From Candidatus Omnitrophota bacterium (GTDB lineage Bacteria > Omnitrophota > Gorgyraeia > 2-01-FULL-45-10), in assembly GCA_903843285.1 (NCBI GenBank), contig CAIMPC010000007.1, positions 28,730 through 92,729 on the forward strand: a stretch of 64,000 nt of DNA, read 5' to 3'. This document shows positions 1 to 64,000 of the stretch, one piece after another. The translations under genes were made by a program, and so were the position numbers. The notes below the pieces were generated by a model. That model was given only the letters and a program-made list of their open reading frames with translations. It did not search any database and was not told where the DNA came from. Position 1 is the stretch's first letter; the number at the start of each line of letters is the position of its first letter.

Positions 1-74
1 TCCGGTGGCAGTGAAGATCGTTAAAAATAGCGTATAGAAGACTTAAATATTAGCAAACAAAATCGGAGGTGTAT

Positions 75-2012
75 ATGGCAAAGGTTATAGGAATAGATTT
101 AGGGACTTCGAATTCGGCGGCGGCTTATATGGAAGCCGGCAGGCCCGTAATAATACCGTCAGCTGAGGGCGCAGGGGTGGCAAGCGGTAAGGCATTCCCA
201 TCGTTCGTTGCCTTCACTAAAGACGGACAGAAATTAGTGGGTGAACCGGCCAAGAGGCAGGCTTCTATTAATCCGGAAGGAACAATATTTGCGGCCAAGC
301 GTAAAATGGGGACCGATTTTAAATACAAAGTTTATGGGAAAGAATATACGCCTCAGCAGATATCGTCGTTCCTGCTCCAGAAGATTAAGCAGGATTCTGA
401 AGCGTATCTTGGTGATACGGTGAACGAAGTTGTAATAACATGCCCTGCGTATTTCAATGATAACCAGCGCCAGGCGACCAAGGATGCCGGCGAGATTGCC
501 GGGCTTAAAGTGCTGAGAATAATCAATGAGCCGACAGCCGCATGCCTTGCCTACGGACTCGATAAGGCAGGAACAGAGCAGAAGATAATGGTATTCGACC
601 TGGGTGGAGGAACGCTGGATGTTACGGTGCTTGAGATGGGATGGGACGACGAGCATAAGGCCGCTACTTTTGAGGTAATGGCGACATCGGGCGACACTCA
701 GCTTGGCGGAACAGACATGGATAATACTCTCATAGATTATGTTATAAACCAGTTCAAGAAAGATACCGGCATAGACCTTAAGAACGATAAAATGGCGATT
801 CAACGAGTAAGGGAAGCTGCGGAGAAGGCTAAGGTAGAACTGTCGAGCACGCTATCTACTGATATTAACCTTCCGTTCATCACAGCCGACCAGACGGGAC
901 CTAAACATCTTACCATGACTCTGAACAGGGCTAAGGTCGAAGAGCTCATACAGCCGATTATCGATCGCTGTAAGCATCCGATAGAGCAGGCATTGACCGA
1001 TGCCAAGGTTACAGCTAAAGATATCAGTAAAATCATATTGGTGGGTGGACCTACGAGGATGCCGATAGTTCAGAAGTTCGTGGAAGACTATGTCGGTAAG
1101 AAGATCGAACGTGGAGTCGATCCAATGGAATGCGTTGCGCTGGGCGCTGCCATACAGGCGGCGATTATGAAGGGTGAGACCAAAGAGGTTCTCCTTCTCG
1201 ACGTAACGCCGCTCTCTCTGGGCATCGAGACGCTCGGCGGAGTGAATACTAAGCTTATCGAGCGCAACACGACAGTCCCGACCAGGAAGAGTCAGATATT
1301 CTCGACGGCCGCGGACAGCCAGACGGCAGTGACCATACGTGTTATACAGGGTGAGCGCCAGATTGCAGATGCAGAAGGCAATGTGGAGCTCGGCAGGTTT
1401 GATCTCGTGGGCATACCTCCGGCGCCGCGCGGCGTACCGCAGGTCGAGGTTGCTTTTGACATCGATGCCAACGGCATTGTGCATGTGTCCGCGAAAGATC
1501 TTGGCACAGGTAAAGAGCAATCGATAAAGATCACAGCGCCTAAGAAACTTTCGAAGGAAGAGATCGAGAGGATGGTTAAAGAGGCTGAGAAATTTGCCAC
1601 CGAGGACTCAAAGAAGAAGGAAGAGGTTGAGTTAATTAACCAGGCGGATGCGCTAGCATATTCTACCGAGAAGTCTCTGAAAGATTTCGGCGAAAAGGTG
1701 GGTCAGTCCGAGAGAGCCGATATCGAATCGAGGCTTAATGATTTGAAGCAGGCCATAAAGGATAAGAACTTGCCGAGCATAAAACGCGGCATGGAGGAGG
1801 TAACTAAAGCGGCCCATAAATTAGCCGAGGAAGTATATAAGAAGACATCCGGACCTAAGGCTGGCCCGGGCGCCGGCGGTGGTGAGCAGCAGGGTCCAGG
1901 CGCGACAGGACAGGAAGAGGGCCAGGACACTGCGCAGCCAAAGCAGGGCGAAGATATCATAGACGCCGAGTATACGGCCGAGGACGAAGACGGTAAGAAA
2001 AAGAAGAAGTAG
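75..2012 (+). CDS. dnaK: Molecular chaperone DnaK (Hsp70)
   Basis: The track ORF runs 69..2012 from a GTG. The likely true start is the ATG at 75, preceded by GGAGG at 65-69. Hsp70 signatures: [29 protein letters not shown], and an acidic/Lys C-terminal tail. Lacks the ~23-aa N-domain insert found in proteobacterial DnaK. Confidence 0.96.
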
Positions 2013-2130
2013 AATATTAATTGAATCGGCATAGGCAGATAACGGCAGATCATCCCTGAGGCGTACAGCTCAGGCTGGCCTCGAAAGTAAACGCCGCTGT
2101 AGAAATTTAATGCTTTATGAACGGTGAGTA

Positions 2131-3294
2131 ATGGCAAAACGTGATTATTACGAAGTTCTGGGAATAAATAAGACGGCTTCTTCGGACGAGGTGAAGAAGG
2201 CCTACAGGAACCTTGCGCTTAAATTTCATCCGGACAGAGTAACTCCCGATAAAAAGAAAGAGGCTGAGGAGAGATTTAAGGAGATATCCGAGGCTTACGA
2301 GGTCCTGATCGATAAAGAGAAGCGTACCGGTTATGATCAATACGGCCCTGCCGGGGTAGAGAATGCGTTTAAGCAAGGCGGCTTCCAGTGGCAGGACTTC
2401 CATCATTTCGACGATCTTAAAGATATATTCGGCGGCGCTGATGTCAGCGACCTCTTAAAGCAATTTGGTTTTGGAGGAGGCAGTTTTGGGGGCTCTTCCA
2501 CTTCCCGTCGTGGAGGTGCCAGACGCGGCTCCGACCTGGAGTATCAATTTGAGATACCTTTCGATGAAGCTGCTTTCGGCGGCGAAGAGACGATCACCAT
2601 ACCCAGGTATGAGGTATGCGAAGAATGCCGCGGTACGGGCGCAAAAGCCGGTTCCAAAAAAGAGAGATGCTCCGAATGCGGTGGACAAGGGCAGGTAAGA
2701 ACTTCAAATGGTTTTTTTAATGTTGTGCAGACCTGTCAGGCGTGTGGCGGTGAGGGGGTCGTTATAAAGACCCCGTGCCCATCTTGTAGCGGCAGAGGGC
2801 GCGTTAAGACAAAACGTAATATTAAGGTAAAGATTCCGGCAGGAGTCGATTCCGGATCCAGACTGAGGATTCATGGTGAGGGTGAAGCGGGCGAGAGAGG
2901 TGGGCCCAGGGGAGATCTATATATACTCATGCATGTAAAACCTCATGAGATATTCGAGCGCCACGAAGCCGATATTTATTGTGAAGTGCCGATAAGTTAC
3001 GTTACTGCTGTTTTGGGCGGTGAAATAGAGGTGCCGACCATCGAAGGCAAAATAATGATGAAGATACCGCCGGGCACTCAGGGCGGCAGGCAGTTCCGAT
3101 TAAGAAATAAAGGAATAGCGCACCTTCATGATTACGGCCGGGGCGATCAAATAGTTAAGGTTCAGATAGATGTGCCGACAGACCTTAACCAGGAAGAGAA
3201 GAGGGCTCTCAAGGAGTATTCCAGGTCGTTCGCTGATGATAGAGGGCCGTTGGCCAAAACATTCGTAGAAAAGATGAAAAGGATATTCAGGTAA
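2131..3294 (+). CDS. dnaJ: Co-chaperone DnaJ (Hsp40)
   Basis: J-domain with HPD (KFHPDR). Gly/Phe-rich linker. Four CxxCxGxG zinc-finger repeats (CEECRGTG, CSECGGQG, CQACGGEG, CPSCSGRG). Immediately downstream of dnaK. Confidence 0.95.
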   Translation: MAKRDYYEVLGINKTASSDEVKKAYRNLALKFHPDRVTPDKKKEAEERFKEISEAYEVLIDKEKRTGYDQYGPAGVENAFKQGGFQWQDFHHFDDLKDIFGGADVSDLLKQFGFGGGSFGGSSTSRRGGARRGSDLEYQFEIPFDEAAFGGEETITIPRYEVCEECRGTGAKAGSKKERCSECGGQGQVRTSNGFFNVVQTCQACGGEGVVIKTPCPSCSGRGRVKTKRNIKVKIPAGVDSGSRLRIHGEGEAGERGGPRGDLYILMHVKPHEIFERHEADIYCEVPISYVTAVLGGEIEVPTIEGKIMMKIPPGTQGGRQFRLRNKGIAHLHDYGRGDQIVKVQIDVPTDLNQEEKRALKEYSRSFADDRGPLAKTFVEKMKRIFR

Positions 3295-3323
3295 AAGTAT
3301 AAAATAATCTAAGGAGAGCATGT

Positions 3324-3578
3324 ATGCCTACTTACGACTATCATTGCGCTAAATGCGGTGGTAAATTTGAGAAGTTTGAGAAGATGACCGATCACCCGAA
3401 AGCGAAATGCCCGAAATGCGGCGGAGCGGCCCATCGTCTCATTGCCGGTGGCAGCGGAGTTATATTTAAAGGAACGGGTTTCTACGAAACCGATTATAAG
3501 AAAAAAACAAAGCCAGGCCCGGCCTGTCCGGGATCCGGCGGATCTTCATGTAAGGGCTGCCCCTCCAGCGGTAAATAG
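3324..3578 (+). CDS. FmdB-family zinc-ribbon protein (putative regulatory)
   Basis: 84 aa. MPTYDYHCAKCGG...CPKCGG paired CxxC motifs and a GFYETDYKK stretch typical of the FmdB/zinc-ribbon family. Gly/Cys-rich tail. Confidence 0.6.
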   Translation: MPTYDYHCAKCGGKFEKFEKMTDHPKAKCPKCGGAAHRLIAGGSGVIFKGTGFYETDYKKKTKPGPACPGSGGSSCKGCPSSGK

Positions 3579-3608
3579 CCGCTCTTAAATAGCTACGACA
3601 TATCATTC

Positions 3609-3636
3609 TTGCAAAAGCATTAATTTCATATATAAT
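3609..3636 (+). promoter_or_regulatory. Sigma70-like promoter candidate (TTGCAA-16 nt-TATAAT) upstream of the DUF1015 gene
   Basis: TTGCAA at 3609-3614, a 16-nt spacer, then TATAAT at 3631-3636. GAGGAG RBS at 3651-3656 lies 5 nt before the ATG at 3662. Confidence 0.4.
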
Positions 3637-3661
3637 CATATCCTAAATATGAGGAGATTTT

Positions 3662-4942
3662 ATGGCTAATATAAAGCCCTTTAGGGGCGTAGTATATAAT
3701 GAGAAGATCGTAGGAAACTTATCTAAAGTAGTTGCCCCTCCATATGACATTATATCCAAAACCAGGCAAAATGAACTATACCGCCAAAGCCCTTATAATT
3801 TAATAAGGCTGGAGCTGGGGAAGATAAAGAGTTCCGATAACCGCGATGAAAACCGCTATACCAGGGCCCATAAATTTTTGGAACTATGGCTTAAGAATAA
3901 ACAGATGATCCGTGATGATAAAGAGTCCATATACGTCTATTCGCAGAGGTATAAGGAAGGTAGGGAGACCATAGACAGGATAGGATTTATTGCGTTAATG
4001 GGGCTGAGTGAAGGCAGAAAAAAAGTCCTACCGCATGAAAATACTCTTCATGCGCCTAAAGTGGACAGACTCGACCTGATGCGCAGTGTTAAAGCTAATT
4101 TGAGCCCGATATTTATCCTATACGAAGACCCCCGGCATACAATACTAAGTATATTAAAAAAGACTTGTCTAAAAAAGCCCTTTATAGATATACCTTTCGA
4201 GGGCATAAGAAATAGGGCCTGGAGACTTGACGATAAGGCGGATATAAAAAGGATACGGGTTGTGATGAGTAATGCCAATACGTTTATCGCTGACGGTCAT
4301 CATCGTTTCGAGGTCGCTAAAATGTACGCTAAAGAGATTGCCGGAACAAAAGCGCCCGGAGATATTAAGGAATCATCCAAATATGTGATGGTATATTTTG
4401 TTGAGTCAAAGGAGGATATGTTAACCGTCCTTCCGGCACATAGGCTTCCAAAGGACATAGGGCTACTCGACAGAAATGGGATTATGTATCGTCTCCATAA
4501 ATATTTCACAATCGAAAGCGTCCCGAGCCTAAACTCTATGATGGCCGGACTCAAACGCCTGCACGATAAACATGTATTCGGTTTATATCTCGGAAGTAAG
4601 AAGTTTTATATTCTGAAGCTTAAAAGCTTTAATCCTGTCGATGCGGCTATTAAGAATAAGCCCAAAGAGTGGAAGCGGCTCGATGTCGCGATACTTCACC
4701 AATTCATATTCCAACATGTACTTGGTATTCAGGATGATGATGATAACGTGGAATTCGTAAAGAGCCCGCAGGAGACGGCAGGATTGGTAAGTAAGGGTGA
4801 TTTTAAAGTGGCTTTTTTTCTCAATCCTACGAAAGTCTCCGAGGTCAAACGTATAGCCAGGATCGGCGAGAAGATGCCGAGAAAGGCGACATATTTCTTC
4901 CCGAAGCAAATCTCGGGTATAGTGATAAACAAGCTCGGTTAG
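3662..4942 (+). CDS. DUF1015-family conserved protein of unknown function
   Basis: 426 aa. N-terminus MANIKPFRGVVYNEK...VVAPPYDIIS matches the conserved DUF1015 opening (IxPF..xxY....APPYDVI). Confidence 0.5.
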   Translation: MANIKPFRGVVYNEKIVGNLSKVVAPPYDIISKTRQNELYRQSPYNLIRLELGKIKSSDNRDENRYTRAHKFLELWLKNKQMIRDDKESIYVYSQRYKEGRETIDRIGFIALMGLSEGRKKVLPHENTLHAPKVDRLDLMRSVKANLSPIFILYEDPRHTILSILKKTCLKKPFIDIPFEGIRNRAWRLDDKADIKRIRVVMSNANTFIADGHHRFEVAKMYAKEIAGTKAPGDIKESSKYVMVYFVESKEDMLTVLPAHRLPKDIGLLDRNGIMYRLHKYFTIESVPSLNSMMAGLKRLHDKHVFGLYLGSKKFYILKLKSFNPVDAAIKNKPKEWKRLDVAILHQFIFQHVLGIQDDDDNVEFVKSPQETAGLVSKGDFKVAFFLNPTKVSEVKRIARIGEKMPRKATYFFPKQISGIVINKLG

Positions 4943-5004
4943 AATGCCGGGAAAAGCGGGGCAGTCATTATTTTTATATGATAACAATGATCGGACGCTA
5001 AGCA

Positions 5005-6891
5005 ATGTGCGGTATCTGCGGTTACATACATTTCGATAACGCGAAGAGGCCTTCCGAGGATATCCTTAAGTCGATGATGGATACGATTGCGCCTCGCGGC
5101 CCTGATGATTCGGGCGTATTCGTAAACGGGCCTGCCGCGCTCGGCCATAGACGGCTATCTATCATTGATCTTAAGACCGGTCACCAACCCATGCTTAGTA
5201 ACGACGGTTCCAAAGCTATCGTATATAACGGCGAGGTATATAATTTTCTCGAGCTAAAGACCGTGTTATTAGGTAAAGGCCACAGATTCAATACTAATTC
5301 CGACACCGAAGTTGTACTGCATGCCTACGAGGAGTATGGCGAAGATTGTGTAAAACATTTTAATGGTATGTTTGCGCTTGCTATATGGGACTCCGGAAAG
5401 AAAATTCTATTTCTCGCAAGAGACCGCTTTGGTAAAAAACCGCTATATTATGCCTCAGTGGATAACCAATTTATATTTGGCTCAGAATTAAAAGCCCTCA
5501 TAAAACATCCATCAGTGAAGAGAGAGATAGATTTAAATTCACTCGGCAAGTATCTGGCCTATGAGTATGTGCCGAGTCCGCATTCTATATTCAAAAATAT
5601 ATATAAGCTGGAGGCCGGTTCACGCATATCGGTCAAAGATGGCGCCCTAAAGAAGGATCGCTACTGGGATCTTAGTTTCAATACTCAGAGAAAGTTAGAT
5701 TACAGGGAAGCCGCACCGCGCCTGATAGAGCTGTTAAAGGAATCGGTTAGAAAGCGCCTTATAAGCGATGTCCCATTAGGTGTATTTTTATCCGGGGGGA
5801 TTGATTCCTCCGCTGTTGTTTGCATGATGGCCGAACTGATGGATCCGAAGGATATAAAGACCTTCTCCATCGGTTTTAATGAGAAGTCTTTTGACGAATC
5901 GCCTGATGCAAGGCGGGTGGCTAAGCATTTTGGAACAGACCATCACGAAGAACTGCTAAGCCCGGAGGTGATGCTGGATGTATTTCCTAAAGTACTGGAT
6001 CTCCTCGATGAGCCCTTTGCCGATTCATCGATAATACCGACATATCTCGTATCAAGATTTACGGTTAAACACGTTAAAGTAGCGCTGGGGGGAGACGGGG
6101 GGGACGAACTGTTTCTCGGTTACCCGTCATTCATTGCTCATAAACTGGATAGCTGTTTCGGTTTTATTCCATCCGGATTAAAAAAGTTGCCGTTAAACCT
6201 GCTATTGAAGTGTATTAAGCCATCAAATGATTACATGAGCCTATACTTTAAGGCAAAGCGCTTTGCCAGGGGACTAGATTTCCCGCATAAGAATCGTCAT
6301 CAGGCATGGATAGGATCATTTACGCCCAGTGAGCAGGAATTGTTGTTTGCGCCGGGCCTCTTTCCATCCGGACGGGAAAATATATATAGCACTACGGAAG
6401 GATATTATAATAATGTTAAGACGCTGCACCCCTTAGACCGGGCAATATATGTATATATTAAGACATATATGACGGATGATATTCTGGTTAAGGTCGATAG
6501 GGCGAGCATGGCCAATTCTCTCGAAGTCAGAGCGCCGTTTCTCGATTCGGAATTTACGGAATATGTCACAGGCATACCCGTATCACTAAAGATGAAGAAT
6601 TTTACAACTAAGTGGATATTGAAAGAAGCATTAAAGGATAAGCTCCCGAAGAGCAATATTACTAAGCCTAAGCAGGGTTTCGCCGTTCCGGTGGCCAAGT
6701 GGCTTAAAGAAGACCTTAAAGGGCTCCTCATGGATGCATTCGACAAGAAGAAGATCGAGAGGGAGGACATATTCAATTATGCCTATATAGACGGCCTGAT
6801 AAAAGAGTTTCTAAATAACCGGAATGATACGAGAAAAGAAATTTGGGCGTTGTTTATGTTCGAAATGTGGTATGATAAATGGATGAAATAA
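5005..6891 (+). CDS. asnB: Asparagine synthetase B (glutamine-hydrolysing), class II amidotransferase
   Basis: N-terminal nucleophile Cys2 (MCGICGY). PP-loop SGGIDSS. 628 aa, typical AsnB length. C-terminal synthetase domain. Confidence 0.88.
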   Translation: MCGICGYIHFDNAKRPSEDILKSMMDTIAPRGPDDSGVFVNGPAALGHRRLSIIDLKTGHQPMLSNDGSKAIVYNGEVYNFLELKTVLLGKGHRFNTNSDTEVVLHAYEEYGEDCVKHFNGMFALAIWDSGKKILFLARDRFGKKPLYYASVDNQFIFGSELKALIKHPSVKREIDLNSLGKYLAYEYVPSPHSIFKNIYKLEAGSRISVKDGALKKDRYWDLSFNTQRKLDYREAAPRLIELLKESVRKRLISDVPLGVFLSGGIDSSAVVCMMAELMDPKDIKTFSIGFNEKSFDESPDARRVAKHFGTDHHEELLSPEVMLDVFPKVLDLLDEPFADSSIIPTYLVSRFTVKHVKVALGGDGGDELFLGYPSFIAHKLDSCFGFIPSGLKKLPLNLLLKCIKPSNDYMSLYFKAKRFARGLDFPHKNRHQAWIGSFTPSEQELLFAPGLFPSGRENIYSTTEGYYNNVKTLHPLDRAIYVYIKTYMTDDILVKVDRASMANSLEVRAPFLDSEFTEYVTGIPVSLKMKNFTTKWILKEALKDKLPKSNITKPKQGFAVPVAKWLKEDLKGLLMDAFDKKKIEREDIFNYAYIDGLIKEFLNNRNDTRKEIWALFMFEMWYDKWMK

Positions 6892-6909
6892 TACGCGAAA
6901 GGTTGTAAG

Positions 6910-7551
6910 ATGTACAATGCTATGTTGAAAGAGATAAGAGATTCCCTCCAGAGGGGTGACCGTAAGGTTGTAGAGAAACTGACTTCTCAGGCGTTTGAAC
7001 AGGGTGTGAATATAAGGGAGATAATAAATTCAGCCCTCGTAGCCGGGATGGAAATTATCGGCGCCAAGTTTAAGGCAAATGAGATTTTTATTCCGGAGGT
7101 CCTGATATCTGCCAGGGCGATGCATGCCGGAATGGCTGTTCTCGAGCCGCACTTCGTAAAACATGGCATAAAACCTGTCGGCAAGGTGCTGATAGGCACA
7201 GTTAAGGGCGACCTGCACGATATCGGAAAAAATATAGTCAGCATGATGTTGAGAGGCGCGTGTTTTGAGATAGACGATCTGGGTATAGATGTGAGTCCGC
7301 AGAAGTTCATCGATGCCGTCAGAGCCAAAGAGATAGACGTGATCGCGATGTCATCGCTCCTTACTACATCTATGCATGCTATGCGAGAAACCATAAATGC
7401 CCTTACTGCCTCCGGATTGCGCAATAAAGTTAAAGTGATTGTGGGTGGTGCTCCTGTAACGCAGGAGTTTGCAAAGTCGATCGGCGCAGATGGCTATGCT
7501 AAGGATGCCGCTACGGCCGTGGATAAAGTCAAAGAACTGTTGGTGGGATGA
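6910..7551 (+). CDS. Stand-alone cobalamin (corrinoid)-binding protein, MtaC/MtbC-like
   Basis: 213 aa. N-terminal helical cap followed by a Rossmann B12-binding domain. DxHxxG motif (GDLHDIGKNIV). SxL (MSSLLTT). GG (VIVGGAP). No methyltransferase partner gene adjacent. Confidence 0.7.
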   Translation: MYNAMLKEIRDSLQRGDRKVVEKLTSQAFEQGVNIREIINSALVAGMEIIGAKFKANEIFIPEVLISARAMHAGMAVLEPHFVKHGIKPVGKVLIGTVKGDLHDIGKNIVSMMLRGACFEIDDLGIDVSPQKFIDAVRAKEIDVIAMSSLLTTSMHAMRETINALTASGLRNKVKVIVGGAPVTQEFAKSIGADGYAKDAATAVDKVKELLVG

Positions 7552-7552
7552 T

Positions 7553-8398
7553 ATGCATCTGTTTCCGAGAAAACCCAAATATACGATAGTAAAAGTCGCG
7601 AGAAAGAGGGGGGACATTCCCGAGGATCTTTGGGCTAAATGCGAAGAGTGCAGCGAGCTTATATACAGGAAGAAGCTCGATGAAAATTTGAAGGTCTGTC
7701 ATAAGTGCGGCTACCATTTTACTTTAGGTGCTCATGAAAGAGTGAAACTTCTTATCGATGATGGAACCTTTAAGGAGATGGATGCAGATATGGAAGCTCT
7801 CGATCCGTTATCTTTCTCGGGGCCTAAGACCTATAAAGAAAAATTGCGGAAAGACCAGGAGCTTACAGGACTAAAGGACGCCGTTATAACCGGAGAAGGC
7901 AAGCTTGGCGGCAGAGATATTATGTTTGGCGTTACAGATTCGCGGTTCATTATGGGTTCGATGGGTTCTGTAGTAGGCGAGAAACTTACCAGGGCGATCG
8001 AAGCTTCGATCGCGCGCAAGGTGCCCCTGATAATAGTCTCGGGTTCCGGCGGCGGAGCCAGGATGTATGAAGGCATGTATTCGCTGATGCAGATGGCTAA
8101 AACCTCGGCGGCGCTGAACAAACTCGATAGAGCAGGCGGACTATTCATATCGATATTAACTAATCCTACTATGGCCGGGATAATGGCGAGCTTTGCCTCT
8201 TTGGGTGATTTTATCATCGCTGAGCCGAAAGCGTTAATAGGCTTCACGGGCCCGCGCGTTATAGAGCAGACGATAAGGCAGAAGCTTCCGCCGGGTTTTC
8301 AGAGATCGGAGTTTTTATTAAAACACGGTCTTATCGATACGATAACACACAGAAAATTCATGAAAGAGTCCCTCTCCAAATTATTAAGCTATTTCTGA
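7553..8398 (+). CDS. accD: Acetyl-CoA carboxylase carboxyltransferase beta subunit
   Basis: The track ORF starts at 7469 and overlaps the upstream gene. An in-frame ATG at 7553 (MHLFPRK...) follows the upstream stop directly. N-terminal zinc ribbon CEECSELIY...CHKCGYH. Carboxyltransferase core (GSMGSVVGEK, GGARMYEG). Confidence 0.88.
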   Translation: MHLFPRKPKYTIVKVARKRGDIPEDLWAKCEECSELIYRKKLDENLKVCHKCGYHFTLGAHERVKLLIDDGTFKEMDADMEALDPLSFSGPKTYKEKLRKDQELTGLKDAVITGEGKLGGRDIMFGVTDSRFIMGSMGSVVGEKLTRAIEASIARKVPLIIVSGSGGGARMYEGMYSLMQMAKTSAALNKLDRAGGLFISILTNPTMAGIMASFASLGDFIIAEPKALIGFTGPRVIEQTIRQKLPPGFQRSEFLLKHGLIDTITHRKFMKESLSKLLSYF

Positions 8399-8444
8399 TA
8401 TTCTTGATACCTTGTATGGTAAGGTATGCTAAGATAAGGATGTT

Positions 8445-9548
8445 ATGGCGCAAGTAAGTCTCAATAAAGTATCAAAATGTTATCCTGGAAATGTCTGGGC
8501 TATTAGAGATATAAACCTGGGTATCGAGAATAAAGAGTTCGTGGTCTTCGTTGGCCCGTCCGGATGCGGCAAGTCGACGACTTTGAGAATAATCGCCGGC
8601 CTGGAGGAAGCTACCGGCGGCGACGTATATATAGGCAACCAGCTGGTAAATAATATCCCCCCCAAAGACAGAAACATCGCGATGGTCTTCCAGAATTACG
8701 CGTTATATCCCCACATGAGTGTTTACGATAATATGGCATTCGGGCTAAAGTTAAGAAAATATCCTGCCATAGAGATTCAGTCAAGAGTCAAGGATGCGGC
8801 TACAATGCTGGGCATTGAGCAACTTCTGCATAGAAAGCCCCGCGAGCTATCCGGCGGACAGCGCCAGCGCGTCGCAGTGGGAAGGGCGATCGTAAGAAAG
8901 CCTTTAGTCTTTCTGTTCGACGAGCCGCTCTCGAATCTGGATGCGAAGATGAGGGTTCAGATGAGAACCGAAATTAAGAAGCTGCATATAAGGCTTCAAA
9001 CCACGATGATATATGTAACTCACGATCAGACGGAAGCCATGACCATGGGTGATAGGATCGTTGTAATGAAAGATGGCGATATACAACAGATAGCCGACCC
9101 GATAAATCTTTACGACAAGCCGGTGAACAGATTTGTGGCGGGTTTCATAGGTACGCCGCCGATGAATTTTGTGATCGGAACCATAATAAAGAAGGATGGT
9201 AAATTATTCTTTAATGAGAGCAGATTTATGGTAAAGATAGTGGATTCGATGTATAAAGTCCTGGAGCCATATATAGGCAAAGAATTGGTCTTCGGGATAA
9301 GGCCTGAAGATATATATGATAAACTGTTCGTCTCCGAAGCCTCTGTGGATAATACGATAAAAGCGACCTGCGAAATCATAGAGCCCATGGGCTCAGAGGC
9401 CTATCTATACCTTAACACCGGCAAGAATCAACTCATTGCTAAGGTCGGAGGCCATGATAAGCCGGCCATCAATTCCGATATGGACCTGGTATTAGATATG
9501 TCTAAGGTTCATTTTTTTGATAAGGAAACGGGCAAGACTATAATATAA
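8445..9548 (+). CDS. ABC transporter ATP-binding protein, MalK/UgpC/MsmX family (orphan ATPase)
   Basis: Walker A GPSGCGKST. Signature LSGGQRQRVAVGRA. Walker B LFLFDEPLSNLD. H-loop YVTHDQ. C-terminal MalK-type regulatory/TOBE-like domain. No permease or binding-protein genes nearby. Confidence 0.85.
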   Translation: MAQVSLNKVSKCYPGNVWAIRDINLGIENKEFVVFVGPSGCGKSTTLRIIAGLEEATGGDVYIGNQLVNNIPPKDRNIAMVFQNYALYPHMSVYDNMAFGLKLRKYPAIEIQSRVKDAATMLGIEQLLHRKPRELSGGQRQRVAVGRAIVRKPLVFLFDEPLSNLDAKMRVQMRTEIKKLHIRLQTTMIYVTHDQTEAMTMGDRIVVMKDGDIQQIADPINLYDKPVNRFVAGFIGTPPMNFVIGTIIKKDGKLFFNESRFMVKIVDSMYKVLEPYIGKELVFGIRPEDIYDKLFVSEASVDNTIKATCEIIEPMGSEAYLYLNTGKNQLIAKVGGHDKPAINSDMDLVLDMSKVHFFDKETGKTII

Positions 9549-9565
9549 TTTTAAAACCGAATGGC

Positions 9566-11002
9566 ATGATGATATCTTACCGCGCCAGATCGATCTTCTA
9601 TATCTTTTTAACAATCTCATTATCAATATCGACTTATCTCTCATGGACAATATCCCCCAAAAGCTCTGGAGGATCACTATCTAACATCGTCTTGATTAGT
9701 TCTGCGGCATCAGGATTCAATATTGCCATACTTTTAGGCTGGATTACGCTGGGCCTTACAGGCGGAGCCGTAGTCACTATCTCCGCCTTTATCTTTATCT
9801 TATTGTTGGGGTTCAGGACAGGTTGCCATAACTGTAATATTCTAATCCTTCCGCTTATCATGACTGCCTGGATCGGATATTCATTTGCGACAGACAGAAA
9901 TAGAATGAACCAACTGCATGCATTACGATTGGAAAAGATAGAAGAAGAAAAAAATATTATTGCCAACGAAGTTAAAGATAGCAATAATGGAATAAAAGCA
10001 TTCGAAGATAAACTTAAAAGGTATTCGATGCTGAAGGGAGTGGCTGAGCGTTTTAGCACTGTATTATCTCTCGAAGATATCACTGCATCCATAGTCGAAA
10101 AGACCATTAAGACGCTCGGTAAGAGCGGCAGGGTGCTTCTGTTCCTGGCGGATCAACATAAACAAGAGCTTATGTTGTCCGCCTCTAATGCAAAAAACGA
10201 TCAGGAGATAAAGACGAAGAAAGGAGATCTCTTTGATCAATGGGTTTTAAGGCACAAGAAAGCTCTTTTAATCGAAGATGCCACAAAGGATTTTCGATTT
10301 TCCATGGAAGGTATAGCTGCGGATTATGGCACATTCCGCTCGATCATTTCATCGCCGCTTGTAAGCGAGAATAAGGTTATAGGCGTTCTAAGGATGGACT
10401 TCCCCGACGGATTTGCATATACACAGGATGACCTGAGGCTTCTCGATATAATTGCAAATCTTGCGGCGGTGGCTGTGCAAAATTCGCTACTCTATTCCAG
10501 AACTCAGGAGCTTGCGATACGGGATGGGCTTACCGGGCTGAAGGTCCGTCGTTTCTTTATGGAAAATTTTCACAGAGAAGTCAGGAGGGCAACAAGAAAA
10601 AGAGAACCCCTGTCGTTATTGATGCTGGATATAGACCATTTTAAGAATTACAACGACAAATATGGGCACTCATCCGGAGATATCATCCTGAGATCTATCG
10701 CAGATACGATAATCGGGTTATTGGACGAGGAAGATATAGCGGGACGTTATGGAGGAGAGGAGATAGCTATATTGCTATGGAGAAAGAATAGAAAAGAAGC
10801 CGTGTTGTTAGCGGAAAAGATAAGAAAGCTGATAAAAAGGAAGACTATTGAAATAAAGAAGGAAGATACCAGGGTAACCGTTTCCATAGGAGTGGCCGCA
10901 TATCCTAAGGACGCCGTCACGGAGGAGGAGTTGATAAGAATTGCCGACGCAAGGCTCTATGAGGCTAAGGGCCAGGGGAGGGACAGAGTCTGTTCCGGCT
11001 AA
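9566..11002 (+). CDS. Membrane-anchored GAF-GGDEF diguanylate cyclase
   Basis: N-terminal TM segments. Coiled-coil (LEKIEEEKN). GAF-like middle domain. GGDEF domain with RYGGEEI active-site motif, plus DIDHFKNYND and GHSSGD. Confidence 0.8.
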   Translation: MMISYRARSIFYIFLTISLSISTYLSWTISPKSSGGSLSNIVLISSAASGFNIAILLGWITLGLTGGAVVTISAFIFILLLGFRTGCHNCNILILPLIMTAWIGYSFATDRNRMNQLHALRLEKIEEEKNIIANEVKDSNNGIKAFEDKLKRYSMLKGVAERFSTVLSLEDITASIVEKTIKTLGKSGRVLLFLADQHKQELMLSASNAKNDQEIKTKKGDLFDQWVLRHKKALLIEDATKDFRFSMEGIAADYGTFRSIISSPLVSENKVIGVLRMDFPDGFAYTQDDLRLLDIIANLAAVAVQNSLLYSRTQELAIRDGLTGLKVRRFFMENFHREVRRATRKREPLSLLMLDIDHFKNYNDKYGHSSGDIILRSIADTIIGLLDEEDIAGRYGGEEIAILLWRKNRKEAVLLAEKIRKLIKRKTIEIKKEDTRVTVSIGVAAYPKDAVTEEELIRIADARLYEAKGQGRDRVCSG

Positions 11003-11040
11003 AGCTCATATATAATTTATTTATAACCTTATGTCTGCCG

Positions 11041-12390
11041 ATGTTGGTCATAATCCACCCGCATGGCGACATGTTTTATGTAACCATGAATATAATTCTG
11101 GTATTTATAGCTCCGGGGGGTTATCTCTACTCAAATATATTCACGTACGCGTCGATTCCCGTATCATGGCTGATAGTTTATCCCGCGCTTGTTTTCATAT
11201 TCAAAGCAGACGCCGCTAATGCGGCCGCATCACTCCTGTTGTTCAACATGCTTACCTTAGTTTACTTTTCGTATAAAAATGTGATCAGACGCCAGAAGGC
11301 ATCGCTTCAAAATATTCTTAATAAAAATATTGAAGAGAAGCAAGGGCTTAATGATGAGAGGGATCGGGCGATAAGGTTTGGGAACGGCATTAAGATTAAG
11401 GAAGCCGAGATAGTAAATCTTTATGAGATAACCAGGAAGATGTCCGAGCATCTGAATTTCAGGGACATATTCCACGAGTTTAGCTTGTTCCTGAAGGAAA
11501 ATTTTACATTCAGAAAATGTGATCTTATGATATTGGATCGCACAGATGGTAAGCCGGTTATAGACAGATCATACAGGGTGTGGCAGAAAGATCCCGCCGA
11601 CGGTTCGGGTGCAGGATCTTTGAACGGTAAGAAAGTGATGGATCTGTTCAAAGACGGCCCCAGAGATGTGTGGCTTACAGGCAAAGATGATGCTAAAGTA
11701 TTGAAGAGCCTTGGCATAGAAAAGAATGGGGTGGAGACCTTAGTAGTTCTGCCGCTTCTTAGCGAACATAAACTGGTAGGCGTATTAGCATTAGAGAATC
11801 TGCCCAAATCGGATCTCGAAAGGTTCATTATATTGGCCATGCAGTTTGCGCTTGAAATAAAGAAGGTGCTTCTTTACGAGATGGTAGAGAAGCTTGCCGT
11901 GACAGATTTCTTAACGGATCTATATGTGAGACGGTATTTTTACGAGAGACTTGACGAGGAGCTCCAGCGCTCGAGGAGATATAATTTTGAATTTGCGGTC
12001 ATAATGGTCGATATCGATGATTTTAAAAAATGTAACGATTTATATGGACACATGGTAGGGGACGTTGTTATAAAAGATGTAGCCCGTATAATAAAAGAGA
12101 GTGTCAGAGATATAGATATCGTAGGCCGTTACGGGGGGGAAGAGTTTGCCATAGTCCTTCCTGAAACCACAAGAGCCAGCGCAAGACAAGTTGCGGAAAG
12201 ATTACGGAAAAAAGTGGAGGAGAATGATTTCAAGGCCTACGACGTTAAATTGAAACTTACGGTTAGCGTGGGTATTGCCGCTTATCCGAACGATTCCACC
12301 GATAGAAACGATGTTATAGACAGGGCTGACGAAGCGCTTTACAGGGCAAAGAAATCAGGTAAAAATGTTGTGTGTGAATATAAAAGATAG
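11041..12390 (+). CDS. Membrane-anchored GAF-GGDEF diguanylate cyclase (paralog of the upstream gene)
   Basis: Same architecture as 9566..11002. TM N-terminus, coiled-coil, GAF. GGDEF with RYGGEEF, plus DIDDFKKCND and GHMVGD. Confidence 0.8.
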   Translation: MLVIIHPHGDMFYVTMNIILVFIAPGGYLYSNIFTYASIPVSWLIVYPALVFIFKADAANAAASLLLFNMLTLVYFSYKNVIRRQKASLQNILNKNIEEKQGLNDERDRAIRFGNGIKIKEAEIVNLYEITRKMSEHLNFRDIFHEFSLFLKENFTFRKCDLMILDRTDGKPVIDRSYRVWQKDPADGSGAGSLNGKKVMDLFKDGPRDVWLTGKDDAKVLKSLGIEKNGVETLVVLPLLSEHKLVGVLALENLPKSDLERFIILAMQFALEIKKVLLYEMVEKLAVTDFLTDLYVRRYFYERLDEELQRSRRYNFEFAVIMVDIDDFKKCNDLYGHMVGDVVIKDVARIIKESVRDIDIVGRYGGEEFAIVLPETTRASARQVAERLRKKVEENDFKAYDVKLKLTVSVGIAAYPNDSTDRNDVIDRADEALYRAKKSGKNVVCEYKR

Positions 12391-12404
12391 TATAATACTG
12401 CACT

Positions 12405-14576
12405 ATGAAATTCTATAGATACGTTGCCATAATATTCGTAGCCTCTTTAGCTATATTATCCGCCGGCAATGTATGCGCTGAGACTCTCCCCACTAAAGAG
12501 CCCATTGTCGTAAATGGCGATCACGTCGAATATCTTCAAGAACAGAAGAAAGTTATAGGCACCGGCAATGTATCCATAACTTATAAAGACATTGTTCTAA
12601 CATGCGAGAAGGTCTCCGTAGATCTGGAGAACCACGATGCCGAAGCCGAAGGGAATGTTAATATAACCCAGAAGGATGCCTATTTTATCGGTGATAAAGT
12701 AAGGTATAACTTTGAGAAACGTTCCGCTATTATCGATTATGGATACGTCAACGCCAATCCGTTCTTTGGCAGGGCAGAGAATATAACGAAGGATGCCGGC
12801 AAGGACGAATTCGGATTAAATAATGGCAGTGTTACAACTTGTGATTTTGACAAGCCGCATTATCGTATACAGGCTGAGAGGGTTAAGATATATCTGAATG
12901 ATAAAGTTGAGGCGAATAACGTAGTATTTCTTATCGGAACCGTCCCCGTCTTATGCCTGCCTTATTATGTGCAGCCTATTCGCCATAATAAGAAGACCAA
13001 TATAACCGTAATCCCAGGTAAGAGTAAAGACTGGGGTTATTATGCACTCACTTCCCTCAGATATTATATGGACGATAATTTTCGCGGTGATATTCTGCTG
13101 GATTACAGATCTAAGAAGGGGCTGGCGGAGGGCGTTAATCATTATATCGATACCGACGCCGGCAAGGGCGCATTTAAATTTTACTACACCCTGGAGAACA
13201 ATGGTTTTGAGGTCGATAATACCGGCGCGGAGGCCAAGCGGTACAGGTATCAGTATAGGCACAGATGGGACATGAAAGATGTAGACAGCACGGCTGTTGT
13301 CGAATTCAACTACCTTAGCGATCCTAATATTATAAGAGATTATATCTATAACGAATACGAAGAGCTCGGAGCAAATCCGGACACTTTTTTCTCGCTCATC
13401 ACCGCAAAACAGGACTATACAACCGAATTTTTAATTCGCAAGAGGGTTAATGATTTTTATACAGTAGTTGACCGCCTGCCGGAATATAAAATAGATATTT
13501 TGAATTACAGGATAGGCAACACATCCTTCTATTATTCATCTAACACAAGCGGCGTATATCTGGACATGGAAAGCGCCAAAAGCATACCTTCCGCTACTAC
13601 AACACCGAAGGATGTCGGGACCATCAGGTTCGATACTTATAACCAAGTTTCCTATGCGGCAAGATTCTTTAAGACGTTAAGCGTCACGCCCTTCGCCGGT
13701 ATTCGCGAAACTTATTATTCGAGGAACAAGTGGGGCGATACTAATGAGGTGAGGACACTTTTCAGGGAAGGCGTTGATGCCTCTATGAAGTTTTACAAAG
13801 TATATGATGTTAACACTAATTTCATGGGTCTCGATATAAATAAGCTGAGGCATATCATAACGCCTACAGCCGGCTATGCCCATGTGCATCAACCTACCAT
13901 ATCGCCCGACAACCTTAATCAATACGATGAGATAGATGCCCTCGACACTGAGAATCACGTTACTTTGTCACTGGAGAATAAACTGCAGACCAAGAGGAAG
14001 AGCGGTGATTCCATGGCGTCCGTAGACCTGGTACGATTTATAGTAGGCACAGATTACTTGTTCAGGCTTGAGAAGCGGTCTATCGATATTAAGAGCAATA
14101 AATTTAACGGTGTGGATTTTAAGCTGGAGCTTATACCATACAACTGGTTGTATCTTAATTCGGATATGCATGTCAATACAAAGACATGTTCAGTCGAAAC
14201 GGCGAATATCGATTTTGTAGCCAGCGGAGGGGACAAATGGTCCATATCCGCCGGCCAGAGATATTACAATCTGGAGTCCAGCGGTCAGAGTTATCAGGTT
14301 ACTATGGATGGCAGATATATGATAAATGACAAATGGAGAGCCAGGGTATACGAGAGGTTTGACCTGGAAACAAAGAAATTCGAGCAGCAGCAGTATACTA
14401 TCACCAGAGATCTTCATTGCTGGGTTTTGGAGTTTACGTACGATATAACAGATATGAATAACCACACTTTCTGGGTCATAATGACGTTGAAGGCCTTCCC
14501 GCAATATCCCATAGGGCTTAAGCAGACATATTCACAGCCGCGCTTCGGTTCCGCCGGTTCTGCAGAGTCCAATTAA
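12405..14576 (+). CDS. lptD: LPS-assembly outer-membrane protein LptD (OstA family)
   Basis: Signal peptide (MKFYRYVAIIFVASLAILSAGNVCA). OstA-like N-terminal beta-jellyroll (VNGDHVEY...GNVSITYKD...AEGNVNITQKD). ~700-aa body consistent with a large beta-barrel (inferred from size and composition). Confidence 0.7.
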   Translation: MKFYRYVAIIFVASLAILSAGNVCAETLPTKEPIVVNGDHVEYLQEQKKVIGTGNVSITYKDIVLTCEKVSVDLENHDAEAEGNVNITQKDAYFIGDKVRYNFEKRSAIIDYGYVNANPFFGRAENITKDAGKDEFGLNNGSVTTCDFDKPHYRIQAERVKIYLNDKVEANNVVFLIGTVPVLCLPYYVQPIRHNKKTNITVIPGKSKDWGYYALTSLRYYMDDNFRGDILLDYRSKKGLAEGVNHYIDTDAGKGAFKFYYTLENNGFEVDNTGAEAKRYRYQYRHRWDMKDVDSTAVVEFNYLSDPNIIRDYIYNEYEELGANPDTFFSLITAKQDYTTEFLIRKRVNDFYTVVDRLPEYKIDILNYRIGNTSFYYSSNTSGVYLDMESAKSIPSATTTPKDVGTIRFDTYNQVSYAARFFKTLSVTPFAGIRETYYSRNKWGDTNEVRTLFREGVDASMKFYKVYDVNTNFMGLDINKLRHIITPTAGYAHVHQPTISPDNLNQYDEIDALDTENHVTLSLENKLQTKRKSGDSMASVDLVRFIVGTDYLFRLEKRSIDIKSNKFNGVDFKLELIPYNWLYLNSDMHVNTKTCSVETANIDFVASGGDKWSISAGQRYYNLESSGQSYQVTMDGRYMINDKWRARVYERFDLETKKFEQQQYTITRDLHCWVLEFTYDITDMNNHTFWVIMTLKAFPQYPIGLKQTYSQPRFGSAGSAESN

Positions 14577-14669
14577 CGCTTGTGGGGTATTACACCGTTA
14601 TGATATAATTTTTATCTGCCATGTGCCATGTTATCTATTTGTAAACGGAGTATCTGTGGAGGTTAGCGC

Positions 14670-15965
14670 GTGAATATAGCTATAATAGGCTCGGGGTATG
14701 TGGGGTTAGTGACAGGTGCCTGCTTTGCCGAGCTGGGTAATGATGTTGTATGCGTCGATAATGACCAGGCCAAGATAAAGAAACTTAAGGCCGGAATAAT
14801 GCCTATTTATGAGCCGGGCTTATCCGAGCTCGTTAAGCGTAATGTCAAGAAGTCCAGATTATCTTTTACGACCAAAATAAGAGAGGCTGTTAAAAAGTCA
14901 GAGATCATATTTATAGCGGTAGGCACTCCCCCAAAAGATAATGGGGAGGCGGATCTTACCGCTGTCGAGGGAGTATCCAAAGAGATAGCCGCGTCCATGC
15001 ACTCTTATAAGCTTATAGTAGAGAAGTCGACAGTGCCTGTCAATACCGGAGAATGGGTAGAGCACACCATAAAGACTTTCAATAAGCGTCGCGTTAAGTT
15101 CGATGTGGCATCGAATCCTGAATTCTTACGGGAAGGTACCGCGATAAAAGATTTTATGAACCCGGACAGGGTGGTCCTTGGAGTAAAATCTAAGAAAGCC
15201 GCTGAGATATTGAGCGCTCTGTACAAACCGTTAAAAGCCCCGATCGTGGTAACAGATATAAAGTCAGCCGAGATAATTAAGCACGCCGCCAACTCATTTC
15301 TGGCAATGAAAATATCATTTATAAATGCTATCGCAAATGTGTGCGATTCACTCGGCGCCGATGTTATTGAAGTCTCGAAAGGTATCGGCCTTGATAAGAG
15401 GATAGGCGATAAGTTTCTTAACGCGGGCTTGGGTTTCGGGGGATTCTGTTTCCCTAAAGACCTCGCCGCTTTTATCCGGATCTCGGAAAAGGCCGGTTAT
15501 GATTTTGGCCTATTAAAAGAGGTTGAAAAAATAAACGAAGGCCAGAAATTGGCCCTCATGAAGAAAATAGAGAGCATAGTATGGAATCTCCCCGGAAAGA
15601 CAGTGGGAATTCTCGGCCTTTCGTTTAAACCGGATACCGACGATCTGCGCTATGCGCCCGCGCTGGATATTATAGAGATGTTGCTTAGGCAAGGGGTAAA
15701 GGTAAAGGTCTATGATCCGATATCGATGCCTAAAGCCAAACCGATCCTAAGGGCTCGGGTAAAATTCTGTAAAGATGCTTACGATGTCGCGAAAGAGAGT
15801 GATTGCCTCGTGATAGCGACCGAATGGAGTGAATTCAAGGAACTTGACCTGAAGAAGATTAAGAAGCTTATGAAGCGGGGCATTATCGTCGATGGCAGGA
15901 ATATTTACGATCCGATAGAGATCAGGAAGCTTGGTTTCACGTACATAGGTATGGGAAGAGGATAA
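14670..15965 (+). CDS. ugd: UDP-glucose 6-dehydrogenase
   Basis: GTG start. N-terminal Rossmann IIGSGYVGLVTG. Catalytic-Cys region GFGGFCFPKD. Central and C-terminal UDPG/GDPM-dehydrogenase domains. 431 aa. Confidence 0.85.
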   Translation: MNIAIIGSGYVGLVTGACFAELGNDVVCVDNDQAKIKKLKAGIMPIYEPGLSELVKRNVKKSRLSFTTKIREAVKKSEIIFIAVGTPPKDNGEADLTAVEGVSKEIAASMHSYKLIVEKSTVPVNTGEWVEHTIKTFNKRRVKFDVASNPEFLREGTAIKDFMNPDRVVLGVKSKKAAEILSALYKPLKAPIVVTDIKSAEIIKHAANSFLAMKISFINAIANVCDSLGADVIEVSKGIGLDKRIGDKFLNAGLGFGGFCFPKDLAAFIRISEKAGYDFGLLKEVEKINEGQKLALMKKIESIVWNLPGKTVGILGLSFKPDTDDLRYAPALDIIEMLLRQGVKVKVYDPISMPKAKPILRARVKFCKDAYDVAKESDCLVIATEWSEFKELDLKKIKKLMKRGIIVDGRNIYDPIEIRKLGFTYIGMGRG

Positions 15966-15978
15966 TATGAAGAAAATA

Positions 15979-16037
15979 GGGACTGGTACTTTTTTCTACG
16001 GAAAAACTGGTAAAAATGTACCTGTCCCATTTTCTTT
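15979..16037 (+). terminator. Candidate Rho-independent terminator after ugd
   Basis: 11-bp stem with one mismatch: GGGACTGGTAC (15979-15989) pairs with GTACCTGTCCC (16018-16028). The intervening loop can fold further (TTTTTTC/GAAAAA). Stem is followed by ATTTTCTTT at 16029-16037. Confidence 0.4.
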
Positions 16038-16049
16038 AAGCGGAGACTT

Positions 16050-16496
16050 ATGATAGACGGAGTGAAGGTTAAAAGACTGAAGATTATTCCCGATGATCGC
16101 GGGCGTTTAATGGAGATATTGAGATGCGACGATCCCATATATGAGAAGTTCGGCCAGGTCTATATGACGACCGCGTTTCCTGGGGTAGCAAAGGCATGGC
16201 ATTTTCATAAAAAGCAGAATGACAACTTCACGTGCATCTCAGGAAAGATGCGCCTTGCCCTCTATGATGCCAGAAAAGCTTCTCCGACGTATGGTGAAGT
16301 AAATGATTTTGAGATAAGCCTGGAAAACCCCATGCTGGTACATATACCTAAAGAAGTCTATCACGGTTTCAAATGCATAAGCGATACCGAAGCTGTTGTT
16401 ATAAATAACGTTACCGTACCGTATAATTATAAAGAGGCCGACGAATACAGGGTGGACGCTTACGATAACGATATTCCTTACGACTGGAGGAAATAG
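16050..16496 (+). CDS. rmlC: dTDP-4-dehydrorhamnose 3,5-epimerase-like cupin (RmlC family, short form)
   Basis: 148 aa. IPDDRGRLMEI, AWHFHKKQNDNFTCISGKM and HIPKEVYHGFK match RmlC cupin blocks. Sits upstream of rmlA-B-D. Confidence 0.7.
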   Translation: MIDGVKVKRLKIIPDDRGRLMEILRCDDPIYEKFGQVYMTTAFPGVAKAWHFHKKQNDNFTCISGKMRLALYDARKASPTYGEVNDFEISLENPMLVHIPKEVYHGFKCISDTEAVVINNVTVPYNYKEADEYRVDAYDNDIPYDWRK

Positions 16497-16499
16497 CAA

Positions 16500-17240
16500 A
16501 TGGGACCTAAGGGCGTGATATTGGCAGGCGGTCTTGGCAGTAGGCTATCGCCGCTCACAAAAATTACGAACAAACACCTGCTCCCTATATACTGTAAACC
16601 GATGATATATTATCCCATCCAGACGCTGGTAGATGCCGGCATAACGGATATATTGATCGTAACCGGAGGCGCGCATGCCGGAGAGTTCCTGCGCTTACTC
16701 GGTAATGGGGCGAAGTTTGGGCTGAAGCATATCAATTATACATACCAGGAGGGTGAAGGTGGTATTGCTGAGGCGCTTAGGCTGGCAAGGCATTTCGCGG
16801 ATAACGATAAGATAGTAGTAATTCTCGGGGACAACATTATCCAGAAGAGCATAAAAAAGCAGGTCGACGAATTCAGGACCCAGGAGCGCGGGGCCAGGAT
16901 ATTACTTAAAAAGGTCGGAGATCCTCACAGATTTGGAGTGGCCGGTTTTAAGAACGGTAAGATCACTTCTATTGTTGAGAAGCCGAAAAATCCTAAATCT
17001 AAATACGCAGTTACAGGAATTTACATGTATGACAGCCAGGTGTTCGACATAATTAAGACTCTTAAGCCATCCCATAGAGGTGAGCTCGAGATAACCGATG
17101 TCAATAACGCATATTTGAAGATGGGGCAGATGGAACACAGTATCCTCGACGGGTGGTGGACCGATGCGGGCACGTTCGATTCTCTGTTAAGGGCCAATAA
17201 TCTCGTGGCTAAAGCAGGCTGTGGGAAAGTGCGACAATAA
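16500..17240 (+). CDS. rmlA: Glucose-1-phosphate thymidylyltransferase (short form)
   Basis: GVILAGGLGSRLSPLT nucleotide-binding motif. KHLLPIYCKPMIYYP. 246 aa, a short-type RmlA. Confidence 0.8.
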   Translation: MGPKGVILAGGLGSRLSPLTKITNKHLLPIYCKPMIYYPIQTLVDAGITDILIVTGGAHAGEFLRLLGNGAKFGLKHINYTYQEGEGGIAEALRLARHFADNDKIVVILGDNIIQKSIKKQVDEFRTQERGARILLKKVGDPHRFGVAGFKNGKITSIVEKPKNPKSKYAVTGIYMYDSQVFDIIKTLKPSHRGELEITDVNNAYLKMGQMEHSILDGWWTDAGTFDSLLRANNLVAKAGCGKVRQ

Positions 17241-17243
17241 AAT

Positions 17244-18224
17244 ATGAAGAGACTACTGATTACAGGTGGCGCAGGATTCATAGGCTCAAATTTCATCAGG
17301 CATATTGTCCAAAAATATCCTGATTATAAGATCGTGAACCTGGATAAGCTGACCTATTGCGGAAATCTCGATAATCTTAAGGATATCGAGAATCATAAGA
17401 ATTACAAGTTTGTAAAAGGTGATATCACGGACGCCTCTTTGGTTGGGAAGCTTGTGGGCGAGTCCGATATAGTGATCAACTTTGCCGCTGAGAGCCACGT
17501 CGACAGGTCGATCACAGATCCCGGCGTATTTGTTAATACGAATATCTCCGGCACATTTACGCTCCTTGAGGCGGCAAAGAAGACGGGCGTGGAGCTATTT
17601 GTCCAGATATCCACCGATGAAGTTTACGGTAGCGTAGAGGCCGGATCGAGCAAAGAGACCGATGCTCTCGACCCTAATAGTCCTTACTCCGCGACCAAAG
17701 CAGGGGCCGATCTCCTGGCCAGGTCATACTTCGTTACGTTCAAACTTCCCGTTATAATCACCCGTAGTTCGAATAACTTCGGACCATACCAGTATCCGGA
17801 AAAGATCATACCGCTATTTATTACTAATCTTATGGCGGGTAAGAAGGTGCCGCTGTATGCCGATGGCATGAATATGCGCGATTGGCTGTATGTTGTAGAT
17901 AATTGTGAAGCGATAGACGTCGTGATGCATAAAGGCAATCCCGGAGAGATTTATAACATAGGAGTTGGTGGCGAGATCACTAACCTGGAGCTGACGCGAG
18001 GATTGCTCGGCATACTGGGCAGGGATGAGAGCTTTATAGAATATGTTAAAGACAGGCCGGGCCACGATAAGCGATATGCGCTCGATGTGACGAAACTTAA
18101 GGCGCTTGGCTGGCGGCCTCGACATGATTACCGTGATGCGCTTAAACTTACTGTGGATTGGTATAAGAAGAACGAGGTCTGGTGGAGCCGGTTGGTCGCA
18201 TGCCGAAAAGATATAAAGTATTAA
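17244..18224 (+). CDS. rmlB: dTDP-glucose 4,6-dehydratase
   Basis: [11 protein letters not shown] Rossmann motif. SDR catalytic YSATK. DEVYG. 326 aa. Confidence 0.88.
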   Translation: MKRLLITGGAGFIGSNFIRHIVQKYPDYKIVNLDKLTYCGNLDNLKDIENHKNYKFVKGDITDASLVGKLVGESDIVINFAAESHVDRSITDPGVFVNTNISGTFTLLEAAKKTGVELFVQISTDEVYGSVEAGSSKETDALDPNSPYSATKAGADLLARSYFVTFKLPVIITRSSNNFGPYQYPEKIIPLFITNLMAGKKVPLYADGMNMRDWLYVVDNCEAIDVVMHKGNPGEIYNIGVGGEITNLELTRGLLGILGRDESFIEYVKDRPGHDKRYALDVTKLKALGWRPRHDYRDALKLTVDWYKKNEVWWSRLVACRKDIKY

Positions 18225-19111
18225 TCACCGGCTCAAGCGGGATGCTCGGGGCAGATCTTTGCACGGAGCTCTGTCGAGATTATGATCTTATAGGATTCGA
18301 TCTGATCCGAAGTTCTAAGTCGGAGGTTATAAAGTTTTATAAAGGCGATATCACCGACGGAAAATTAGTAACCGCGATCTTTAATAAGGCTAAGCCCGAT
18401 TTTGTAGTACATACTGCCGCATGGACGGATGTAGACGGCTGTGAGATGAATAAGCAAAAAGCTTATGGGATAAATTCCGAAGGCACCGGCAATATTGCGC
18501 GTGCATGTAAGGCTATCGATGCGGCGCTAATCTATATAAGCACGGATTTTGTATTTGATGGTAAGTCCAGGCGACCCTACAGAGAGACTGATAGGGCTCA
18601 CCCCATAAGCGCTTATGGTGACTCTAAGCTAAAGGGAGAGAGTCTCGTAAGAAAAATTTTAAAGAGTTATTACATTGTCCGAACAAGCTGGCTTTACGGC
18701 AAATGCGGTAAAAATTTTGTCGATACAATAATCAACAAAGCAAAGTCAGAGAGCTCTTTGAAGGTAGTTAAGGATCAGTCCGGTTCTCCGACGTTCACGA
18801 AATATTTAGCTAAGGCCTTGCATGCTTTACTCGATAAAGCTGTTTCGCAAAAAGAGACCAAGAAGGCCATAGGGTTTGGAGTTTATCACGTCTCTAATAC
18901 CGGTAAGGTTTCGTGGTATGACTACGCTATAAAGGTGTTATCGCTGGTTAAAACAAAGACGAAGGTTATACCTATAACTTCGGAGGATCTTGCCAGGCCT
19001 GCGCCGAGGCCTCGGATGTCAGTCATGAATAATTCGAAATTTGTTACGTTTACGGGCTACAAGATGCCGGATTGGGATATTGCACTACGAGAATATTTAC
19101 GAAAAAAGTAG
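18200..19111 (+). CDS. rmlD: dTDP-4-dehydrorhamnose reductase
   Basis: The track ORF starts at 18182. The likely start is MPKRYKVLITGSSGMLG at 18200, overlapping the rmlB 3' end. YGDSK catalytic motif. ~300 aa. Confidence 0.8.
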   Translation: MPKRYKVLITGSSGMLGADLCTELCRDYDLIGFDLIRSSKSEVIKFYKGDITDGKLVTAIFNKAKPDFVVHTAAWTDVDGCEMNKQKAYGINSEGTGNIARACKAIDAALIYISTDFVFDGKSRRPYRETDRAHPISAYGDSKLKGESLVRKILKSYYIVRTSWLYGKCGKNFVDTIINKAKSESSLKVVKDQSGSPTFTKYLAKALHALLDKAVSQKETKKAIGFGVYHVSNTGKVSWYDYAIKVLSLVKTKTKVIPITSEDLARPAPRPRMSVMNNSKFVTFTGYKMPDWDIALREYLRKK

Positions 19112-19119
19112 AGGGGCGT

Positions 19120-20424
19120 ATGTTTAATGAACTGAAGAAGAAGATATCGAATAAATCGGCTAAGATAGGGATAATAGGTCTGGGATATGTAGGGCTTCCG
19201 TTATGTGTTACGTTCGCTAAAGCAGGATTTAAGGTCCACGGTATCGACATTGACAAAGACAGGGTAGAGAAGATAAGAAGGGGTGAGTCTTACATACTGG
19301 ATGTCTCTAAAGCGGATATCGTATCGATTACACGCGATAAACTGCTGGATGTGACGACCGATTTTAGCATCATAAAGAAATTGGATGCCGTGATCATATG
19401 TGTTCCGACGCCTTTATATAAGACCAGGGAGCCGGATGTTTCCTACATAGTCGCCTCGGTAAAGAATATTAAGGCTCATATGAAGCGTGGGCAGATAATT
19501 GTGCTTGAATCCACGACTTATCCGGGTACGACAGAGGAAGTGATGCTGCCGATACTGGAAAGTGACGGTTTAAAGGAAGGGAAGGATTTTTATCTGGCCT
19601 TCTCACCCGAACGTGTTGATCCGGGCAATCCCAAATATGATACGAAGAATACTCCTAAGATAATAGGCGGTATATCTAAGCACTCAACGGAAGTTTCAGC
19701 TGCTTTGTATGCCGAAGCCCTCGAGACGGTGGTTCCCGTATCTTCGGCTAAAGTCGCCGAGATGGTCAAACTTCTAGAAAATACTTTCAGGATAGTGAAT
19801 ATAGGGCTTGTTAATGAAATACTCCAGATGTGTGACAAACTTAAGATAGATGCATGGGAAGTTATCGATGCGGCAAAGACGAAGCCTTACGGCTTTATGC
19901 CATTCTATCCGGGTCCAGGAGTCGGAGGACACTGTATCCCCGTAGACCCTATATACCTATCGTGGAAGGCGCGCATGCATGGATTTGAGGCGCGATTTAT
20001 TGATCTGGCCTCGCAGGTAAACTCTGAGATGCCTCACTATGTAGTATCGAAGGCCGCGGAAGGCCTAAATGAACACAGAAAACCGATAAAGGGTTCGAAG
20101 GTGCTTATCGTTGGCGTCGCATACAAGAAGGACGTGAAGGATCTGCGCGAATCTCCGGCCCTCGAAATTATAGACATGTTCATTAAGAAGGGCGCGGATG
20201 TAGCATACTACGATCCGCTCTTCTCGTATCTTAAGATCGATGAGATAAATCTGACATGCGCTAAATTCTCGAAGGAGACTTTTAAATCCACAGACTGCGT
20301 GGTAATAGTTACGGATCACACGAAGGTGGATTATGATTTCATCGTCGAGAATTCGAAGCTTATAGTGGACACCAGAAATATTCTGAAGAATGTCGAAGAT
20401 AGGAGCAACATAATAAAACTATAA
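19120..20424 (+). CDS. UDP-N-acetyl-D-glucosamine (or -mannosamine) 6-dehydrogenase, TviB/WbpA/WecC family
   Basis: The track ORF starts at 19072. The likely start is MFNELKK at 19120. IGLGYVGLP Rossmann motif. Catalytic Cys in GGHCIPVDP. Three-domain nucleotide-sugar dehydrogenase, ~435 aa. Confidence 0.8.
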   Translation: MFNELKKKISNKSAKIGIIGLGYVGLPLCVTFAKAGFKVHGIDIDKDRVEKIRRGESYILDVSKADIVSITRDKLLDVTTDFSIIKKLDAVIICVPTPLYKTREPDVSYIVASVKNIKAHMKRGQIIVLESTTYPGTTEEVMLPILESDGLKEGKDFYLAFSPERVDPGNPKYDTKNTPKIIGGISKHSTEVSAALYAEALETVVPVSSAKVAEMVKLLENTFRIVNIGLVNEILQMCDKLKIDAWEVIDAAKTKPYGFMPFYPGPGVGGHCIPVDPIYLSWKARMHGFEARFIDLASQVNSEMPHYVVSKAAEGLNEHRKPIKGSKVLIVGVAYKKDVKDLRESPALEIIDMFIKKGADVAYYDPLFSYLKIDEINLTCAKFSKETFKSTDCVVIVTDHTKVDYDFIVENSKLIVDTRNILKNVEDRSNIIKL

Positions 20425-20497
20425 GAGCAATCTTCGGCTTGAAGATCTCGCCGAAGCTTCATTTAATATCAGCATAGCAGCGAAGGCGGATAAAACT

Positions 20498-21481
20498 ATG
20501 GCAAAATATCTCGTTACAGGCGGAGCAGGATTCATAGGTTCAAATATCGTCGAGGAGCTGGTTCGCAGGATGGAGGCGAGACAGGGACTGTCCCCGAAGG
20601 GGACTGTCCCAAGAGTCACCGAAGTCAGAGTCCTCGACAACTTTGTCACCGGTAAAATGGAGAATCTAAAGCCATTCCTTAAAAAAATCACACTCATCAA
20701 AGGAGATATCAGGAACAGGCGAGATCTTGACAAGGCGCTTAACGGTGTAGATTACGTCATACATCAGGCCGCTCTCAGGTCTGTCCCTAAATCCGTTGAC
20801 GACCCATTCACCACTAACGATATAAACATCAATGGCACGCTGAATCTCCTGGTAGCAGCACGCGATCATGATGTGAAAAGAGTTGTATATGCCTCATCGA
20901 GCTCTGCGTATGGGGATGCGAAACATTTTCCGCAAATGGAGACCGATTTGCCTGGCCCCATTTCGCCCTATGGTGTAGCTAAGTTGGCGGCTGAGCAATA
21001 TTGTGTAGTATTTGCCAAGACGTTTGGCCTCGAGACTGTGTCATTAAGATATTTCAATGTATTCGGACCGAGGCAGAACCCTGATTCCAAATATTCTGCG
21101 GTTATTCCGGCGTTTCTATTTACTATGGCTAAGGGTGGATCGCCTGTCGTGGAATGGGATGGGAAACAGTCCAGAGACTTTACATTTGTCGGAAATGTGG
21201 TTGAAGCGAATCTTCGCGCGTGCACGGCTTCCGGGATATCCGGACAGGTCTTCAATGTCGCATGCGGATCGACGACATCTATTATGGATATTGTAAACGA
21301 GCTCAATAAGATATTAGGGACAAAAATTAAACCCAAATATGCTCCGAAACGAAAGGGCGACGTCCGTAAGACCCGCGCCGATATATCGAAGATGAAGCGT
21401 CTCTTAAAGATAAAGAAGATAATCGGGTTCGAAGAGGGCATGAAGCGCACGGTCGAGTGGTTCGAAAAGCATAAAAGATAA
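20498..21481 (+). CDS. UDP-HexNAc(A) 4-epimerase, WbpP/TviC-like extended SDR
   Basis: [20 protein letters not shown] (YxxxK). STD-like motifs. Paired with the upstream TviB/WbpA-like dehydrogenase. Confidence 0.7.
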   Translation: MAKYLVTGGAGFIGSNIVEELVRRMEARQGLSPKGTVPRVTEVRVLDNFVTGKMENLKPFLKKITLIKGDIRNRRDLDKALNGVDYVIHQAALRSVPKSVDDPFTTNDININGTLNLLVAARDHDVKRVVYASSSSAYGDAKHFPQMETDLPGPISPYGVAKLAAEQYCVVFAKTFGLETVSLRYFNVFGPRQNPDSKYSAVIPAFLFTMAKGGSPVVEWDGKQSRDFTFVGNVVEANLRACTASGISGQVFNVACGSTTSIMDIVNELNKILGTKIKPKYAPKRKGDVRKTRADISKMKRLLKIKKIIGFEEGMKRTVEWFEKHKR

Positions 21482-21482
21482 G

Positions 21483-22031
21483 ATGACGATATCTTTTAAA
21501 AACGCATTTTGGCAGGCATTCATTGTTTTGATAATATTTATCATCGGTTTTTCTTTATCATCCGGTATGGTCTTAGATTGTGCAAAAAAGATATCGGATA
21601 AATATGGATCCGATATCCTGAATCGTCTTTATCACCATACGTTAGACCTCGAGGTGGATTCAAAGCATTATTTTATTCGGCCAATAGGAGGTTATACAGT
21701 AAAGTTATGTACCGAGCCGCCCTCTTTGGCAATTATGGCGAGCCTTTTATTTAACTGCATCTTTAATATTCTGTTCCAACCGGTATTTTTTTGCCCATTT
21801 ACTCCTCAGGTATTACTGAATGTGGTGCTTTTCCCGTTCTTTGTGTATGGCTTGATTAAATACTTTAGTAAAGTCTGGTTTATGGCGGCAATATTCATTA
21901 TTATCTCATTTCAGGCGGGTATATACGATTCTGGAGTTGAAGCTCTTATAAGGCACAGCATGTCATGCGAACTGATATATCTCTTAATAGGTTCAGCTGG
22001 TTTCACGGGCTGGATTATAAAAAGCTTATAA
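21483..22031 (+). CDS. Hypothetical polytopic membrane protein
   Basis: 182 aa, highly hydrophobic with several predicted TM segments. No recognisable motif. Overlaps the next ORF by 67 nt in a different frame. Confidence 0.35.
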   Translation: MTISFKNAFWQAFIVLIIFIIGFSLSSGMVLDCAKKISDKYGSDILNRLYHHTLDLEVDSKHYFIRPIGGYTVKLCTEPPSLAIMASLLFNCIFNILFQPVFFCPFTPQVLLNVVLFPFFVYGLIKYFSKVWFMAAIFIIISFQAGIYDSGVEALIRHSMSCELIYLLIGSAGFTGWIIKSL

Positions 22032-22618
22032 TTATAGCATTCTTGCTGAGATTGATCGTAGCCTCGGCATATGATATCTTTGTCTCCGTTACCGGCAAAG
22101 ATATTATTGCCCCAGACAGCAAGTTTTACTCAATCAATGGCAGGTATGTGAGCCTCGTTTTCGAAGGTTATGGCGGAAAAAATATGCCTTTTACAAAAGA
22201 TCTGCTCTTGGGTGATAAATCAAGTGATCAGATATTTATTGATGCATTGAAAAGGGAAAAGATGCAGTTACCACCTTTAAACAGTGCGGTAGGCGTTCAC
22301 TTCCGCTTAATAGGTATCCTGTACTTTATTTTCGGATATTCCACCATTTGTGTCAGAGTTTTTAATATTTGCCTAAGCATCTTGAGCGTCTATTTGCTTT
22401 ATAATGTCGCAAGGCGTTATTTTGAAAGGGTAACGGCAAATTTTTTTTTACTATTGGCACTGTTCTTACCGACTCTATTCGTTTATTCTATCACTATGTC
22501 TAGAGATATGTTCAGAGTTTTCCTTATTTCACTGGCAATATGGACCGCGTATTATATAATGAATATTATAAATAATATAGGAGAGATATGGGTAAAAAGA
22601 TTAAAATTGCGATTTTAA
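21965..22618 (+). pseudogene. Truncated N-terminal fragment of a PMT_2/ArnT-like GT-C glycosyltransferase (possible gene remnant or frameshift)
   Basis: 217 aa only. Contains the GT-C family TM-helix motif RLIGILYFIFGYSTICVRVFNICLSILSVYLLYNVARRYF (compare ArnT/PMT_2 R..SAL.G.LTV.L.Y.LARR.F). The intact paralogs at 32377 and 46656 are 450-577 aa. Confidence 0.4.
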
Positions 22619-22911
22619 TGTTAGGGATTTATCTGCTTGTGTTTGGTATAGGGTTTAAGTCCGGAAATATGTACTTTCGCATGCAAAAAAGGATTCAACT
22701 AGAAAAGATAGAGCTCCCCACGCCCGCCACACCACCACCACCTTATTACATAATAGAAAAAACTAATTATGGATCATATACTGTCAGTACCTTTAATAAG
22801 GCCACTAATGAAGATGTGATCATACTAATATTAATGAATGAAAAATTGCGCCCTTTACTTAAGTTGCGAGATCTCCAAATATATAAATCAACAGGCGAGA
22901 GAATATATTGA
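22588..22911 (+). CDS. Small hypothetical protein with one TM helix and a Pro-rich stretch
   Basis: 107 aa. [25 protein letters not shown] segment. [11 protein letters not shown]. Stop overlaps the UXS start. Confidence 0.3.
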
Positions 22912-23864
22912 GCTCCATCAAGAAAAGAGTGCTAATAACTGGCGGCGCTGGTTTTATAGGTTCGCATCTGTGTGACCTTTTTATCGAAAAAGGCTATCAG
23001 GTCATATGCATGGATAACCTAATTACTGGAAAGATCGAAAATATTAAGCATCATTTAAAGAACGAAAGCTTTAAATTTGTTAAACATAACGTATCAGAAT
23101 ATATTGATGTTAAGGGGCGGATAGACTATATCATGCACTTTGCCTCTCCCGCTAGTCCTATAGATTATCTTAAATATCCTATACAGACGCTTAAGGTCGG
23201 TTCGCTCGGGACACATAATGCTCTCGGTTTGGCTATGGCCAAAGGCGCCAGGTTTTTACTTGCCTCGACCAGCGAGGTCTATGGGGATCCGCTTATTAAT
23301 CCGCAACCTGAGAGCTACTGGGGCAACGTCAATCCTATAGGCCCGCGCGGCGTCTACGATGAAGCCAAGCGGTTTGCGGAAGCTATAACCATGGCGTACC
23401 ATCATTATCATAAGCTTGATACCAAGATTGTCCGCATATTTAATACTTATGGACCCAGGATGCGTATCAACGATGGCCGGGCGATACCGAATTTTATCTG
23501 TCAGGCATTGCGTGGTGAGTCGATAACGATTTACGGATCAGGTAAGCAAACGAGGAGCTTTTGTTATATATCCGATCTTACTAAAGGTCTATACAAGTTA
23601 TTAATGTCCAGAGAGAACATGCCGGTGAATATTGGTAACTCGGACGAAATGTCCCTTATCGGGCTTTCCAGATTAATAAGTAATTTAACCGATTCGCGCA
23701 GTAAGGTCATATATAAATCTTTGCCGATTGATGATCCTAAAGTGAGATGTCCGGATATATCCAGGGCAAAACGCATCCTGAAATGGCATCCCGAAATAGG
23801 TATAGAAGACGGCCTTAAGGACACTATCGGTTTCTTTAAGAGAAATAATGCTTTTTTAGGGTAA
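22908..23864 (+). CDS. UDP-glucuronate decarboxylase (UDP-xylose synthase, UXS type)
   Basis: [29 protein letters not shown] (YxxxK). NTYGPRM. 318 aa. Close resemblance to UXS / ArnA-C-terminal-family decarboxylases. Confidence 0.82.
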
Positions 23865-23890
23865 CTGTTTCTACTGCACCCCGTTAGTGA

Positions 23891-23919
23891 TTGACACGCC
23901 GACGAATCTATCATAAAAT
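23891..23919 (+). promoter_or_regulatory. Sigma70-like promoter candidate (TTGACA-17 nt-TAAAAT) in a 170-bp AT-rich leader
   Basis: Consensus -35 TTGACA at 23891-23896, 17-nt spacer, TAAAAT at 23914-23919. Sits in the largest intergenic gap of the locus (23865-24034), AT-rich. Confidence 0.45.
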
Positions 23920-24034
23920 ATAGCCCTAATCCCGCAGCTTTATTATCATGATTATTAATATATTAAAGTAATATAATATAAAAAACACGCTTATATAACG
24001 GGTCATAGTATTGCGTATCCGAGGAAAGGCTACA

Positions 24035-25159
24035 ATGAGTTATAAAGTCCAGTTATTGGATCTAAAAAAACAATATGGAACGATCAAGAAGGATGTTGAT
24101 GGTGCGTTAAAAAGGGTGATCGACGAGCAATGTTTTATATTGGGTAAGGACGTCGATGATCTTGAAAAAGAGATAGCTTCTTATTGTGGTACGAAGTATG
24201 CCGTGGGAGTCGCATCCGGTACAGATGCCATACAGCTTGCGTTACAGGCGGCGGGTGTGGGTAAGACAGATGAAGTTATTACTGTACCGTTTACTTTTAT
24301 CGCTACTGCGGAAGCTATATCAAATATAGGCGCAAAACCTGTATTTGTAGACATCGACCCGAAAACCTACAATATGGATCCCACCCTGATCGAGAAGAAG
24401 ATAACTAATAAGACAAAGGCTATAGTACCGGTGCATCTATATGGGCAGTGCGTTGATATGGACCGGATCATGGCCATAGCCAAGAAGCATGATCTTAAAG
24501 TTGTCGAAGATTGCGCTCAGGCAATCGGAGCTGTCTTCAAGGATAAGAAAGCCGGATCACTTGGTTCCGCCGGCGCTATAAGCTTCTTCCCCAGTAAAAA
24601 TCTGGGAGGTTTCGGCGATGGAGGCATGGTTGTTACCGACGACGAGAAACTGTACGAAAGGGTAAAATTACTCCATCTTCACGGAAGCTCGGCCAGGTAC
24701 ATCCATTCGATCATAGGTTATAATTCCAGGCTCGACACCATTCAGGCAGCAGTCCTCAGGGTAAAATTAAAGCACTTGGATAAATGGTCTGAGGCCAGAA
24801 GGGAGAATGCGGAATATTATAACAGATCATTTTCTAAAATCAATGAAATAACTGTGCCAACAGTTACCAATCATAACATTCATGTTTATCATCAATATGT
24901 TGTCATGGTAGATAGTAAAAAGCGCGATAAACTTATGGATTTTCTGGGGGCTAATGGCATCGAAGCGCGTGTTTACTATCCCATACCCGTGCATCTTCAA
25001 GACTGCTATAAAGATCTGGGGTATAAAAAAGGAGATCTATCGGTAGCTGAAAAAGCGGCTCTGGGGACTTTAGCCTTACCGGTCTATCCTGAGCTTGAGG
25101 CTGATGAAAAACAGCTGGTTGTGAACAAAGTGACGGAATTTTTCAACAAGGGGTTATGA
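24035..25159 (+). CDS. DegT/DnrJ/EryC1/StrS-family PLP-dependent sugar aminotransferase
   Basis: The track ORF starts at 24011. The likely start is MSYKVQLLDLKKQY at 24035. GVASGTDAIQLAL. Active-site Lys region ISFFPSKNLG. YNSRLDTIQAAVL. C-terminal SLPIFP-type ending (LALPVYPEL). Confidence 0.85.
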   Translation: MSYKVQLLDLKKQYGTIKKDVDGALKRVIDEQCFILGKDVDDLEKEIASYCGTKYAVGVASGTDAIQLALQAAGVGKTDEVITVPFTFIATAEAISNIGAKPVFVDIDPKTYNMDPTLIEKKITNKTKAIVPVHLYGQCVDMDRIMAIAKKHDLKVVEDCAQAIGAVFKDKKAGSLGSAGAISFFPSKNLGGFGDGGMVVTDDEKLYERVKLLHLHGSSARYIHSIIGYNSRLDTIQAAVLRVKLKHLDKWSEARRENAEYYNRSFSKINEITVPTVTNHNIHVYHQYVVMVDSKKRDKLMDFLGANGIEARVYYPIPVHLQDCYKDLGYKKGDLSVAEKAALGTLALPVYPELEADEKQLVVNKVTEFFNKGL

Positions 25160-26313
25160 GAGATTATCTGAACTTTAACAGCTATTCGTTTTCGGATGAG
25201 GAGAAGCGGGAACTTATGGACACGCTTGACTCGGGATGGATCACGACCGGGCCTAAGACTAAGCGTTTCGAAGAGGACTTTGCCAAATATGTTAGATCTG
25301 ATCATGCGATAGGCGTTACTTCCGGAACAGCCGCTCTTCACCTTTCAATAGTGGGATTAGGCATAGAGCAGGGCGATGAAGTCATAACAACTCCGATGAC
25401 TTTTGTTGCCACTATAAATTCGATACTTTATGCTTCCGCGAAGCCGGTGCTCGCAGATATTGACCCCGATACTATGAATATTGATCCCCGCGAGATCCGT
25501 AAGAAGATCACAAAACGTACGAAGGCCATAATACCGGTTCATTATGCGGGACAACCATGCAAGATGGATGAGATATTGGCTATTGCAAAAGAAAATAACT
25601 TATTTGTCATATGCGATGCAGCACATGCAATAGAGACGGAATACAAGGGGATGAAGATCGGTTCTATGGGCAACGCAGCATGTTTCAGTTTCCACCCGAT
25701 AAAAAACATAACCACAGGTGAAGGCGGCATGGTGACAACCAACGAATCTTCTCTTGCGGACAGGGTGCGGGTTATCAGGCTCCATGGTATGGATAAGACC
25801 GCCTGGCGCAGATACGAAAAAGGCCAGTTCAGGCATTGGGATATGGAATATCTGGGCTTTAAATATAATATGACCGATATTCAGGCATCTCTCGGGATAC
25901 AACAGCTGAAAAAGATTGATGATTTTTGGAATAAGAGAAAAGAATATTCCGATAGGTATGACAGTCATTTTAAGGGAATTAAGAATATAATCACTCTTCC
26001 TCCCCCGGGCATAGGAAGCAAGAACGCGTATGACCTCTATCCGATCAGAGTTAAGACTGAAAATCTTAAGATGACCAGAGATGAAATTATAGATGCTATA
26101 CAAGCGGATAATATAGGCGTCGGTGTTCATTTCAGGGCCGTCCACCTTTTATCATATTATAAGAGATACTTCGGCGCCGAGTGCGAGGCTTTCCCGAACG
26201 CGGAATATGCATCTGACCGCCTCATATCTCTGCCGCTGTATCCTAAAATGACACCCGGCGATATTGACTACGTGGCGGATGTAGTGAAGAAAGTAGTTTG
26301 TAAAAATCAATAG
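25156..26313 (+). CDS. ArnB-like UDP-4-amino-4-deoxy-L-arabinose aminotransferase homolog (DegT family)
   Basis: Block-by-block resemblance to ArnB: SGWITTGPK, KAIIPVHYAG, FSFHPIKNITTGEGG (PLP Lys), LHG...W, GFKYNMTDIQA..QL.K, GVHFRAVH..YY, SLPLYPKMT..D.D. ATGA start/stop overlap with the upstream gene. Confidence 0.75.
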   Translation: MRDYLNFNSYSFSDEEKRELMDTLDSGWITTGPKTKRFEEDFAKYVRSDHAIGVTSGTAALHLSIVGLGIEQGDEVITTPMTFVATINSILYASAKPVLADIDPDTMNIDPREIRKKITKRTKAIIPVHYAGQPCKMDEILAIAKENNLFVICDAAHAIETEYKGMKIGSMGNAACFSFHPIKNITTGEGGMVTTNESSLADRVRVIRLHGMDKTAWRRYEKGQFRHWDMEYLGFKYNMTDIQASLGIQQLKKIDDFWNKRKEYSDRYDSHFKGIKNIITLPPPGIGSKNAYDLYPIRVKTENLKMTRDEIIDAIQADNIGVGVHFRAVHLLSYYKRYFGAECEAFPNAEYASDRLISLPLYPKMTPGDIDYVADVVKKVVCKNQ

Positions 26314-26380
26314 TTCACAAAATTTGTTTTATAACAAGCCAGCAAGATCTATAGGTGCTGTCTTTAGGGGGGAGTGACTT

Positions 26381-27439
26381 ATGAAGGTGTTGATATTGGG
26401 CGTAAATGGTTTTATAGGAAGCCATTTATCAGAAGCGATATTACGCGAAAAAGACTGGGATGTGTATGGGCTGGATATAGGATTTGATAAACTGGGAAAT
26501 ATAATAGACGATCCCAGATTTCATTTCGTGGAAGGCGATATAACGATCAATAAAGAATGGATCGAGTACAATATTAAGAAGTGCGACGTTGTGTTCCCGC
26601 TGGTTGCTATAGCGACTCCCGCCACATACGTGAAGAATCCCCTCAAAGTATTTCATCTCGATTTCGAAGCAAATCTCGAGGTGATTAAAAGCGCTGTAAA
26701 GTATAATACGCGCGTTATATTTCCTTCCACTTCCGAGGTATACGGAATGTGTACGGATGAGGTTTTTGATGAAGATAAAAGTAATTTCATCCTCGGCCCG
26801 ATAAATAAGCAAAGATGGATATATAGTTGCTGTAAACAGCTTCTCGACAGAGTGCTATGGGCATATGGGTTTGAGAAGAACTTCAACTTTTCCACCTTCA
26901 GGCCGTATAACTGGCTTGGGCCAAAACTCGATAGTATAAGTACTACTAAGGAGGGAAGCTCAAGGGTCGTGACACAGTTCATAGGAAGCATATTGAGAGA
27001 CGAGCCCATAAAACTGGTGAATGGGGGACATCAGAAACGATGCTTCCTTTACATAGACGATGGCATAGACTGCCTCTTAAGGATAATCGAGAATAAAGGC
27101 GGGGTATGCGACAAAGAGATAATTAATATCGGTAATCCTGACAACAATATTACCATAAAAGAGCTGGCCGCCAAGATAAAGAGGATATTCGAACAACATC
27201 CTCTGGTGAAATCCAAAATAGTGCAGAAGAAAGTGAAAATCGAGAATGTCAGTCAGGAGAAGTTCTATGGTGAGGGCTACCAGGATGTCACCTTCAGGGT
27301 TCCGTCCATAAAGAAGGCTAAGGCCCTGCTTGGCTGGACTCCAAAGTACGGTACGGATTCTGCCCTTTCGAAGACCATAGATTATTACATAAAGGAGTAC
27401 GTGGAGGACAAAAAACGTTGCGGAAAAGACTTACGGTAA
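26381..27439 (+). CDS. ArnA C-terminal-domain-like UDP-glucuronate 4-oxidase/decarboxylase (forms UDP-4-keto-pentose); no formyltransferase domain
   Basis: Near-collinear with the ArnA decarboxylase domain: VLILGVNGFIGSHL, FHFVEGDI..EWIEY..KKCDVV.PLVAIATP, VF.LDFE.NL, IFPSTSEVYGMC, R.IYS..KQLLDRV.WAYG, IKLV.GG.QKRCF. 352 aa with no N-terminal formyltransferase domain. Confidence 0.75.
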   Translation: MKVLILGVNGFIGSHLSEAILREKDWDVYGLDIGFDKLGNIIDDPRFHFVEGDITINKEWIEYNIKKCDVVFPLVAIATPATYVKNPLKVFHLDFEANLEVIKSAVKYNTRVIFPSTSEVYGMCTDEVFDEDKSNFILGPINKQRWIYSCCKQLLDRVLWAYGFEKNFNFSTFRPYNWLGPKLDSISTTKEGSSRVVTQFIGSILRDEPIKLVNGGHQKRCFLYIDDGIDCLLRIIENKGGVCDKEIINIGNPDNNITIKELAAKIKRIFEQHPLVKSKIVQKKVKIENVSQEKFYGEGYQDVTFRVPSIKKAKALLGWTPKYGTDSALSKTIDYYIKEYVEDKKRCGKDLR

Positions 27440-27458
27440 TAACGTCACGGATCAGTCG

Positions 27459-28562
27459 ATGAAGACAAAACATCCTCGAATATTGCATGCGCCCGTCCTG
27501 GTGATAAACCAGCAGTGGGTTATATCCAGGGCCCAGAGGCAGCTGGGATATAAGAGCGACTGCATGACCTTTAACGCCGATCGCAAAGAGCTTCGCGTCA
27601 GGAGCTGTGACTATAACTTTCATTTTGACCGCAGTAGCATATCCTTTAATCCTAAGAACATATTAAAGACTTTAAAGTTTCTTATCAGGTTTTCCGCTTT
27701 TTTCATTTCGGCATTATTTAAATATGACGTCTTTCATTTTCATTCGGAAACATTTTTTGGCAGCAGGTCCTCTCTGGATCTCATGATCTTAAGACTATTT
27801 CGCAAAAAGATCGTATTTCAGTATTGGGGCTGCGACATACGTCTTAAGACTATGTCTCAGTTGTCCGAAGAACACAGCACTTGCGATGATTGTATACGCA
27901 CTTGCCAGAATTCGCGCAAGCTAAGAGATAACCTGACGCATCTTAAGTATGCCGATTTCAGAGTGTATGGCGGATCGGATACTATAAGAATAGTTCCGGA
28001 TGCTTTATACGTACCAATCGCGATAGATCTGGACTATTGGCGTCCGGTTGATAAAATTCCATCCGAACATCTTCTGCCCGATCCTAAAGGAAGCATCAGG
28101 ATATTGCACCCGTTCGAGAACGCCAAGACCAGAGGCGATCAGAAGGGGACTAAGTTTATTAAGAAGGCGGCAGATGAATTAAGGGATGAAGGACACAAGA
28201 TCGAGTTTGTATTTGTTGACAATGTTCCCTTTGAGTCCATGAAATACTATTATCAGCAGGCGGATATTGTGGTAGTTCAATTGTTGATGGGTACCTATAG
28301 CGGCGTTTCGGTAGAGGCCATGGCCATGGGAAGGCCGGTAGTATGTTATCTTAATAAAGATGCGCTACGATTGATGCCAAAAGACAATCCTATCGTTAAC
28401 GCCAACCTCGATACAATTAAAGATACGCTCAAAAAACTGATCGAAGATAAAAATATGAGGGAAAACCTCGGCATAAAGAGCCGTAAATATATAGAAGAGT
28501 ATCATAATGCTATAAAGCTGGCGCAGCAATATATAGATTTGTACAATAAAAATTGGCGTTAG
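27459..28562 (+). CDS. GT-B-fold glycosyltransferase (GT4/GT1-like C-terminal domain) with Cys-cluster N-domain
   Basis: C-terminal sugar-donor-binding signature GVSVEAMAMGRPVV and a flanking Glu. N-domain Cys cluster WGCD...STCDDCIRTC. 367 aa. Confidence 0.5.
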   Translation: MKTKHPRILHAPVLVINQQWVISRAQRQLGYKSDCMTFNADRKELRVRSCDYNFHFDRSSISFNPKNILKTLKFLIRFSAFFISALFKYDVFHFHSETFFGSRSSLDLMILRLFRKKIVFQYWGCDIRLKTMSQLSEEHSTCDDCIRTCQNSRKLRDNLTHLKYADFRVYGGSDTIRIVPDALYVPIAIDLDYWRPVDKIPSEHLLPDPKGSIRILHPFENAKTRGDQKGTKFIKKAADELRDEGHKIEFVFVDNVPFESMKYYYQQADIVVVQLLMGTYSGVSVEAMAMGRPVVCYLNKDALRLMPKDNPIVNANLDTIKDTLKKLIEDKNMRENLGIKSRKYIEEYHNAIKLAQQYIDLYNKNWR

Positions 28563-28571
28563 GGCTGTGTG

Positions 28572-29063
28572 ATGAACGCATCTCAGAGTAATTTATTATC
28601 CTCAATAATAATTAGAAAAGCGAACAGATCCGATTGCTTGGATATATTCAGATGGAGAAACGATCGTGTCATGAGAGGGAATTCAATTCTCGGTCCGAGG
28701 AAGGTCACTCTGAGTGAACATAAGAGATGGTTCAACGAAAAATTAAAAGATCCCAGCGCCATAATGTATATGGCGATATCGCGCAACAGAAAAGTCGGCT
28801 TTTTAAGATTTAATGTACAGGAGGACTCCGTAGAAATAAGTATAAATGTAAACCCCGACTTCAGGGGGGTTGGTATAGGTAGAAAGATCATCACTTTATC
28901 TTCCGAAAAAGTGTTTAAAAAGATCGCTATTCCGATAATCGCCAGGATCAAAAATAATAATGTAGCTTCAAAGATAGCATTTAAAAGATGCGGCTATAAA
29001 CATAAAAATAGAGATAATAAAGTTACCACGCTATGCTTTGATCCTAAGAGCCTGGTCGCATAG
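28572..29063 (+). CDS. GNAT N-acetyltransferase, PseH/RimL-like (candidate aminosugar N-acetylase)
   Basis: The track ORF starts at a GTG (28569). The ATG is at 28572. Small GNAT. IFRWRNDRVMRGN (W-R-N motif of PseH-type sugar N-acetyltransferases). RGVGIGRKII (motif A). Confidence 0.6.
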   Translation: MNASQSNLLSSIIIRKANRSDCLDIFRWRNDRVMRGNSILGPRKVTLSEHKRWFNEKLKDPSAIMYMAISRNRKVGFLRFNVQEDSVEISINVNPDFRGVGIGRKIITLSSEKVFKKIAIPIIARIKNNNVASKIAFKRCGYKHKNRDNKVTTLCFDPKSLVA

Positions 29064-29083
29064 TAATAAAAAAGGCCGATAAT

Positions 29084-30574
29084 ATGCACGACAGAGGGCT
29101 TTTATTTAATACACTGAAGAAGGCCGGCGCGCATTCTCTTATTTACGGAATGGGCATGTCTTTTACAGCGATATCGAGCATATTACTTGTACCGTTATAT
29201 ACGAAGTCCCTAACACCGGCTGACTACGGAATATATTCCCTGATAAGCATAATAGCCAGTCTGCTTTTTTTCTTATACGATTTCGGAATGATCAACGCGG
29301 TATTTCGCTGGTATTACCAGTATTCTCCGGATCAATCACACTTACGCAGGCGTGTCATCAGCACTGCACTGTTGTTCTTATTTGGCCTTGCTCTTTTCTT
29401 CACCATATTATTATGGGTCTTTGCGCCTTTCCTTTCAAGAGTTGTTCTTCATAGCGATAAATTTGCGCCATTCATAAGATTAATGCTGCTGGGAGTTTTC
29501 CTACAATCTCTTACTTGGGTACCGCTTTCCTTGCTTAGGATAAAGGAGAAGGTGCTTACCTTTACGTCCATTACTGTCTTGGGTATGATAGTAATGGTTA
29601 TTGCAAATTATCTTTTTCTGTCCATGGGTAGAGGGATAGGCGGGATATATGAGGCATATATAATAGCGTATATATTTGTCGGTGTATTTCTATATCTTAA
29701 GACACATCAGAACTACGCGATCGAGTTTTCATTGACTGAGCTTAAAGGTATGTTGAAGTTCGGAGTGCCTTACCTGCCAGTGCTTTTCTTTTCGTGGATG
29801 ATAGACTTTTCAGATCGTTATCTTCTCGGCAGACTGTCCACTCTGCAGGAAGTCGGGTTATATTCGGTTGGCTATAAACTCGGCCAGGTCATGTATATGG
29901 TCGAGAAGACTTTCCTTATAGCGTGGATACCCCTTATGCTCTCCATATACCAGCAGCATAAAGATAAGGCCCAGCATATATTCGGGGGAGTCTTCACATA
30001 TTTCAGCGTTGCCATATTTATTCTCGCATTATCAATATCCGTATTCAGCTCGGAGATAATCAGGATTTTTACTTCTCCGGCGTATTACGGCGCCGCGGCG
30101 GTAGTGCCATGGGTCGCTTTCGCGTATCTTTTGTCGGGAATCTACATCTTTATGCTGTCCGGCTTTATTATTTCAAAAAATGTGTATCTGCAGCCGGTTA
30201 TATTATTTTTATCAGCATTGGTTAACATAGGGTTGAATATAGTGCTCATACCGAAGTTCGGAATGATGGGTGCGGCGTACGCTACCGTTGTCAGCTATCT
30301 TATCGTCGCGGTATTCACCACGGTATTTTCACAGAAGTTATACCCTATCAATATAGAGTGGGTCAGGATAGCTAAAGTAGCCGTGTGCGCTGTAGTGATC
30401 TATTTTTTAAGCAGATTGGTCAATATACCGAGCATGATTATGACCGTAATGCTGAAGACGGCGCTGATCGCTTTCTTATTTGTCGCCTTATATTTCACAG
30501 GCTTCTTTAATGCATCCGAGATAAAACGGTTTAGGAACATACTTGTCAGCTGGAGGCTTCTCAGGGATGTATGA
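29084..30574 (+). CDS. Wzx-like polysaccharide flippase (MOP superfamily polysaccharide biosynthesis protein)
   Basis: 496 aa with ~12-14 predicted TM helices across the whole length. N-terminus LIYGMGMSFTAISSILLVPLYTKSLTPADYG is typical of PF01943/PF13440 members. Confidence 0.7.
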   Translation: MHDRGLLFNTLKKAGAHSLIYGMGMSFTAISSILLVPLYTKSLTPADYGIYSLISIIASLLFFLYDFGMINAVFRWYYQYSPDQSHLRRRVISTALLFLFGLALFFTILLWVFAPFLSRVVLHSDKFAPFIRLMLLGVFLQSLTWVPLSLLRIKEKVLTFTSITVLGMIVMVIANYLFLSMGRGIGGIYEAYIIAYIFVGVFLYLKTHQNYAIEFSLTELKGMLKFGVPYLPVLFFSWMIDFSDRYLLGRLSTLQEVGLYSVGYKLGQVMYMVEKTFLIAWIPLMLSIYQQHKDKAQHIFGGVFTYFSVAIFILALSISVFSSEIIRIFTSPAYYGAAAVVPWVAFAYLLSGIYIFMLSGFIISKNVYLQPVILFLSALVNIGLNIVLIPKFGMMGAAYATVVSYLIVAVFTTVFSQKLYPINIEWVRIAKVAVCAVVIYFLSRLVNIPSMIMTVMLKTALIAFLFVALYFTGFFNASEIKRFRNILVSWRLLRDV

Positions 30575-31490
30575 CCGTTTCGGGCAGATATATCGGAAGA
30601 TAAACGGTTTAAAAGATTACGAACCTGTGCCCGGCGATTTTCTGTTAAAAAAGACCGGGATGGAGATGATCACCAGATTATTGGATGTTAATGGCGCAGA
30701 CATGGTCCTGGAGGTCGGATGCGGTTCCGGAGTTAACTCCGCGTTCTTCAGCTGCATAGCCAGGCACATCGTCTCCACTGATCTGCCTTATTATAACGGT
30801 GCTACGCACAGTCTGGGGATGACTGTCGCCAGCGGACTTCTGAACAGGCTCGGCGTTAAAAATGTGGATCTTGTATCCTGCTCCGGTGAAGGGTTGCCGT
30901 TTTGTGATAATACTTTTGACCTGGTCTTCTCCTCATCCGTCCTGGAGCATATTGATAATAAAGAGAAGGCGTTGAAAGAGATGCTGCGCGTCGTCAAGCC
31001 CGGCGGAACTGTAATTTTTATTGTCCCGACCTACGTCCAGAGCATTTTTGCTTTTTTGCATCTGTATCTATACACGACGAAGCGTATTCTGGAGGTAGCG
31101 TATACTAAAGTGTTTGGCATGCCCTCAAAAACAGATAAGGTGCTTTTGCCTAAAGCCGATGACGGTTCCCGGGCCGGATCGACGATAATCGGCAGTTTCA
31201 GGAAAAGCCATCCCTCATTTCCGCTACCCGAACCGCACGGAAGTTATAATAATATTTTCCAGGAATTAAGCCAGCAGTTTCCCTGGAAGTGGACAACGCT
31301 TGCCAAAAAGTGTGGAGCGCGAACCGTAGATTCTTTGGCATTTTTATTTCTTCCATTCAACGTAATGGAAGTATTTTCTACCCGATCGATCGCGAGGGCG
31401 TATTCGGCGTTATTATCGCTGCATTGCCTGATCGCCAAGTCTTCCTTAAAATATTTTTCATATAGTTATTGCGTAACGGCAAAAAAATAG
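30543..31490 (+). CDS. Class I SAM-dependent methyltransferase
   Basis: Motif I VLEVGCGSGVNS. Acidic end of beta2 (STD). Motif post-I/II LVFSSSVLEH. KPGGTVIF (Methyltransf_11-like). An alternative start lies at 30567. Confidence 0.75.
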   Translation: MSAGGFSGMYDRFGQIYRKINGLKDYEPVPGDFLLKKTGMEMITRLLDVNGADMVLEVGCGSGVNSAFFSCIARHIVSTDLPYYNGATHSLGMTVASGLLNRLGVKNVDLVSCSGEGLPFCDNTFDLVFSSSVLEHIDNKEKALKEMLRVVKPGGTVIFIVPTYVQSIFAFLHLYLYTTKRILEVAYTKVFGMPSKTDKVLLPKADDGSRAGSTIIGSFRKSHPSFPLPEPHGSYNNIFQELSQQFPWKWTTLAKKCGARTVDSLAFLFLPFNVMEVFSTRSIARAYSALLSLHCLIAKSSLKYFSYSYCVTAKK

Positions 31491-31507
31491 CGCGAAAGGA
31501 AATAATC

Positions 31508-32380
31508 ATGACACCTATAAGTATAATAATACCGGCTTACAACGAAGTTGAGGGCATCTCTAAAGTAATAGAACACGTGAAGAGCTTCATGTCGCTCGAA
31601 AAGATAGAGCATGAGATCATAGTAGTTGACGATTGCTCGACGGACTTTACGGCCGATTCGGCTAAGGCGCAGGGAGTAACTGTCATGTCTCACCCAATTA
31701 ACAGGGGATACGGAGCTTCACTGACCACCGGGCTAAAAAAAGCCAGGTATAACAATATACTTATCATGGATGCCGACGAGAGCTATCCTGTTAAAGATGT
31801 AAAGAAGCTCCTGCCGTACGTAGATGAATATGATATGGTGGTCGGTGCCAGGCAGGGTAAGCACTTTCACGGTTCCTTATTGAAGCGTTTCTCCAGAATG
31901 GTTTTTTACGTTCTACTGGGGTATGTAACCGGCGAAAAGATACCGGATGCCAATTCCGGATTAAGGATATTTAAAAAGGATGTCGTGATGCAGTTCGAGG
32001 AAGATTTCTGCAGCGGATTCTCTTTCACCACCACGATCACCATAATACTGTTTTCGAACAGATACCTGATAAAATTTGTACCGATCGATTATATGTCACG
32101 TACAGGAAAATCGAAAGTCCGGCATCTGCACGACACGGCAAGGACGATGCAGATATTATTGCATACGATCACATACTATAATCCCATTAAAGCGTTTCTG
32201 CCTTTTTCATTAGTTTCTCTTTTTATCTTTGTTATCTCTACGGGTTTTTACATTTTTAAGATACATGATATATTCTATGGGATATCGGCCGTCATATCGC
32301 TTATCGCCTCCATGTTATTTATGGCTTTTGGTATGGCAACTTATGCGATCGTTAAAGGCTCAAGACGACAGATAAGATGA
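31508..32380 (+). CDS. GT2 polyprenyl-phosphate sugar synthase (ArnC/GtrB/DPM1-like) with C-terminal TM anchor
   Basis: The track ORF starts at 31469. The likely start is MTPISIIIPAYNE at 31508. DxD-type motifs IVVDDCSTDFT and IMDADESY. Two C-terminal TM helices, as in ArnC/GtrB. Confidence 0.8.
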   Translation: MTPISIIIPAYNEVEGISKVIEHVKSFMSLEKIEHEIIVVDDCSTDFTADSAKAQGVTVMSHPINRGYGASLTTGLKKARYNNILIMDADESYPVKDVKKLLPYVDEYDMVVGARQGKHFHGSLLKRFSRMVFYVLLGYVTGEKIPDANSGLRIFKKDVVMQFEEDFCSGFSFTTTITIILFSNRYLIKFVPIDYMSRTGKSKVRHLHDTARTMQILLHTITYYNPIKAFLPFSLVSLFIFVISTGFYIFKIHDIFYGISAVISLIASMLFMAFGMATYAIVKGSRRQIR

Positions 32381-33729
32381 AATACAAAGAAATTATTCTA
32401 ATAGCTTTTTTAGGCATAATAGCTTCGGGGATATTTGTATTCTCATTTAACTTTGCTATATCCGGCGCAGACTCGATCCAATACGATCGGCTGGGATTTA
32501 ATTTAGCGTGCGGGAGGGGCTTCTCGCTCGAGGCTCACGCACCTTATTCGCCTACCATGTTCAGGGAACCCGGATATCCGGTTTTCTTAGCGATAATATT
32601 TTTGATCTTCGGGCATAATATAGCGGCAGCGCTTATTATTCAAATGTTGCTTCATGCATTGACGGCGATCCTGGCGTATATAATAGCGAAAGAGATCTTC
32701 TGTGCCAGAACGGCGCTTTTCTCCGGGGCTATAGTCGCAGTATTCCCTACACTTGCAAATATGACGGCATATCTCTTAAGTGAGACCTTCTTCACTTTCT
32801 TGTTGTGTTTAGGGCTATACACCTATAACAGGTTTATCAAGAAGGGAAGTATTATGTGGGCGATCGCTTCGGGAGGCATATTCGGTATCATGTCGCTTAC
32901 CAAGGTGGCATCGCTCTTCTTGCCGATCGCTCTTGGGGCTGCGACAATCTTTATGATTATAATGAAGAAGTTAAGTATGAAAAAGCTCCTGATATGCTTT
33001 TTGCTATTCATATCGCTGGATTCTTTATTGGTGTCAGGCTGGGTTAATCGTAATAAGGCAGTTTTTAATATATCTTCTTTGACATTAAGAGGCGGCGAAG
33101 CATTGTGGTCCAGGGCCCAAAAATTGGATGATTCTAATAACAAGATCCTTGCCACCGCCTGCTACAGTGTTTCGGAATATCTGGGAAACAAAATCTTTCC
33201 GGGATTGACTGAAAAGCCGGAGAGATACCTGTTCAAAGATTTTGAGAGAGCTGAAGGCTTGCGCAGAGAATACACCGCGCAAGGCCTGTCGGATCCCCAG
33301 ATAGAGGAGATATTCAGGAGAGAAGCTGTTAGTAAAATATCCAAATCACCGCTTAAATACATCTCCTATACTTTTGTAGAAGCCATTAAGATGTCGGCAT
33401 TTACTTATCTGCCTATATTGAACGAGCCGGTGGTGCGTAACCATTTCATTGCTATCAGGGATGGCACTATGATCCTGTCCTGCATTAAAGGTGTTATGAG
33501 ATTTATAGCGTATCCAATACTGATCCTATCACTTATAGTTGCCATAAAATACCTGAAAATATGGGATAGATGGTTAACTTTATCGACTATAATTATATAC
33601 TTTAACCTTGTTTATTCATTTCTGGACGCCATAGGCAGGTATGCTGTGCCGCTGATACCATTATACCTCATATTGGCAATTTCGGTATTTTTCTATCAAG
33701 AGGAAATTGACTTGTCTTCGAGAAAATGA
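32377..33729 (+). CDS. GT-C glycosyltransferase, PMT_2/ArnT-like (GT39/GT83 family)
   Basis: 450 aa polytopic protein. DSIQYDRLGFNLACGRGFS...PTMFREPGYPVFLA matches the conserved first periplasmic loop and TM helices of ArnT/PMT_2 proteins. ATGA overlap with the upstream GT2. Confidence 0.7.
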   Translation: MKYKEIILIAFLGIIASGIFVFSFNFAISGADSIQYDRLGFNLACGRGFSLEAHAPYSPTMFREPGYPVFLAIIFLIFGHNIAAALIIQMLLHALTAILAYIIAKEIFCARTALFSGAIVAVFPTLANMTAYLLSETFFTFLLCLGLYTYNRFIKKGSIMWAIASGGIFGIMSLTKVASLFLPIALGAATIFMIIMKKLSMKKLLICFLLFISLDSLLVSGWVNRNKAVFNISSLTLRGGEALWSRAQKLDDSNNKILATACYSVSEYLGNKIFPGLTEKPERYLFKDFERAEGLRREYTAQGLSDPQIEEIFRREAVSKISKSPLKYISYTFVEAIKMSAFTYLPILNEPVVRNHFIAIRDGTMILSCIKGVMRFIAYPILILSLIVAIKYLKIWDRWLTLSTIIIYFNLVYSFLDAIGRYAVPLIPLYLILAISVFFYQEEIDLSSRK

Positions 33730-33810
33730 TATAATTACACCTCCCGAATGGTACATTTTATTCCAATATCATATGTTATTGTATGTAAAGCATGACCAAA
33801 TAGGAAGAAT

Positions 33811-34395
33811 ATGCAGTCTAAAGAACCGAAAAAATTAACTAAACTAAATTTAGGCTGCGGTGCGTTCAAGAAAGAAGGATATGTAAATTTAGATTGTTAT
33901 GGTCATCTAAAGCCAGATATTGCTCACAATCTTAATAGCATCCCATATCCATTTCCGGATAATAATTTTGAGCTTATTGAGGCGGATCATGTTCTCGAAC
34001 ATCTCGAAGATGTATTTGGTGTAATGAAAGAGCTGAGGCGTATAATGAAGCCCGGCGGGGTACTGGCAGTGAAGGTACCTCATTTCAGCCGGGGGTTTAC
34101 GCATCCTGAGCACAAGCGCGGGTTTGACGTCTCCTTTCCGTACTATTTTGATCCGTCATTTAAAGGCGGATATTGCGGATCGGAGTTTGCCTGCGATAAA
34201 GTAAAGTTGCGATGGTTCGCCCAGCCATATCTTAAGAAAGAAACGCTTCCATCTTTTGCTTACTATTTTGGGGTTATCTTTGGGACAGCCATGGACTTCT
34301 TTGCTAATCTATCGCCATTTATATGCTCTAGGTTGTGGTGTTTCCTGGTGGGCGGATTCGAAGAGATGGAATTTCACTTTATTTGCAGGAAATAA
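33811..34395 (+). CDS. Class I SAM-dependent methyltransferase
   Basis: Motif I LNLGCGAFKKEGYVNLD. DHVLEHL. KPGGVLAV (Methyltransf_11/23-like). 194 aa. Confidence 0.7.
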   Translation: MQSKEPKKLTKLNLGCGAFKKEGYVNLDCYGHLKPDIAHNLNSIPYPFPDNNFELIEADHVLEHLEDVFGVMKELRRIMKPGGVLAVKVPHFSRGFTHPEHKRGFDVSFPYYFDPSFKGGYCGSEFACDKVKLRWFAQPYLKKETLPSFAYYFGVIFGTAMDFFANLSPFICSRLWCFLVGGFEEMEFHFICRK

Positions 34396-34432
34396 TTTAA
34401 TTGAAATCTGATAGCATAAGGGATGATCTATC

Positions 34433-35830
34433 ATGAAAGTATTGTGTGTAAACCTTCCTAACAAGGATAGGATAGTAAGGCGGTTCTGCGGATCCTATAA
34501 CTCTCCGTCTTTTCTTTTTCCGCCGCAGGAGTTGTTATCCTGTGCAGCTGCTTTAAAAAGCTGGAATAAGGCGGAAGTATTTGTAGTGGATGCCATTGCC
34601 GAAAAGAGAGATCTGGACTCGACCATCGACTTCATTAGGCAGAAGAATCCTGACATGGTGGTTACTATGATCGGGATGGAATGTTTTTCCGACGATATAA
34701 AGGTGGTTACGAGCATAAAAAGCAGCAATCCGGGCGCAAAGATGACGGTATTCGGATACTATCCATCAATGTTTTCCCGTGAAGTTTTTAAAAATACCAA
34801 CATTGATTACATTGTCCAAGGTGAGCCCGAATTATGCTTATCCAAATTGGTGAAGGCAATGGAGGAAGGCACTGAGCTAAGTGCCGTACCGGGGCTTATA
34901 CAGAGGGGAGACGGTAAAAGCGTGCCTCCTGAACGTATGATGGACTTGGACCAATTACCATTTCCGGACCCGTCAATGCTTGCCACAAATAATTATAAGG
35001 AGATGCTGATGCGCGGCCCGATCGCGCTCATTCAATCCGCCAGAGGCTGCCCGTTCAGCTGTAACTATTGCGTTACGTCGTACGGCAGGAAAGTGGTGAT
35101 GAGATCGCCGGAGAATATATTGGCGGAGATAGAATTTCTGGTGGAGAAAGGCTTCAGGGAATTTCGTTTCACGGATGACACATTTATCATGAGCAAGGCC
35201 AGAGTGGAAAAGATGTGCGAATTGATCACCCGTAAGAAGCTAAGGATAAAATGGACATGCTTAAGTCGCGTTGATTCGCTTGACCGCGGCCTTCTGGCGC
35301 TCATGAAGAAAGCCGGGTGCAAAAGGATTTACATAGGAATAGAAAGCTTTTCGCAAAAGGTGCTGGACTACTATGAGAAGGGCATCAAAGCATCTGATAT
35401 TCTCGAGCGTATAGAGTGGGTGAGAGAGGTCGGTATTCAGTCGTCGGGCTTCATGATGATAGGCGCTCCGGTAGAGACGGCTGATGATATCACCGAGAAT
35501 AAGGACGGATTACGCAGGTCCAAACTGGATTTTGTGATTGTGAGCAAGCTGACGCCGTATTCCGGCACGCCGCTCTTCGAACGATTAAAGGACAGTATGG
35601 AATTTACGCTGTTTCCATATCATAATTTTTTTAAGGACATGGCCTACGAAAATAGAATGATAGCTATAGAGAAAGAATTATACAGGGCATTTTACTGGCG
35701 CCCTAATACGCTATTCTCGTTGTTTAGGATAATGGTAGAGAATCCGCGTGATTTTTTTAATACAGGCGTACTATTTTTAAAATTCATGCTCGCAAAAGAT
35801 CAGGATAAACAGCACCCGAATTTCATATGA
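34433..35830 (+). CDS. B12-binding-domain radical SAM enzyme (class B rSAM, paralog 1)
   Basis: N-terminal ~190-aa Rossmann-type cobalamin-binding-like domain. Radical SAM cluster motif ARGCPFSCNYCV (CxxxCxxC). Downstream RIYIGIESFS and GFMMIGAPVET as in B12-rSAM proteins. Confidence 0.8.
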   Translation: MKVLCVNLPNKDRIVRRFCGSYNSPSFLFPPQELLSCAAALKSWNKAEVFVVDAIAEKRDLDSTIDFIRQKNPDMVVTMIGMECFSDDIKVVTSIKSSNPGAKMTVFGYYPSMFSREVFKNTNIDYIVQGEPELCLSKLVKAMEEGTELSAVPGLIQRGDGKSVPPERMMDLDQLPFPDPSMLATNNYKEMLMRGPIALIQSARGCPFSCNYCVTSYGRKVVMRSPENILAEIEFLVEKGFREFRFTDDTFIMSKARVEKMCELITRKKLRIKWTCLSRVDSLDRGLLALMKKAGCKRIYIGIESFSQKVLDYYEKGIKASDILERIEWVREVGIQSSGFMMIGAPVETADDITENKDGLRRSKLDFVIVSKLTPYSGTPLFERLKDSMEFTLFPYHNFFKDMAYENRMIAIEKELYRAFYWRPNTLFSLFRIMVENPRDFFNTGVLFLKFMLAKDQDKQHPNFI

Positions 35831-35867
35831 TATTTGCGTGCATTTCAAGACAATAGAGGGGCTTATC

Positions 35868-36866
35868 ATGATAGTTGATGTGGGAAAAGTCTTTAAAAAC
35901 AAGAAGGTTATGATAACCGGCGGCCTCGGCTTCATCGGCAGTACACTGGCGAACCGACTGGTCGGGCATGCCTCCGAAATCATGCTTGTCGATTCGTTGC
36001 TTCCCGACTATGGAGGTAACTTATTTAACATAACCGGCATCGAGAGCCGTGTGAAAGTTAATATATCCGATGTTAGGGATGAATCCAGTATGCTTTATCT
36101 CGTTAAAGGGCACGATTATATCTTTAATCTGGCCGGCACGTTGAGTCACATCGACAGCATGAAGGATCCATATACTGATCTGGAGATTAACTGCAAAAGC
36201 CAGTTGACCATACTTGAAGCATGCAGAAAGAATAACCCCGAAGTAAAAATAGTATTCTCCGGGACAAGGGGACAGTACGGTAAGGCACAGTACCTGCCGG
36301 TCGATGAGAAGCATCCGATGTGTCCCACTGATGTCAACGGTATCAATAATATGGCCGGGGAATGGTACCATATTCTTTATAATAATGTTTACGGAATACG
36401 CGCGACGTCGCTTCGGCTTACCAATACTTATGGGCCTCGCCACCAGATGAAACATTCGAAACAGGGTTATCTTAATTGGTTTGTGAGGCTTGCCATGGAA
36501 GGCATGGAGATACCCATCTATGGCGACGGGGCTCAAAGAAGAGACTTTAATTATGTGGACGATGTGGTCGATGCTCTTCTGGCCGCCGCAGCGACAGATG
36601 AAACTAATGGTCAAGTATACAATGTCGGATCCGGGGCGCCTATAAGTGTACTGGATTCCCTTAAGGCTGTTATTAAAATCGCGAAGAGAGGGTCATATAA
36701 GGTAATCCCTTTTCCGGAGGAAAAAAAGAAGATAGAGATCGGCGACTACTTTGCTGACCATTCAAAACTTAGTAAAGCTACCGGATGGGCACCGAAGATG
36801 GGTTTTGAAGAGGGGCTTAAAAAGACTGTTGGATTCTATGAGAATAACAAAAAATACTATTGGTAG
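35868..36866 (+). CDS. NAD-dependent sugar epimerase/dehydratase (extended SDR)
   Basis: The track ORF starts at 35838. ATG at 35868 with GAGGGG RBS upstream. ITGGLGFIGS. YGKAQ (YxxxK). NTYGPR. Confidence 0.75.
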   Translation: MIVDVGKVFKNKKVMITGGLGFIGSTLANRLVGHASEIMLVDSLLPDYGGNLFNITGIESRVKVNISDVRDESSMLYLVKGHDYIFNLAGTLSHIDSMKDPYTDLEINCKSQLTILEACRKNNPEVKIVFSGTRGQYGKAQYLPVDEKHPMCPTDVNGINNMAGEWYHILYNNVYGIRATSLRLTNTYGPRHQMKHSKQGYLNWFVRLAMEGMEIPIYGDGAQRRDFNYVDDVVDALLAAAATDETNGQVYNVGSGAPISVLDSLKAVIKIAKRGSYKVIPFPEEKKKIEIGDYFADHSKLSKATGWAPKMGFEEGLKKTVGFYENNKKYYW

Positions 36867-37974
36867 TAGGATCCTCGTCTCGGATCTGAAGAGGTCTTAC
36901 CGTGCGCAAAGTCGCGAGATAGATAAGGCAGTACTTCGGGTCCTCAATAGCGGCTGGTATATTCTGGGCTACGAGCTTGAGGCGTTCGAGAACGAATTTG
37001 CCCGTTATAATGGTTCACGGTACGCGGTCGGTGTCGCGTCAGGTACCGAAGCCATCCAGTTGGCGCTTATGTCATTGTCGATAGGAAGAGGTGACGAGGT
37101 TATAACGGCCGTAAATACAGCTATCCCCACTGCTATGGCCATAATATCAGCGGGTGCCAGGCCCAGGTTTGTAGATGTAGATGAGGGAACCGCGAATATA
37201 AATACGGATGCGCTTGCCGAAGCAATAACTAGAAGAACCAAGGCGATAATTCCGGTCCACCTGTATGGCAACCCATGTAATATCGATGAGGTGTTGAATG
37301 TATCCAGAAAACATCGGATAGCTGTTGTCGAGGACTGCGCTCAGGCACACGGCGCTAAGTATAAGAACAAGATGGTAGGGACCTTTGGAGATGTAGGCAC
37401 ATATAGTTTTTATCCCACTAAAAATCTGGGATGCTACGGCGACGGCGGCGCAGTAGTTACTGATAGCAAAGTCTTATCCAAGAAAATAGGATTGCTGAGA
37501 AATTATGGACAGCCGACCAGATATGTTTGCGATATAGAGGGAATTAACAGCAGGCTCGATGAAATCCAGGCCGCAATACTGAGGGTCAAATTACAATATC
37601 TCAGCCGTTCTATAGTCAGAAGGATAGAGATCGCCGCCTTATATGAAAAATGCTTAAAAGGTATTTCAGAAATTAAGTGTCCCTCAGCGGCAAAAAATTC
37701 ACGGCATTCATTTCATCTGTATGTTATCAGATGTTCACGCCGCAACGATTTAAAAGAATCGCTCGCTAAGAATGGGATCGAAACTCAAATACATTATCCG
37801 ATATCGCTTCATTTGCAAAAGGCATTCAAGCATCTGGGGTACGGTAAAGGCGATTTCCCTGTTGCCGAGAAGCTCTCCAGGGAGATATTGAGCCTGCCGA
37901 TATTTCCGGAATTGAAGGATGCCGAAGTAATTAAAATATGCGGATATATAGCGGAATTTTATAAAGGTATATGA
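36838..37974 (+). CDS. DegT/DnrJ-family PLP-dependent sugar aminotransferase
   Basis: The track ORF starts at 36751, overlapping the upstream gene. Likely ATG at 36838 (MRITKNTIGSRILVSDLKRSY). GVASGTEAIQLAL. YSFYPTKNLG (Lys). INSRLDEIQAAIL. LSLPIFPEL. Confidence 0.82.
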   Translation: MRITKNTIGSRILVSDLKRSYRAQSREIDKAVLRVLNSGWYILGYELEAFENEFARYNGSRYAVGVASGTEAIQLALMSLSIGRGDEVITAVNTAIPTAMAIISAGARPRFVDVDEGTANINTDALAEAITRRTKAIIPVHLYGNPCNIDEVLNVSRKHRIAVVEDCAQAHGAKYKNKMVGTFGDVGTYSFYPTKNLGCYGDGGAVVTDSKVLSKKIGLLRNYGQPTRYVCDIEGINSRLDEIQAAILRVKLQYLSRSIVRRIEIAALYEKCLKGISEIKCPSAAKNSRHSFHLYVIRCSRRNDLKESLAKNGIETQIHYPISLHLQKAFKHLGYGKGDFPVAEKLSREILSLPIFPELKDAEVIKICGYIAEFYKGI

Positions 37975-37996
37975 TCTATAAATAAGGTTTTTGTTA

Positions 37997-39184
37997 ATGA
38001 AGCTCACGGAACTTACGAAATCAATAATTGTTGCCATCCTGATACCGCTTATCTTCTTTTCCGCGCTGGAGCTGACACAGAGGATAAGATGGTATTTCAA
38101 GAGCAGTAGATCAGTTTACTGGCTTAAATACGGCTTTGTACCAAGGCCTAAAGATTTTGACCAGCAGTTAACGAAAATAGCGATGAATAAGATGTCCGGC
38201 CAGAATACGAATATTCAAGAGATACAGATATGGTCTAAGGAATTTCCGAACGGTATAAAAAAACATAATCCTGATTACCCTGAATATAAAAATTTGGTAA
38301 ATTCTTTAGGATTCAGGTCGCATGAATTCGAACCAAGAAAAGATCCGAACACGTACAGGATAATAGCTACCGGCGGTTCGACCACTGCCGGTTACGAGAG
38401 TGATATAGAGCATACGTACCCTGCTATTTTAGAAAAAAAACTTAATCGCGACGCGAAAAGATATGAAGTAATAAACGCAGGCCTTGGCGAGCAAGAGCTG
38501 CCTTATATAAACTATCTTCTCGAGAAAGAGTTGATAGGGTATAAGCCCGATATGGTAACGCTCTACTCGACCTTTAACCATCTTTACATGTTCCGTAGCT
38601 CTGTAAATGTTCCCAGGGATTTTCATTATAAAATATTTCATTTTAAAGAGTGGCTTTCGACGAAGAGCCTTTTATTCCTAACGGTATGGGAAAAGTTCAA
38701 TATTTTATTTAAGCCCCGCAGGTATGCTCTCAGCGATATATATATTCCGACCAATGATTCCAAGCGCCTGGCGAAGGCATTTCTTGATACGCCTGAGGTA
38801 TTTGAGTCATACAAGAGAGGTTTGGAAAAGTTCGTAGCTACTTGCAGGGAAAATCATATAACGCCTGTATTGATTACCGAGGCTTGCGTTTTTAAGAATG
38901 AGGCTTATTTGCTACTGGGGAAGGGAATGGACCCTGTCTATAATAAGATGTACGATATTATGGAGGAAGTTGCAATAAAGAATAACGCGATATTTATTGA
39001 TGCCGCTCGGGTAATGAATAATATTCCGGGTCATGAAGCGCTTTACACCGATGGGCTTCATTTTAAACCGGAGGGGAATGATGTTTTGGCTGAAATAATA
39101 TATGCCGCCTTAAAGGACCGGCTTACGCACGACGCAAATATTTTGACCACAGGCGGAGTTAAAAAAACTCTGCAAACTGTATGA
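37997..39184 (+). CDS. Membrane-anchored SGNH/GDSL-family hydrolase (candidate glycan O-acyl esterase/transferase)
   Basis: N-terminal TM anchor (SIIVAILIPLIFFSALEL). SGNH block I IIATGGSTTAG. Block III GLGEQE. Block V DGLHFKPEGN (D-x-x-H). The track ORF starts at TTG 37991. ATG at 37997. Confidence 0.55.
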   Translation: MKLTELTKSIIVAILIPLIFFSALELTQRIRWYFKSSRSVYWLKYGFVPRPKDFDQQLTKIAMNKMSGQNTNIQEIQIWSKEFPNGIKKHNPDYPEYKNLVNSLGFRSHEFEPRKDPNTYRIIATGGSTTAGYESDIEHTYPAILEKKLNRDAKRYEVINAGLGEQELPYINYLLEKELIGYKPDMVTLYSTFNHLYMFRSSVNVPRDFHYKIFHFKEWLSTKSLLFLTVWEKFNILFKPRRYALSDIYIPTNDSKRLAKAFLDTPEVFESYKRGLEKFVATCRENHITPVLITEACVFKNEAYLLLGKGMDPVYNKMYDIMEEVAIKNNAIFIDAARVMNNIPGHEALYTDGLHFKPEGNDVLAEIIYAALKDRLTHDANILTTGGVKKTLQTV

Positions 39185-39807
39185 GCATACCGAAAGATCT
39201 GCTGGGGCTTTATGCCGGATTGTCACAAAAGGAGATCTTTTATTTAAAAGCCAGATGGATAGTCAGTCCGATAAGTGCCGTAGAAGAACTGGTTCCAAAA
39301 GAAGGTAGGGTGTATGATATAGGCTGCGGGGCAGGTCTCTTGTCAAATACGATGGCGATGAGATCCGGTAGCAGGGACGTAACAGGCATCGACTTATCTG
39401 AAGAGAAGATAGCCTTAGCGAAAAGAACAATCCTTGCCAGAAAAAATATACGGTTTGAAAAGGCAGATGCGCTAAATTTAATATTGGACTCACCGGACGT
39501 GGTCGTTGCATGTGATCTAATTCATCATATTCCATTTTCGGCTCAGGAGATTTTTTTAGAACATATATATTCAATGCTCAGTCAGGGCGGGTTGCTCCTT
39601 ATACAGGATATAGATAAAAGACCTTTTTTAAAATACTTGTTCGCTTACTGGGCAGATATGCTCCAGGGCAATGCGGGGAATCTTTATTACAGGTCGAGTG
39701 GGGAGCTCGGGAATATACTGGAAAGGGCAGGTTTTAAAGTAGAGATAAGAAGGTTAGACAAGAGGTACCCGATAGCAGCAGTACTACTACGGTGTGTAAA
39801 AAAATAG
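39181..39807 (+). CDS. Class I SAM-dependent methyltransferase
   Basis: Motif I VYDIGCGAGLLS. DVVVACDLIHH. SQGGLLLI. 208 aa. ATGA overlap with the upstream gene. Confidence 0.75.
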   Translation: MSIPKDLLGLYAGLSQKEIFYLKARWIVSPISAVEELVPKEGRVYDIGCGAGLLSNTMAMRSGSRDVTGIDLSEEKIALAKRTILARKNIRFEKADALNLILDSPDVVVACDLIHHIPFSAQEIFLEHIYSMLSQGGLLLIQDIDKRPFLKYLFAYWADMLQGNAGNLYYRSSGELGNILERAGFKVEIRRLDKRYPIAAVLLRCVKK

Positions 39808-39869
39808 AAGAAGATAGCCTGGTAAAAAACGAACAGAATTAGAATCAGTATAATAGGAATTATCAGCAA

Positions 39870-41276
39870 ATGACCGAAACAGCAAAAAAATCCGGGATAA
39901 AAAAAGCAGCATTTATTTATCTCACGCAGACCTCCGAAGTCTACTACCTTGGAAACGATGTAGGATATAGCGTTCAGAGGCGTCCCCAGCTTGGCTTGCA
40001 GTATCTCTGCGCTGTTCTCGAGAAGAGGGGTATTGGCACAAATATTTTCGATCAGACAGTCACGCCTTTCAGCTTCGACCAGTTGGCAGAAAAGCTAAAA
40101 GAGTACGATATGGCGGGATTCTATTGCTCCGATCCTCAGGAAGAGAAGGTGAAGATATGGTGCAAGCGCTTGAAAGAAATTATGGATATCCCTTTACTTG
40201 TCGGAGGGCCATGTACGCTTAATAACGCGACCTTTTTGGACCATGGATGTGACGTAGTCGTACATGGAGAGGCCGAGACAACTATCGGAGACCTGGTCGA
40301 CTATTTTAATGGAAGTAAAGACATTAAAGAGGTAAAAGGCATTTCGTATAAAAACGAGAATAATATAGTGACTGCGCCGCCTCAGGACCTGATACAGGAT
40401 CTGGACAAAATACCTTTTCCTGACAGGTCGAAAGTAGATATTAATGCATACCATGATTACTTCTTATTTGGGATGAGAAAGCCCTATATAACAGTAATAG
40501 CCTCGCGAGGCTGCGCACATAAGTGCTATTTCTGCACCTCTTTTAAAATATGGGGCCGTAAATACAGGAGAAGAAGTGTCGATAATGTCATTGCGGAGAT
40601 AGATGATGCAATCAGCAAGTATGGCGCAAAATATATCGCTTTCCAGGATGATATTTTCGGTATGACAAACGATTGGATCGAAGATTTCAGTAATAAATTG
40701 ATCAAGAAGCCTTACAGAATAAAATGGATGGCGATATTGCATCCGTTTAATTTAAGAACGGACACGGAAAGGATCTTGCGGCTTATGAAAAAGGCCGGAT
40801 GTGACACCCTTTCGTTCGGTCTGCAATCTGCCCATTCTGCGGTACTAAAAAATACAAATCGCGATCCCGGTGAGCCTGACGCGCTTGCGCACCTGCTTAA
40901 GATCGCCAAACGGCTGGGTTTTGTGACGGCTGTCGCGTACATATTCGGATTGCCTGGCGATACCAGGGAGACGGTACAGGCTACGATAGATTATTCGCTG
41001 GAGTGTGGTTCATCGGTGGCTAACTATTTCATGCTCTTCGTTCTCAGAGGATCTGATATGGAGACGCTTTATAAGGATAAAAAGATATGTGAATTATCCA
41101 GCAAGGAGATAGAAGACCTCGCTACGCACGCATCGAAGAGATTTTACATGAGGCCGGAAACCATTTTCAGACTGGCATGTTTTATGATCAGAAATCCCAG
41201 CTGGCTGATCGGTGTAGGAAAGAACCTGCCATCGATTCTTGCCCGAGTCGGTTTCAGCAAGGCTAAGGATAAATAG
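39870..41276 (+). CDS. B12-binding-domain radical SAM enzyme (paralog 2)
   Basis: N-terminal B12-binding-like domain (PLLVGGPCT, VVVHGEAETT). CxxxCxxC in ASRGCAHKCYFCTS. 468 aa. Confidence 0.8.
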   Translation: MTETAKKSGIKKAAFIYLTQTSEVYYLGNDVGYSVQRRPQLGLQYLCAVLEKRGIGTNIFDQTVTPFSFDQLAEKLKEYDMAGFYCSDPQEEKVKIWCKRLKEIMDIPLLVGGPCTLNNATFLDHGCDVVVHGEAETTIGDLVDYFNGSKDIKEVKGISYKNENNIVTAPPQDLIQDLDKIPFPDRSKVDINAYHDYFLFGMRKPYITVIASRGCAHKCYFCTSFKIWGRKYRRRSVDNVIAEIDDAISKYGAKYIAFQDDIFGMTNDWIEDFSNKLIKKPYRIKWMAILHPFNLRTDTERILRLMKKAGCDTLSFGLQSAHSAVLKNTNRDPGEPDALAHLLKIAKRLGFVTAVAYIFGLPGDTRETVQATIDYSLECGSSVANYFMLFVLRGSDMETLYKDKKICELSSKEIEDLATHASKRFYMRPETIFRLACFMIRNPSWLIGVGKNLPSILARVGFSKAKDK

Positions 41277-41285
41277 GAGATTTAT

Positions 41286-42221
41286 ATGAAAATCAGCGTT
41301 GTTATTCCCGTGTATCAGGGTGCGAGGACCATAGGTACACTTACGGATGAGCTGGTGGCGCATTTAAAATCATATATACTTGAAGTTGTGCTGGTTAATG
41401 ACGGAAGCACGGATAACAGCGATGAGGAGTGCCGCAAGCTCTTCAAGAAATATCCGTCTATTGTTAAGTACATATGCCTTGCCAAAAATTTCGGAGAGCA
41501 TAATGCGGTGCTGGCGGGGTTGAACAATGTCACTGGTGATTACACCGTTATCATCGATGATGATTTCCAGAATCCTCCTGAAGAGATAGACAAGCTTGTC
41601 GAAAAAGCTGTGAGCTCCGGACTTGATGTCGTTTACGGTTATTATGAGAAAAAGAAGCATTCCTTATTCAGGAATATCGGATCGGGCTTCAATAATGCAG
41701 TGGCTAATTGCCTGCTTAATAAGCCGGGAGATCTTTATCTTTCGAGTTTCAAATGTATGAGCAGATTTATTGTTTCAGAAGTTATAAAATATAACGGGCC
41801 ATTTCCATACATAGACGGCCTGATACTGCGAAGCACCAAAAATATCGGTAAAGTGCTAGTCAGACACGAAAAGAGGCAGAGGGGCAGGTCCGGATACACT
41901 CTAAGGAAGCTGGTCCGGCTATGGGTCAATATGTTTGTTAATTTTTCAATCTATCCGTTAAGAATGAGTACACTGCTGGGAGTACTATTTTCGATACTGG
42001 GAGCATGTCTTACGGTATTTTTTGTTATCGATAAAATAGTCCATCCCAACATGCCGGTCGGAGTGGCTGCGATATTGACTTCTACGTTGACATTTGCCGG
42101 TGTACAGATGTTGATGCTCGGCATGATGGGAGAATACTTGGGAAAGCTATTCATGACAAATAACCAGACCCCGCAATATGTCATACGCCATATTTTGAGC
42201 CATGATAATGATAAAAAATGA
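41286..42221 (+). CDS. GT2 polyprenyl-phosphate sugar synthase (GtrB/ArnC-like) with C-terminal TM anchor
   Basis: ISVVIPVYQGA. LVNDGSTDNS. IIDDDFQNP (DxD). C-terminal TM helices (LLGVLFSILGACLTVFFVI; VAAILTSTLTFAGVQMLMLGMMGEYL). Confidence 0.8.
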   Translation: MKISVVIPVYQGARTIGTLTDELVAHLKSYILEVVLVNDGSTDNSDEECRKLFKKYPSIVKYICLAKNFGEHNAVLAGLNNVTGDYTVIIDDDFQNPPEEIDKLVEKAVSSGLDVVYGYYEKKKHSLFRNIGSGFNNAVANCLLNKPGDLYLSSFKCMSRFIVSEVIKYNGPFPYIDGLILRSTKNIGKVLVRHEKRQRGRSGYTLRKLVRLWVNMFVNFSIYPLRMSTLLGVLFSILGACLTVFFVIDKIVHPNMPVGVAAILTSTLTFAGVQMLMLGMMGEYLGKLFMTNNQTPQYVIRHILSHDNDKK

Positions 42222-43101
42222 AAATATGAGTTATCCTAAAAGAGAGTGTCCCCTGTGCAAAAAAAAGGGTCGGGAGATATTGTATAAGCTGGATGAGTTT
42301 AACATCGTAAGGTGTGATGGCTGCGGCCTTATCTTCAGAGATATTATCCTGTCGGCCGAGTTTGCGAAACAGCTGTACTCAGGAGACTATTTTACGAACG
42401 AGCAGGCCGACTACTTCTTCAATTATCCGAAAGAGAAAGAGGATATCTTCCGGTCCCGCATACAGATGCTTGAGCCTTACGAGCCGGAAGGCAGAAATAT
42501 GCTAGACATCGGCTGTGCTATAGGGACTTTCCTGAAGATTGCCAGAGAATGTGGATGGGAGACCAGAGGGATAGAGACTTCGGAATATGCCTCCGGATAC
42601 GCCAGGGATAATTACGGACTGGATGTAATTTGCGGAGAATTCGACGCTGAAAAATTTTCCGAGGAAGATAAGTTTGATGTGATAACGATGTGGGATGTAG
42701 TGGACCATGCGGAAGATCCGATAAAATTCCTGAAGGATGCAGCCTCTCTCCTGAAAAAGAACGGCTACATGTTCGTAGAAACGACCATGGAGGATAGCCT
42801 GGTATATACGATATGCAACTATATTTACCGGTTATCATTTGGACTTATCAAGCTTCCGGTCATGAGAGGGCATCCTGTCCATCACTCGACATTTTTTTCC
42901 AGACAGACAATGCGGAAGGCGCTGGAACAATGCGGCATGAAGATTAAGGCCGTGGTGCCAACGAAATATCCCGAAAAATTCTTCCCTGGAAGTCATTTCA
43001 GTAAAATGTTATTCAAACTGTTCTATGCCCTGGGAAATAAGTTTGACAGGCCTCTCGTAGTTACTTTCGTCGTGCAAAAAAACAAGGTGATTGACGGATG
43101 A
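42202..43101 (+). CDS. Class I SAM-dependent methyltransferase with N-terminal zinc ribbon
   Basis: CPLCKK...CDGCGLIF zinc ribbon. Motif I MLDIGCAIGTF. DVITMWDVVDH. Alternative starts at 42208 and 42226. Confidence 0.72.
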   Translation: MIMIKNENMSYPKRECPLCKKKGREILYKLDEFNIVRCDGCGLIFRDIILSAEFAKQLYSGDYFTNEQADYFFNYPKEKEDIFRSRIQMLEPYEPEGRNMLDIGCAIGTFLKIARECGWETRGIETSEYASGYARDNYGLDVICGEFDAEKFSEEDKFDVITMWDVVDHAEDPIKFLKDAASLLKKNGYMFVETTMEDSLVYTICNYIYRLSFGLIKLPVMRGHPVHHSTFFSRQTMRKALEQCGMKIKAVVPTKYPEKFFPGSHFSKMLFKLFYALGNKFDRPLVVTFVVQKNKVIDG

Positions 43102-44063
43102 AAAAGCCGCGCGTTCCAGCCATGAAATATCCGCTTCTCCTTATATACAGGATCGTGGGAATCATTTTCAGGCAGGATGGCCGGATCGCCAAAAGGCTGC
43201 CCGATTATTTCCCGACATATAGATCTTTTTTCGGAGAATTACTGAACCAGTTTTTCAGGCTCATGGGAATGCCCAGGTCCTTCCAGCCACAAGGCGTTAT
43301 ATTGGAGCCCACGAATTCCTGCAACCTTAAGTGCGAACACTGCAGCGCGCGGATCAACGAAGAGAAGAGGGGGTTTATGGAGTATGATTTTTATACACAT
43401 ATTATCGATTCAAACCCCCAGATCACCTGTTTGATGCTAAGCAGGTACGGTGAACCGTTGCTCCATCCCAGGATCTTTGATATGATCACCTATGCCAAAA
43501 GAAAGGGCATATACGTCTTCTTATACACGAACGGCACGTTGCTCTCGGAGAAGATGAGCGATATGATACTGTCAAGCGGCCTCGACGAGATATTCTTTTC
43601 TCTGGAAGGTACCGGTGAAGATTATGAGAAGAACAGAGGGTTCCAATACGAAAAGTTAAAGGATAGTATGGAGCATCTGATCCGGAAAAAAGAAACGGCC
43701 GGATCGGATATTAAGATAGGGATCAATGTCGCAGGTTTAGATGGTATTGATCGCAGGCTCGATGCGGTAAGGCGGGAGTGGGGCGATAAGGTGACTTATG
43801 TGGAAACAGAACCGTTAATAGGCACCAAATCATCCCCCAGAGACAGAAGCTGCCGCACTTTATGGAGGAACGCGGTAATACGATGGGATGGTATTGTATT
43901 CCCGTGCTGCATAGATATGAATAGCAGCCTCGCGATAGGTGACGCGAAGAAAAATACGCTGAAAGAGATATTTAACGGTCCGGAGGCTTTGTCGCTCAGG
44001 CGGCGGCACCTGGAAAAGAGATTTCCCTCGGTGTGTAAAACCTGCGATAAAATGTTTGGTTAG
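43098..44063 (+). CDS. Radical SAM enzyme with C-terminal SPASM/twitch auxiliary-cluster domain
   Basis: CxxxCxxC in EPTNSCNLKCEHCSA. Cys-rich C-terminus CRTLWRNAVIRWDGIVFPCCIDMN...SVCKTCDKMF consistent with SPASM/twitch. No B12 domain. 321 aa. Confidence 0.75.
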   Translation: MKKPRVPAMKYPLLLIYRIVGIIFRQDGRIAKRLPDYFPTYRSFFGELLNQFFRLMGMPRSFQPQGVILEPTNSCNLKCEHCSARINEEKRGFMEYDFYTHIIDSNPQITCLMLSRYGEPLLHPRIFDMITYAKRKGIYVFLYTNGTLLSEKMSDMILSSGLDEIFFSLEGTGEDYEKNRGFQYEKLKDSMEHLIRKKETAGSDIKIGINVAGLDGIDRRLDAVRREWGDKVTYVETEPLIGTKSSPRDRSCRTLWRNAVIRWDGIVFPCCIDMNSSLAIGDAKKNTLKEIFNGPEALSLRRRHLEKRFPSVCKTCDKMFG

Positions 44064-44076
44064 AAGAGCCAATTAA

Positions 44077-45528
44077 ATGAATAATTATGATAGAGCCGGT
44101 TTTAAAGTCTTATTGATCAGCCCTCCATTGTCGGTGGCTAAGCAGGCGGGCAGCCTGAAGGGCATAGCTAATGTCCTGCCAACCATGGGAATAGGCTATA
44201 TAGCGTCCCTGCTGGAAAGGCATGGAATAGGTGTGCGCATATTTGATTACATCGGGGAGCCCAAGATCCTCGAGGATATGCTCAAGGACATATCGGATGC
44301 ATCCCCGGACATAATAGGCATAACGGCTACCATCCTTACCATCTCAACCTCGAATGAGCTTGCAGAAGAGATCAGGAACAGGTTTCCGGGTATACCGATT
44401 ATTATCGGCGGGCCGCAGTTATGCTCGGCTCCCGAAAAGACGATGAGTTCCGGTCCTTACGATATCGGAGTGGTCGGAGAGGGGGAAGAGACGATGCTTG
44501 AGCTCTCCAATGCGATCAAGTCCGGCGTAAAGGATTTTAGCGGTATAAGAGGGCTTATAATCAAGAAGGATGGAAAGCTTGTCTTCACAGCGCCCAGGCC
44601 TTATATCGAAGATCTGGACCTCTTACCTCCTCCGGCCCGGCATCTCTACCCCCCCCTCCATAAATATAATCCGGTACCCGCTTCATACATAAAGAAACCG
44701 GTTGGCCTTATGATATCGTCGAGGGGATGTCCATATCAATGCATATTTTGCGACAGGAAAGTATTCGGAAATAAGTTCAGGGCTCATTCTCCAAAATATG
44801 TCGTGGATGAGATGGAGAACGTGATCAATGTGCACGGTGCCCGCGAAATACGTTTCATGGATGATACTTTTACTCTCGACATAAAAAGAGTGGATGAGAT
44901 ATGCGATGAGATACTAAAGAGAAGAATTAAAGTCCCGTGGACGTGCCTTACGCGCGTTAATACCGTAAACCTGGAGATCCTTAAGAAGATGAAGAAGGCG
45001 GGGTGCTGGCAGGTAATATACGGTATAGAGGCGGGTGACCAGCGGATGCTTGATATCATTAAGAAAGGCGTTACCGTAGAACAGAATGAAACGGGTATCA
45101 AGCTTGCGAAGAGAGCGGGGCTTAATGTCAGGGCGACATTCGTATTTGGCCTTCCCGGAGAGACTCTCGATACCATAAAAAATACGGTTAATTTCGCAAA
45201 GAGGATGAATCTCGATGTGGTGAATTTTTTTACCGTGATACTATTCCCGGGCAACGAGCTTTACTCCATGGCCAAAAAGGCGGGGAAGATACTTCATGAG
45301 AATTACGACGAATATACGTCACTCATAGATACGGAAGAGACCCATCTGCATTACGTACCCGAAGGCATCACTGAGATCCAGATGAAGAACGCGATAGTTG
45401 AAGCCTACAGGACCTACTATTTCAGGCCGGGCTATATACTGCGGCAATTGTTTTCTATAAAGAACGCGGAAGATATACTTCGCTACTGGACAGCATTTAA
45501 GTCGGTAGTCTCGATGAGGAAGGTTTAA
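44077..45528 (+). CDS. B12-binding-domain radical SAM enzyme (paralog 3)
   Basis: N-terminal B12-binding-like domain (IIIGGPQ, VVGEGEET). CxxxCxxC in SSRGCPYQCIFCD. DLDLLPPPARHL motif shared with paralogs 4 and 5. 483 aa. Confidence 0.8.
   Translation: MNNYDRAGFKVLLISPPLSVAKQAGSLKGIANVLPTMGIGYIASLLERHGIGVRIFDYIGEPKILEDMLKDISDASPDIIGITATILTISTSNELAEEIRNRFPGIPIIIGGPQLCSAPEKTMSSGPYDIGVVGEGEETMLELSNAIKSGVKDFSGIRGLIIKKDGKLVFTAPRPYIEDLDLLPPPARHLYPPLHKYNPVPASYIKKPVGLMISSRGCPYQCIFCDRKVFGNKFRAHSPKYVVDEMENVINVHGAREIRFMDDTFTLDIKRVDEICDEILKRRIKVPWTCLTRVNTVNLEILKKMKKAGCWQVIYGIEAGDQRMLDIIKKGVTVEQNETGIKLAKRAGLNVRATFVFGLPGETLDTIKNTVNFAKRMNLDVVNFFTVILFPGNELYSMAKKAGKILHENYDEYTSLIDTEETHLHYVPEGITEIQMKNAIVEAYRTYYFRPGYILRQLFSIKNAEDILRYWTAFKSVVSMRKV
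44649..44656 (+). repeat. Homopolymeric C8 tract inside B12-rSAM paralog 3
   Basis: cta-cccccccc-tcc at 44649-44656 encodes Y-P-P-L in HLYPPLHKY. It is the longest homopolymer G/C run noticed in the window. Confidence 0.5.
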
Positions 45529-45530
45529 CA

Positions 45531-46643
45531 ATGCTTCAAGAGCTAAAAGGGTTAATAAAGAAACAGTACAATTATATAAATGTCTTCAAAGCCTACTCCG
45601 TTCCCACGCTATTAAAAGAGATCTTTCTCTTCCCGAAAGACCTTATGTCGGGCTCCGGTAAAAGCTCCGGCCTATTGAACGTGGCGCTCTTTGTTACGAC
45701 AAGGTGCAATGCTCGCTGCGCTATGTGCAATATAACCGACATATTGAATGACAGCGGCAACACTGACATATCACTCGAAAAGATAGCATCATTTCTGGAT
45801 GATATTGCGCGCTACAAGCCGAGCATAATACTCTTTGGAGGAGAGCCTTTCGTAAGAAAAGATATTCCGGACATAGTGCGCTTAGTCAATGAGAGAGGGC
45901 TAACATCAGGTATATTTACAAACGGCACGTTACTTAATGTAGAGTTGATCAAAAAATTGATCGAATCCGGATTGGGCCACATAGCGTTTTCGCTGCAGGG
46001 GAACAGGGATATACACGACTCTATACTCTCCGTTCCCGGCGCTTACGACAAGATGATAAATAATATAAGGGCCTTCACATCTATTAAGCCCAGAGGCACC
46101 AGCGTTATCACGCATACCACTATATGCGAATATAATTTAAATTGCCTAAGTGAAGTGGCCAGGACGGCATTAGGCCTCGGGGTTGATCTCGTCAGGTTCG
46201 GGCACCCGACTTTCTTTTCTACCGCTGAGGAAAGGCGCTCGAACGAATGCTTGAAGTCCGTATTTAAAGACTCCAAACAGATAAAAGCGACAAGCTACAT
46301 ATATGATATCCGGGGCAAGGAAATAATATATCTTGAGAAGATAAAGCAGTTAAAGGCTGAATTCGGCGGCAGGATCTCGTTTACACCTGAGTTGGGCGAA
46401 AAAGAACTGGCGGCATGGTACTCCCCGGACTTCAGATCAGGAAGAAATTGCCTCTTCATGTGGAGAGGACTTTTTGTACGCCCGAACGGGGATGCCTATC
46501 CATGCGAGTCGATCAGCTATAAGATGGGAAATGTGTTCGAAGACGGTTTTTCTAAGGTATGGAACGGGCCAAAGTACAGGGAATTCAGGCGAGTTTTAAA
46601 AAAAGGCCTTCTCCCGGCTTGCGCCAGATGCTGCAAATTATAA
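45531..46643 (+). CDS. Radical SAM enzyme with C-terminal SPASM/twitch-like Cys cluster
   Basis: CxxxCxxC in VTTRCNARCAMCN. C-terminal NCLFMWRGLFVRPNGDAYPCES...PACARCCKL. No B12 domain. 370 aa. Confidence 0.72.
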   Translation: MLQELKGLIKKQYNYINVFKAYSVPTLLKEIFLFPKDLMSGSGKSSGLLNVALFVTTRCNARCAMCNITDILNDSGNTDISLEKIASFLDDIARYKPSIILFGGEPFVRKDIPDIVRLVNERGLTSGIFTNGTLLNVELIKKLIESGLGHIAFSLQGNRDIHDSILSVPGAYDKMINNIRAFTSIKPRGTSVITHTTICEYNLNCLSEVARTALGLGVDLVRFGHPTFFSTAEERRSNECLKSVFKDSKQIKATSYIYDIRGKEIIYLEKIKQLKAEFGGRISFTPELGEKELAAWYSPDFRSGRNCLFMWRGLFVRPNGDAYPCESISYKMGNVFEDGFSKVWNGPKYREFRRVLKKGLLPACARCCKL

Positions 46644-46655
46644 AGGGTTAAAATC

Positions 46656-48389
46656 ATGAAAAAGATCAAACAGAACCTGGCTTTATTATCCATAATCATT
46701 TCCGCCTTAGCGATCAGGCTGTACTCAATCTATGCCAATCTTCCTCTTATGTATTGGCACGATGAGAACAATTATATCGATAACGCTCTTCGTTTCGGCA
46801 CGGGAAACCTTGAATTAATAACCTTAACGCATGGCGCCCTGTATCAAATCGTCCTGTTTTTAGGATATTCGGGCTATTATGTTTTCGGAAAGATTGCGGG
46901 TTTTTTCCATTCTCCGATCGATCTATATTTGGGATACCTGAAGGATCCGACCAGTTTATTTCTGATAGCAAGAGGTATTACCGTTATATGCGGTGTCGGA
47001 ACCGTATACCTGACTTATCTGGTAGGAAGAAAGATCTATGGCAGAAATATCGGCCTCGCAGCCGGACTTTTCGCCGGGTTCTCCTTATTGATGGTTCAGA
47101 TGTCTTCTCTGGCGCTAGCGGATGTGCCATCAGTATTTATTTTAATGTTATCCTTCATATCTATCGTATACAGCATTGAAAAGCCGGGAGAGGTTAGGTT
47201 CTATTATGCCGCGGCAGTTCTCATCGGCCTGGCCGCCGCATGCAAATATTTCACCGTATTCGGCATTGCTCCGTTATATGTAGCTGCATTTATCAAGGGT
47301 CAGCATCTCGAGCACAGGGCAAAAGGTATCTTACGGCTCATAATGTGCGGCTCTTTTTTCGTATTTCTAGGCTCTTTTATAGGCATGCCTTTCTTTTTAT
47401 TGAATCTGGATAGATTTTACCAGGAGGCGATCCTTAGTAATAGCGGCGCGTATATTCTTACAAATACAAATGAAAACATCTGGCTCTTTTATTTCACCAA
47501 TCACATACGAAATGGCTTAGGCGTGCCGCTCGGAATTTTATCAGTATGCGGTATCCTTTATGCTATGTATAAGCGTTCAAAATGGGATATACTTCTTGTC
47601 TCCACTCCGATCGCGCATTACATCCTTTTCATGCATTCTACCGGATTTGCGTATCACCTGCTTCCGGTAATACCCTTTATGTTCATCCTGTCGGCAAGGC
47701 TCCTATATTCCGTTATTAATAAATTATTTCCAAAATTTGTGACGCCTGTATTTGTATGCGCTTGTATAATGATCGTTATTCCGACAGCTTGCGATTCGGT
47801 GAAGTTCATGAAAGTGATCTCCGGCCCGGACACCAGAACCATAGCGAAGGTCTGGATAGAGAAGAATATTCCGGCGGGCGCAGAAATACTCGAAGAAGGC
47901 TATATCTCCGCTATTCCGATACACGGGCCGGTGCTGACGGATAATTTGAAAACCCTCAGAAGGGACCTTGACTCCGCGGTCTTGGCAGGCGGGAGCGGTA
48001 TTCCATTAAAGATGAGAATGGAGAACTTCGACCGGCTGTATGCCGGGAGTAAGTTATATGATATGTTTAAGAAGTACGCGATATCGGCTGATGAGGCAAA
48101 AAGCACCAGCGCCTCGTATATCATAATATCGGGTGATAATGATAATCCTACTGGGCCCGAATTCAATTATTCTATGCCAAAAAATTATTATGAAGAGCGT
48201 GAAAAAATGATGAATATTGTCCTTTCGCGATATGAGCTTATCAAGTCATTTGCGCCTTCTTACCAAATGACGGCGTGGGTGCCTCACATGTCGGACCTGG
48301 ACTATGTTGCGCTGAGATCTGTGAAATGGGACAATCTTAAAGATTACATAAAAGGTCCCAGGATAGATGTCTTTAAACTAAGAGGGTGA
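46656..48389 (+). CDS. GT-C glycosyltransferase, PMT_2/ArnT-like, with C-terminal soluble domain
   Basis: 577 aa. N-terminal polytopic region with LAIRLYSI...YWHDENNY (acidic periplasmic-loop motif) and RGITVICGVGTVYLTYLVGRKIYG, typical of GT39/GT83. ~200-aa hydrophilic C-terminal domain. Confidence 0.65.
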   Translation: MKKIKQNLALLSIIISALAIRLYSIYANLPLMYWHDENNYIDNALRFGTGNLELITLTHGALYQIVLFLGYSGYYVFGKIAGFFHSPIDLYLGYLKDPTSLFLIARGITVICGVGTVYLTYLVGRKIYGRNIGLAAGLFAGFSLLMVQMSSLALADVPSVFILMLSFISIVYSIEKPGEVRFYYAAAVLIGLAAACKYFTVFGIAPLYVAAFIKGQHLEHRAKGILRLIMCGSFFVFLGSFIGMPFFLLNLDRFYQEAILSNSGAYILTNTNENIWLFYFTNHIRNGLGVPLGILSVCGILYAMYKRSKWDILLVSTPIAHYILFMHSTGFAYHLLPVIPFMFILSARLLYSVINKLFPKFVTPVFVCACIMIVIPTACDSVKFMKVISGPDTRTIAKVWIEKNIPAGAEILEEGYISAIPIHGPVLTDNLKTLRRDLDSAVLAGGSGIPLKMRMENFDRLYAGSKLYDMFKKYAISADEAKSTSASYIIISGDNDNPTGPEFNYSMPKNYYEEREKMMNIVLSRYELIKSFAPSYQMTAWVPHMSDLDYVALRSVKWDNLKDYIKGPRIDVFKLRG

Positions 48390-49879
48390 AGCGCATTATG
48401 AAGGTAACCCTGATATACCCTTTGCTTTCCAGAAAGCGCGCGAGGGTAGACGAAAATAAGCAGTTCTGGCCGCCGCTCGGGTTGGCCTATATAGCCGCTG
48501 TACTTGAAAAGGAGTCCCATAATGTCGAAATAATAGATAGGGACTTATCATTACGCAAGAATGGCCTTGATTTCGATAAGACAGACCTGGATACGCTGGA
48601 GCATATAAGATCTTTTAATTCGGAAATTGTCGGGATCAGCGTTACTACTCCAAACATGCCGGACGTTATTCATATTTCGAATCTTATTAAGCAATATTTC
48701 CCGAATATAGCAGTAGTCGTAGGCGGCCCCCATGTTTCAGGTGAGCCGCTTCTTACTCTTAAAGAAGCGGGATCTGTAGATGTTGCGGTCGGGGGCGAAG
48801 GGGAATTGACTATGTTGGAACTTGCCTCCGGTAAAAGCTGTTCTTCCATAAGCGGTATAATCTATAGAAAAGACGGGGGTATTATCACTAATCCCGACAG
48901 GCCGCTTATTGCCGATATTGACACGCTTCCTTTGCCGGCAAGGCATCTACTGGATATGAAATCTTACACAAGGCCGTCCAGGTTCACGAGCCGGAACCTT
49001 AATCTAAGGACAACATCGATCTTTACGGCCAGGGGTTGTCCTTACAGGTGCAATTTTTGCGCCGGTCCTTTGGTATTCAAAGGTAAAGTCCGTTTTCATT
49101 CCATGGATCGTGTGGCAAAGGAGATAGAGGAACTAATATCGAAATATGACATAGAGGCGCTCTATTTCGCCGAGGATATGTTTTTGAGCTCCAGGAAAAG
49201 GGCGGAGGAGCTGCTCGGACTTTTCGTCGAAAAAGGAATATCCAAAAGAATAAAATGGATAGCGCAGGCTAAGGCAAGTATCGTCACGGAAGATCTGCTA
49301 CGCCTCATGAAAGAGGCGGGATGCGTCGGCGTGGAATACGGTTTTGAGTCCGGATCGCAGAGGGTCCTTGATCTAATGAACAAGAAGCAGAAGATAGAGG
49401 AGAGTTTAAGGGCGGCTCAGCTGACGAGGAAGGCGCATCTGCGGTTCCAGGCGAATATCATAACCGGCTATCCGGGCGAAACTGCCGAGGATTTCAGGCA
49501 AACACTTAAGTTTATAAAAACAATTCGTCCGAACATGATAGGCTTTAATATCTTCATGCCGTTGCCGGGCACTCCGAGCTACGAGCAGTTGAAGCGTGAG
49601 GGAAAACCCCTACCCAATTGGGAAGACGTCGGAGACCAGGAGGCTTCTCAGGCCAGTTATGCTGATATGCCGGAGGGCATGTTTGAAAGGCTCTATCTCG
49701 AGGCCAGGCTTAAAGTCATATTACCGATAAATCTTAAAAATTTCATTAAGGATAACGCTAAGCATCCTCTAAGGCTTATCAGTATTGCGCTTACTCAGTT
49801 CAGCGGTGTTCTTGTCAAAGCAGTGCGTATGAGCGTAAGGCTTATCTTCATGAATAAGAAGGCGAAAGACCCTGCATGA
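48386..49879 (+). CDS. B12-binding-domain radical SAM enzyme (paralog 4)
   Basis: B12-binding-like N-domain (VVVGGPHVSG, AVGGEGELT). DIDTLPLPARHLL. CxxxCxxC in TARGCPYRCNFCAG. Alternative start at 48398. ATGA overlap with the upstream gene. Confidence 0.8.
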   Translation: MKRIMKVTLIYPLLSRKRARVDENKQFWPPLGLAYIAAVLEKESHNVEIIDRDLSLRKNGLDFDKTDLDTLEHIRSFNSEIVGISVTTPNMPDVIHISNLIKQYFPNIAVVVGGPHVSGEPLLTLKEAGSVDVAVGGEGELTMLELASGKSCSSISGIIYRKDGGIITNPDRPLIADIDTLPLPARHLLDMKSYTRPSRFTSRNLNLRTTSIFTARGCPYRCNFCAGPLVFKGKVRFHSMDRVAKEIEELISKYDIEALYFAEDMFLSSRKRAEELLGLFVEKGISKRIKWIAQAKASIVTEDLLRLMKEAGCVGVEYGFESGSQRVLDLMNKKQKIEESLRAAQLTRKAHLRFQANIITGYPGETAEDFRQTLKFIKTIRPNMIGFNIFMPLPGTPSYEQLKREGKPLPNWEDVGDQEASQASYADMPEGMFERLYLEARLKVILPINLKNFIKDNAKHPLRLISIALTQFSGVLVKAVRMSVRLIFMNKKAKDPA

Positions 49880-51111
49880 AAGTGCTATTCTTATCATATA
49901 ACGGCTTGCTTGAGCCGATCTTGCCCTCTCAAGCCTTACCTTATTTGAAAGGTCTGACCGGTTCGGACTATGAATTTATACTCCTGACTTATGAAAAGAA
50001 AAAAGATCTCGACAGGGTAGGTGCCGCCGCTATCAAAGAATTAAAAGAAGGCCTTAAGCAAGACGGTATCGAATGGTATCATTTGCGGTATCATAAGAGC
50101 CCACCCGTATTATCCACAATATTCGATCTGATAGTCGGAAGTCTGAAAACATTTTTTTTAATAAAATCCGCTCACGTTAAGATAGTGCATGTCAGGGGTG
50201 TAACTCCTGGTGTTATCATGATCATGCTTTCGAAACTGCTTCGGGTTAAGATTCTTTTTGATATGAGAGGGCTCCTCGCTGAGGAGTATGTCGGAGGAGG
50301 CATGTGGAAAACGGACAGCCTTCAGTTCAGACTCGTGAAGAGAGCTGAAAAAAAGCTTCTTACCATTGCGGATGCTGTCACGGTCCTTACTCAAAAACAT
50401 TTCGATCTTAATAGATCTCTCGATTATCTGGAGAAGCGAAATATTCCCATGGAAGTCATACCGTGCTGTGTCGATACGACAAAGTTCGATTACGAAGAAA
50501 GTTCCGGGATCGGCCTAAGGGATAGCATTGGACTAAAGAATAAATTTGTTTTAATGTATCCCGGCAAACTGGGGTCATTTTATTATATCGATGAGATGAT
50601 AGCTTTTTTCGGCAGTATGATAAAGATGATCCCTGAAGCGGTATTATTTGTAGTGACTAATGATGACCCGAAAATCGTAATAGACAGAACGGAAGCCTTA
50701 AATATCCCGAAAGATAAGGTATTTATAAAGACAAACGTAGCATTTGATAAAATGCCGTCTTATATGCGCCTCGCAGACACTGGGATATTTTTCATCAATC
50801 CGTATAATAAGTTCGGGTCTTCGCCGATAAAGATGGGTGAGTTTTTGGCTTCAGGGGTGCCGGTCATTATTAATCCGGGCGTCGGAGACACTGAAGAGCT
50901 GGTGCGCGTAAATCGCGTAGGGGTGGTTGTAAATAAATTTGATGAGAAAGATTTCAAGCTCGCGGTAGACGAATTACTGAACTTAAAAAAAGAAGGGGAG
51001 AATTTACGCGCTCGCTGCAGAGATACGGCCAAGAAGCATCTTTCAAAAGACGAAGCGATAATTAAATATGCTGAGATATACAAAGTATTATCATCAGCGG
51101 AATCGCAATAA
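49876..51111 (+). CDS. GT4-family (GT-B) glycosyltransferase
   Basis: C-terminal group-1 glycosyltransferase signature GEFLASGVPVIINPGVGDTEELV with conserved Glu pair. 411 aa. Confidence 0.7.
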   Translation: MKVLFLSYNGLLEPILPSQALPYLKGLTGSDYEFILLTYEKKKDLDRVGAAAIKELKEGLKQDGIEWYHLRYHKSPPVLSTIFDLIVGSLKTFFLIKSAHVKIVHVRGVTPGVIMIMLSKLLRVKILFDMRGLLAEEYVGGGMWKTDSLQFRLVKRAEKKLLTIADAVTVLTQKHFDLNRSLDYLEKRNIPMEVIPCCVDTTKFDYEESSGIGLRDSIGLKNKFVLMYPGKLGSFYYIDEMIAFFGSMIKMIPEAVLFVVTNDDPKIVIDRTEALNIPKDKVFIKTNVAFDKMPSYMRLADTGIFFINPYNKFGSSPIKMGEFLASGVPVIINPGVGDTEELVRVNRVGVVVNKFDEKDFKLAVDELLNLKKEGENLRARCRDTAKKHLSKDEAIIKYAEIYKVLSSAESQ

Positions 51112-51153
51112 ACATAGTTAAAGCCGAAGCATTTTTACATGAAAAGGAGCGAT

Positions 51154-51888
51154 ATGAAACGAATATACGGCTGGATTCCGGATATACCTGATAGGAGGGA
51201 TCTGTTATATAAGGCCATAAGGCCTGTTATGCGTCTGCCGGACAAAGTTGACTTAAGGACCGGTTGTTCAGCTATAGAGAATCAGGGCAGCCTTGGAAGC
51301 TGTACCGCTCAGGCGCTGGCAGGGAATCTCGAATACCTGGACAACATTATAGATTCTGAGTATACAGATGTAAGCCGATTGTTCATATATTACAATGAAC
51401 GCCTGCTCTCCGGTGATGTATCATACGACTCCGGAGCATATCTGCGGGACGGTATTAAGACATTAAAGAACTATGGATCCTGCTCCGAAGATATGTGGCC
51501 TTACGTGGTCAAGCGATTTGCCGTGAAGCCGCCGGCCGCGTGTTATTCCGATGCTAAGAACCATATTATTGTGTCCTATCACAGGATCGATACACTTTCC
51601 GAGATGCTCACCTGCCTTGCGGAGGGGTATCCGTTCGTTTTCGGTTTCTCCATATATGATAGTTTTGAGTCAGATACTGTAAAACGGACAGGTATAGTGA
51701 ATATGCCAAAGAAAAGCGAGAGCATGATAGGCGGTCACGCGGTAATGGCCGTGGGCTACGATAAGACGAAGAAACGCTTTTTGGTACGTAACTCCTGGGG
51801 TGAAGATTGGGGTATGGATGGATATTTCACAATGCCGTTCACATATCTCGAAGAGCTCGCCGCGGATTTCTGGACAATACGAAAGTAA
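51154..51888 (+). CDS. Papain-like cysteine peptidase (family C1), apparently cytoplasmic
   Basis: The track ORF starts at 51139. ATG at 51154 with AAGGAG RBS. Gln oxyanion ENQG. Cys in GSCTAQALAG. His in IGGHAVMAVGYD. Asn/Trp in NSWGEDWGMDGY. The full C1 catalytic set is conserved. Confidence 0.75.
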   Translation: MKRIYGWIPDIPDRRDLLYKAIRPVMRLPDKVDLRTGCSAIENQGSLGSCTAQALAGNLEYLDNIIDSEYTDVSRLFIYYNERLLSGDVSYDSGAYLRDGIKTLKNYGSCSEDMWPYVVKRFAVKPPAACYSDAKNHIIVSYHRIDTLSEMLTCLAEGYPFVFGFSIYDSFESDTVKRTGIVNMPKKSESMIGGHAVMAVGYDKTKKRFLVRNSWGEDWGMDGYFTMPFTYLEELAADFWTIRK

Positions 51889-51894
51889 AAGAGA

Positions 51895-52626
51895 ATGAGT
51901 CGTAACATAAGACGGGTATTATTATCACTGATCGTGCTAGCGGCAGTTATATGGGTAGCGAATCTTCCCACGTCTATTCATGTCGGTGTGAACGGATATT
52001 TCAGGCAGATACATATGCCGCTCTATGTAAAGTGGACGCAGTTTTTGGCCCGACACTATGAGTACGAAAGACTTGCAAGGCAGATAACGGCTGGTTGCAG
52101 GACTGAAGAAGAGAAGGTGCTCGCTATACTTAGATGGACCAAGAGTAATTTGAGAAATGTGCCGGCGGGCATGCCGGTATGTGATGACCACACTCTATAC
52201 ATAATTATAAGAGGTTATGGCATGCCGGGGCAGTTTCAGGACATATTTACAACATTGTGCGCGTATGCCGGGCTACCGGCTTTTTTTGGAAAAGCGTACG
52301 ACAGACAGCATAATAACAAGTATAACCTTTCTTTCGTTAAGCTGCATGGGAAATGGCGGGTCTTCGATGCCTATTATGGGAAATATTTTAAGAGCAGTAA
52401 CGGCGATATAGCAGCAGTGGAAGATATTCTCAAAGATCATTCTCTGATAAAGGGTAATGGCGTGGATGCTATCGTAATCAACGGTATTCCCTATTCAGAT
52501 TTTTACTATACTCTAGATTTGAGCACAGCTAGAAACGGGTCGACTCTTCGCCCGTATAGGCAGATGCCGTTTCAGCGGATATTGTATGAGATCAAAAAGG
52601 CATTTAAAATAGAGAAAGATGAATAA
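51895..52626 (+). CDS. Membrane-anchored transglutaminase-like (Cys-His-Asp) domain protein
   Basis: N-terminal TM helix (VLLSLIVLAAVIWVANL). TGase-like core: Cys in FTTLCAYAGLPAFF, His in FVKLHGKWRVFDAYYG, then Asp. 243 aa. Confidence 0.45.
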   Translation: MSRNIRRVLLSLIVLAAVIWVANLPTSIHVGVNGYFRQIHMPLYVKWTQFLARHYEYERLARQITAGCRTEEEKVLAILRWTKSNLRNVPAGMPVCDDHTLYIIIRGYGMPGQFQDIFTTLCAYAGLPAFFGKAYDRQHNNKYNLSFVKLHGKWRVFDAYYGKYFKSSNGDIAAVEDILKDHSLIKGNGVDAIVINGIPYSDFYYTLDLSTARNGSTLRPYRQMPFQRILYEIKKAFKIEKDE

Positions 52627-52708
52627 AATTACCGCTCAGGCCGATTATACTTGCGAATATTGCCTATTCCGAAGACATATGCAATAATATAACTCTAAGG
52701 AGACGCCA

Positions 52709-53713
52709 ATGTTGAACATAGGTATTGTAGGATACGGATATTGGGGGCCGAATATAGCGCGTAATTTTAGCGCTGTAGAAGGAGTTAAGGTTGCCGCAAT
52801 ATGCGACAATAGGCAGGATGCGTTAACCCGCGCGAAGAAGGCTCATCCGAATGTGGATATTTTTACGGACTATCGCGATATCACCAGGTCCAATAGTATC
52901 GACGTCGTTGCCATAGTAACGCCTGTTTCGACCCACTTTCAGCTTGCCAAAGATGCCCTTAAAAATGGCAAGCATATATTTGTGGAAAAACCGTTTACTG
53001 CAAACGTCATGGAGGCAACGAAGCTGATAGAGCTGGCCGATAAGAATAGCTTAAAGATCGCGGTTGATCACACGTTTCTGTTTACCGGAGCTGTTAAGAA
53101 GATAAAGGAGATGGTGGACGATCGTAAATTGGGAGAGCTTTACTACTACGATTCCACGAGGGTTAATTTGGGCCTCTTTCAGCATGATGTCAATGTTATA
53201 TGGGACCTGGCTCCTCATGATCTTTCAGTGATGGACTACGTAATTAAGGAGAAGCCGATTGCGATTACCGCGACCGGCATAGACCACTTTGGCAGAAACC
53301 TGGCAAATATAGCATATATAACGGTATATTTTAAGAGTAACCTTATTGCCCACTTTAATCTGAACTGGCTTTCGCCTGTCAAGATAAGGATGACGCTCAT
53401 TGGCGGAGAGAAGAGGATGCTTGTATGGAACGATCTGGAAACCGATGAGAAGATAAAGATTTATGATAAGGGCGTCAGCGTTAAAAATACGGAAAGCGTT
53501 TACAACCTTTTGGTTGAATACCGCTCAGGAGATATGTGGGCGCCTCGCGTGGATCATACTGAAGCGTTAAAATTGGAATTAGCATACTTCATCGATTGCA
53601 TCAATAAGAACAAGAATCCGATAAATGATGGTAAGGCCGGCCTCAGGATAGTGGAGATGCTAGAGGCATCTGATGCATCTCTAAGAGCGAAAGGTAAGCT
53701 TATAAAACTATGA
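52709..53713 (+). CDS. Gfo/Idh/MocA-family oxidoreductase, WbpB/WlbA-like (UDP-GlcNAcA 3-dehydrogenase candidate)
   Basis: N-terminal Rossmann IGIVGYGYWGPNIARNF. EKPF motif (HIFVEKPFT). 334 aa. Upstream region carries AAGGAGA RBS and an AT-rich putative promoter. Confidence 0.7.
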   Translation: MLNIGIVGYGYWGPNIARNFSAVEGVKVAAICDNRQDALTRAKKAHPNVDIFTDYRDITRSNSIDVVAIVTPVSTHFQLAKDALKNGKHIFVEKPFTANVMEATKLIELADKNSLKIAVDHTFLFTGAVKKIKEMVDDRKLGELYYYDSTRVNLGLFQHDVNVIWDLAPHDLSVMDYVIKEKPIAITATGIDHFGRNLANIAYITVYFKSNLIAHFNLNWLSPVKIRMTLIGGEKRMLVWNDLETDEKIKIYDKGVSVKNTESVYNLLVEYRSGDMWAPRVDHTEALKLELAYFIDCINKNKNPINDGKAGLRIVEMLEASDASLRAKGKLIKL

Positions 53714-54198
53714 ACAAATACCAGTGCATATCTGAAGATGTTAAATTAGGGAACAATTTAATTCTTTCGAAATTTATAAATCTATACGGCTGTAGCGTAG
53801 GTGATAACACTAAAGTTGGCGCCTTTGTTGAAGTGCAGAAGAATTCGCATATTGGCAAGAACTGTAAAATATCATCGCATACGTTTATATGCGAAGGCGT
53901 AACGATAAGTGATAATTGTTTTATAGGCCACGGGGTTATGTTCATTAACGATAACCATCCAAGGGCGGTGAATGCAAATGGCGGCCTGGAGTCCGAAAGC
54001 GACTGGGCCTCCAGGCTTGTCAGGACGCATATCGAGGATAATGTATCCATAGGCAGTAACGCGACCATCCTGGGTAACATCACTATCGGCCGCAATTCGG
54101 TTATCGGCGCAGGCAGCGTTGTTACCAAGAGTGTGGGGCCGGATCAGGTATGGGCCGGAAACCCCGCTAAGCCCATCAAGATGTCGCGCAAGAAATAG
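53710..54198 (+). CDS. Left-handed beta-helix (hexapeptide) N-acetyltransferase, WbpD/WlbB-like
   Basis: Hexapeptide repeats. C-terminal block RLVRTHIEDNVSIGSNATILGNITIGRNSVIGAGSVVTKSVGPDQVWAGNPAKPI is collinear with WbpD. ATGA overlap with the upstream gene. Confidence 0.7.
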   Translation: MNKYQCISEDVKLGNNLILSKFINLYGCSVGDNTKVGAFVEVQKNSHIGKNCKISSHTFICEGVTISDNCFIGHGVMFINDNHPRAVNANGGLESESDWASRLVRTHIEDNVSIGSNATILGNITIGRNSVIGAGSVVTKSVGPDQVWAGNPAKPIKMSRKK

Positions 54199-54206
54199 GA
54201 TCTAGT

Positions 54207-55217
54207 ATGCGCGCTATAAGATCAAAAAAAATCCGGGTTCTGGTGACCGGCGGAGCCGGCTTTATCGGTTCCCATTTGGTGGATGCTCTTATTGCTCACG
54301 GTTACTATGTGCGCGTTATAGATAATTTTATCAACGGCAAGCGTGAAAACATCGCGCATCATCTTTCCGCGGGGTCTTTAGAGTTATCTGCGGGAGATGT
54401 GACAAGTTCCCGGGATGTGAAAAAGGCCGTCAAGGATATGGACACGGTCTTTCATCTTGCATGTCTGGGAGTCAGACATTCGATAAAAGATCCATTCGAA
54501 AATCATAGGGTTAATGCCGAAGGCACGCTTAACGTCCTTCAAAAATCCCTGGAAGCCAGGATTAAGAAGTTGGTCTATTGTTCATCCTCAGAAGTTTATG
54601 GCACGGCAGAATATGTACCCATGGATGAGGCCCATCCAACAAAGCCGTGCACCGTTTACGGAGCTAGCAAGCTCGCCGGCGAGTCGTATGCCAGAGCTTA
54701 TTATAAAACCTATGGGTTGAATACGGTGATGTTGCGCCCCTTTAACACGTACGGGCCGAGATCTCACCATGAAGGGGACGCAGGAGAGGTTATCCCCAAA
54801 TCTATTGTGAGATCTTTAGGCGGGCGATCGATCCTAATATTCGGAGATGGATGGCAAACACGCGATTTTACGTATGTCGAGGATATGGCTAGGGCCATTA
54901 TAGCAGCTTCTTTATGCCCTAAGGCCATAGGCAAAACTCTTAATATAGGGAACGGTTCAGAAGTTTCTATAAATAAACTTACGGCTTCGATCTCAAAGAT
55001 TACGGGGAGGCCTCAGTCTGCTGTAAAGCATGGGCCTGGCAGGCCCGGCGATGTGCTGCGCTTATACTCGGATTCGTCCCTATTTCGTTCAATGACAGGC
55101 TGGTCGCCTCGTATATCGCTCGAGGAAGGTTTGAGGAAGACTACGGAATGGTTTGCGGCAAGACCCGCCGGCATATCATCGCTTTTACACCAGGAAAAAG
55201 GAATTAATTGGAGATGA
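54207..55217 (+). CDS. NAD-dependent epimerase/dehydratase (extended SDR; UDP-sugar 4-epimerase-like)
   Basis: [20 protein letters not shown] (YxxxK). SSEVYG. NTYGPR. Visibly higher GC than its neighbours. Confidence 0.72.
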   Translation: MRAIRSKKIRVLVTGGAGFIGSHLVDALIAHGYYVRVIDNFINGKRENIAHHLSAGSLELSAGDVTSSRDVKKAVKDMDTVFHLACLGVRHSIKDPFENHRVNAEGTLNVLQKSLEARIKKLVYCSSSEVYGTAEYVPMDEAHPTKPCTVYGASKLAGESYARAYYKTYGLNTVMLRPFNTYGPRSHHEGDAGEVIPKSIVRSLGGRSILIFGDGWQTRDFTYVEDMARAIIAASLCPKAIGKTLNIGNGSEVSINKLTASISKITGRPQSAVKHGPGRPGDVLRLYSDSSLFRSMTGWSPRISLEEGLRKTTEWFAARPAGISSLLHQEKGINWR

Positions 55218-56464
55218 AAAGGACCATTCCGATAGCCAGGCCGTTCATGGGAAAAGAAGAGTGCGCTGCAGCCAGTCGAGCGATACTCTCAGGCTGGGCG
55301 ACCCAAGGGCCTATGGTCAGACGCTTCGAGGAGATGTTTGCCTCCTATGTCGGTTCGACATACGCGTGCGCGGTATCGAGCTGCACTGCAGCTCTTCACG
55401 TTGCACTTATGTCGGTAGGCGTGAGGGCAGGCAATGTCGTATTGACCGTAAGCCATTCATTTATAGCAACCGCGAACGCCGTACGTCACTGCATGGCGGA
55501 ACCCGTCTTTATCGATATAGAGCCTGAAACTTATAATATGTCGCCTGACAGACTCGAAGAGCTCTTAATAGATAAGTGCGATAAGCGCGCCGGGAAGATC
55601 TATTATAAAAATGCCGGTTGGATAGCGGCAGGCGAGTCTCCGCTCGCCGTAGTCGATAGGCGTGGAAAATATTTTGGACGCGTGGGTGCTATTCTTGTGG
55701 TTCATCAGCTTGGGATGCCTTGTGACTTGGGGCGCATTCTGCCAATCGCGCGCAAGTTCGATATTCCGGTGGTGGAAGATGCTGCGTGTGCCATAGGAAG
55801 CGAAATATCTATGACTGCAGGCCGTTCATGGGAAAAGATCGGTAAACCGCATGGTGATATAGCATGCTTTAGCTTTCATCCCAGAAAAGTTATTACGACC
55901 GGTGACGGGGGGATGCTAACAACAAACGATCCCCGGCATGACCGGAATTTCCGATTATTGAGACAGCATGGCATGAGCGTATCGGACAGGGCGAGGCATC
56001 TGTCCAGGAATATAGCGGCTGAAGAATATTTAACTACGGGGTACAATTACAGGATGACGGATATTCAGGCCGCGGTTGGAATCGAACAATTGAATAGATT
56101 GAAAGGGATGATCGCTAAAAGAAGGTGCATTGCCTTAAGGTATAAAGAGAAGCTTTCCGGCATCCCGTGGCTTGGATTGCCAGTTGAGCCGGATTACGCC
56201 AGGACGAACTGGCAGAGCTATCCGGTAAGGATATTAAAGGGATCACCCTGCGGCCGAAACAGACTGATGCAGTATCTTCTGGACAATGGAATTTCCACCC
56301 GTATGGGCGTTATGAATGCGCATAGGCAGCCGCCGTATAGCAAACATCGTGAAGCTCTGCGACATTCGGAAGCGGCGCGTGGTTCGGTGCTGCTGCTGCC
56401 GATATATAACGGGTTGAAGGATGCAGAGATCAAAACAATAGCGAGGATTATTAAAGATGCCTGA
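55214..56464 (+). CDS. DegT-family aminotransferase, WbpE/WlbC-like, with ~40-aa insertion
   Basis: The track ORF starts at TTG 55208. ATG at 55214. SGWATQGP. FSFHPRKVITTGDGG (PLP Lys). YNYRMTDIQAAVGIEQL. Visibly GC-rich. Confidence 0.78.
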   Translation: MKRTIPIARPFMGKEECAAASRAILSGWATQGPMVRRFEEMFASYVGSTYACAVSSCTAALHVALMSVGVRAGNVVLTVSHSFIATANAVRHCMAEPVFIDIEPETYNMSPDRLEELLIDKCDKRAGKIYYKNAGWIAAGESPLAVVDRRGKYFGRVGAILVVHQLGMPCDLGRILPIARKFDIPVVEDAACAIGSEISMTAGRSWEKIGKPHGDIACFSFHPRKVITTGDGGMLTTNDPRHDRNFRLLRQHGMSVSDRARHLSRNIAAEEYLTTGYNYRMTDIQAAVGIEQLNRLKGMIAKRRCIALRYKEKLSGIPWLGLPVEPDYARTNWQSYPVRILKGSPCGRNRLMQYLLDNGISTRMGVMNAHRQPPYSKHREALRHSEAARGSVLLLPIYNGLKDAEIKTIARIIKDA

Positions 56465-57113
56465 AAAGCTTATCATATTCCCGTTCGGAGGGAATGCCAG
56501 AGAAACGCTTTTATCTATAATGGCGATCAATCGGAATGAACGGGTATGGGATGTTACTGGTTTCATAGATGATGATCCTGCTTTACATGGAAAAGATTGT
56601 TTGGGCGTAAAAGTTCTGGGCGGCAGAGAGATCCTGAAACGGTTCCCCGATTCAAAGATCCTGGCTGTGCCGGGCAATGCCGGTATCCATCTGAAACGAC
56701 GGGAGATTATAGAGAGCCTTGGGATCGATAAAAAGCGCTTCGTGACGATAATAGACCCGTCGGCAGCCGTTTCACCTGACGCTAAAGTCGGTTGTAATAC
56801 CATTTTGATGCGCAATGTTTTTGTGAGCTGCGGAGCTGTGGTAGGAGACCATTGCGTGGTCCTGCCGAATACCGTGATTTCACACGACAGTTCCGTAGGA
56901 GATTATTGCAGCATAGGTTCGAATGTTTCGATTTCCGGTTTTGTTGTTATCGGCCCTATGTGCTATGTAGGATCCGGCGTTAGCGTGAGAGAGCTGATCT
57001 CGATAGGTAAGGGGGCCTTGATAGGGCTCGGCGCGAATGTTATTTCCGACATTGAAGAAGGCGTTGTAGCGGTCGGGAATCCGGCGCGTGGTATAAGGAG
57101 AGCTCAGATATGA
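56457..57113 (+). CDS. NeuD/PglD-family sugar N-/O-acetyltransferase (hexapeptide)
   Basis: N-terminal Rossmann-like domain (LIIFPFGGNARET...DVTGFIDDD) plus C-terminal LbH repeats, as in PglD/NeuD. 218 aa. Confidence 0.72.
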   Translation: MPEKLIIFPFGGNARETLLSIMAINRNERVWDVTGFIDDDPALHGKDCLGVKVLGGREILKRFPDSKILAVPGNAGIHLKRREIIESLGIDKKRFVTIIDPSAAVSPDAKVGCNTILMRNVFVSCGAVVGDHCVVLPNTVISHDSSVGDYCSIGSNVSISGFVVIGPMCYVGSGVSVRELISIGKGALIGLGANVISDIEEGVVAVGNPARGIRRAQI

Positions 57114-58051
57114 ATATATCAATAGTTATCCCTGCTTACAATGAAGAGCCGAATATCGCTAACGCCATATTAAGCGTTAAGGATTTGGTGGCGCGCGTGG
57201 GTATAAGAGATTATGAGATAATAGTTGTAGACGACCATTCCGACGATAATACATTCGAGGCCGTTAAAAAATTCGGCGCAGATAATATTAATTGCATAAG
57301 GTTGAGCAGGAGAAGCGGAAGCCATACCGCGCTCCGTGCTGGCCTGGCCAATTCCCGAGGAGATGCTGTTTTGTGTATCGCGGCGGATGGGCAAGAGGAT
57401 ATCGGAGTATTGCCCGAGATGATAAAAAAACGGCTTGCTGGTGCAAAAGTCATATGGGCTTTGAAAAAAGACAGGAAAGCGGAGGCGTGGCATATGCGTA
57501 AAGCCGCACAGTTATTTTATCGCATACTGCTTTTATTGGATGAGACTCAGGAGCAGAACATAGATTTTTCAAGGGCTGATTTCTTCATGTTGGACCGTAC
57601 GGTGGTAAAAGCGATAAATGCCTGCCCCGAGAAAAATACCTCTCTCTTCGGCCTTATAGGGTGGCTGGGTTTCCGCAGTGACTTCGTCGAATATGATAGA
57701 AAGCCGCGCGTCAGAGGCAAGACCAAATGGAGTTTCAAACGGCGCCTGCGCCTGGCAAGGGATTGGATTATTGCGTTTTCCGGTCTGCCGCTTAAAATAA
57801 TGTCAATCATGGGCGCGGTAGTGGCCACCGCCGGGTTTATTTATGGGGCGTTTCTCATAATACATGCTATTGTGGGCAAACCTGCACCTGGATGGTCGTC
57901 GATAATGGTAGCTATATTTGTTCTAGGAGGCCTTCAGATGATGATGCTAGGCGTGATAGGCGAGTATCTTTGGCGCAACCTGGATGAATCCAGAAAGAGG
58001 CCTCTATATTTTGTGGAAACATCCACGTCTAACGACGAAACAATAAGGTAG
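57110..58051 (+). CDS. GT2 polyprenyl-phosphate sugar synthase (ArnC/GtrB-like) with C-terminal TM anchor
   Basis: ISIVIPAYNEE. IVVDDHSDDNT. CIAADGQED (DxD-like). C-terminal TM helices (IMSIMGAVVATAGFIYGAFLII; IMVAIFVLGGLQMMMLGVIGEYL). Confidence 0.8.
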   Translation: MNISIVIPAYNEEPNIANAILSVKDLVARVGIRDYEIIVVDDHSDDNTFEAVKKFGADNINCIRLSRRSGSHTALRAGLANSRGDAVLCIAADGQEDIGVLPEMIKKRLAGAKVIWALKKDRKAEAWHMRKAAQLFYRILLLLDETQEQNIDFSRADFFMLDRTVVKAINACPEKNTSLFGLIGWLGFRSDFVEYDRKPRVRGKTKWSFKRRLRLARDWIIAFSGLPLKIMSIMGAVVATAGFIYGAFLIIHAIVGKPAPGWSSIMVAIFVLGGLQMMMLGVIGEYLWRNLDESRKRPLYFVETSTSNDETIR

Positions 58052-58066
58052 CGTTTACTCGCAGAT

Positions 58067-60688
58067 ATGGGCAATAACATACTTCTCATTAATCCGGCCG
58101 TAAATTCTTCATCACAGAATAAGATCGTAAGCTCTGCGATAAATACAACTTTTCCTACCAGCCTCGGTGCCATCGCCGGCTATTTAATAGCGCATGGCAT
58201 CTCTCCCGTTCGCATAATCGATGAACAGCTGGATTTTATTAAAAACGAAGACCTTGCCTTTTTAATTAATTCCCTAGAGAAGCCGCGTATAGTAGGCCTT
58301 AGCGTATTGACCATAAATTCCAAGAGGGCTTATGAGCTGGGAGCTAAAATAAAGAAAATAGACACGGATTGCGTTATCGTAGCCGGCGGTATACATCCCA
58401 CTGTATTACCCGATGAGGCGCTTTCCAATGCAGGCATAGATATAGTTGTCAGGGGAGAGGGGGAAAGGACATTTGAGGAGCTATCGCATTCGATAATTAA
58501 AGGCAGTGATTATAGCGGCATCTCCGGTGTATCATTTAAACGTAATGGTGGGATCGTCCATAATGCCGATAGGCCTTTGATCGAGGACCTCGACGAGATA
58601 CCGTCATTTCCCTATCATCTTTTTGAAAAAGATAAAGACAGGTATCCGTCATTCGGCGGCATATTTACGTCAAGAGGATGCCCGTATAACTGTATATTCT
58701 GTTCTTCCCGAAGCATTTCGGGGAAAAGATACAGGTATTTCAGCATCCAGAGGGTAATGTCCGAGATCAAAGTCCTTATCGAGAGATACGGACAAAAGAC
58801 GATATGGTTAATGGATGATAATATAGCTGGTAATAGCCGGCGCTTCATTGAGCTACTCGATTCTATAAAGGCGGCAGGTTTATCCGAGGATATAAATTTT
58901 CACGGTTCCATGCGTGCTGACAATATAAGCGAAGAGATACTTGATAGGGCGAAGGCCGCTAATTTTAAGATGATAGCCTTCGGCATGGAAACGAGTTCAG
59001 AGTCACTTATGAAGCTGATCGGTAAAGGTGAGACGGTGAAACAGGTTGTGGATGCGGTAAAGCTGACCCATAGGAAGGGTATAGCTGCCGCTACAACAAT
59101 AATCTTCGGCCTTCCCGGGGAAGTGTCCAGGGACAGATGGGATGCGATCAGGCTGGTCGATGATATGCCGCTATCGAGCATCCGGTTCAATACCCTTACG
59201 CCGTATCCGGGAACCCCTGTTTATGAGATGTTAAAGCGCCGGGGAGAGCTGGTAGTGGAAAAAGATTGGGAAAATTTCGCTGTTCAATATATGTGGGAGG
59301 GTGACGACCTGCCGTATGTCCCCAAAGGCAATGATAAATATGAGCTGATGTTTGATACTATGTTTGCGAACCTATCGTTCTATCTCAGCATAAAAGGCAT
59401 CGGAAGGCTTCTTAGGTCATCGTTTGCCGGTGGTAACGTGATAAAGATGTCCGAAAGGTGGTACCTTTCTCCGGAAAAAGTATGGAACCTTCTCCGGTTG
59501 GTTCTATTCCTGAATTTCCGGTTCTTTTCTGTGGCGCTAAAGGTTGTTGCAAATAAGTTCAATAAAAATAGCCAGCTTAAGTACGCATCCTATAAAGATG
59601 ACCTTGAAAAGTTATCGGCGTATTATGAAGGTAAGGAGCTTGCTCCAGGACCGGATGCTGTCGGAGCGCTCCAGGATTCTTATGCCGAAAAAGTGTTTGA
59701 GAATGTTGTTTATGAAAAATATGCGGACCTGCGCCGGCCTTTTTACACATTTAGCCCGTTCAATTATCAGCGGATTCCGCCTGCGGCCAGATATTATGGG
59801 CAAAAGCTTTTTAAGCGAGATAACCGACTGACCATGGCGTTTCCGTCATGGCCTTATGAGGGTTCGCTGGAACGTCTTCGTAAAGTTTTTGCCGGAAGGT
59901 CATCTGGAATAGAGTACGACCGTTTCATTAAACCCATCAGTTGGCCGGAAAATAAACGTTGTGCGCTTATACTTACACATGATATCGAAAGCGATACGAA
60001 CTGGAAGTGGGTGCGTAAAATCGCGTCCATGGAAAAAGAATTAGGTTTCAGATCATCATGGAATGTAGTCCCAAAGCTATACAAAATCGATTATGCTGTG
60101 CTGGACTGGCTTGCGCAAAACGGCTTCGAGATAGGTCTGCATGGTTATAATCATGATAATAAATTGGCTTATTTGAGCGAAGAAAGTATGAGAAATAGGC
60201 TGGAGGCAAGCAGAGATCTTATCAAGTTATATAACATAGCCGGTTTCAGGTCTCCGTCATGGCTTCGGAGTGAGCGGCTCTTTAATGTGCTGCAGGAATA
60301 TTTTTTATACGACTGCAGCGTGCCGGATGTAGACTATTTATCTCCCGCAGGCATAGGAGGATGTTGTTCCGTTTTTCCGTATATGAGAGGCAGATTGGTC
60401 GAGCTCCCGACCACTCTGCCCTATGAGTTTCCTGTTCAATGCGGAGTGAAGCCTTCCGATCTGAATGCTTTTTGGAAAGAGAAGATTTCAAAGATCAAAG
60501 AAAATATGGGATGCATTACCGTAGTCACCCACCCCGATCCTTTTTACGGCGGCAATGATTCAATGGTCAGCTCATATAAAGAATTATTGGAGGGGCTGGC
60601 AGGGGATAGAGATATTGTCTCCATGCTGCCGAGAGATGCAGCTGCACACTATCTTAAGAAGATAGGGCTTGATAAAAGAGGGGCATAG
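58067..60688 (+). CDS. Fusion protein: B12-binding radical SAM enzyme (paralog 5) fused to a C-terminal CE4/NodB-like polysaccharide deacetylase domain
   Basis: 873 aa. N-terminal B12-binding-like domain (VIVAGGIHPT, VVRGEGERT). CxxxCxxC in TSRGCPYNCIFCSS. Hydrophobic linker (VWNLLRLVLFLNFRFF). C-terminal CE4 motifs: ILTHDIESD (motif 1 variant), HGYNHD (HxxxH), GFRSPSW (RxP). Confidence 0.75.
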   Translation: MGNNILLINPAVNSSSQNKIVSSAINTTFPTSLGAIAGYLIAHGISPVRIIDEQLDFIKNEDLAFLINSLEKPRIVGLSVLTINSKRAYELGAKIKKIDTDCVIVAGGIHPTVLPDEALSNAGIDIVVRGEGERTFEELSHSIIKGSDYSGISGVSFKRNGGIVHNADRPLIEDLDEIPSFPYHLFEKDKDRYPSFGGIFTSRGCPYNCIFCSSRSISGKRYRYFSIQRVMSEIKVLIERYGQKTIWLMDDNIAGNSRRFIELLDSIKAAGLSEDINFHGSMRADNISEEILDRAKAANFKMIAFGMETSSESLMKLIGKGETVKQVVDAVKLTHRKGIAAATTIIFGLPGEVSRDRWDAIRLVDDMPLSSIRFNTLTPYPGTPVYEMLKRRGELVVEKDWENFAVQYMWEGDDLPYVPKGNDKYELMFDTMFANLSFYLSIKGIGRLLRSSFAGGNVIKMSERWYLSPEKVWNLLRLVLFLNFRFFSVALKVVANKFNKNSQLKYASYKDDLEKLSAYYEGKELAPGPDAVGALQDSYAEKVFENVVYEKYADLRRPFYTFSPFNYQRIPPAARYYGQKLFKRDNRLTMAFPSWPYEGSLERLRKVFAGRSSGIEYDRFIKPISWPENKRCALILTHDIESDTNWKWVRKIASMEKELGFRSSWNVVPKLYKIDYAVLDWLAQNGFEIGLHGYNHDNKLAYLSEESMRNRLEASRDLIKLYNIAGFRSPSWLRSERLFNVLQEYFLYDCSVPDVDYLSPAGIGGCCSVFPYMRGRLVELPTTLPYEFPVQCGVKPSDLNAFWKEKISKIKENMGCITVVTHPDPFYGGNDSMVSSYKELLEGLAGDRDIVSMLPRDAAAHYLKKIGLDKRGA

Positions 60689-60690
60689 AA

Positions 60691-61452
60691 TTGGAGAACC
60701 AGGCCTATGACGAACTCGCGCGCGTTGAAGATACACACTGGTATCATGAAAGCCGTCGAAGGCTATTGGAGTATTATCTCGACAGCGTTAAAGACGCTCT
60801 ACCCAGCTGCGCCCAAATACTCGATGTCGGGTGCGGGACCGGCGGTATGCTCAATGTGCTGGAAAAATACGGAGATATTACAGGATTAGAGATATCGGAA
60901 TATGCGTTAAGTCTATTGCTTAAGAAGCACCCTTCGGCAAAGATAAAGATAGGTTCGGCAAATGATCTCGATAATATTTTTAAAGGCCAGGCTTTTGATC
61001 TGGCCACCTTTTTCAATGTGCTATATCATAAGTGGATCGCGGATGATGTCCAGGTATTAAAAAAAGCGGCTGATATTGTAAAGCCCGGAGGATTTATTGT
61101 CTTGAACGAACCCGCGTATGGATTCCTCTATCGCGATAATGACAAGATCTGTTTTGGTGCTCGCCGATATACAAAAACAGGGATTCGCGATATCTTGACA
61201 AAAGCAGGGTTTCGCATAGTAAAAATAACCTATTTTAACAGTCTGAGCTTTCTGCCGTTAGTGGCAATAACTGCGCTTCAGCGCTCGGGCCTAATCCGTT
61301 TTAAATCAGCATCGAATGAATTACGCAGGCCGCACCGTGTAGTTAATGAGCTTCTTAAATTCATAATGTCATGCGAGCTGGCTATTATCAAGATTTTTGG
61401 AAGCATGCCATTCGGAGTATCGGTCTTCGTTTTGGCGGAAAAGGTTTCATGA
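60691..61452 (+). CDS. Class I SAM-dependent methyltransferase
   Basis: Motif I ILDVGCGTGGML. DLATFFNVLYH. KPGGFIVL. 253 aa. Confidence 0.75.
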   Translation: MENQAYDELARVEDTHWYHESRRRLLEYYLDSVKDALPSCAQILDVGCGTGGMLNVLEKYGDITGLEISEYALSLLLKKHPSAKIKIGSANDLDNIFKGQAFDLATFFNVLYHKWIADDVQVLKKAADIVKPGGFIVLNEPAYGFLYRDNDKICFGARRYTKTGIRDILTKAGFRIVKITYFNSLSFLPLVAITALQRSGLIRFKSASNELRRPHRVVNELLKFIMSCELAIIKIFGSMPFGVSVFVLAEKVS

Positions 61453-63017
61453 GCATCCCCAGCGGAAATATAAAAAAAATACATCTGCTTTATCTGCTAT
61501 TTTTTCTTCTCATCGTATATCTTGTTATGAATACCGGTATATTCTCTGATGATTATGAAGCGATGGTCAGGGCTAAATCCGAAGATTTTAGGAACATCCT
61601 GATTCCGAGCGGCAATTTTTATTACGCAGATACACCGGTCTTGAATTACACTCATTATCTGTGGTACAGATTTATCAGCATTGATAATCAGACAATTATC
61701 AACGTTCTTAAGATATCTTATATCTTATTGGCTTTCTGTTTAAGCGCGCAATTTTTTAAGATATTCGTAAAGGAGCCTCTTGCGCTTTTAATCTCATTTA
61801 TCTTCATATTTTTTCCATCGCACGATTCAACCGTTTATATGTTTATGAACCAGTACCTTACCCTTTCATTCGCTTTCTATCTTTACGCGTATTACCTTGC
61901 GCATCGTGGTAAGTTATTGTTTGCATTTTTATCAGGGATGATAGCCTCTTTTATGTCATATGGAAGCACGCCCATAGCTCTATCGCTTTGTCTACTTTTC
62001 GTCCTGAGTAAAAAGTACAAGCAGGCCGCAATTATCGTGGTCCCGAACATAATATACTCTTCATTCTTTATTATCATCACAACTATAGCTAAAATAGGGC
62101 ATCCAAGAGTATTGGAGACCCTGAATGCTTCGACTTTAGTAAAACAATTCGTGCTGCAGGTTGCAACATTTCTTGACGCGACGTGCGGTCCATCGATGTG
62201 GCTTAAGATATTCTATTCATTCTCTCAGCTCTCATTGCTATCTTTTATAATAGGTATCTTTGTCGTTATTGGTTGTTATGGGATAATCAGGCGATATTCA
62301 GCGCGATACGACCCCAGGCTGGTCATAAGCCTCGCTGTATTATTGATTACATCTTTATTTATGTTCGCCGTGACCGGCCGCTATCCGCAACTATGCTTTG
62401 GTTTAGGCAATAGAGTGTCCATATATGGAGCTTTATTATTCGCGTATCTGATAGTTCTGATGCCCGGGCCTAAGAAAAACCGGGCAGTGTTATTGAGCCT
62501 TCTTTTATTTACCATAGTAGGCGGTTCTGACCACTGGAAGAGCTGGAGCTGCCATCAACAGGCGGTCATCTCTAACATCAGGGAGAATAAAGGTCTCAGG
62601 AACTATAAGTATACCGCGGGAAATAACGATATCAGGGTGATATTTGTGTCTGGTAACCAGTTCAGCAAATACGGCCCCATCAGCAATATCGAATTCTTTT
62701 CGGAAAACTGGGTTCCCACGCACATTTGTAGACTTTTATTCGGAAGATTGCTGCCGACGGGTACTATAAATAAGAGATTTAAATATGAAGATGGTTACTT
62801 AATAGACCCCAAATATAATAACAGGATAAAAGTAGATGGTTATATAAACGTCTACGATTCAGAGAAGAATGAGCTTCTAAGGGTGGATGCCGGATCTATA
62901 AAAAGCTATATAGAGTCATTGCCTTCCGATAAGCGCCACTGGGTGCAGTTCCTCGATCTTAAACGTATGAATCAGATAATTTTGAAGCTCATGCCGCGAT
63001 TAGACTATGCAATTTAA
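61449..63017 (+). CDS. Polytopic integral membrane protein with C-terminal soluble domain (GT-C-like glycosyltransferase or polymerase candidate)
   Basis: The track ORF starts at 61371. ATG at 61449 in an ATGA overlap with the upstream stop. ~10 predicted TM helices over the first ~350 aa, then a ~190-aa hydrophilic domain. Very AT-rich coding sequence. No diagnostic motif recognised. Confidence 0.4.
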   Translation: MSIPSGNIKKIHLLYLLFFLLIVYLVMNTGIFSDDYEAMVRAKSEDFRNILIPSGNFYYADTPVLNYTHYLWYRFISIDNQTIINVLKISYILLAFCLSAQFFKIFVKEPLALLISFIFIFFPSHDSTVYMFMNQYLTLSFAFYLYAYYLAHRGKLLFAFLSGMIASFMSYGSTPIALSLCLLFVLSKKYKQAAIIVVPNIIYSSFFIIITTIAKIGHPRVLETLNASTLVKQFVLQVATFLDATCGPSMWLKIFYSFSQLSLLSFIIGIFVVIGCYGIIRRYSARYDPRLVISLAVLLITSLFMFAVTGRYPQLCFGLGNRVSIYGALLFAYLIVLMPGPKKNRAVLLSLLLFTIVGGSDHWKSWSCHQQAVISNIRENKGLRNYKYTAGNNDIRVIFVSGNQFSKYGPISNIEFFSENWVPTHICRLLFGRLLPTGTINKRFKYEDGYLIDPKYNNRIKVDGYINVYDSEKNELLRVDAGSIKSYIESLPSDKRHWVQFLDLKRMNQIILKLMPRLDYAI

Positions 63018-63026
63018 ACCAAGAAT

Positions 63027-64000
63027 ATGGTGCAGATAATGTCTTTAGGAATGAAAAACATTTTGATAAACAATGACAAAATCGAACATTCAAAGATATC
63101 TTCCGATGAGATAAGATCATGTGGCTATATCGATTTTTTGATCAACGTATATAAAGATAGATTTAATAGTTACAAATTCAGGGATAGAGCGGAGATAGGA
63201 AGAAACCTGGCCTGGGAGTATCTGAATAATCCGGAATACGGGAAAGATGATCCCCTTATATGGGTAGCGAAGATTGGGAATAAGTACGTCGGACAGTTCT
63301 GCCTGATGCCGGTTAAGATAAAGATAGTCGATAAGATATATAATGGTGCATGGGCGCAGGACTTTATAGTGTCGGGTGAGTATAGGGGCAGGGGGCTTGG
63401 CCGTTTGCTGGTCCAATATGCTATAAAAGAATCCGAAAAATATCTCGACATATTATTGGTCGCTGGAACAAACAAAGCCTCCTATTCCGTATTTAAACAG
63501 CTGGGTTTTATTGACACAGGCTTCTTTAGCCGCCATGTCAGGATCGTGAATTCCCAAAATATCTCCGATAAGCTTACCTCCAGCGCTATGTTGCGCAAAT
63601 TTATCTGGATGGGAATGCGCTTTTTCTTACATCCTCGCGCAAAGCCCGGCAATTTGAATTCAAACATCGGGATAAAGATAGTCACGATAGGTCGATTCGA
63701 TGAGAGTTTTAATGGTTTTTGGGATAAAGTATCTGAACATTATCCGGCCATAGTGAAAAGGGGCACGAAGGCTTTGAGGTGGCGGTTCGATGAACAGCCA
63801 TATCAAAAGTATACGATATTGGCAGCTAAATCCGGAGATGCTATCATCGGCTATGTAGCGGTGAGGGAAGGGAAGGTGCTGACCGGCAGACTGGACGGAC
63901 TAAAGACCGGTGTTATCTCAGATATCTTATTTGATCCGAAAGATATGAATACCGGAAGGCTTTTATTGAGTGCTGCGGTATCATTCTTCGGTAATAAAGT
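63027..64000 (+). CDS. GNAT-family acyltransferase, possibly tandem-GNAT (partial; 3' end beyond window)
   Basis: Absent from the ORF track. Manual translation from the ATG at 63027 gives 324 sense codons with no stop, running to the window edge. In-frame ATGs also lie at 63039 and 63051. GNAT motif A QDFIVSGEYRGRGLGRLLVQYAI. Second half (ILAAKSGDAIIGYVAV) looks like a second GNAT-like lobe. Confidence 0.5.
   Translation, partial: MVQIMSLGMKNILINNDKIEHSKISSDEIRSCGYIDFLINVYKDRFNSYKFRDRAEIGRNLAWEYLNNPEYGKDDPLIWVAKIGNKYVGQFCLMPVKIKIVDKIYNGAWAQDFIVSGEYRGRGLGRLLVQYAIKESEKYLDILLVAGTNKASYSVFKQLGFIDTGFFSRHVRIVNSQNISDKLTSSAMLRKFIWMGMRFFLHPRAKPGNLNSNIGIKIVTIGRFDESFNGFWDKVSEHYPAIVKRGTKALRWRFDEQPYQKYTILAAKSGDAIIGYVAVREGKVLTGRLDGLKTGVISDILFDPKDMNTGRLLLSAAVSFFGNK

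What the first reader, a model, noticed from the sequence alone, without database searches (positions are those of the whole stretch)
43098..46643. Two SPASM/twitch radical SAM enzymes in a carbohydrate context (BtrN-like sugar dehydrogenase/epimerase candidates rather than peptide maturases)
Seen: the ORFs at 43098 and 45531 have CxxxCxxC (NSCNLKCEHC; TTRCNARCAMC) and Cys-rich C-termini typical of auxiliary Fe-S (SPASM/twitch) domains. No small precursor-peptide ORF is nearby. Their neighbours are sugar aminotransferases, GTs and B12-rSAMs. Established: SPASM/twitch rSAMs are best known from RiPP maturation and anSME. BtrN, a twitch rSAM, oxidises an aminocyclitol hydroxyl in butirosin biosynthesis. 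Inference: these enzymes likely do radical oxidation or epimerisation of a sugar hydroxyl. That would generate keto intermediates for the adjacent transaminases and extend the aminoglycoside-like chemistry of the locus.
Basis: partly seen in the sequence, partly recalled or inferred. Interest (0 to 1): 0.68.

Follow-up and report, generated by a model that had tools for sequence, protein, structure and literature searches.

The report
Two sugar-tailoring twitch radical SAM enzymes
Two uncharacterised iron-sulfur "radical SAM" enzymes sit inside a gene cassette, conserved in several little-known microbial phyla, that builds and exports an amino sugar for the cell surface, so they most likely modify a sugar rather than a peptide.

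Summary
ORF-A (43098-44063, 321 aa) and ORF-B (45531-46643, 370 aa) are real radical SAM proteins. Each has a CX3CX2C motif and a C-terminal Fe-S domain with five invariant cysteines.

That domain is a truncated SPASM, or "twitch", domain with room for one auxiliary cluster. A and B are two distinct families (26% identity over 120 aa). Neither reaches any NCBIfam cut-off.

There is no precursor peptide gene: intergenic gaps are at most 82 nt over 36 kb. There is no RRE-like domain and no sulfatase.

B travels across Omnitrophota, Verrucomicrobia and Nanoarchaeota with five partners:
- a B12-radical SAM (44077);
- an SDR-like protein (35838);
- a DegT 4-aminotransferase (36751);
- an ArnC-like polyprenyl-phosphate GT2 (41286);
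- a GT-C transferase (46656).

Close relatives of B are fused to GT2 glycosyltransferases. The best solved relative of the A family is BtrN, and all four BtrN auxiliary-cluster cysteines align.

A glycan or sugar substrate is therefore well supported. The actual reaction (oxidation, epimerisation or something else) is not determined. The idea that these enzymes feed keto sugars to the transaminases is unnecessary in this window. It is hinted at only by a degenerate catalytic dyad in the co-inherited SDR.

Verdict: a new variant of a known kind, of moderate interest.

The parts
43098..44063 (+). ORF-A: twitch-type radical SAM enzyme, 321 aa. It has a three-helix N-terminal extension (residues 8-55), a radical SAM core and a C-terminal single-cluster Fe-S domain.
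   Evidence: Sequence C75X3C79X2C82. Pfam Radical_SAM and SPASM. Invariant C252/C270/C271/C313/C316. Family profile best PDB hit is BtrN, E 1e-15, with the four auxiliary-cluster ligands aligned. AF2 pLDDT 85. About 21 orthologs found, from Omnitrophota and Saganbacteria MAGs.
45531..46643 (+). ORF-B: twitch-type radical SAM enzyme, 370 aa, of a different family from A (26% identity over 120 aa).
   Evidence: Sequence C59X3C63X2C66. Pfam Radical_SAM, SPASM and Fer4_12. Invariant C307/C325/C364/C367/C368. TIGR04085 matched only at positions 5-64 of 93. AF2 pLDDT 93. About 100 orthologs at 40% identity or more. A/B identity.
44077..45528 (+). B12-binding radical SAM enzyme lying between A and B. 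It is the most constant partner of ORF-B and appears translationally coupled to it.
   Evidence: Pfam B12-binding and Radical_SAM. Best NCBIfam hit is HpnJ, 223 bits against a 578 cut-off, so it is not a member. Orthologs at 41-80% identity lie directly upstream of B in L005, L086, L087, L088 and L092. At least 20 of 41 B orthologs on contigs of 5 kb or more share a contig length with a hit of this family.
35838..36866 (+). Extended-SDR 'epimerase/dehydratase'-like protein. It keeps its NAD-binding site but has a degenerate catalytic dyad (NxxxN in place of YxxxK). It is co-inherited with ORF-B.
   Evidence: NCBIfam best hit is dTDP-glucose 4,6-dehydratase, 143 bits against a 365 cut-off. Alignment to GalE 4zrm puts Asn on both the Tyr and the Lys. 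Ortholog alignment. Orthologs lie next to B in L006, L087, L088 and L092.
36751..37974 (+). DegT/PseC/ArnB-type PLP sugar 4-aminotransferase. The called gene probably starts near 36838.
   Evidence: NCBIfam: PseC 253 bits, ArnB 229, WecE-type 217, all below cut-offs. Orthologs lie in the B loci L006, L088, L092 and L086.
41286..42221 (+). ArnC/GtrB-type GT2 that loads a sugar onto polyprenyl phosphate. It has two C-terminal transmembrane helices.
   Evidence: Best PDB hit is ArnC, E 9e-41 over the full length, then GtrB and DPMS. NCBIfam ArnC 160 bits against a 529 cut-off. Transmembrane segments at 224-253 and 258-278. Orthologs at 50-78% identity lie in L006, L088 and L092.
46656..48389 (+). 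GT-C fold membrane glycosyltransferase (PMT_2/ArnT-like). It is the presumed periplasmic transferase of the lipid-linked sugar.
   Evidence: Pfam PMT_2, 39 bits against a 26 cut-off. About 10 hydrophobic segments. Orthologs lie downstream of B in L087 and L088, and PMT_2 genes follow B in L092 and in contig 58WDTH1r. No PDB sequence hit.
42202..43101 (+). Class I SAM methyltransferase with an N-terminal Zn-ribbon, immediately upstream of A and overlapping it.
   Evidence: Pfam Methyltransf_23, E 4e-25. Orthologs in L088 (68%) and L086 (34%).
39870..41276 (+). B12-binding radical SAM enzyme, the second of five paralogues in the window.
   Evidence: Pfam. Ortholog at 79% in L088. A truncated remnant lies between B and A in L005.
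34433..35830 (+). B12-binding radical SAM enzyme, belonging to the cassette in L088.
   Evidence: NCBIfam BchE and HpnJ about 160 bits, below cut-offs. Ortholog at 71% inside the L088 cassette.
48386..49879 (+). B12-binding radical SAM enzyme followed by a GT4. The two are fused into one 903-aa protein in a related contig.
   Evidence: Pfam. Ortholog at 80% in L088. B12-rSAM::GT1 fusion in contig 58WDTH1r.
49876..51111 (+). GT4 (GT-B fold) glycosyltransferase.
   Evidence: Pfam Glycos_transf_1. Orthologs in L087 and L088.

Best explanation
ORF-A and ORF-B are two different, uncharacterised families of twitch-type radical SAM enzymes. Each has one SAM-binding [4Fe-4S] cluster plus one fully Cys-ligated auxiliary cluster. 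They tailor a sugar inside a conserved, Arn-like surface-glycan cassette.

Inferred route:
1. A nucleotide-activated hexose is taken to a 4-amino (probably 4-amino-4,6-dideoxy) sugar by the SDR-like protein 35838 and the DegT aminotransferase 36751.
2. The ArnC-like GT2 41286 loads it onto polyprenyl phosphate.
3. The GT-C enzyme 46656 transfers it to an envelope acceptor.
4. On the cytoplasmic side, before flipping, the sugar is remodelled by radical chemistry. The B12-radical SAMs most likely C-methylate or rearrange it.
5. The twitch enzymes abstract a sugar C-H with 5'-deoxyadenosyl radical. They then either pass the electron to the auxiliary cluster, giving a ketone (BtrN/SpeY type), or return an H atom from the spare invariant cysteine (A C271, B C368), giving an epimer (HygY/NeoN type).

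ORF-B works with, or directly after, the B12-radical SAM 44077.

Shown: domain make-up, cysteine conservation, absence of peptide-maturase features, conserved synteny, and fusions. Inferred: the substrate identity, the side of the membrane, and the reaction type.

My sub-probabilities: glycan or sugar substrate about 0.8; oxidation or epimerisation specifically about 0.4. The confidence given for this explanation (0.5) is for the whole statement taken loosely: sugar-tailoring twitch enzymes of this cassette, with oxidation or epimerisation as the leading reaction type.
For: Domains and cysteines.

Twitch rather than full SPASM: the proteins end after CX2C(C), and TIGR04085 is matched only over positions 1-65 of 93. 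The twitch definition is taken from PMC9012708.

BtrN link: the A-family profile hits BtrN at E 1e-15, four to five orders of magnitude better than the next PDB chain. C252, C270, C313 and C316 fall on BtrN's four auxiliary-cluster cysteines.

Conserved neighbourhood of B:
- L088: full cassette in the same order.
- Contig 58WDTH1r: SDR-DegT-GT2-A-B12-B-GT-C-[B12::GT1].
- L006, Verrucomicrobia: B-SDR-DegT-ArnC-like GT2 as a compact operon next to kdtA.
- L087: B12-B-SDR-GT2-GT-C.
- L092: GT2-SDR-DegT, divergent from B12-B-PMT_2.
- L086, Nanoarchaeota: B12-B with MT, DegT and GT2.
- L005: B12-B-A.

Fusions: GT2::twitch-rSAM with the same CX2CC tail (P0414), GT2::2x rSAM (P0396) and B12::4x rSAM (P0373) are among the best 150 of 1.84 billion representatives. 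GT4:: and carbamoyltransferase::rSAM-SPASM proteins lie beside a 33% B homolog.

GT2 41286 is ArnC-like over its full length and has two C-terminal transmembrane helices.

The SDR 35838 clade lacks Tyr and Lys in three of five lineages.

Precedents from the literature: BtrN oxidation with the auxiliary cluster as the proposed electron acceptor (PMC9012708). HygY is described as a twitch epimerase turned into a dehydrogenase by one Cys mutation; I saw only the title, as cited in PMC10991966.
Against: - No biochemical data exist for either family, and no NCBIfam model reaches its cut-off.
- Fold and sequence searches rank peptide-modifying enzymes (SkfB, SuiB, CteB, PqqE, anSME) as highly as sugar enzymes, and for B higher: SkfB E 7e-28 by profile.
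- Identity to BtrN is only about 18%.
- The spare cysteine is adjacent to a cluster ligand. It may simply be an alternative ligand; I could not inspect model coordinates.
- L087 keeps an intact YxxxK in its SDR and still has B, so B is not simply a substitute for the SDR.
- A occurs alone in a Saganbacteria sugar locus without B, GT2 or GT-C. A and B therefore need not act on the same intermediate.
- Synteny cannot tell a nucleotide-linked from a lipid-linked substrate. The P0414 fusion partner is a soluble GT2 without transmembrane helices.
Confidence: 0.5

Rival explanations
1. A and B act on sugars but do a different kind of radical chemistry. Candidates are deamination or 1,2-shift (DesII-like), decarboxylation (BlsE-like), ring contraction to a carbocycle (HpnJ- or calditol-synthase-like) or C-C coupling (TunB-like).
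For: - DesII acts on the product of a 4,6-dehydratase plus a 4-aminotransferase. That is the gene pair that travels with B.
- DesII and BlsE are among the top structural hits for both models.
- BlsE is B's best single-sequence PDB hit, E 7e-12.
- The window has two UDP-glucose dehydrogenases, which could supply uronic acids.
- The partner B12-rSAM scores best against HpnJ, the proposed ring-contraction enzyme acting on a lipid-linked glucosamine (PMC9204698; PMC13459092).
Against: - NCBIfam DesII scores 36 bits against a 450 cut-off for A, and is absent from B's top list.
- A fully Cys-ligated auxiliary cluster is typical of the electron-sink role seen in two-electron oxidations (PMC9012708).
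- L006 has no reductase or second aminotransferase to process a DesII-type 3-keto product.
Confidence: 0.25
2. The enzymes modify a lipid rather than the sugar. The target would be the polyprenyl carrier or a membrane lipid, by C-C coupling, methylation or saturation chemistry, as in GDGT-MAS/Tes, HpnR/HpnP or ladderane enzymes.
For: - B's radical SAM core has its highest local identity (26-27% over about 200 columns, rmsd 2.6-2.9) to the tetraether synthase GDGT-MAS, with E 1.7e-10 by sequence and 9e-20 by profile.
- The B12-rSAM partners score against HpnJ, HpnR and the 'lipid biosynthesis B12 rSAM' model.
- Both A and B have amphipathic or hydrophobic N-terminal helices.
- The family occurs in DPANN archaea and in bacteria with unusual envelopes.
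Against: - The constant partners are nucleotide-sugar enzymes (SDR, DegT) and glycosyltransferases, not isoprenoid or fatty-acid genes.
- Fusions are to GT2, GT4 and carbamoyltransferase domains.
- GDGT-MAS carries a full SPASM domain with extra clusters, unlike A and B.
- No transmembrane segments are found in A or B.
Confidence: 0.1
3. They are peptide or protein maturases (RiPP, anSME-like, or maturases of a locus protein such as the papain-like protease 51139 or the transglutaminase-like protein 51895).
For: - Most characterised SPASM/twitch enzymes act on peptides.
- SkfB, SuiB, CteB and PqqE rank high in sequence and fold searches.
- A Peptidase_C1 gene and a Transglut_core gene lie 4.5 kb downstream. 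The Transglut_core gene recurs in L087 and L088.
Against: - There is no room for a precursor gene.
- Small ORFs in related loci are gene remnants, not conserved peptides.
- There is no RRE/PqqD domain.
- There is no sulfatase, and anSME models score 16-20 bits against cut-offs of 349 and 441.
- L006 and L092 have B without the protease. L006 also lacks a Transglut_core gene; L092 has a TgpA-type Transglut_core gene about 7 kb upstream in a DUF58 cluster.
Confidence: 0.05
4. ORF-B is an accessory redox or scaffold partner of the B12-radical SAM 44077. It would deliver electrons or hold the substrate and would have no substrate chemistry of its own.
For: - Gene pairing with 44077 is tight, often overlapping by 4 bp or separated by 2 bp.
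- B12::multi-rSAM fusions exist (P0373).
- Intermolecular electron transfer between radical SAM proteins has been proposed (PMC10470005; abstract seen).
Against: - B keeps an invariant CX3CX2C and the GGEP SAM-binding motif in all orthologs.
- In L006, B occurs without any B12-rSAM nearby.
Confidence: 0.05

Closest known systems
BtrN (2-deoxy-scyllo-inosamine dehydrogenase, butirosin pathway; PDB 4M7T), the founding twitch radical SAM enzyme
   Same: Compact radical SAM core followed by a truncated SPASM domain with one [4Fe-4S] cluster on four cysteines. All four align with invariant Cys of ORF-A. BtrN is the best solved relative of the A family (profile E 1e-15), and its twitch domain is also hit by B. 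It acts on an amino-carbohydrate and feeds a transaminase.
   Different: About 18% identity. A and B carry 50-60-residue helical N-terminal extensions and a fifth invariant Cys; BtrN has Phe at the A C271 position. The context is a polyprenyl-phosphate surface-glycan cassette with B12-rSAMs, not an aminocyclitol antibiotic cluster. No reaction has been demonstrated.
HygY and NeoN (radical SAM sugar epimerases of hygromycin B and neomycin) and SpeY (twitch dehydrogenase, PDB 7WZV)
   Same: Radical SAM tailoring of unactivated sugar carbons in amino sugars. HygY and SpeY are described as twitch enzymes; whether NeoN has a twitch domain was not verified here. In HygY a single cysteine decides epimerase versus dehydrogenase outcome (title cited in PMC10991966). 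A and B each have one spare invariant Cys. SpeY appears in both hit lists.
   Different: Weak similarity (SpeY E 2e-3 to 7e-11). HygY and NeoN sequences could not be compared here. Their substrates are free pseudo-oligosaccharides in actinomycete secondary metabolism.
DesII and BlsE (radical SAM enzymes acting on TDP-4-amino-4,6-dideoxyglucose and cytosylglucuronate)
   Same: They act on nucleotide- or nucleoside-linked sugars. DesII follows a 4,6-dehydratase plus a 4-aminotransferase, the same gene pair that accompanies ORF-B. Both are top structural hits, and BlsE is B's best single-sequence PDB hit.
   Different: TM-scores are only 0.55-0.6. The DesII model scores 36 bits against a 450 cut-off. 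The chemistry is different (deamination, decarboxylation), and to my knowledge DesII has no twitch cluster.
Arn pathway of lipid A modification (ArnB, ArnC, ArnT)
   Same: A DegT-type 4-aminotransferase, an ArnC-like GT2 with two C-terminal transmembrane helices (best PDB hit ArnC, E 9e-41) and a GT-C/PMT_2 membrane transferase are arranged as one unit.
   Different: There is no ArnA formyltransferase/decarboxylase and no ArnD in the cassette. The SDR is 4,6-dehydratase-like with a degenerate dyad. All scores are below NCBIfam equivalog cut-offs. Up to six radical SAM genes are interleaved, which has no counterpart in Arn.
HpnI/HpnK/HpnJ (hopanoid cyclitol ether) and calditol synthase Cds
   Same: These are precedents for radical SAM enzymes remodelling an amino sugar or hexose that is already attached to a membrane lipid. 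The partner B12-rSAM 44077 scores best against HpnJ (223 bits; PMC9204698, PMC13459092).
   Different: 44077 is far below the HpnJ cut-off (578 bits). No hopanoid genes are present. HpnJ works without a twitch-type partner.

Membership tests
Radical SAM superfamily (PF04055) | CX3CX2C motif binding the SAM-cleaving [4Fe-4S] cluster, within a partial TIM-barrel core | tested here: met
   Motifs at A 75-82 and B 59-66 are invariant in orthologs. PF04055 scores 53 and 74 bits against a 29.5 cut-off. AF2 models give alternating beta/alpha cores.
Full SPASM domain enzymes (TIGR04085; two auxiliary clusters) | Seven-Cys motif CX9-15GX4C ... CX2CX5CX3C ... C, ligating AuxI and AuxII | tested here: not met
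   Only five C-terminal Cys are present: CX12GX4C(C) ... CX2C(C). The proteins end 5 residues (A) or 2 residues (B) after the last Cys. TIGR04085 aligns only over positions 1-65 (A, 23.8 bits, below the 27 cut-off) and 5-64 (B, 30.2 bits) of 93. PF13186, which covers only that first part, is met.
Twitch subclass of radical SAM enzymes | Truncated SPASM domain (beta-hairpin plus helix) binding a single auxiliary Fe-S cluster | tested here: met
   Four invariant Cys of A align with the four BtrN auxiliary-cluster ligands. B has the same spacing. The best NCBIfam hit of both C-terminal domains is the twitch domain of NF033640. The beta-hairpin is predicted at A 258-268 and B 313-323. Cluster content itself is not testable here.
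BtrN orthologs (DOIA dehydrogenase) | Close sequence relationship and a 2-deoxystreptamine pathway context (DOI synthase, BtrS/BtrR) | tested here: not met
   About 18% identity. E 3.5e-7 with the single sequence and 1e-15 with the profile. There are no aminocyclitol genes in the window. It may work like BtrN, but it is not a member.
RiPP radical SAM/SPASM maturases | Adjacent precursor peptide gene | tested here: not met
   Intergenic gaps are at most 82 nt over 26.4-63.0 kb. There are no free-standing small ORFs. Small ORFs in L005 and L087 are gene remnants.
RiPP radical SAM/SPASM maturases | N-terminal RRE (PqqD-like) peptide-recognition domain | tested here: not met
   No Pfam or NCBIfam hit on the N-terminal 50-66 residues. 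The AF2 models show helices only, with no three-stranded sheet.
Anaerobic sulfatase-maturating enzymes (anSME) | Family model score and a cognate sulfatase | tested here: not met
   With the isolated C-terminal domains, TIGR03942 scores 19.8 bits against a 349 cut-off (B) and PRK13758 scores 16 against 441 (A). No anSME model appears among the 25 best full-length NCBIfam hits of either protein. No sulfatase gene is in the window.
Named NCBIfam radical SAM/SPASM families (W-cofactor maturase, AhbD, NirJ, PqqE, MftC, DesII and others) | Score at or above the curated cut-off | tested here: not met
   Best for A: TIGR04317, 131 bits against 380. Best for B: AhbD, 97 bits against 500. DesII scores 36 bits against 450.
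Arn-type polyprenyl-phosphate amino-sugar pathway (context of the two genes) | A 4-aminotransferase, a Und-P GT2 with C-terminal transmembrane helices and a GT-C transferase, together with the ArnA and ArnD functions | tested here: inconclusive
   The first three are present at family level but all are below equivalog cut-offs. No ArnA-type formyltransferase or ArnD is in the cassette. A Polysacc_deac_1 gene lies downstream of the window.

The most novel reading that the evidence does not exclude
The cassette makes a so far unknown amino sugar tailored by radical SAM enzymes (C-methylated, oxidised or epimerised, possibly carbocyclic). The sugar is built on a polyprenyl-phosphate carrier and placed on the cell envelope by a GT-C enzyme, in Omnitrophota, Verrucomicrobiota and DPANN archaea. 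Within it, the twitch enzyme ORF-B has taken over the sugar-oxidation step from an SDR whose catalytic Tyr and Lys have decayed. This would bring aminoglycoside-type radical chemistry into primary envelope biogenesis.
Probability: 0.25. Interest if true: 0.8.

Novelty: new variant of a known kind. Interest (0 to 1): 0.55.

Why it matters
Radical SAM tailoring of sugars is known almost only from antibiotic pathways of actinomycetes and bacilli (BtrN, HygY, NeoN, SpeY, DesII, GenK).

Here two new twitch families and several B12-radical SAMs are built into a conserved unit together with the machinery that loads a sugar on polyprenyl phosphate and transfers it outside the membrane. The unit is shared by uncultured bacteria and nano-sized archaea. 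If the prediction holds, it points to a class of chemically unusual envelope sugars in anaerobic candidate phyla.

It also provides compact test systems. The four-gene Verrucomicrobia operon in L006 and the six-gene set in L092 could be expressed to assign functions to two orphan radical SAM families.

It is also a caution for genome mining: a SPASM or twitch hit does not by itself indicate a RiPP cluster.

Tried and rejected
- **NCBIfam and Pfam classification of A and B.** Only superfamily-level hits were found, and no family cut-off was reached.
- **Foldseek of both AF2 models against the PDB.** All SPASM/twitch and several plain radical SAM structures score E 1e-14 to 1e-9 with TM 0.45-0.62. 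This does not discriminate sugar from peptide enzymes.
- **Scan of GTDB genomes with the B alignment.** The first alignment was too diverse. The other 79 are 23-36% relatives of other families, and their neighbourhoods gave no clear signal without a baseline.
- **Metagenome scan with B.** This returned one further ortholog locus (L088).
- **RiPP reading.** Rejected after checking intergenic space and the small ORFs of related loci.
- **'Each transaminase needs a radical SAM oxidant'.** Rejected for this window, because conventional SDR/GFO_IDH partners and RmlA/RmlB are present.
- **Literature.** Searches for this cassette, and for radical SAM enzymes in O-antigen, undecaprenyl or Omnitrophota contexts, found nothing specific. 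The HygY paper is not held.
- **Source names.** The cluster look-up gave no source names for A, B or 44077. The Omnitrophota assignment rests only on named orthologs at 55-77% identity.
- **Model coordinates.** These are not exposed, so the distance of C271 and C368 from the SAM site could not be measured.

Full report
**What is in the sequence**

The finding spans three tightly packed genes on the + strand:
- ORF-A (43098-44063, 321 aa);
- a B12-binding radical SAM gene (44077-45528, 483 aa);
- ORF-B (45531-46643, 370 aa).

A carries C75X3C79X2C82 and B carries C59X3C63X2C66. Pfam finds Radical_SAM (E 6e-14 and 2e-20) and the SPASM domain PF13186 (E 4e-14 and 2e-15) in both, above the gathering scores. 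A's start codon overlaps the stop of the upstream methyltransferase. B starts 2 nt after the stop of the B12 enzyme, behind a GAGGAAGG ribosome-binding site. The three genes therefore look co-translated. A and B are only 26% identical over 120 residues, so they are two families and not a recent duplication.

**Wider setting**

The whole 64-kb window is transcribed in one direction. From about 14.6 kb onwards it is one very large surface-polysaccharide locus of a Gram-negative-type organism. It contains nucleotide-sugar dehydrogenases, RmlA/B/C/D-like genes and four DegT aminotransferases. It also contains six extended SDRs, acetyltransferases, a Wzx flippase, and GT2, GT4 and GT-C transferases. 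There are five B12-binding radical SAM genes in the window. Two more radical SAM genes and a heptosyltransferase lie just beyond it. The same contig is found in several metagenome assemblies. Orthologs of A, B and the B12 enzyme that carry a source name are labelled Candidatus Omnitrophica/Omnitrophota. That is the only basis for my taxonomic guess.

**Are the C-terminal cysteines real, and what kind of domain is it?**

In 20 A-family sequences (down to 36% identity) the invariant cysteines are the three of the SAM cluster plus C252, C270, C271, C313 and C316. In 91 and in 38 B-family sequences (down to 29% identity) they are the SAM-cluster three plus C307, C325, C364, C367 and C368.

Both proteins therefore have CX12GX4C(C) ... 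CX2C(C) and then end. The second half of the seven-cysteine SPASM motif is absent. The NCBIfam SPASM domain model is matched only over its first 65 of 93 positions. The best hit of both isolated C-terminal pieces is the twitch domain of NF033640.

[quoted passage not shown] Both proteins are therefore twitch enzymes.

**Not peptide maturases**

- Between 26.4 and 63.0 kb no intergenic gap exceeds 82 nt.
- All short ORFs around the genes lie inside longer genes.
- The N-terminal 50-66 residues of A and B match no family. The confident AF2 models (pLDDT 85 and 93) predict them as two or three helices without the beta-sheet of an RRE.
- Small ORFs near orthologs turned out to be remnants. The 52-aa ORF in L005 is the N-terminus of a decayed B12-rSAM, and the 49-aa ORF in L087 is a methyltransferase fragment.
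- There is no sulfatase. anSME models score 16-20 bits against cut-offs of 349 and 441.

**Comparative genomics: the main evidence**

The A family is small. About 21 orthologs were found among 5.8 billion cluster representatives, within the sensitivity of that search. The B family has about 100 orthologs at 40% identity or more. They include proteins labelled Omnitrophica, Verrucomicrobia, Nanoarchaeota and 'archaeon'.

I examined every context I could fetch:
- **L088** (B 63%) repeats the window's order gene for gene: SDR-like, DegT, MT, B12, B12, GT2, MT, A, B12, B, GT-C, B12, GT4.
- **Contig 58WDTH1r** (B 64%) has SDR-DegT-GT2-A-B12-B-GT-C. This is followed by a single 903-aa protein in which the next B12-rSAM is fused to the GT1-type transferase.
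- **L006**, a Verrucomicrobia MAG (B 57%), has the compact set B, SDR-like (56%), DegT (42%), ArnC-like GT2 (50%). It is flanked by housekeeping genes and lies convergent with kdtA.
- **L087** (B 49%) has B12 (64% to 44077), B, SDR-like, GT2, GT-C.
- **L092** (B 41%) has GT2 (56%), SDR-like (44%) and DegT (48%), divergently transcribed from B12 (41%), B and a PMT_2 gene.
- **L086**, a Nanoarchaeota contig (B 46%), has B12 (50%) and B with a methyltransferase, DegT, another rSAM-SPASM, a GT2 and a Wzx.
- **L005** (B 50%) has B12 (62%), B, a B12 remnant and A (46%) at a contig end.

As a cruder census, at least 20 of the 41 B orthologs that sit on contigs of 5 kb or more share their contig length with one of the top 120 relatives of 44077. 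A co-occurs with B on 7 of its 14 contigs of 5 kb or more. It is also found alone in a Saganbacteria sugar locus rich in SDRs, transketolase-like halves and B12-rSAMs.

The recurrent core is therefore: SDR-like 35838, DegT 36751, GT2 41286, B12-rSAM 44077, twitch rSAM B, and GT-C 46656. A and further B12-rSAMs, methyltransferases and a GT4 are frequent additions.

**Fusions**

A profile search of 1.84 billion representatives found 4096 relatives at E 1e-30 or better. Among the best 150 there are multi-domain proteins:
- P0414 is a GT2 fused to a B-like twitch enzyme with the same C-terminal CX2CC.
- P0396 is a GT2 fused to two rSAM-SPASM modules.
- P0373 is a B12 domain with four radical SAM domains.
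- Several others are tandem radical SAM arrays.

Next to a 33% B homolog in 'Candidatus Lernaella' there are GT4::rSAM-SPASM and carbamoyltransferase::rSAM-SPASM proteins. Together with the B12-rSAM::GT1 fusion, these link this branch of radical SAM enzymes physically to glycosyltransfer.

**What the partners say about the pathway**

- GT2 41286 aligns over its full length with ArnC (E 9e-41), then with GtrB and dolichol-phosphate mannose synthase. It has the two C-terminal membrane helices of that class.
- 46656 is a multi-span PMT_2/GT-C protein.
- DegT 36751 scores best against 4-aminotransferases (PseC, ArnB, WecE) and keeps the Schiff-base lysine context.

This is the logic of the Arn pathway: make a 4-amino sugar nucleotide, load it on polyprenyl phosphate, flip it, and transfer it with a GT-C enzyme. 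All scores are below NCBI's equivalog cut-offs, and ArnA and ArnD functions are missing. I therefore call it Arn-like in operation, not a member.

**A degenerate SDR**

The SDR-like protein 35838 keeps the GxxGxxG NAD site. Aligned to GalE, however, it has Asn on both the catalytic Tyr and the catalytic Lys (VNGINNMA). It has GTRG where dehydratases have STDE/STSE.

Across orthologs the dyad varies:
- NxxxN in the window, L088 (82%) and the Verrucomicrobia L006 (55%);
- YxxxS in L092;
- an intact YxxxK in L087.

The other five SDRs of the window are all canonical.

A plausible reading is that the redox role of this SDR has become dispensable in lineages where a radical SAM enzyme oxidises the sugar. 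L087 has both an intact SDR and B. The window has RmlA/RmlB, which can supply a 4-keto-6-deoxy sugar.

**Relation to characterised enzymes**

- With single sequences, A's best solved relative is BtrN (E 3.5e-7). B's best are BlsE (7e-12), GDGT-MAS, SkfB and CteB.
- With family profiles, A hits BtrN at 1e-15, well ahead of CteB (5e-11). Both domains align, and C252/C270/C313/C316 fall on BtrN's four auxiliary-cluster cysteines. The extra C271 faces a Phe in BtrN.
- The B profile hits SkfB (7e-28), CteB, PqqE, GDGT-MAS, BlsE and BtrN.
- Foldseek places DesII, BtrN, SuiB, SkfB, BlsE, anSME, SpeY, MoaA and viperins all within a narrow band.

The family resemblance is therefore clear, but it does not fix the reaction.

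Both A and B have four cysteines for a fully ligated auxiliary cluster plus one spare invariant cysteine. In BtrN the fully ligated, low-potential cluster is the proposed acceptor of the substrate-radical electron (PMC9012708). In HygY one cysteine decides between epimerisation and dehydrogenation; I saw only the title, as cited in PMC10991966. This is why I rank oxidation or epimerisation first. I give it only about 0.4.

**Most likely mechanism, with shown and inferred steps marked**

- Shown: the two twitch radical SAM families, their conserved cysteines, the absence of peptide-maturase hallmarks, the conserved cassette, and the fusions.
- Inferred:
  1. The substrate is the 4-amino(-6-deoxy)hexose of the cassette, as its nucleotide or polyprenyl-phosphate derivative, on the cytoplasmic face.
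  2. The 5'-deoxyadenosyl radical removes a sugar hydrogen.
  3. The radical is either oxidised through the auxiliary cluster or quenched from the opposite face by the spare cysteine.
  4. B acts in sequence with the B12 enzyme 44077, which by analogy with GenK, HpnJ and BchE methylates or rearranges the same sugar (PMC9204698).
  5. The finished sugar is flipped and attached by the GT-C enzyme.

**Rivals**

- Other sugar radical chemistry (DesII-, BlsE-, HpnJ- or Cds-like): 0.25.
- Lipid modification: 0.1.
- Peptide or protein maturation: 0.05.
- An accessory redox role for B: 0.05.

**Novelty and score**

Twitch radical SAM enzymes acting on amino sugars are an established kind. These two families are uncharacterised. 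Their embedding in a polyprenyl-phosphate/GT-C envelope pathway, together with several B12-radical SAMs, across bacterial candidate phyla and DPANN archaea, is not described in the literature I could search. I rate it a new variant of a known kind, interest 0.55. It is a solid, testable lead with good minimal systems, but the function is inferred from context only.

Noticed in passing
window 35838-36866 (also L088:121-1119, L006:11311-12309): The extended SDR co-inherited with ORF-B has Asn in place of both the catalytic Tyr and the catalytic Lys (YxxxK becomes NxxxN), and GTRG in place of STDE/STSE. It keeps the NAD-binding glycines. Orthologs in L092 have YxxxS, and in L087 YxxxK. The other five SDRs of the window are canonical.
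   Followed up: partly
window 34433-35830, 39870-41276, 44077-45528, 48386-49879, 58067-60688: There are five paralogous B12-binding radical SAM genes (24-32% identical to each other) in one polysaccharide locus. The last is an 873-aa fusion with a DUF2334 (polysaccharide-deacetylase-like) domain. Two further radical SAM genes lie just downstream of the window.
   Followed up: partly
related contig 58WDTH1r (no DNA held); proteins P0414, P0396, P0373, P0308, P0329, P0364: Fusion proteins occur among relatives: B12-rSAM::GT1 (903 aa), GT2::twitch rSAM (639 aa), GT2::2x rSAM-SPASM (1179 aa) and B12::4x rSAM (1927 aa). There are also tandem arrays of three to four radical SAM/SPASM modules in single polypeptides of 900-1450 aa.
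   Followed up: partly
window 51139-52626: A papain-family cysteine protease (Peptidase_C1) and a transglutaminase-core protein with an N-terminal hydrophobic segment sit inside the glycan locus. The transglutaminase-like gene recurs after the GT4 in L087 and L088, whereas the protease is replaced by an extra GT4 in L088. Their role in a glycan pathway is unexplained.
   Followed up: no
window 21483-22911: Three short consecutive, overlapping ORFs (182, 217 and 107 aa) lie here. The middle one carries a PMT_2 hit and weakly resembles GT-C 32377. This looks like a GT-C gene broken by frameshifts, either a pseudogene or an assembly error.
   Followed up: partly
window 31469-33729 and 41286-42221 / 46656-48389: There are two separate pairs of a polyprenyl-phosphate-type GT2 (each with C-terminal transmembrane helices) and a GT-C/PMT_2 transferase in the same locus. 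This suggests two different lipid-linked monosaccharide decorations.
   Followed up: no
L005:9662-10071: Between the B and A orthologs lies a truncated remnant of a 39870-type B12-rSAM. A 52-aa ORF matches its N-terminus, and an 86-aa frame is 57% identical to 39870. The cassette is decaying in that lineage.
   Followed up: yes
window 1-64000: Every credible gene in the 64-kb window is on the + strand, and cumulative GC skew rises monotonically from 0.17 to 3.74. GC content dips to 0.39-0.41 around 22-24, 28-30 and 32-34 kb, inside the polysaccharide locus.
   Followed up: no
window 37991-39184: An SGNH/GDSL-family protein with an N-terminal hydrophobic segment (probably exported) lies inside the cassette. 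It recurs at the end of the cassette in contig 58WDTH1r but is absent from L088. It is a possible periplasmic O-acyl transferase or esterase for the glycan.
   Followed up: no

What the first reader, a model, noticed from the sequence alone, without database searches (positions are those of the whole stretch)
51154..52626. Papain-like C1 cysteine peptidase and a membrane-anchored transglutaminase-like protein embedded between glycosyltransferase and nucleotide-sugar genes
Seen: 51154 conserves the full C1 catalytic set (Gln in ENQG, Cys in GSCTAQA, His in GGHAVMAVGYD, Asn-Ser-Trp in NSWGEDWG) and has no signal peptide. The next gene has an N-terminal TM helix and a Cys/His/Asp transglutaminase-like core. 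Both sit in the co-directional, tightly packed gene array between a GT4 and the WbpB-like gene. Inference: a protease or transamidase pair inside a glycan locus is atypical. It could process or cross-link a protein acceptor (a glycoprotein or S-layer link), attach an amino-acid or peptide substituent to a sugar, or be a moonlighting acyltransferase-like enzyme. Transglutaminase-fold proteins include amidases and acyl transferases.
Basis: partly seen in the sequence, partly recalled or inferred. Interest (0 to 1): 0.58.

Follow-up and report, generated by a model that had tools for sequence, protein, structure and literature searches.

The report
Unlinked cysteine protease and dead transglutaminase-fold gene
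The two neighbouring genes are real but are not a working pair: one is an ordinary, widely transferred papain-type protease that landed in a sugar-polymer gene cluster, and the other is a membrane-anchored transglutaminase-shaped protein that has lost its catalytic cysteine and histidine yet is a regular, unstudied part of such clusters.

Summary
Both ORFs exist as described in a co-directional Candidatus Omnitrophota glycan locus. Gene A (51154-51888) is a complete, signal-less C1A peptidase closest to PDB 3OIS, which I take to be xylellain (E 2e-59). Its family occurs at 52-73% identity across many bacterial phyla, archaea and jumbo phages. It has no conserved neighbour in 77 loci, and B is absent from all 80 genome loci fetched with A.

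Gene B (51895-52626) has one N-terminal TM helix and a confident transglutaminase-like fold. The claimed Cys/His/Asp core is wrong: the nucleophile position is Pro111, the His position is Leu145, and only Asp158 is kept. No Cys is conserved across 48 family members.

B is nevertheless a true glycan-locus gene. GT4, B12-radical-SAM, PMT_2, DegT or AsnB-type genes flank it in nearly all of the 26 loci with usable flanks. It is fused to a GT87 glycosyltransferase, and to a second multi-pass membrane protein, in two lineages.

A lies next to B only in the window's close relatives, and the two are 516 kb apart on one 710-kb contig. The protease/transamidase-pair reading is not supported. A is a known kind. 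B belongs to an uncharacterised Cys-less transglutaminase-fold family that probably acts on the periplasmic side of glycan assembly.

The parts
51154..51888 (+). Gene A: C1A (papain-family) cysteine peptidase of the xylellain type, 244 aa, no signal peptide or TM segment
   Evidence: Pfam PF00112 E 7e-18. PDB 3OIS matches at E 2e-59 over residues 3-243. A 100%-identical protein, P0001, is in public data. No hydrophobic segment.
51144..51149 (+). Shine-Dalgarno-like AAGGAG, 4 nt upstream of ATG 51154
   Evidence: Read directly from the sequence. The gene callers of the public copies also start A at this ATG.
51283..51303 (+). Codons for Gln44 through the catalytic Cys50 (ENQGSLGSC)
   Evidence: Aligned to the cathepsin K NQGQCGSC motif. 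Q44 and C50 are invariant in 28 orthologues.
51736..51798 (+). Codons for catalytic His195 through Asn213-Ser-Trp215
   Evidence: Aligned to the cathepsin K HAV...NSWG motifs. H195, N213, S214 and W215 are invariant.
51895..52626 (+). Gene B: membrane-anchored protein with a transglutaminase-like fold that lacks the catalytic Cys and His, 243 aa
   Evidence: Pfam PF01841 at 27.8 bits. AF2 pLDDT 93.8. Foldseek hits to TGase-like structures. Residue conservation.
51916..51972 (+). N-terminal signal-anchor helix of B (residues 8-26), preceded by the basic stretch MSRNIRR
   Evidence: Hydropathy 2.25. Helix 2-22 in the model. The N-in/C-out orientation is inferred from the positive-inside rule.
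52069..52368 (+). Transglutaminase-like core of B (residues 59-158): invariant D97 and near-invariant H99, the Y108-G109-x-P111 stretch where TGases have YGQC, invariant Q113, and W154...D158
   Evidence: Pfam match to residues 59-141. Helix 111-124 and strands 129-158 in the model. Column composition.
49876..51111 (+). GT4 glycosyltransferase upstream of A. Its family is the most frequent companion of B in other loci.
   Evidence: Pfam Glycos_transf_1. The GT4 cluster occurs in 25 of 41 B loci.
52709..53713 (+).
   Evidence: Pfam. The same block follows B in L005, L006 and L100.
46656..48389 (+). PMT_2-type membrane glycosyltransferase with about 11 TM-like segments; candidate periplasmic-face partner of B
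   Evidence: Pfam PMT_2. TM count. PMT_2 clusters recur in B loci. B is fused to a GT87 enzyme in P0289.

Best explanation
These are two unrelated genes that happen to be adjacent in this Omnitrophota lineage.

Gene A is a catalytically complete, cytoplasmic C1A cysteine peptidase of the xylellain type. It is a compact stand-alone gene under strong purifying selection that moves horizontally among bacteria, archaea and large phages. In this lineage it occupies a variable slot between a GT4 gene and gene B, and it most likely works as an ordinary papain-type thiol protease with no dedicated role in glycan chemistry.

Gene B is the true locus component. It is an N-in signal-anchored protein whose transglutaminase-fold domain faces the periplasm and has lost the Cys and His of the triad, so it cannot perform thiol transamidation or proteolysis. 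It keeps an invariant polar set instead: K46, R53, W81, D97, H99, R106, Q113, D158, Q223 and R228. I infer that B binds, and possibly processes by a non-thiol mechanism, the anionic lipid-linked or nascent glycan at the periplasmic face, working with GT-C-type glycosyltransferases of a Wzx-dependent pathway.

Shown here: the fold of each protein, the residue losses in B, the lack of A-B linkage, and B's glycan-locus residence and fusions. Inferred: B's orientation, its partner and its ligand.
For: Gene A. Pfam C1. Full-length match to 3OIS at E 2e-59. Q44/C50/H195/N213 are invariant. 569 relatives were found in species genomes, and the top 80 are 52-73% identical across Omnitrophota, Planctomycetes, Verrucomicrobia, Bacteroidota, Acidobacteriota, Actinomycetota, Desulfobacterota, a CPR Nomurabacteria genome and archaea. 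No neighbour cluster recurs in more than 6 of 77 loci, and neighbours share A's strand in only 57% of cases. The Pfam families of the 141 immediate neighbours are heterogeneous, and two are chagasin-type I42 inhibitors of papain-like proteases. Jumbo phages carry homologues at 49% and 40% identity, in line with the reported transfer of xylellain-type peptidases to viruses (PMC10380794).

The slot upstream of B is variable. It holds a second GT4 gene in L006 and L089, a GT2 gene in L005, a B12-rSAM gene in L088, and nothing between GT4 and B in L097. Omnitrophota polysaccharide cassettes are reported to be hypervariable loci (bioRxiv 10.64898/2026.06.07.730766).

Gene B. pLDDT 93.8. TGase-like fold hits. 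No conserved Cys; position 111 is A/S/P/D/N, position 145 is L/V/I/F, and D158 is kept in 46 of 48. Glycan genes flank B in nearly all 26 loci with usable flanks: GT4 in 16, B12-rSAM in 14, DegT in 12. Seven of seven looked-up contexts are glycan loci. Fusions exist to GT87 (P0289) and to a roughly 600-aa multi-pass membrane protein (P0269), and both lie inside glycan loci. B has a single TM helix after a basic N-terminus.
Against: A and B are separated by only 6 nt with no terminator-like site between them, so they are probably co-transcribed. The adjacency survives in L087, where B has diverged to 64% identity. Within Omnitrophota, A lies in or beside glycan/EPS genes in about 8 of 13 contexts, which could reflect function rather than a shared variable region; I could not compute a genome-wide baseline. 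B's orientation, ligand and partner are not shown by any experiment, and I could not inspect model coordinates to confirm that the invariant residues cluster in the old active-site cleft. The register that places Cys at P111 and His at L145 rests on secondary structure plus my recollection of the human TG2 motifs and the Pfam consensus, not on a computed structural superposition.
Confidence: 0.6

Rival explanations
1. One reading: A and B form a protease/transamidase pair that processes or cross-links a protein acceptor or attaches a peptide or amino acid to the glycan.
For: The two genes are tightly spaced in one co-directional array. The adjacency is kept in L087 and on the contig carrying P0003 and P0162. 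Both folds belong to the papain-like/transglutaminase clan.
Against: B has no conserved Cys or canonical His. A is predicted cytoplasmic and B's domain periplasmic. No B homologue lies near A in any of 80 loci. A is present in only 2 of 26 B loci. The two are 516 kb apart on one contig.
Confidence: 0.06
2. In Omnitrophota specifically, A is functionally tied to glycan synthesis. For example it could be a nucleotide-responsive cytoplasmic protease that turns over glycan-pathway enzymes, or an amidase acting on a peptide- or acyl-substituted sugar.
For: A sits in or beside glycan/EPS genes in about 8 of 13 Omnitrophota contexts: the window, L087, L003, L007, L009 (where a GFO/hexapeptide/DegT block lies 3 genes downstream), L010, L028 and L058. 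From memory, the xylellain crystal structure carries a ribonucleotide (I recall UDP) that modulates activity; I could not verify this because the paper is not held.
Against: Outside Omnitrophota there is essentially no glycan context: 3 of 67 loci have any hit, and neighbour families are heterogeneous. In the Omnitrophota loci A is often bracketed by toxin-antitoxin pairs, typical of variable regions. B-type loci work without A. No baseline for glycan-gene density in these genomes was available.
Confidence: 0.15
3. B is an active enzyme that uses a remodelled, non-thiol site (Asp97/His99/Gln113/Asp158 with Arg53/106/228). It could be a hydrolase or transferase acting on amide, ester or phosphodiester groups of the glycan, perhaps coupled to AsnB-type amidation of uronic acids.
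For: Seven residues are invariant and four nearly invariant in a family with only 33% mean column identity. An AsnB-type amidotransferase lies immediately upstream of B in about 15 of 41 loci. The window encodes two UDP-sugar dehydrogenases and a GFO/hexapeptide/DegT block, consistent with acidic amino-sugars.
Against: I know of no precedent for a transglutaminase-fold enzyme without the Cys. The same conservation pattern would fit a specific binding site. AsnB would act in the cytoplasm, whereas B is predicted to be periplasmic. This overlaps with the best explanation and differs only on catalysis versus binding.
Confidence: 0.25
4. A is a leader peptidase of a RiPP-like pathway, suggested by the many radical-SAM/SPASM and B12-radical-SAM genes in the array.
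For: Two SPASM rSAM genes and at least five B12-rSAM genes are in the locus. A gives a weak Peptidase_C39_2 hit (E 0.0018, below cut-off).
Against: The same rSAM genes occur in B-type loci that lack A. A's family has no conserved rSAM neighbour. No precursor peptide was seen. The array is otherwise sugar-nucleotide and GT genes.
Confidence: 0.03

Closest known systems
Xylellain (Xylella fastidiosa C1A peptidase; I take PDB 3OIS to be this protein) and the 'short bacterial C1A / xylellain-type' peptidases
   Same: There is full-length similarity at E 2e-59. Both have the same Gln/Cys/His/Asn catalytic set, a short conserved N-terminal segment instead of a long prodomain, and no signal peptide. 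Both are stand-alone genes with a patchy, HGT-driven distribution that includes viruses (PMC10380794).
   Different: Xylellain-like peptidases of plant pathogens are discussed as secreted or host-directed factors, and their substrate is unknown (PMC12090721). The window's protein comes from an Omnitrophota genome and lies in a glycan locus. No activity data exist for it.
HvyA of Caulobacter crescentus (BTLCP family), and its distant relative LapG
   Same: HvyA is a transglutaminase-like protein encoded inside a capsule/polysaccharide locus that acts in the periplasm on capsule production (PMC4241560). LapG structures appear among B's Foldseek hits.
   Different: HvyA needs its Cys192/His226/Asp241 triad and is a soluble periplasmic protein with a cleaved signal sequence (PMC4241560). 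B has no Cys or His at those positions, is membrane-anchored, and matches only Pfam Transglut_core.
Catalytically inactive transglutaminase-fold domains (menin; from memory also Rad4/XPC and erythrocyte band 4.2)
   Same: They keep the transglutaminase fold without the nucleophile and use it as a binding module. Menin appears among B's Foldseek hits.
   Different: These are eukaryotic, cytoplasmic or nuclear, and bind protein or DNA. B is bacterial, probably periplasmic, and genomically tied to glycan assembly.
3ISR, putative cysteine protease from Cytophaga hutchinsonii (the best structural match)
   Same: It is the best Foldseek hit: E 4.6e-6, 122 aligned columns, 21% identity.
   Different: TM-score is only 0.39. 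3ISR is annotated as a putative Cys protease of unknown function, whereas B lacks the Cys.

Membership tests
Peptidase family C1A (papain family), xylellain type - gene A | Profile match above the curated threshold | tested here: met
   PF00112 at 65.9 bits against a cut-off of 20.7, covering residues 33-232.
Peptidase family C1A (papain family), xylellain type - gene A | Catalytic Gln (oxyanion hole), Cys, His and Asn present and conserved | tested here: met
   Q44, C50, H195 and N213 align with the cathepsin K motifs and are invariant in 28 orthologues.
Peptidase family C1A (papain family), xylellain type - gene A | Full-length similarity to xylellain, with a short N-terminal segment and no signal peptide | tested here: met
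   3OIS matches at E 2e-59, query 3-243 against chain 31-287. No hydrophobic segment. The N-terminal YGWxPDxPDxRD motif is invariant.
Peptidase family C1A (papain family), xylellain type - gene A | E-64-sensitive peptidase activity | not testable with these tools
   This needs recombinant enzyme assays.
Transglutaminase-like superfamily as active thiol enzymes (Transglut_core) - gene B | Profile match and fold | tested here: met
   PF01841 at 27.8 bits against a cut-off of 23, a partial match to profile positions 2-84 of 108. Foldseek hits to 3ISR, TglA, a TGase, PeiP, CPR-C4 and LapG have probability 1.0 but TM-scores of only 0.3-0.42.
Transglutaminase-like superfamily as active thiol enzymes (Transglut_core) - gene B | Cys-His-Asp catalytic triad | tested here: not met
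   The Cys position is P111 (A/S/P/D/N in the family) and the His position is L145 (L/V/I/F); D158 is kept. The only column with at least 50% Cys is the mid-helix position 122, in 24 of 48 sequences. The register comes from the model's secondary structure and recalled TG2/Pfam motifs.
BTLCP family (HvyA/LapG) - gene B | Periplasmic location | tested here: inconclusive
   B has a single N-terminal TM helix after a basic stretch. The orientation is inferred from the positive-inside rule only.
BTLCP family (HvyA/LapG) - gene B | C/H/D(N) triad required for function, and a BTLCP-type profile match | tested here: not met
   There is no Cys or His at the triad positions. Pfam reports only Transglut_core. 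LapG structures are weak hits, at E about 3e-3 and TM 0.35.
Conserved two-gene A+B module | Co-occurrence and adjacency across genomes | tested here: not met
   B is absent from all 80 A loci. A is present in 2 of 26 B loci. The two are 516 kb apart on contig Ga0265297_10000020.
Glycan-locus component - gene B | Recurrent residence among GT and nucleotide-sugar genes in independent lineages | tested here: met
   Seven of seven looked-up contexts are glycan loci. In the 26 loci with usable flanks, GT4 flanks B in 16, B12-rSAM in 14 and DegT in 12. The fusion proteins also lie in glycan loci.

The most novel reading that the evidence does not exclude
Gene B represents an uncharacterised family: about 619 representatives at 50% clustering, annotated only as 'transglutaminase-like domain-containing' or 'hypothetical'. 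Its members are Cys-less, His-less transglutaminase-fold proteins that have been repurposed as periplasmic factors of bacterial glycan assembly. They partner with, and are sometimes fused to, GT-C-type glycosyltransferases, and in one branch they are tightly coupled to an AsnB-type amidotransferase. They use a new Asp/His/Gln/Arg site to bind or modify the nascent glycan.
Probability: 0.35. Interest if true: 0.55.

Novelty: new variant of a known kind. Interest (0 to 1): 0.33.

Why it matters
The finding does not reveal a new protease-glycan coupling, so a tempting 'glycopeptide cross-linking' reading can be dropped. What remains useful is this. (1) A compact papain-type protease family is kept at over 50% identity across bacterial phyla, archaea and jumbo phages, yet its substrate is unknown. 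(2) A transglutaminase-fold family has lost thiol chemistry but is strictly embedded in glycan loci and fused to GT-C enzymes. If studied, that family could add an accessory component to periplasmic glycan assembly in poorly known phyla such as Omnitrophota and Nitrospinota.

Tried and rejected
2. Sequence and profile searches of PDB with B gave only noise, such as histone H3 and a viral glycoprotein. Residue mapping onto a solved TGase therefore had to rely on secondary structure and recalled motifs.
3. AlphaFold on A with a shallow alignment of very similar orthologues gave pLDDT 55. I discarded the model and ran no fold search on it. The match to 3OIS rests on sequence only.
4. PADLOC gave no hit for A or B, so a defence-system role was dropped.
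5. The xylellain structure paper (PMID 23333295) is not held. The N-terminal self-inhibition and bound-nucleotide points are therefore from memory only.
6. The broad B alignment A4 was too diverse for the locus scan, so I used A1 instead.
7. The last homologue search with the B profile found no further fusions or informative names.
8. The RiPP leader-peptidase idea for A was rejected because the rSAM genes occur without A in related loci.
9. Recent foreign insertion of the pair was rejected on codon usage and GC3. Even so, A's slot is variable among related loci.
Full report
**Setting.** The window is one long co-directional (+) array. Housekeeping genes come first: DnaK, DnaJ, AsnB, two GGDEF proteins and an LptD-like protein. 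A glycan super-locus follows from about 14.6 kb to at least 63 kb. It holds UDP-sugar dehydrogenases, rml-type genes, several epimerases and DegT aminotransferases, GT2 and GT4 enzymes, a Wzx-type flippase, two or three PMT_2-type membrane glycosyltransferases, methyltransferases, and an unusual number of B12-binding and SPASM radical-SAM genes. Identical copies of the region exist in public metagenome assemblies. Named homologues come from Candidatus Omnitrophota.

**Observation check.** Both ORFs are real.

- Gene A (51154-51888, 244 aa) has AAGGAG 4 nt upstream of its ATG. It matches Pfam Peptidase_C1 well above threshold. They align with the catalytic Gln/Cys/His/Asn of cathepsin K and are invariant in 28 orthologues. 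A has no hydrophobic segment.
- Gene B (51895-52626, 243 aa) starts 6 nt after A's stop codon. It has one TM segment at residues 8-26 and a marginal, partial match to Transglut_core (27.8 bits, cut-off 23, profile positions 2-84 of 108).
- An AlphaFold model of B built on 26 homologues is confident (pLDDT 93.8). Foldseek against the PDB returns only transglutaminase-like structures: 3ISR, 3KD4, TglA, a TGase, CPR-C4, PeiP, LapG, factor XIII and menin. TM-scores are modest, 0.3-0.42.

**The claimed Cys/His/Asp core of B is not there.**

- In 26 close homologues the invariant residues are P42, K46, R53, Y57, D97, D98, H99, Q113, D116, D158, R219, Q223 and R228.
- In 48 representatives at 28-54% identity, R53, W81, D97, R106, G109, Q113 and R228 are invariant, and K46, H99, D158 and Q223 are nearly so.
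- No Cys is conserved. C96 is V or I in most members, and C122 is mid-helix and present in 24 of 48.
- The nucleophile of this fold sits at the N-terminus of the long helix, which is residues 111-124 in the model.
- From memory, human TG2 has the motifs YGQC(277)WVFA...GIPTR, HCWVESW and WQALD(358)PTP. B reads Y108-G109-M-P111...G126-L-P-A, with L145 on the His strand and W154-R-V-F-D158 on the Asp strand.
- Cys is therefore replaced by Pro (A/S/P/D/N in the family), His by Leu (L/V/I/F), and only the Asp is kept. Thiol-based transamidase, protease or acyltransferase chemistry is excluded for this family.

**What A is.**

- The best solved relative is 3OIS, deposited as 'Cysteine protease'. 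I take it to be xylellain from Xylella fastidiosa. It matches at E 2e-59 over the full length, against about 1e-10 for cathepsins.
[quoted passage not shown] The substrate of xylellain is still unknown (PMC12090721).
- The word-index search hit its 8000-candidate ceiling, and the top 120 hits are all at least 68% identical.
- A scan of one genome per species found 569 relatives. The best 80 are 52-73% identical and span Omnitrophota, Planctomycetes, Verrucomicrobia, Bacteroidota, Acidobacteriota, Actinomycetota, Desulfobacterota, Nitrospirota, Elusimicrobia, Margulisiibacteriota, a CPR Nomurabacteria genome, Bacillota, a Methanoperedens MAG and an uncultured archaeon.
- Jumbo phages carry homologues at 49% and 40% identity, and there is a PHROG 'peptidase' match.
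- There is no defence-system match.

**A has no conserved genomic partner.**

- In 77 loci, no neighbour cluster recurs within five genes in more than 6 loci, and flanking genes share A's strand only 57% of the time.
- The Pfam families of the 141 immediate neighbours are heterogeneous. Two of them are chagasin-family I42 inhibitors, the natural inhibitors of papain-like proteases, which supports A's family being real proteases.
- No homologue of B lies within 10 kb of A in any of the 80 genome loci.
- Glycan-type neighbours are essentially confined to the Omnitrophota loci. There A lies next to GT2/PMT_2 (L007), GT4 (L010, L058), Polysacc_synt_2 (L028), a GFO/hexapeptide/DegT/epimerase block (L009), or exosortase/PEP-CTERM genes (L003).
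- In several of those loci, toxin-antitoxin pairs sit directly beside A: AbiEii, MNT/HEPN and RHH/Fic.
- This fits a variable region. Polysaccharide cassettes are reported to be hypervariable loci in Omnitrophota (bioRxiv 10.64898/2026.06.07.730766).

**What B is.**

- The family is modest in size: 619 representatives at E ≤ 1e-3 among 1.84 billion, and 215 at E ≤ 1e-30. Nearly all are proteins of about 240 aa.
- Sources call them 'hypothetical' or 'transglutaminase-like domain-containing'. They come from Omnitrophota and at least one Nitrospinota genome.
- Every context I looked up is a glycan locus. Several share the window's synteny: B12-rSAM, rSAM-SPASM, PMT_2, B12-rSAM, GT4, then B, then the GFO/hexapeptide/epimerase/DegT block.
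- In the 26 loci with usable flanks, GT4 lies within six genes of B in 16, B12-rSAM in 14, DegT in 12, epimerase in 11 and methyltransferases in 11, mostly co-directional.
- Clustering shows the GT4 family in 25 of 41 loci and PMT_2-type proteins in about 16.
- In the more distant branch, an AsnB-type amidotransferase lies immediately upstream in about 15 loci, and a MarR-type regulator lies immediately downstream in 9.
- Two representatives are fusions. P0289 is a GT87 domain followed by a TM helix and the B domain. P0269 is a roughly 600-aa multi-pass membrane protein without a Pfam match, followed by a TM helix and the B domain. Both are in glycan loci, and P0269 sits directly upstream of a Wzx-type flippase.
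- GT87 and PMT_2 enzymes are GT-C-fold, polyprenyl-phosphate-sugar-dependent transferases that act on the periplasmic face. That statement rests on established knowledge of the CAZy GT-C families and was not tested here.

**Are A and B a unit?** No.

- A precedes B only in the window, in L087 (A 83% identical, B 64%), and on the contig that carries P0003 and P0162.
- In other B loci the slot upstream of B varies. It holds a second GT4 (L006, L089), a GT2 (L005), a B12-rSAM (L088), or nothing between GT4 and B (L097).
- On the 710-kb contig Ga0265297_10000020, B's orthologue is at about 21 kb and A's at about 538 kb.
- A is predicted cytoplasmic, and B's domain is predicted periplasmic.
- Composition does not mark either gene as foreign. 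Their codon-usage distances (1.06 and 0.84) fall within the 0.57-1.25 range of similar-length genes, and GC3 is typical.
- Promoter-like and terminator-like sites are no more frequent than in shuffled sequence, and none lies in the gap before A or in the A-B gap.
- The two genes are therefore probably co-transcribed here, but only through positional accident.

**Most likely mechanism.**

- A is a papain-type thiol protease acting in the cytoplasm. From memory of the xylellain structure paper, which I could not consult, its conserved N-terminal segment may occupy the active site until activation, and a bound ribonucleotide may modulate activity. Its substrate is unknown.
- B is anchored in the inner membrane by its N-terminal helix, with the transglutaminase-fold domain outside. 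The fold has lost thiol chemistry. A strictly conserved set of Arg/Lys, Asp/His, Gln and Trp residues suggests a specific site for an anionic ligand.
- Given the fusions to GT-C-type enzymes and B's strict residence in Wzx/GT-C-type glycan loci, I infer that B binds, or processes without a thiol, the lipid-linked or nascent glycan. It would act as an accessory of a periplasmic glycosyltransferase or polymerase.
- Whether B is catalytic cannot be decided here.

**Comparison with known systems.**

- A passes every testable membership criterion for C1A, xylellain type. It is a new member of a known kind.
- B has the transglutaminase fold but fails the defining triad, so it should not be filed as a transglutaminase or cysteine protease.
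- The closest functional precedent is HvyA of Caulobacter, a periplasmic transglutaminase-like protein encoded in the capsule locus that blocks capsulation. HvyA needs its Cys/His/Asp triad and is soluble (PMC4241560).
- Triad-less transglutaminase folds used as binding modules are known in eukaryotes (menin appears).
- I found no paper linking a transglutaminase-like protein to GT-C enzymes or to AsnB in glycan loci.

**Verdict.** A is ordinary. B is a mildly interesting, uncharacterised, catalytically remodelled family. Overall interest is about 0.33.

Noticed in passing
L105, L108, L109, L112, L114-L116, L120-L123, L125, L127-L129 (gene -1 relative to B); L097, L101, L102, L104, L106, L112, L119, L120, L127 (gene +1): In the distant branch of the B family, an AsnB-type glutamine amidotransferase/asparagine synthase (about 630 aa, starting MCGICG) lies immediately upstream of B in about 15 of 41 loci. 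A 164-aa MarR-type wHTH protein lies immediately downstream in 9 loci. A GT4+DUF218 fusion follows B in 4 loci. The window's own AsnB (5005-6891) is only 38-44% identical to these.
   Followed up: partly
window 34433-35830, 39870-41276, 44077-45528, 48386-49879, 58067-60688; 43098-44063, 45531-46643: At least five B12-binding radical-SAM genes and two SPASM radical-SAM genes are embedded in the glycan locus. One of the B12-binding genes is fused to a DUF2334 domain (873 aa). The same gene types recur in related loci (L005, L006, L087-L089, L096, L097). Their role in glycan modification is unknown.
   Followed up: no
window 21483-22618: Two overlapping ORFs have the lowest GC in the window (0.36-0.37). 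The second has the most deviant codon usage in the window (distance 1.25) and carries only part of a PMT_2 domain. This may be a split or frameshifted GT-C gene, or a recent insertion.
   Followed up: no
L003 8770-9872; L009 1450-2159 and 2998-3665; L010 3558-4177: Toxin-antitoxin pairs (a small ORF plus AbiEii; MNT/HEPN twice; RHH/Fic-Doc) sit directly beside the C1 peptidase gene in other Omnitrophota genomes, between it and glycan genes.
   Followed up: partly
immediate neighbours of A homologues, alignment A3 (loci L007-L086): Two of the 141 immediate neighbours of A-family genes are chagasin-family (Pfam I42) inhibitors of papain-like proteases, which suggests a protease-inhibitor pairing in some genomes. 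I did not identify which loci they are.
   Followed up: no
phage records LR756511.1 449283-450014 (H1) and LC667451.1 151577-152317 (H2): Jumbo phages (an uncultured 595-kb phage and Burkholderia phage FLC9) encode near-full-length (95-98% of A) homologues of A at 49% and 40% identity. Lak megaphages carry more distant ones at about 25%.
   Followed up: no
L131 8001-10088 and 10502-11239; L132 8001-10526: The GT87::B fusion is followed two genes later by a second, stand-alone B paralogue. The 841-aa fusion has a roughly 600-aa multi-pass membrane N-terminus with no Pfam match and sits directly upstream of a Wzx-type flippase, so it may be a Wzy-like polymerase or an unrecognised GT-C enzyme.
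   Followed up: partly
window 61371-63017: A 548-aa protein with about 8 TM-like segments and no Pfam match lies at the end of the array. It is a candidate polymerase, ligase or GT-C-like enzyme of the pathway.
   Followed up: no
window 52660-52688: The only promoter-like site in an intergenic gap near the pair lies in the 82-nt spacer between B and the GFO oxidoreductase gene (TTGCCT-17-AATAAT with an upstream TG, 9 of 12 matches). Such sites are no more frequent in this region than in shuffled sequence.
   Followed up: no
L009 and L013 (both from isolate nDJH15bin13): One Omnitrophota MAG carries two copies of the A-family peptidase on different contigs. One lies beside a GFO/hexapeptide/DegT block and the other between a UbiA-family gene and an ABC-2 transporter pair.
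   Followed up: no

What the first reader, a model, noticed from the sequence alone, without database searches (positions are those of the whole stretch)
58067..60688. Unusual fusion of a B12-radical SAM enzyme with a CE4 (NodB/ArnD-like) deacetylase domain, next to a polyprenyl-P sugar synthase
Seen: a single 873-aa ORF contains the B12-like domain, the CxxxCxxC radical SAM core, a hydrophobic linker, and a C-terminal domain with CE4 motifs (THDIESD, HGYNHD, GFRSPSW). It follows a PglD/NeuD-like N-acetyltransferase (56457) and an ArnC-like GT2 (57110). Established: in the Arn pathway an N-acyl group (formyl) is installed on the UDP-sugar to permit transfer to undecaprenyl phosphate by ArnC. 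It is then removed on the lipid carrier by ArnD, a CE4 enzyme. Inference: this module may reuse the acylate, lipid-load, deacylate logic with acetyl instead of formyl. The fused radical SAM domain would then modify the same lipid-linked aminosugar, for example by methylation at carbon or nitrogen after deacylation. A covalent rSAM-deacetylase fusion would point to substrate channeling on a membrane-bound intermediate.
Basis: partly seen in the sequence, partly recalled or inferred. Interest (0 to 1): 0.82.

Follow-up and report, generated by a model that had tools for sequence, protein, structure and literature searches.

The report
Radical SAM–sugar deacetylase fusion enzyme
One gene really does join a vitamin-B12-type radical enzyme to a sugar deacetylase; it sits in an operon that most likely builds a modified amino sugar on a membrane lipid carrier, and the rare fusion points to a widespread, unstudied radical enzyme family that travels with lipid-carrier sugar transferases.

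Summary
ORF 58067-60688 (+) encodes 873 aa with three parts: a B12-binding domain, a CxxxCxxC radical SAM core, and a C-terminal CE4/NodB-fold deacetylase. All CE4 catalytic residues are invariant. The fusion is not an assembly artefact: seven further proteins (60-74% identity) carry it, and the three whose loci I examined sit in syntenic operons. It is rare, with one fusion cluster among 1.84 billion representative proteins.

Both halves exist widely as separate genes. The ~500-aa rSAM family spans about 10 phyla and lies within 7 kb of a GtrB/ArnC-like polyprenyl-phosphate GT2 in 27 of 31 loci. It usually occurs without the deacetylase. The deacetylase travels with a class I methyltransferase (Fisher p = 6e-6) and with a 3-dehydrogenase/aminotransferase/acetyltransferase set, not with the NeuD-like acetyltransferase. 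Both domains are predicted to be cytoplasmic.

Best reading: a bifunctional tailoring enzyme acting on a polyprenyl-phosphate-linked acetamido sugar. It de-N-acetylates (ArnD-like logic) and performs a B12-radical step, most likely C-methylation. N-methylation and transfer by a polytopic membrane protein would follow. The chemistry is inferred, not shown.

I rate this a new variant of a known kind, with moderate to high interest.

The parts
58067..60688 (+). Complete 873-aa fusion ORF (B12-rSAM + CE4 deacetylase)
   Evidence: ORF list. 100% identical protein P0001, and 60-74% identical fusions P0002-P0008.
58142..58483 (+). B12-binding (Rossmann-like) domain, residues 26-139
   Evidence: PF02310, 65 bits. 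Model pLDDT about 90. Foldseek hits to TsrM, QCMT/MgmA, OxsB, TokK and CysS.
58664..59158 (+). Radical SAM core, residues 200-364. Cluster motif C205-x3-C209-x2-C212 lies at nt 58679-58702.
   Evidence: PF04055, 83 bits. The cysteines are invariant in 26 family members.
59159..59563 (+). Family-specific C-terminal extension of the rSAM module, residues 365-499. It ends in a long amphipathic/hydrophobic helix (469-499) with invariant W465, L482, R485, F486. Probably a membrane-surface element.
   Evidence: Conserved in unfused ~500-aa homologs, which end here. Hydropathy maximum 1.66. Helix in the model. Usually not TM-like in homologs.
59564..59701 (+). Variable interdomain linker, residues about 500-545
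   Evidence: Poorly conserved among the 8 fusions. pLDDT below 50.
59702..59941 (+). Conserved N-terminal extension of the CE4 family, residues about 546-625 (motifs E550, Y552, RP-YT, PF-Y, R575, P593, P596). Function unknown.
   Evidence: Present in free-standing 370-440-aa homologs. pLDDT 85-91 in the C-terminal model.
59942..60670 (+). CE4/NodB-fold catalytic domain, residues about 626-868. Proposed roles: D639 as base, D/E641-H692-H696 as metal triad, R728, H822 as acid.
57110..58051 (+). GtrB/ArnC-like polyprenyl-phosphate glycosyltransferase (GT2) with two C-terminal TM-like segments. Its stop lies 15 nt before the fusion ORF.
   Evidence: PF00535. PgfS 176 bits and ArnC 126 bits. GtrB 5ekp 216 bits over the full length. 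Hydropathy. A homolog lies within 7 kb of the rSAM in 27 of 31 loci.
60691..61452 (+). Class I SAM methyltransferase. TTG start 2 nt after the fusion stop, with a GAGGGG Shine-Dalgarno-like sequence upstream. Proposed amine N-methyltransferase.
   Evidence: Pfam. Solved relatives include DesVI, CalS10 and TylM1, which are amino-sugar N-methyltransferases. Co-occurs with the CE4. Sequence read.
61449..63017 (+). Polytopic membrane protein with a soluble C-terminal domain. Candidate GT-C-type transferase that would use the lipid-linked sugar. The likely start, ATG 61449, overlaps the MT stop by 4 nt (the longest ORF starts at 61371).
   Evidence: About 9 or more hydrophobic segments. Conserved next to the rSAM or MT in L001, L007, L008, L014, L022, L128. 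Invariant Asp in 'SDD' after TM1 and an invariant 'HDS' motif. Pfam gives only weak GtrII (E 0.005-0.6).
52709..57113 (+). Nucleotide-sugar genes of the same operon: GFO/IDH/MocA 3-dehydrogenase-like (52709-53713), small hexapeptide acetyltransferase (53710-54198), LegB-like 4,6-dehydratase SDR (54207-55217), DegT aminotransferase (55208-56464), NeuD/PglD-like N-acetyltransferase (56457-57113). Their ends overlap or abut.
   Evidence: Pfam and NCBIfam. Same order in L001 and L128. Recurrent in rSAM and CE4 loci.

Best explanation
The ORF encodes a cytoplasmic, membrane-surface-associated bifunctional tailoring enzyme. It belongs to a 'three-component-type' glycosylation module.

Proposed pathway:
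1. The upstream genes make a nucleotide-activated acetamido-deoxy-hexose.
2. The GtrB/ArnC-like GT2 transfers it to polyprenyl phosphate.
3. The CE4 domain removes one N-acetyl group from the lipid-linked sugar, using Asp-His-His metal-dependent hydrolysis (ArnD-like logic).
4. The B12-radical SAM domain performs a radical modification of the same sugar. This is most likely methylation of an unactivated carbon via methylcobalamin, as in GenD1 or GenK.
5. The downstream class I methyltransferase methylates the freed amine.
6. The modified sugar is flipped and transferred to a surface glycan by the downstream polytopic membrane protein.

Shown: the domain identities, intact catalytic residues, rarity and authenticity of the fusion, the gene-neighbourhood statistics, and the absence of export signals.

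Inferred: the lipid-linked substrate, the order of steps, C-methylation as the radical chemistry, N-methylation by the MT, and the acceptor.
For: Domains and catalytic residues.

The fusion is authentic and conserved with GT2 upstream, then MT and a membrane protein downstream.

The rSAM family is tightly linked to GT2. A GT2 lies within 7 kb in 27 of 31 loci and is directly adjacent on the same strand in 13. The loci come from about 10 phyla.

The CE4 occurs as a separate gene next to the rSAM in about 10 loci. One of them (L024) has the order rSAM->CE4->MT, matching the fusion.

CE4 and MT are coupled (Fisher p = 5.7e-6). The string GFO-Hex-DegT-CE4-MT-GT2 recurs in metagenome loci.

Other fusions link members of the same or related enzyme families (the rSAM partners are only 32-40% identical to this one, below the ortholog boundary): GT2-CE4 (P0215), SDR-CE4 (P0296), MT-rSAM in both orders (P0248, P0263, P0302).

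The CE4 family is cytoplasmic, as is ArnD: 118 of 119 homologs lack TM or signal segments.

The MT's solved relatives include the amino-sugar N,N-dimethyltransferases DesVI, TylM1 and CalS10.

The closest solved rSAM by sequence is QCMT, a Csp3 methyltransferase (78 bits).

Precedents:
- ArnC -> ArnD -> ArnT (PMC12690121).
- Dehydrogenase + transaminase + N-MT + B12-rSAM C-MT build garosamine in gentamicin (PMC4340712).
Against: No biochemical data exist for any member of either family.

The rSAM scores far below every named NCBIfam model (BchE 164 against 481; HpnJ 143 against 578). Class B rSAMs also catalyse non-methylating reactions: OxsB and HpnJ do ring contraction, BchE cyclisation, and the structurally similar AprD4 dehydration. 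The chemistry is therefore open.

The rSAM could act on the nucleotide sugar rather than on the lipid-linked sugar.

Most rSAM loci lack the CE4, so the two reactions are not obligatorily coupled.

The downstream membrane protein is not demonstrably a GT-C, and no GtrA/ArnEF-like flippase was seen at 50-64 kb.

This module has one aminotransferase but two acetyltransferases, so the sugar cannot be deduced.

The neighbourhood statistics are not corrected for phylogeny.
Confidence: 0.5

Rival explanations
1. HpnI/HpnK/HpnJ-like logic. After glycosyl transfer and de-N-acetylation, the B12-rSAM domain rearranges the amino sugar (ring contraction to a carbocyclic cyclitol) instead of methylating it.
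For: The triad GT2 -> deacetylase -> B12-rSAM is the published hopanoid cyclitol-ether route (PMC13459092). HpnJ is the second-best NCBIfam hit (142.6 bits). The deacetylase and rSAM are fused here, as expected for consecutive steps.
Against: The HpnJ score is far below its cutoff of 577.6, and no better than BchE or other class B models. 21 of 31 rSAM loci have no deacetylase nearby. Ring contraction would destroy the anomeric phosphodiester, which a downstream membrane transferase needs to use the product as a donor (my inference). The operon carries a candidate transferase.
Confidence: 0.12
2. The two domains act at different stages. The rSAM modifies the soluble nucleotide sugar before lipid loading, by C-methylation, deoxygenation or epimerisation. 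The CE4 acts later, on the lipid-linked or nucleotide sugar. The fusion then reflects only co-expression and stoichiometry.
For: The rSAM and CE4 are usually unfused, often in the opposite order (CE4->rSAM), and often occur without each other. Fusions among pathway enzymes here are promiscuous. AprD4 and GenK-type enzymes act on soluble glycosides. The interdomain linker is variable.
Against: The rSAM's most constant neighbour is the membrane GT2, not the nucleotide-sugar enzymes. The rSAM family has a conserved amphipathic C-terminal helix with an invariant Arg. More distant relatives (32-35% identical, outside the ortholog family) are fused to membrane or lipid-carrier-related domains (LPG_synthase_TM, Alg14-like).
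Confidence: 0.22
3. The rSAM domain is an AprD4-like or other non-methylating radical enzyme (1,2-diol dehydratase / deoxygenation, or epimerisation) acting on the sugar. All methylation is done by the class I MT.
For: AprD4 is among the top structural matches (E 5e-19, TMt 0.75). Class B-like folds support diverse chemistry (PMC12931638).
Against: The AprD4 NCBIfam score is only 49 bits, against 119-164 for B12-dependent families. A clear B12-binding domain is present (65 bits), whereas from my memory AprD4 does not use cobalamin.
Confidence: 0.1
4. The CE4 domain is a classical polysaccharide deacetylase acting on the finished extracellular polymer (PgaB/IcaB/PgdA-like), or a catalytically dead scaffold.
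For: The best family-level labels are generic 'polysaccharide deacetylase'. PF01522 is below threshold.
Confidence: 0.06

Closest known systems
Arn pathway (ArnC -> ArnD -> ArnE/F -> ArnT) for lipid A aminoarabinose
   Different: No sequence-level ArnD membership. The acyl group is presumably acetyl rather than formyl. The sugar pathway is hexose-type (LegB-like 4,6-dehydratase), not UDP-GlcA decarboxylation. A B12-rSAM and a methyltransferase are added. No ArnE/F was seen, and the membrane protein is not an ArnT/PMT_2 hit.
HpnI / HpnK / HpnJ (hopanoid BHT-glucosamine and cyclitol ether)
   Same: GT2 glycosylation of a lipid, de-N-acetylation, then a B12-type radical SAM acting on the lipid-linked amino sugar (PMC13459092). 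This is the same three activities in the same order.
   Different: HpnJ membership is not met (142.6 against 577.6 bits). From my memory, HpnK is a YdjC-type enzyme, not CE4. The lipid there is a hopanoid end product, not a carrier. Most loci here lack the deacetylase.
Gentamicin garosamine tailoring (GenD2, GenS2, GenN, GenD1)
   Same: Dehydrogenase + PLP aminotransferase + SAM N-methyltransferase + cobalamin radical SAM C-methyltransferase act on one sugar ring (PMC4340712). The same four enzyme classes recur in the rSAM and CE4 loci here.
   Different: The substrate there is a soluble pseudotrisaccharide. No acetyl protection/deprotection, lipid carrier or GT2 is involved. Sequence relationship to GenD1 or GenN was not tested (sequences not available in session).
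Three-component extracytoplasmic glycosylation systems (GtrA/GtrB/GtrC type)
   Same: A GtrB-like GT2 (216 bits to Synechocystis GtrB) next to a large polytopic membrane protein. The window holds three such GT2 + membrane-protein modules. The concept is described in PMC11127046 (listed).
   Different: On-carrier tailoring by radical SAM, deacetylase and methyltransferase is not, to my knowledge, part of described systems. No flippase was identified. GT-C status of the 61449-63017 product is unproven.
NodC / NodB / NodS (Nod factor) - from memory, not tested here
   Same: GT2, then CE4 de-N-acetylase, then a SAM N-methyltransferase acting on the freed amine. This mirrors the recurrent CE4-MT-GT2 string.
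   Different: The Nod substrate is a free chitooligosaccharide. The MT here gave no NodS Pfam hit at E <= 0.01. No rSAM is involved.
Class B (cobalamin-dependent) radical SAM methyltransferases: QCMT/MgmA, TokK, CysS, GenK
   Same: N-terminal B12 Rossmann domain plus a CxxxCxxC core. The best solved sequence match is QCMT 9ccb (78 bits). Structural matches have E 1e-17 to 1e-20.
   Different: At most 19% identity to any solved member. A family-specific C-terminal helical/amphipathic extension. Substrate and reaction unknown.

Membership tests
CE4 / NodB-fold metal-dependent deacetylase superfamily | Distorted (beta/alpha) NodB barrel fold | tested here: met
CE4 / NodB-fold metal-dependent deacetylase superfamily | Asp-His-His metal triad plus catalytic Asp (motif 1), Arg (motif 3) and His (motif 5) | tested here: met
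   D639, D/E641, H692, H696, R728 and H822 are invariant in 57 homologs. Residue roles were assigned by motif alignment to 3rxz, not from a bound metal.
CE4 / NodB-fold metal-dependent deacetylase superfamily | Passes a curated family profile | tested here: met
   PF10096 DUF2334 scores 37.8 against a cutoff of 26. The canonical PF01522 scores only 19.2 against 23.1, so it fails.
CE4 / NodB-fold metal-dependent deacetylase superfamily | De-N/O-acetylase activity | not testable with these tools
   Needs an enzyme assay.
ArnD (Und-P-Ara4FN deformylase) | Sequence membership (NCBIfam equivalog) | tested here: not met
   No ArnD model hit at E <= 1 for the C-terminal 373 aa or for two homologs.
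ArnD (Und-P-Ara4FN deformylase) | Cytoplasmic enzyme encoded next to an ArnC-type GT2 | tested here: met
   GT2 directly upstream. 118 of 119 free-standing homologs have no TM or signal segment. A GT2-CE4 fusion exists (P0215).
ArnD (Und-P-Ara4FN deformylase) | Acts on a polyprenyl-phosphate-linked N-acyl amino sugar | not testable with these tools
   Inferred from context only.
Class B cobalamin-dependent radical SAM | CxxxCxxC [4Fe-4S]/SAM motif in a Radical_SAM core | tested here: met
   PF04055, 83 bits. C205/C209/C212 invariant.
Class B cobalamin-dependent radical SAM | N-terminal B12-binding Rossmann domain | tested here: met
   PF02310, 65 bits. Structural matches to TsrM, QCMT, OxsB, TokK and CysS.
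Class B cobalamin-dependent radical SAM | Cobalamin-dependent methyl transfer | not testable with these tools
   Needs anaerobic reconstitution. The class also contains non-methylating members (PMC12931638).
HpnJ | NCBIfam TIGR03471 equivalog cutoff | tested here: not met
   142.6 bits against a cutoff of 577.6.
BchE | NCBIfam TIGR02026 equivalog cutoff | tested here: not met
   164 bits against a cutoff of 481.
Three-component glycosylation system (GtrB-type GT2 + flippase + GT-C) | DPM1/GtrB/ArnC-type GT2 with C-terminal TM helices | tested here: met
   216 bits, full-length match to GtrB 5ekp. Two TM-like segments at about 228-247 and 271-278.
Three-component glycosylation system (GtrB-type GT2 + flippase + GT-C) | GT-C fold membrane glycosyltransferase | tested here: inconclusive
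   The 61449-63017 product is polytopic, with an invariant Asp after TM1. Pfam gives only weak GtrII or EpsG hits (E 0.0007-0.6). A counterpart in L003 nearly reaches PMT_2 (24.6 against 26.1).
Three-component glycosylation system (GtrB-type GT2 + flippase + GT-C) | Small GtrA/ArnEF-type flippase | tested here: not met
   No such ORF of at least 80 aa at 50-64 kb. The window ends about 1 kb after the membrane protein. A Wzx-like gene lies at 29084-30574.

The most novel reading that the evidence does not exclude
A large, uncharacterised B12-radical SAM family, present in Omnitrophota, Nitrospirota, Desulfobacterota, Magnetococcales and other phyla, carries out radical chemistry (C-methylation) directly on polyprenyl-phosphate-linked amino sugars at the cytoplasmic face of the membrane. 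That would be a tailoring layer not described for GtrB/ArnC-type glycosylation systems. In this operon the fused deacetylase and the adjacent N-methyltransferase would complete a garosamine-like N-methyl, C-methyl cationic sugar, which is then displayed on the cell surface.
Probability: 0.3. Interest if true: 0.78.

Novelty: new variant of a known kind. Interest (0 to 1): 0.6.

Why it matters
If the reading is right, lipid-carrier-linked sugars are substrates for cobalamin-dependent radical SAM chemistry. This would add a new tailoring step to the 'load on undecaprenyl phosphate, modify, flip, transfer' scheme known from Arn, Gtr and related systems.

The rare fusion works as a Rosetta stone. 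It ties an orphan rSAM family (hundreds of members at 50-66% identity across about 10 phyla) and an orphan CE4 subfamily to one pathway. It also gives a single polypeptide in which both activities can be assayed on one substrate.

The window shows that some uncultured diderm bacteria devote large loci to such chemistry: five B12-rSAMs, two SPASM rSAMs and three GT2/membrane-transferase modules in 30 kb. This suggests unusual branched or methylated surface sugars awaiting structural discovery.

Tried and rejected
1. ArnD membership by profile: no hit at E <= 1. I kept only 'works like'.

2. HpnJ, BchE and other named class B families: all far below cutoffs.

3. The 469-499 helix as a transmembrane segment that would put the CE4 in the periplasm. 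Rejected as unlikely, for these reasons: hydropathy is borderline (1.66); there is an invariant Arg in mid-helix; the lysine-rich side is on the wrong side for the positive-inside rule; the equivalent helix in unfused homologs is usually not the most hydrophobic segment; and the CE4 family lacks export signals.

4. A combined alignment of fusions plus both unfused families (A4) scattered the N-termini of the CE4 sequences over the rSAM domain. It was not used. The full-length model was built from A5 instead, which leaves the C-terminal half shallow (pTM 0.61). No conclusion about interdomain contacts was drawn.

5. Classifying the downstream membrane protein as GT-C by Pfam or by BLAST against the window's PMT_2 protein: no significant match.

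6. Searching for other, independent rSAM-CE4 fusions. Exhaustive phmmer found only the one cluster among the best 150. More distant fusions scoring below about 200 bits would not have been listed.

7. A Foldseek search of AFDB50 was unavailable.

8. Literature searches combining radical SAM with GtrB/GT-C, undecaprenyl phosphate/deacetylase, or DUF2334 found nothing relevant.

9. Deducing the sugar from the operon failed. There is one aminotransferase but two acetyltransferases, a 3-dehydrogenase and a 4,6-dehydratase.


Full report
**1. Observation**

The window holds a continuous ORF at 58067-60688 (+) of 873 aa.

Pfam places three domains:
- A B12-binding domain at residues 26-139 (65 bits).
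- A Radical_SAM core at 200-364 (83 bits).
- In the C-terminal third, DUF2334 (PF10096) at 37.8 bits, above its cutoff of 26. To my knowledge this family shares a Pfam clan with the polysaccharide deacetylases; I did not check that here.

The canonical Polysacc_deac_1 model reaches only 19.2 bits against a cutoff of 23.1.

Structure settles the question. An AlphaFold model of the last 373 residues was built on 57 homologs (pLDDT 88, pTM 0.89). It matches only CE4 enzymes.
- Foldseek: 3rxz E 1e-11, HpPgdA, PuuE, 1z7a, ArnD 8t0j E 5e-7.

Their key residues are invariant in all 57 homologs: D639, D/E641, H692, H696, R728 and H822. Motif 1 is of the D-x-D/E type (consensus 'THDID'). It aligns with 'TFDVD' of 3rxz and, from my memory of the sequence, with the 'DVD' of ArnD. 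The cluster cysteines C205, C209 and C212 are invariant.

**2. The fusion is real and rare**

Seven further proteins (P0002-P0008, 60-74% identical) have the same continuous architecture. They come from NCBI, Logan and ENA assemblies. Both halves are well conserved, and the segment at about 500-545 is variable.

The three fusion loci I examined are syntenic with the window:
- L001: an Omnitrophota MAG, GCA_016935115.
- L128.
- L129.

An assembly or frameshift artefact is thus excluded as far as is possible without reads.

An exhaustive phmmer search of 1.84 billion 50%-identity representatives returned a single full-length fusion cluster (P0006, 1293 bits) plus a truncated member. No independent rSAM-CE4 fusion appeared among the best 150.

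**3. What the two halves are on their own**

*The rSAM half.* The N-terminal 500 aa belong to a sharply bounded family of ~500-aa proteins.
- Identity is 45-79%, then drops to 36% or less.
- 30 species representatives were found, from Omnitrophota, Nitrospirota, Desulfobacterota, Magnetococcales, Nitrospinota, Elusimicrobiota, Hydrogenedentota, Bdellovibrionota, Rhodospirillaceae and a Clostridiales MAG.
- No named family claims it: BchE 164/481 bits, HpnJ 143/578, QCMT 119/360.
- The closest solved structures are class B enzymes: QCMT 9ccb (78 bits), OxsB, TokK, CysS, TsrM, and the related AprD4.
- Family members end with a conserved helical extension. Its last helix (469-499 here) is amphipathic to hydrophobic and carries an invariant R485.

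*The CE4 half.* The C-terminal 373 aa correspond end to end to free-standing 370-440-aa proteins (31-52% identity). The match includes a conserved ~80-residue N-terminal extension of unknown role.

Of 119 such proteins, 118 have no TM-like or signal-like segment. The family is therefore cytoplasmic, as is ArnD. I see no good reason to place a membrane span between the two domains of the fusion.

**4. Gene neighbourhoods**

I searched six-frame ORFs of the fetched loci with the window's own proteins.

*31 non-redundant rSAM-centred loci:*
- A homolog of the window's GT2 lies within 7 kb in 27, and directly adjacent on the same strand in 13.
- DegT in 24, the SDR in 18, the GFO dehydrogenase in 15.
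- The CE4 in 10, always as a separate gene except in the fusion locus.
- The class I methyltransferase in 8.
- The 548-aa membrane protein in 6.

*CE4 and MT.* They go together. The table is 8/2/0/21, Fisher p = 5.7e-6, not corrected for phylogeny.

*CE4 and the NeuD-like acetyltransferase.* They do not go together (1/9/5/16, not significant).

*Gene order.* It is usually CE4->rSAM. The Nitrospinota locus L024 has rSAM->CE4->MT, which is the arrangement a fusion would derive from.

*39 CE4-centred metagenome loci:*
- The recurrent string is GFO - small hexapeptide acetyltransferase - (WbpE-like) aminotransferase - CE4 - MT - GT2.
- The orthologous rSAM is present in only 2, though other B12-rSAM paralogs are frequent.

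*Conclusion.* The GT2 is the hub. The rSAM is one accessory, and CE4 + MT is another. The window's gene fuses the two accessories.

*Other pairwise fusions in the same or related enzyme families*. The rSAM partners below are 32-40% identical to the window's rSAM domain, so they lie outside the ortholog family:
- GT2-CE4 (P0215).
- SDR-CE4 (P0296).
- MT-rSAM and rSAM-MT (P0248, P0302, P0263).
- rSAM-LPG_synthase_TM (P0282).
- Alg14-like-rSAM (P0345).
- Hex-DegT (locus L130).

**5. The other parts of the operon**
- The GT2 (57110-58051) matches Synechocystis GtrB over its full length (216 bits) and ArnC (114-126 bits). It has two C-terminal TM-like segments. It is a polyprenyl-phosphate sugar synthase.
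- The MT (60691-61452) starts 2 nt after the fusion's stop, behind a GAGGGG Shine-Dalgarno-like element. Among its closest solved relatives are the amino-sugar N,N-dimethyltransferases DesVI, TylM1 and CalS10 (30-38 bits). This is suggestive of N-methylation but weak.
- The next gene (likely start 61449) encodes a polytopic protein with a soluble C-terminal domain. It has an invariant Asp in 'SDD' just after TM1 and an invariant 'HDS' motif. These look GT-C-like, but Pfam gives only weak GtrII/EpsG hints.
- Upstream lie a UDP-GlcNAc-3-dehydrogenase-like GFO protein, a small hexapeptide acetyltransferase, a LegB-like 4,6-dehydratase, a PseC/LegC/ArnB-like aminotransferase, and the NeuD/PglD-family acetyltransferase.
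- The exact sugar cannot be deduced.

**6. Mechanism**

The best-supported reading is an Arn-like, three-component-type module with on-carrier tailoring:
1. Nucleotide-sugar synthesis, with N-acetyl groups.
2. Transfer to polyprenyl phosphate by the GT2.
3. De-N-acetylation by the CE4 domain.
4. A radical step by the B12-rSAM domain.
5. Methylation of the freed amine by the MT.
6. Flipping and transfer by the membrane protein.

Step 2 is known chemistry for this GT2 family, and step 3 follows the ArnD paradigm (PMC12690121).

For the radical step I favour C-methylation, for three reasons:
- Most characterised class B enzymes methylate unactivated carbons (PMC12931638).
- The closest solved sequence relative is a Csp3 methyltransferase.
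- The enzyme classes that recur here (dehydrogenase, aminotransferase, N-methyltransferase, B12-rSAM) are the four that build the N-methyl, C-methyl sugar garosamine in gentamicin (PMC4340712).

The alternative that best fits the fusion itself is the hopanoid HpnI/HpnK/HpnJ route, which runs GT2, deacetylase, then B12-rSAM ring contraction (PMC13459092). I rank it lower for two reasons:
- Most rSAM loci lack a deacetylase.
- Ring contraction would destroy the anomeric phosphate linkage that a downstream transferase needs.

Which substrate form the rSAM uses (lipid-linked or nucleotide-linked) remains open. The constant GT2 adjacency and the amphipathic tail favour the lipid-linked form, and the membrane-related fusion partners of more distant relatives point the same way.

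**7.

Four points need correction:
- The coupling to the NeuD-like enzyme is not supported.
- The rSAM does not generally depend on deacylation.
- ArnD membership is not met.
- Channeling is untested.

**8. Novelty**

I found no paper on either family or on radical SAM enzymes in GtrB/ArnC-type systems. All the individual activities have precedents. The combination, a B12-rSAM as a standing partner of a polyprenyl-phosphate GT2 and here covalently joined to an ArnD-like deacetylase, is a new variant rather than a new category.

Noticed in passing
window 29084-63017: Three tandem modules each combine a DPM1/GtrB-like GT2 (31469, 41286, 57110), a large polytopic membrane protein (PMT_2 at 32377 and 46656; unclassified at 61449), class I methyltransferases and B12-radical SAM enzymes. 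In total there are five mutually divergent B12-rSAMs (34433, 39870, 44077, 48386, 58067; 24-32% identical to one another) and two SPASM rSAMs (43098, 45531) within about 30 kb.
   Followed up: partly
window 51139-52626: A papain-family (C1) cysteine peptidase and a transglutaminase-core protein sit inside the glycan operon, between a GT4 and the sugar genes. A transglutaminase-core gene is also present at the equivalent place in L001. Their role in a glycan locus is unexplained.
   Followed up: no
P0215 / L130:181-5182; P0296; P0248, P0263, P0302; P0282; P0345: Other pairwise fusions within the same or related enzyme families: GT2-CE4 (preceded by a hexapeptide-acetyltransferase-DegT fusion and a B12-rSAM), SDR-CE4, class I MT fused to the rSAM in both orders, rSAM-LPG_synthase_TM, and Alg14/GT28-like-rSAM. 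The rSAM partners are 32-40% identical to the window's rSAM domain.
   Followed up: partly
P0025 (1105 aa), P0015 (726 aa, truncated): Close relatives of the rSAM half (60% identity) are fused instead to a ~600-aa C-terminal region with no Pfam match.
   Followed up: no
P0265 (650 aa): A relative of the rSAM (36% identity) carries an intein splicing domain between the B12-binding domain and the radical SAM core.
   Followed up: no
window 59702-59941 (residues ~546-625): The CE4 subfamily has a conserved ~80-residue N-terminal extension of unknown function, with nearly invariant E550, Y552, P558, Y567, R575, P593, P596 and E602. It is absent from the solved CE4 structures that match the catalytic barrel.
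   Followed up: no
L017:8753-9962: In a Nitrospirota MAG the CE4 homolog between the GT2 and the rSAM is split into two overlapping ORFs of 74-80 bits each. This may be a frameshift, pseudogene or sequencing error.
   Followed up: no
window 1-64000: Nearly all ORFs of at least 150 aa that received a family assignment lie on the + strand across the whole 64 kb. GC skew is positive in every 2-kb bin. The 5' end is housekeeping: DnaK, DnaJ, AsnB, AccD, two GGDEF proteins and an LptD-like protein. This indicates a chromosomal locus in a diderm.
   Followed up: no
window 6910-7551: A stand-alone corrinoid protein (B12-binding_2 + B12-binding, 213 aa) lies between an asparagine synthase and AccD, far from the B12-rSAM cluster.
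   Followed up: no
window 61371-61452: The longest ORF for the membrane protein overlaps the methyltransferase by 82 nt. Alignment with homologs suggests the real start is ATG 61449, which gives a 4-nt overlap typical of translational coupling.
   Followed up: partly
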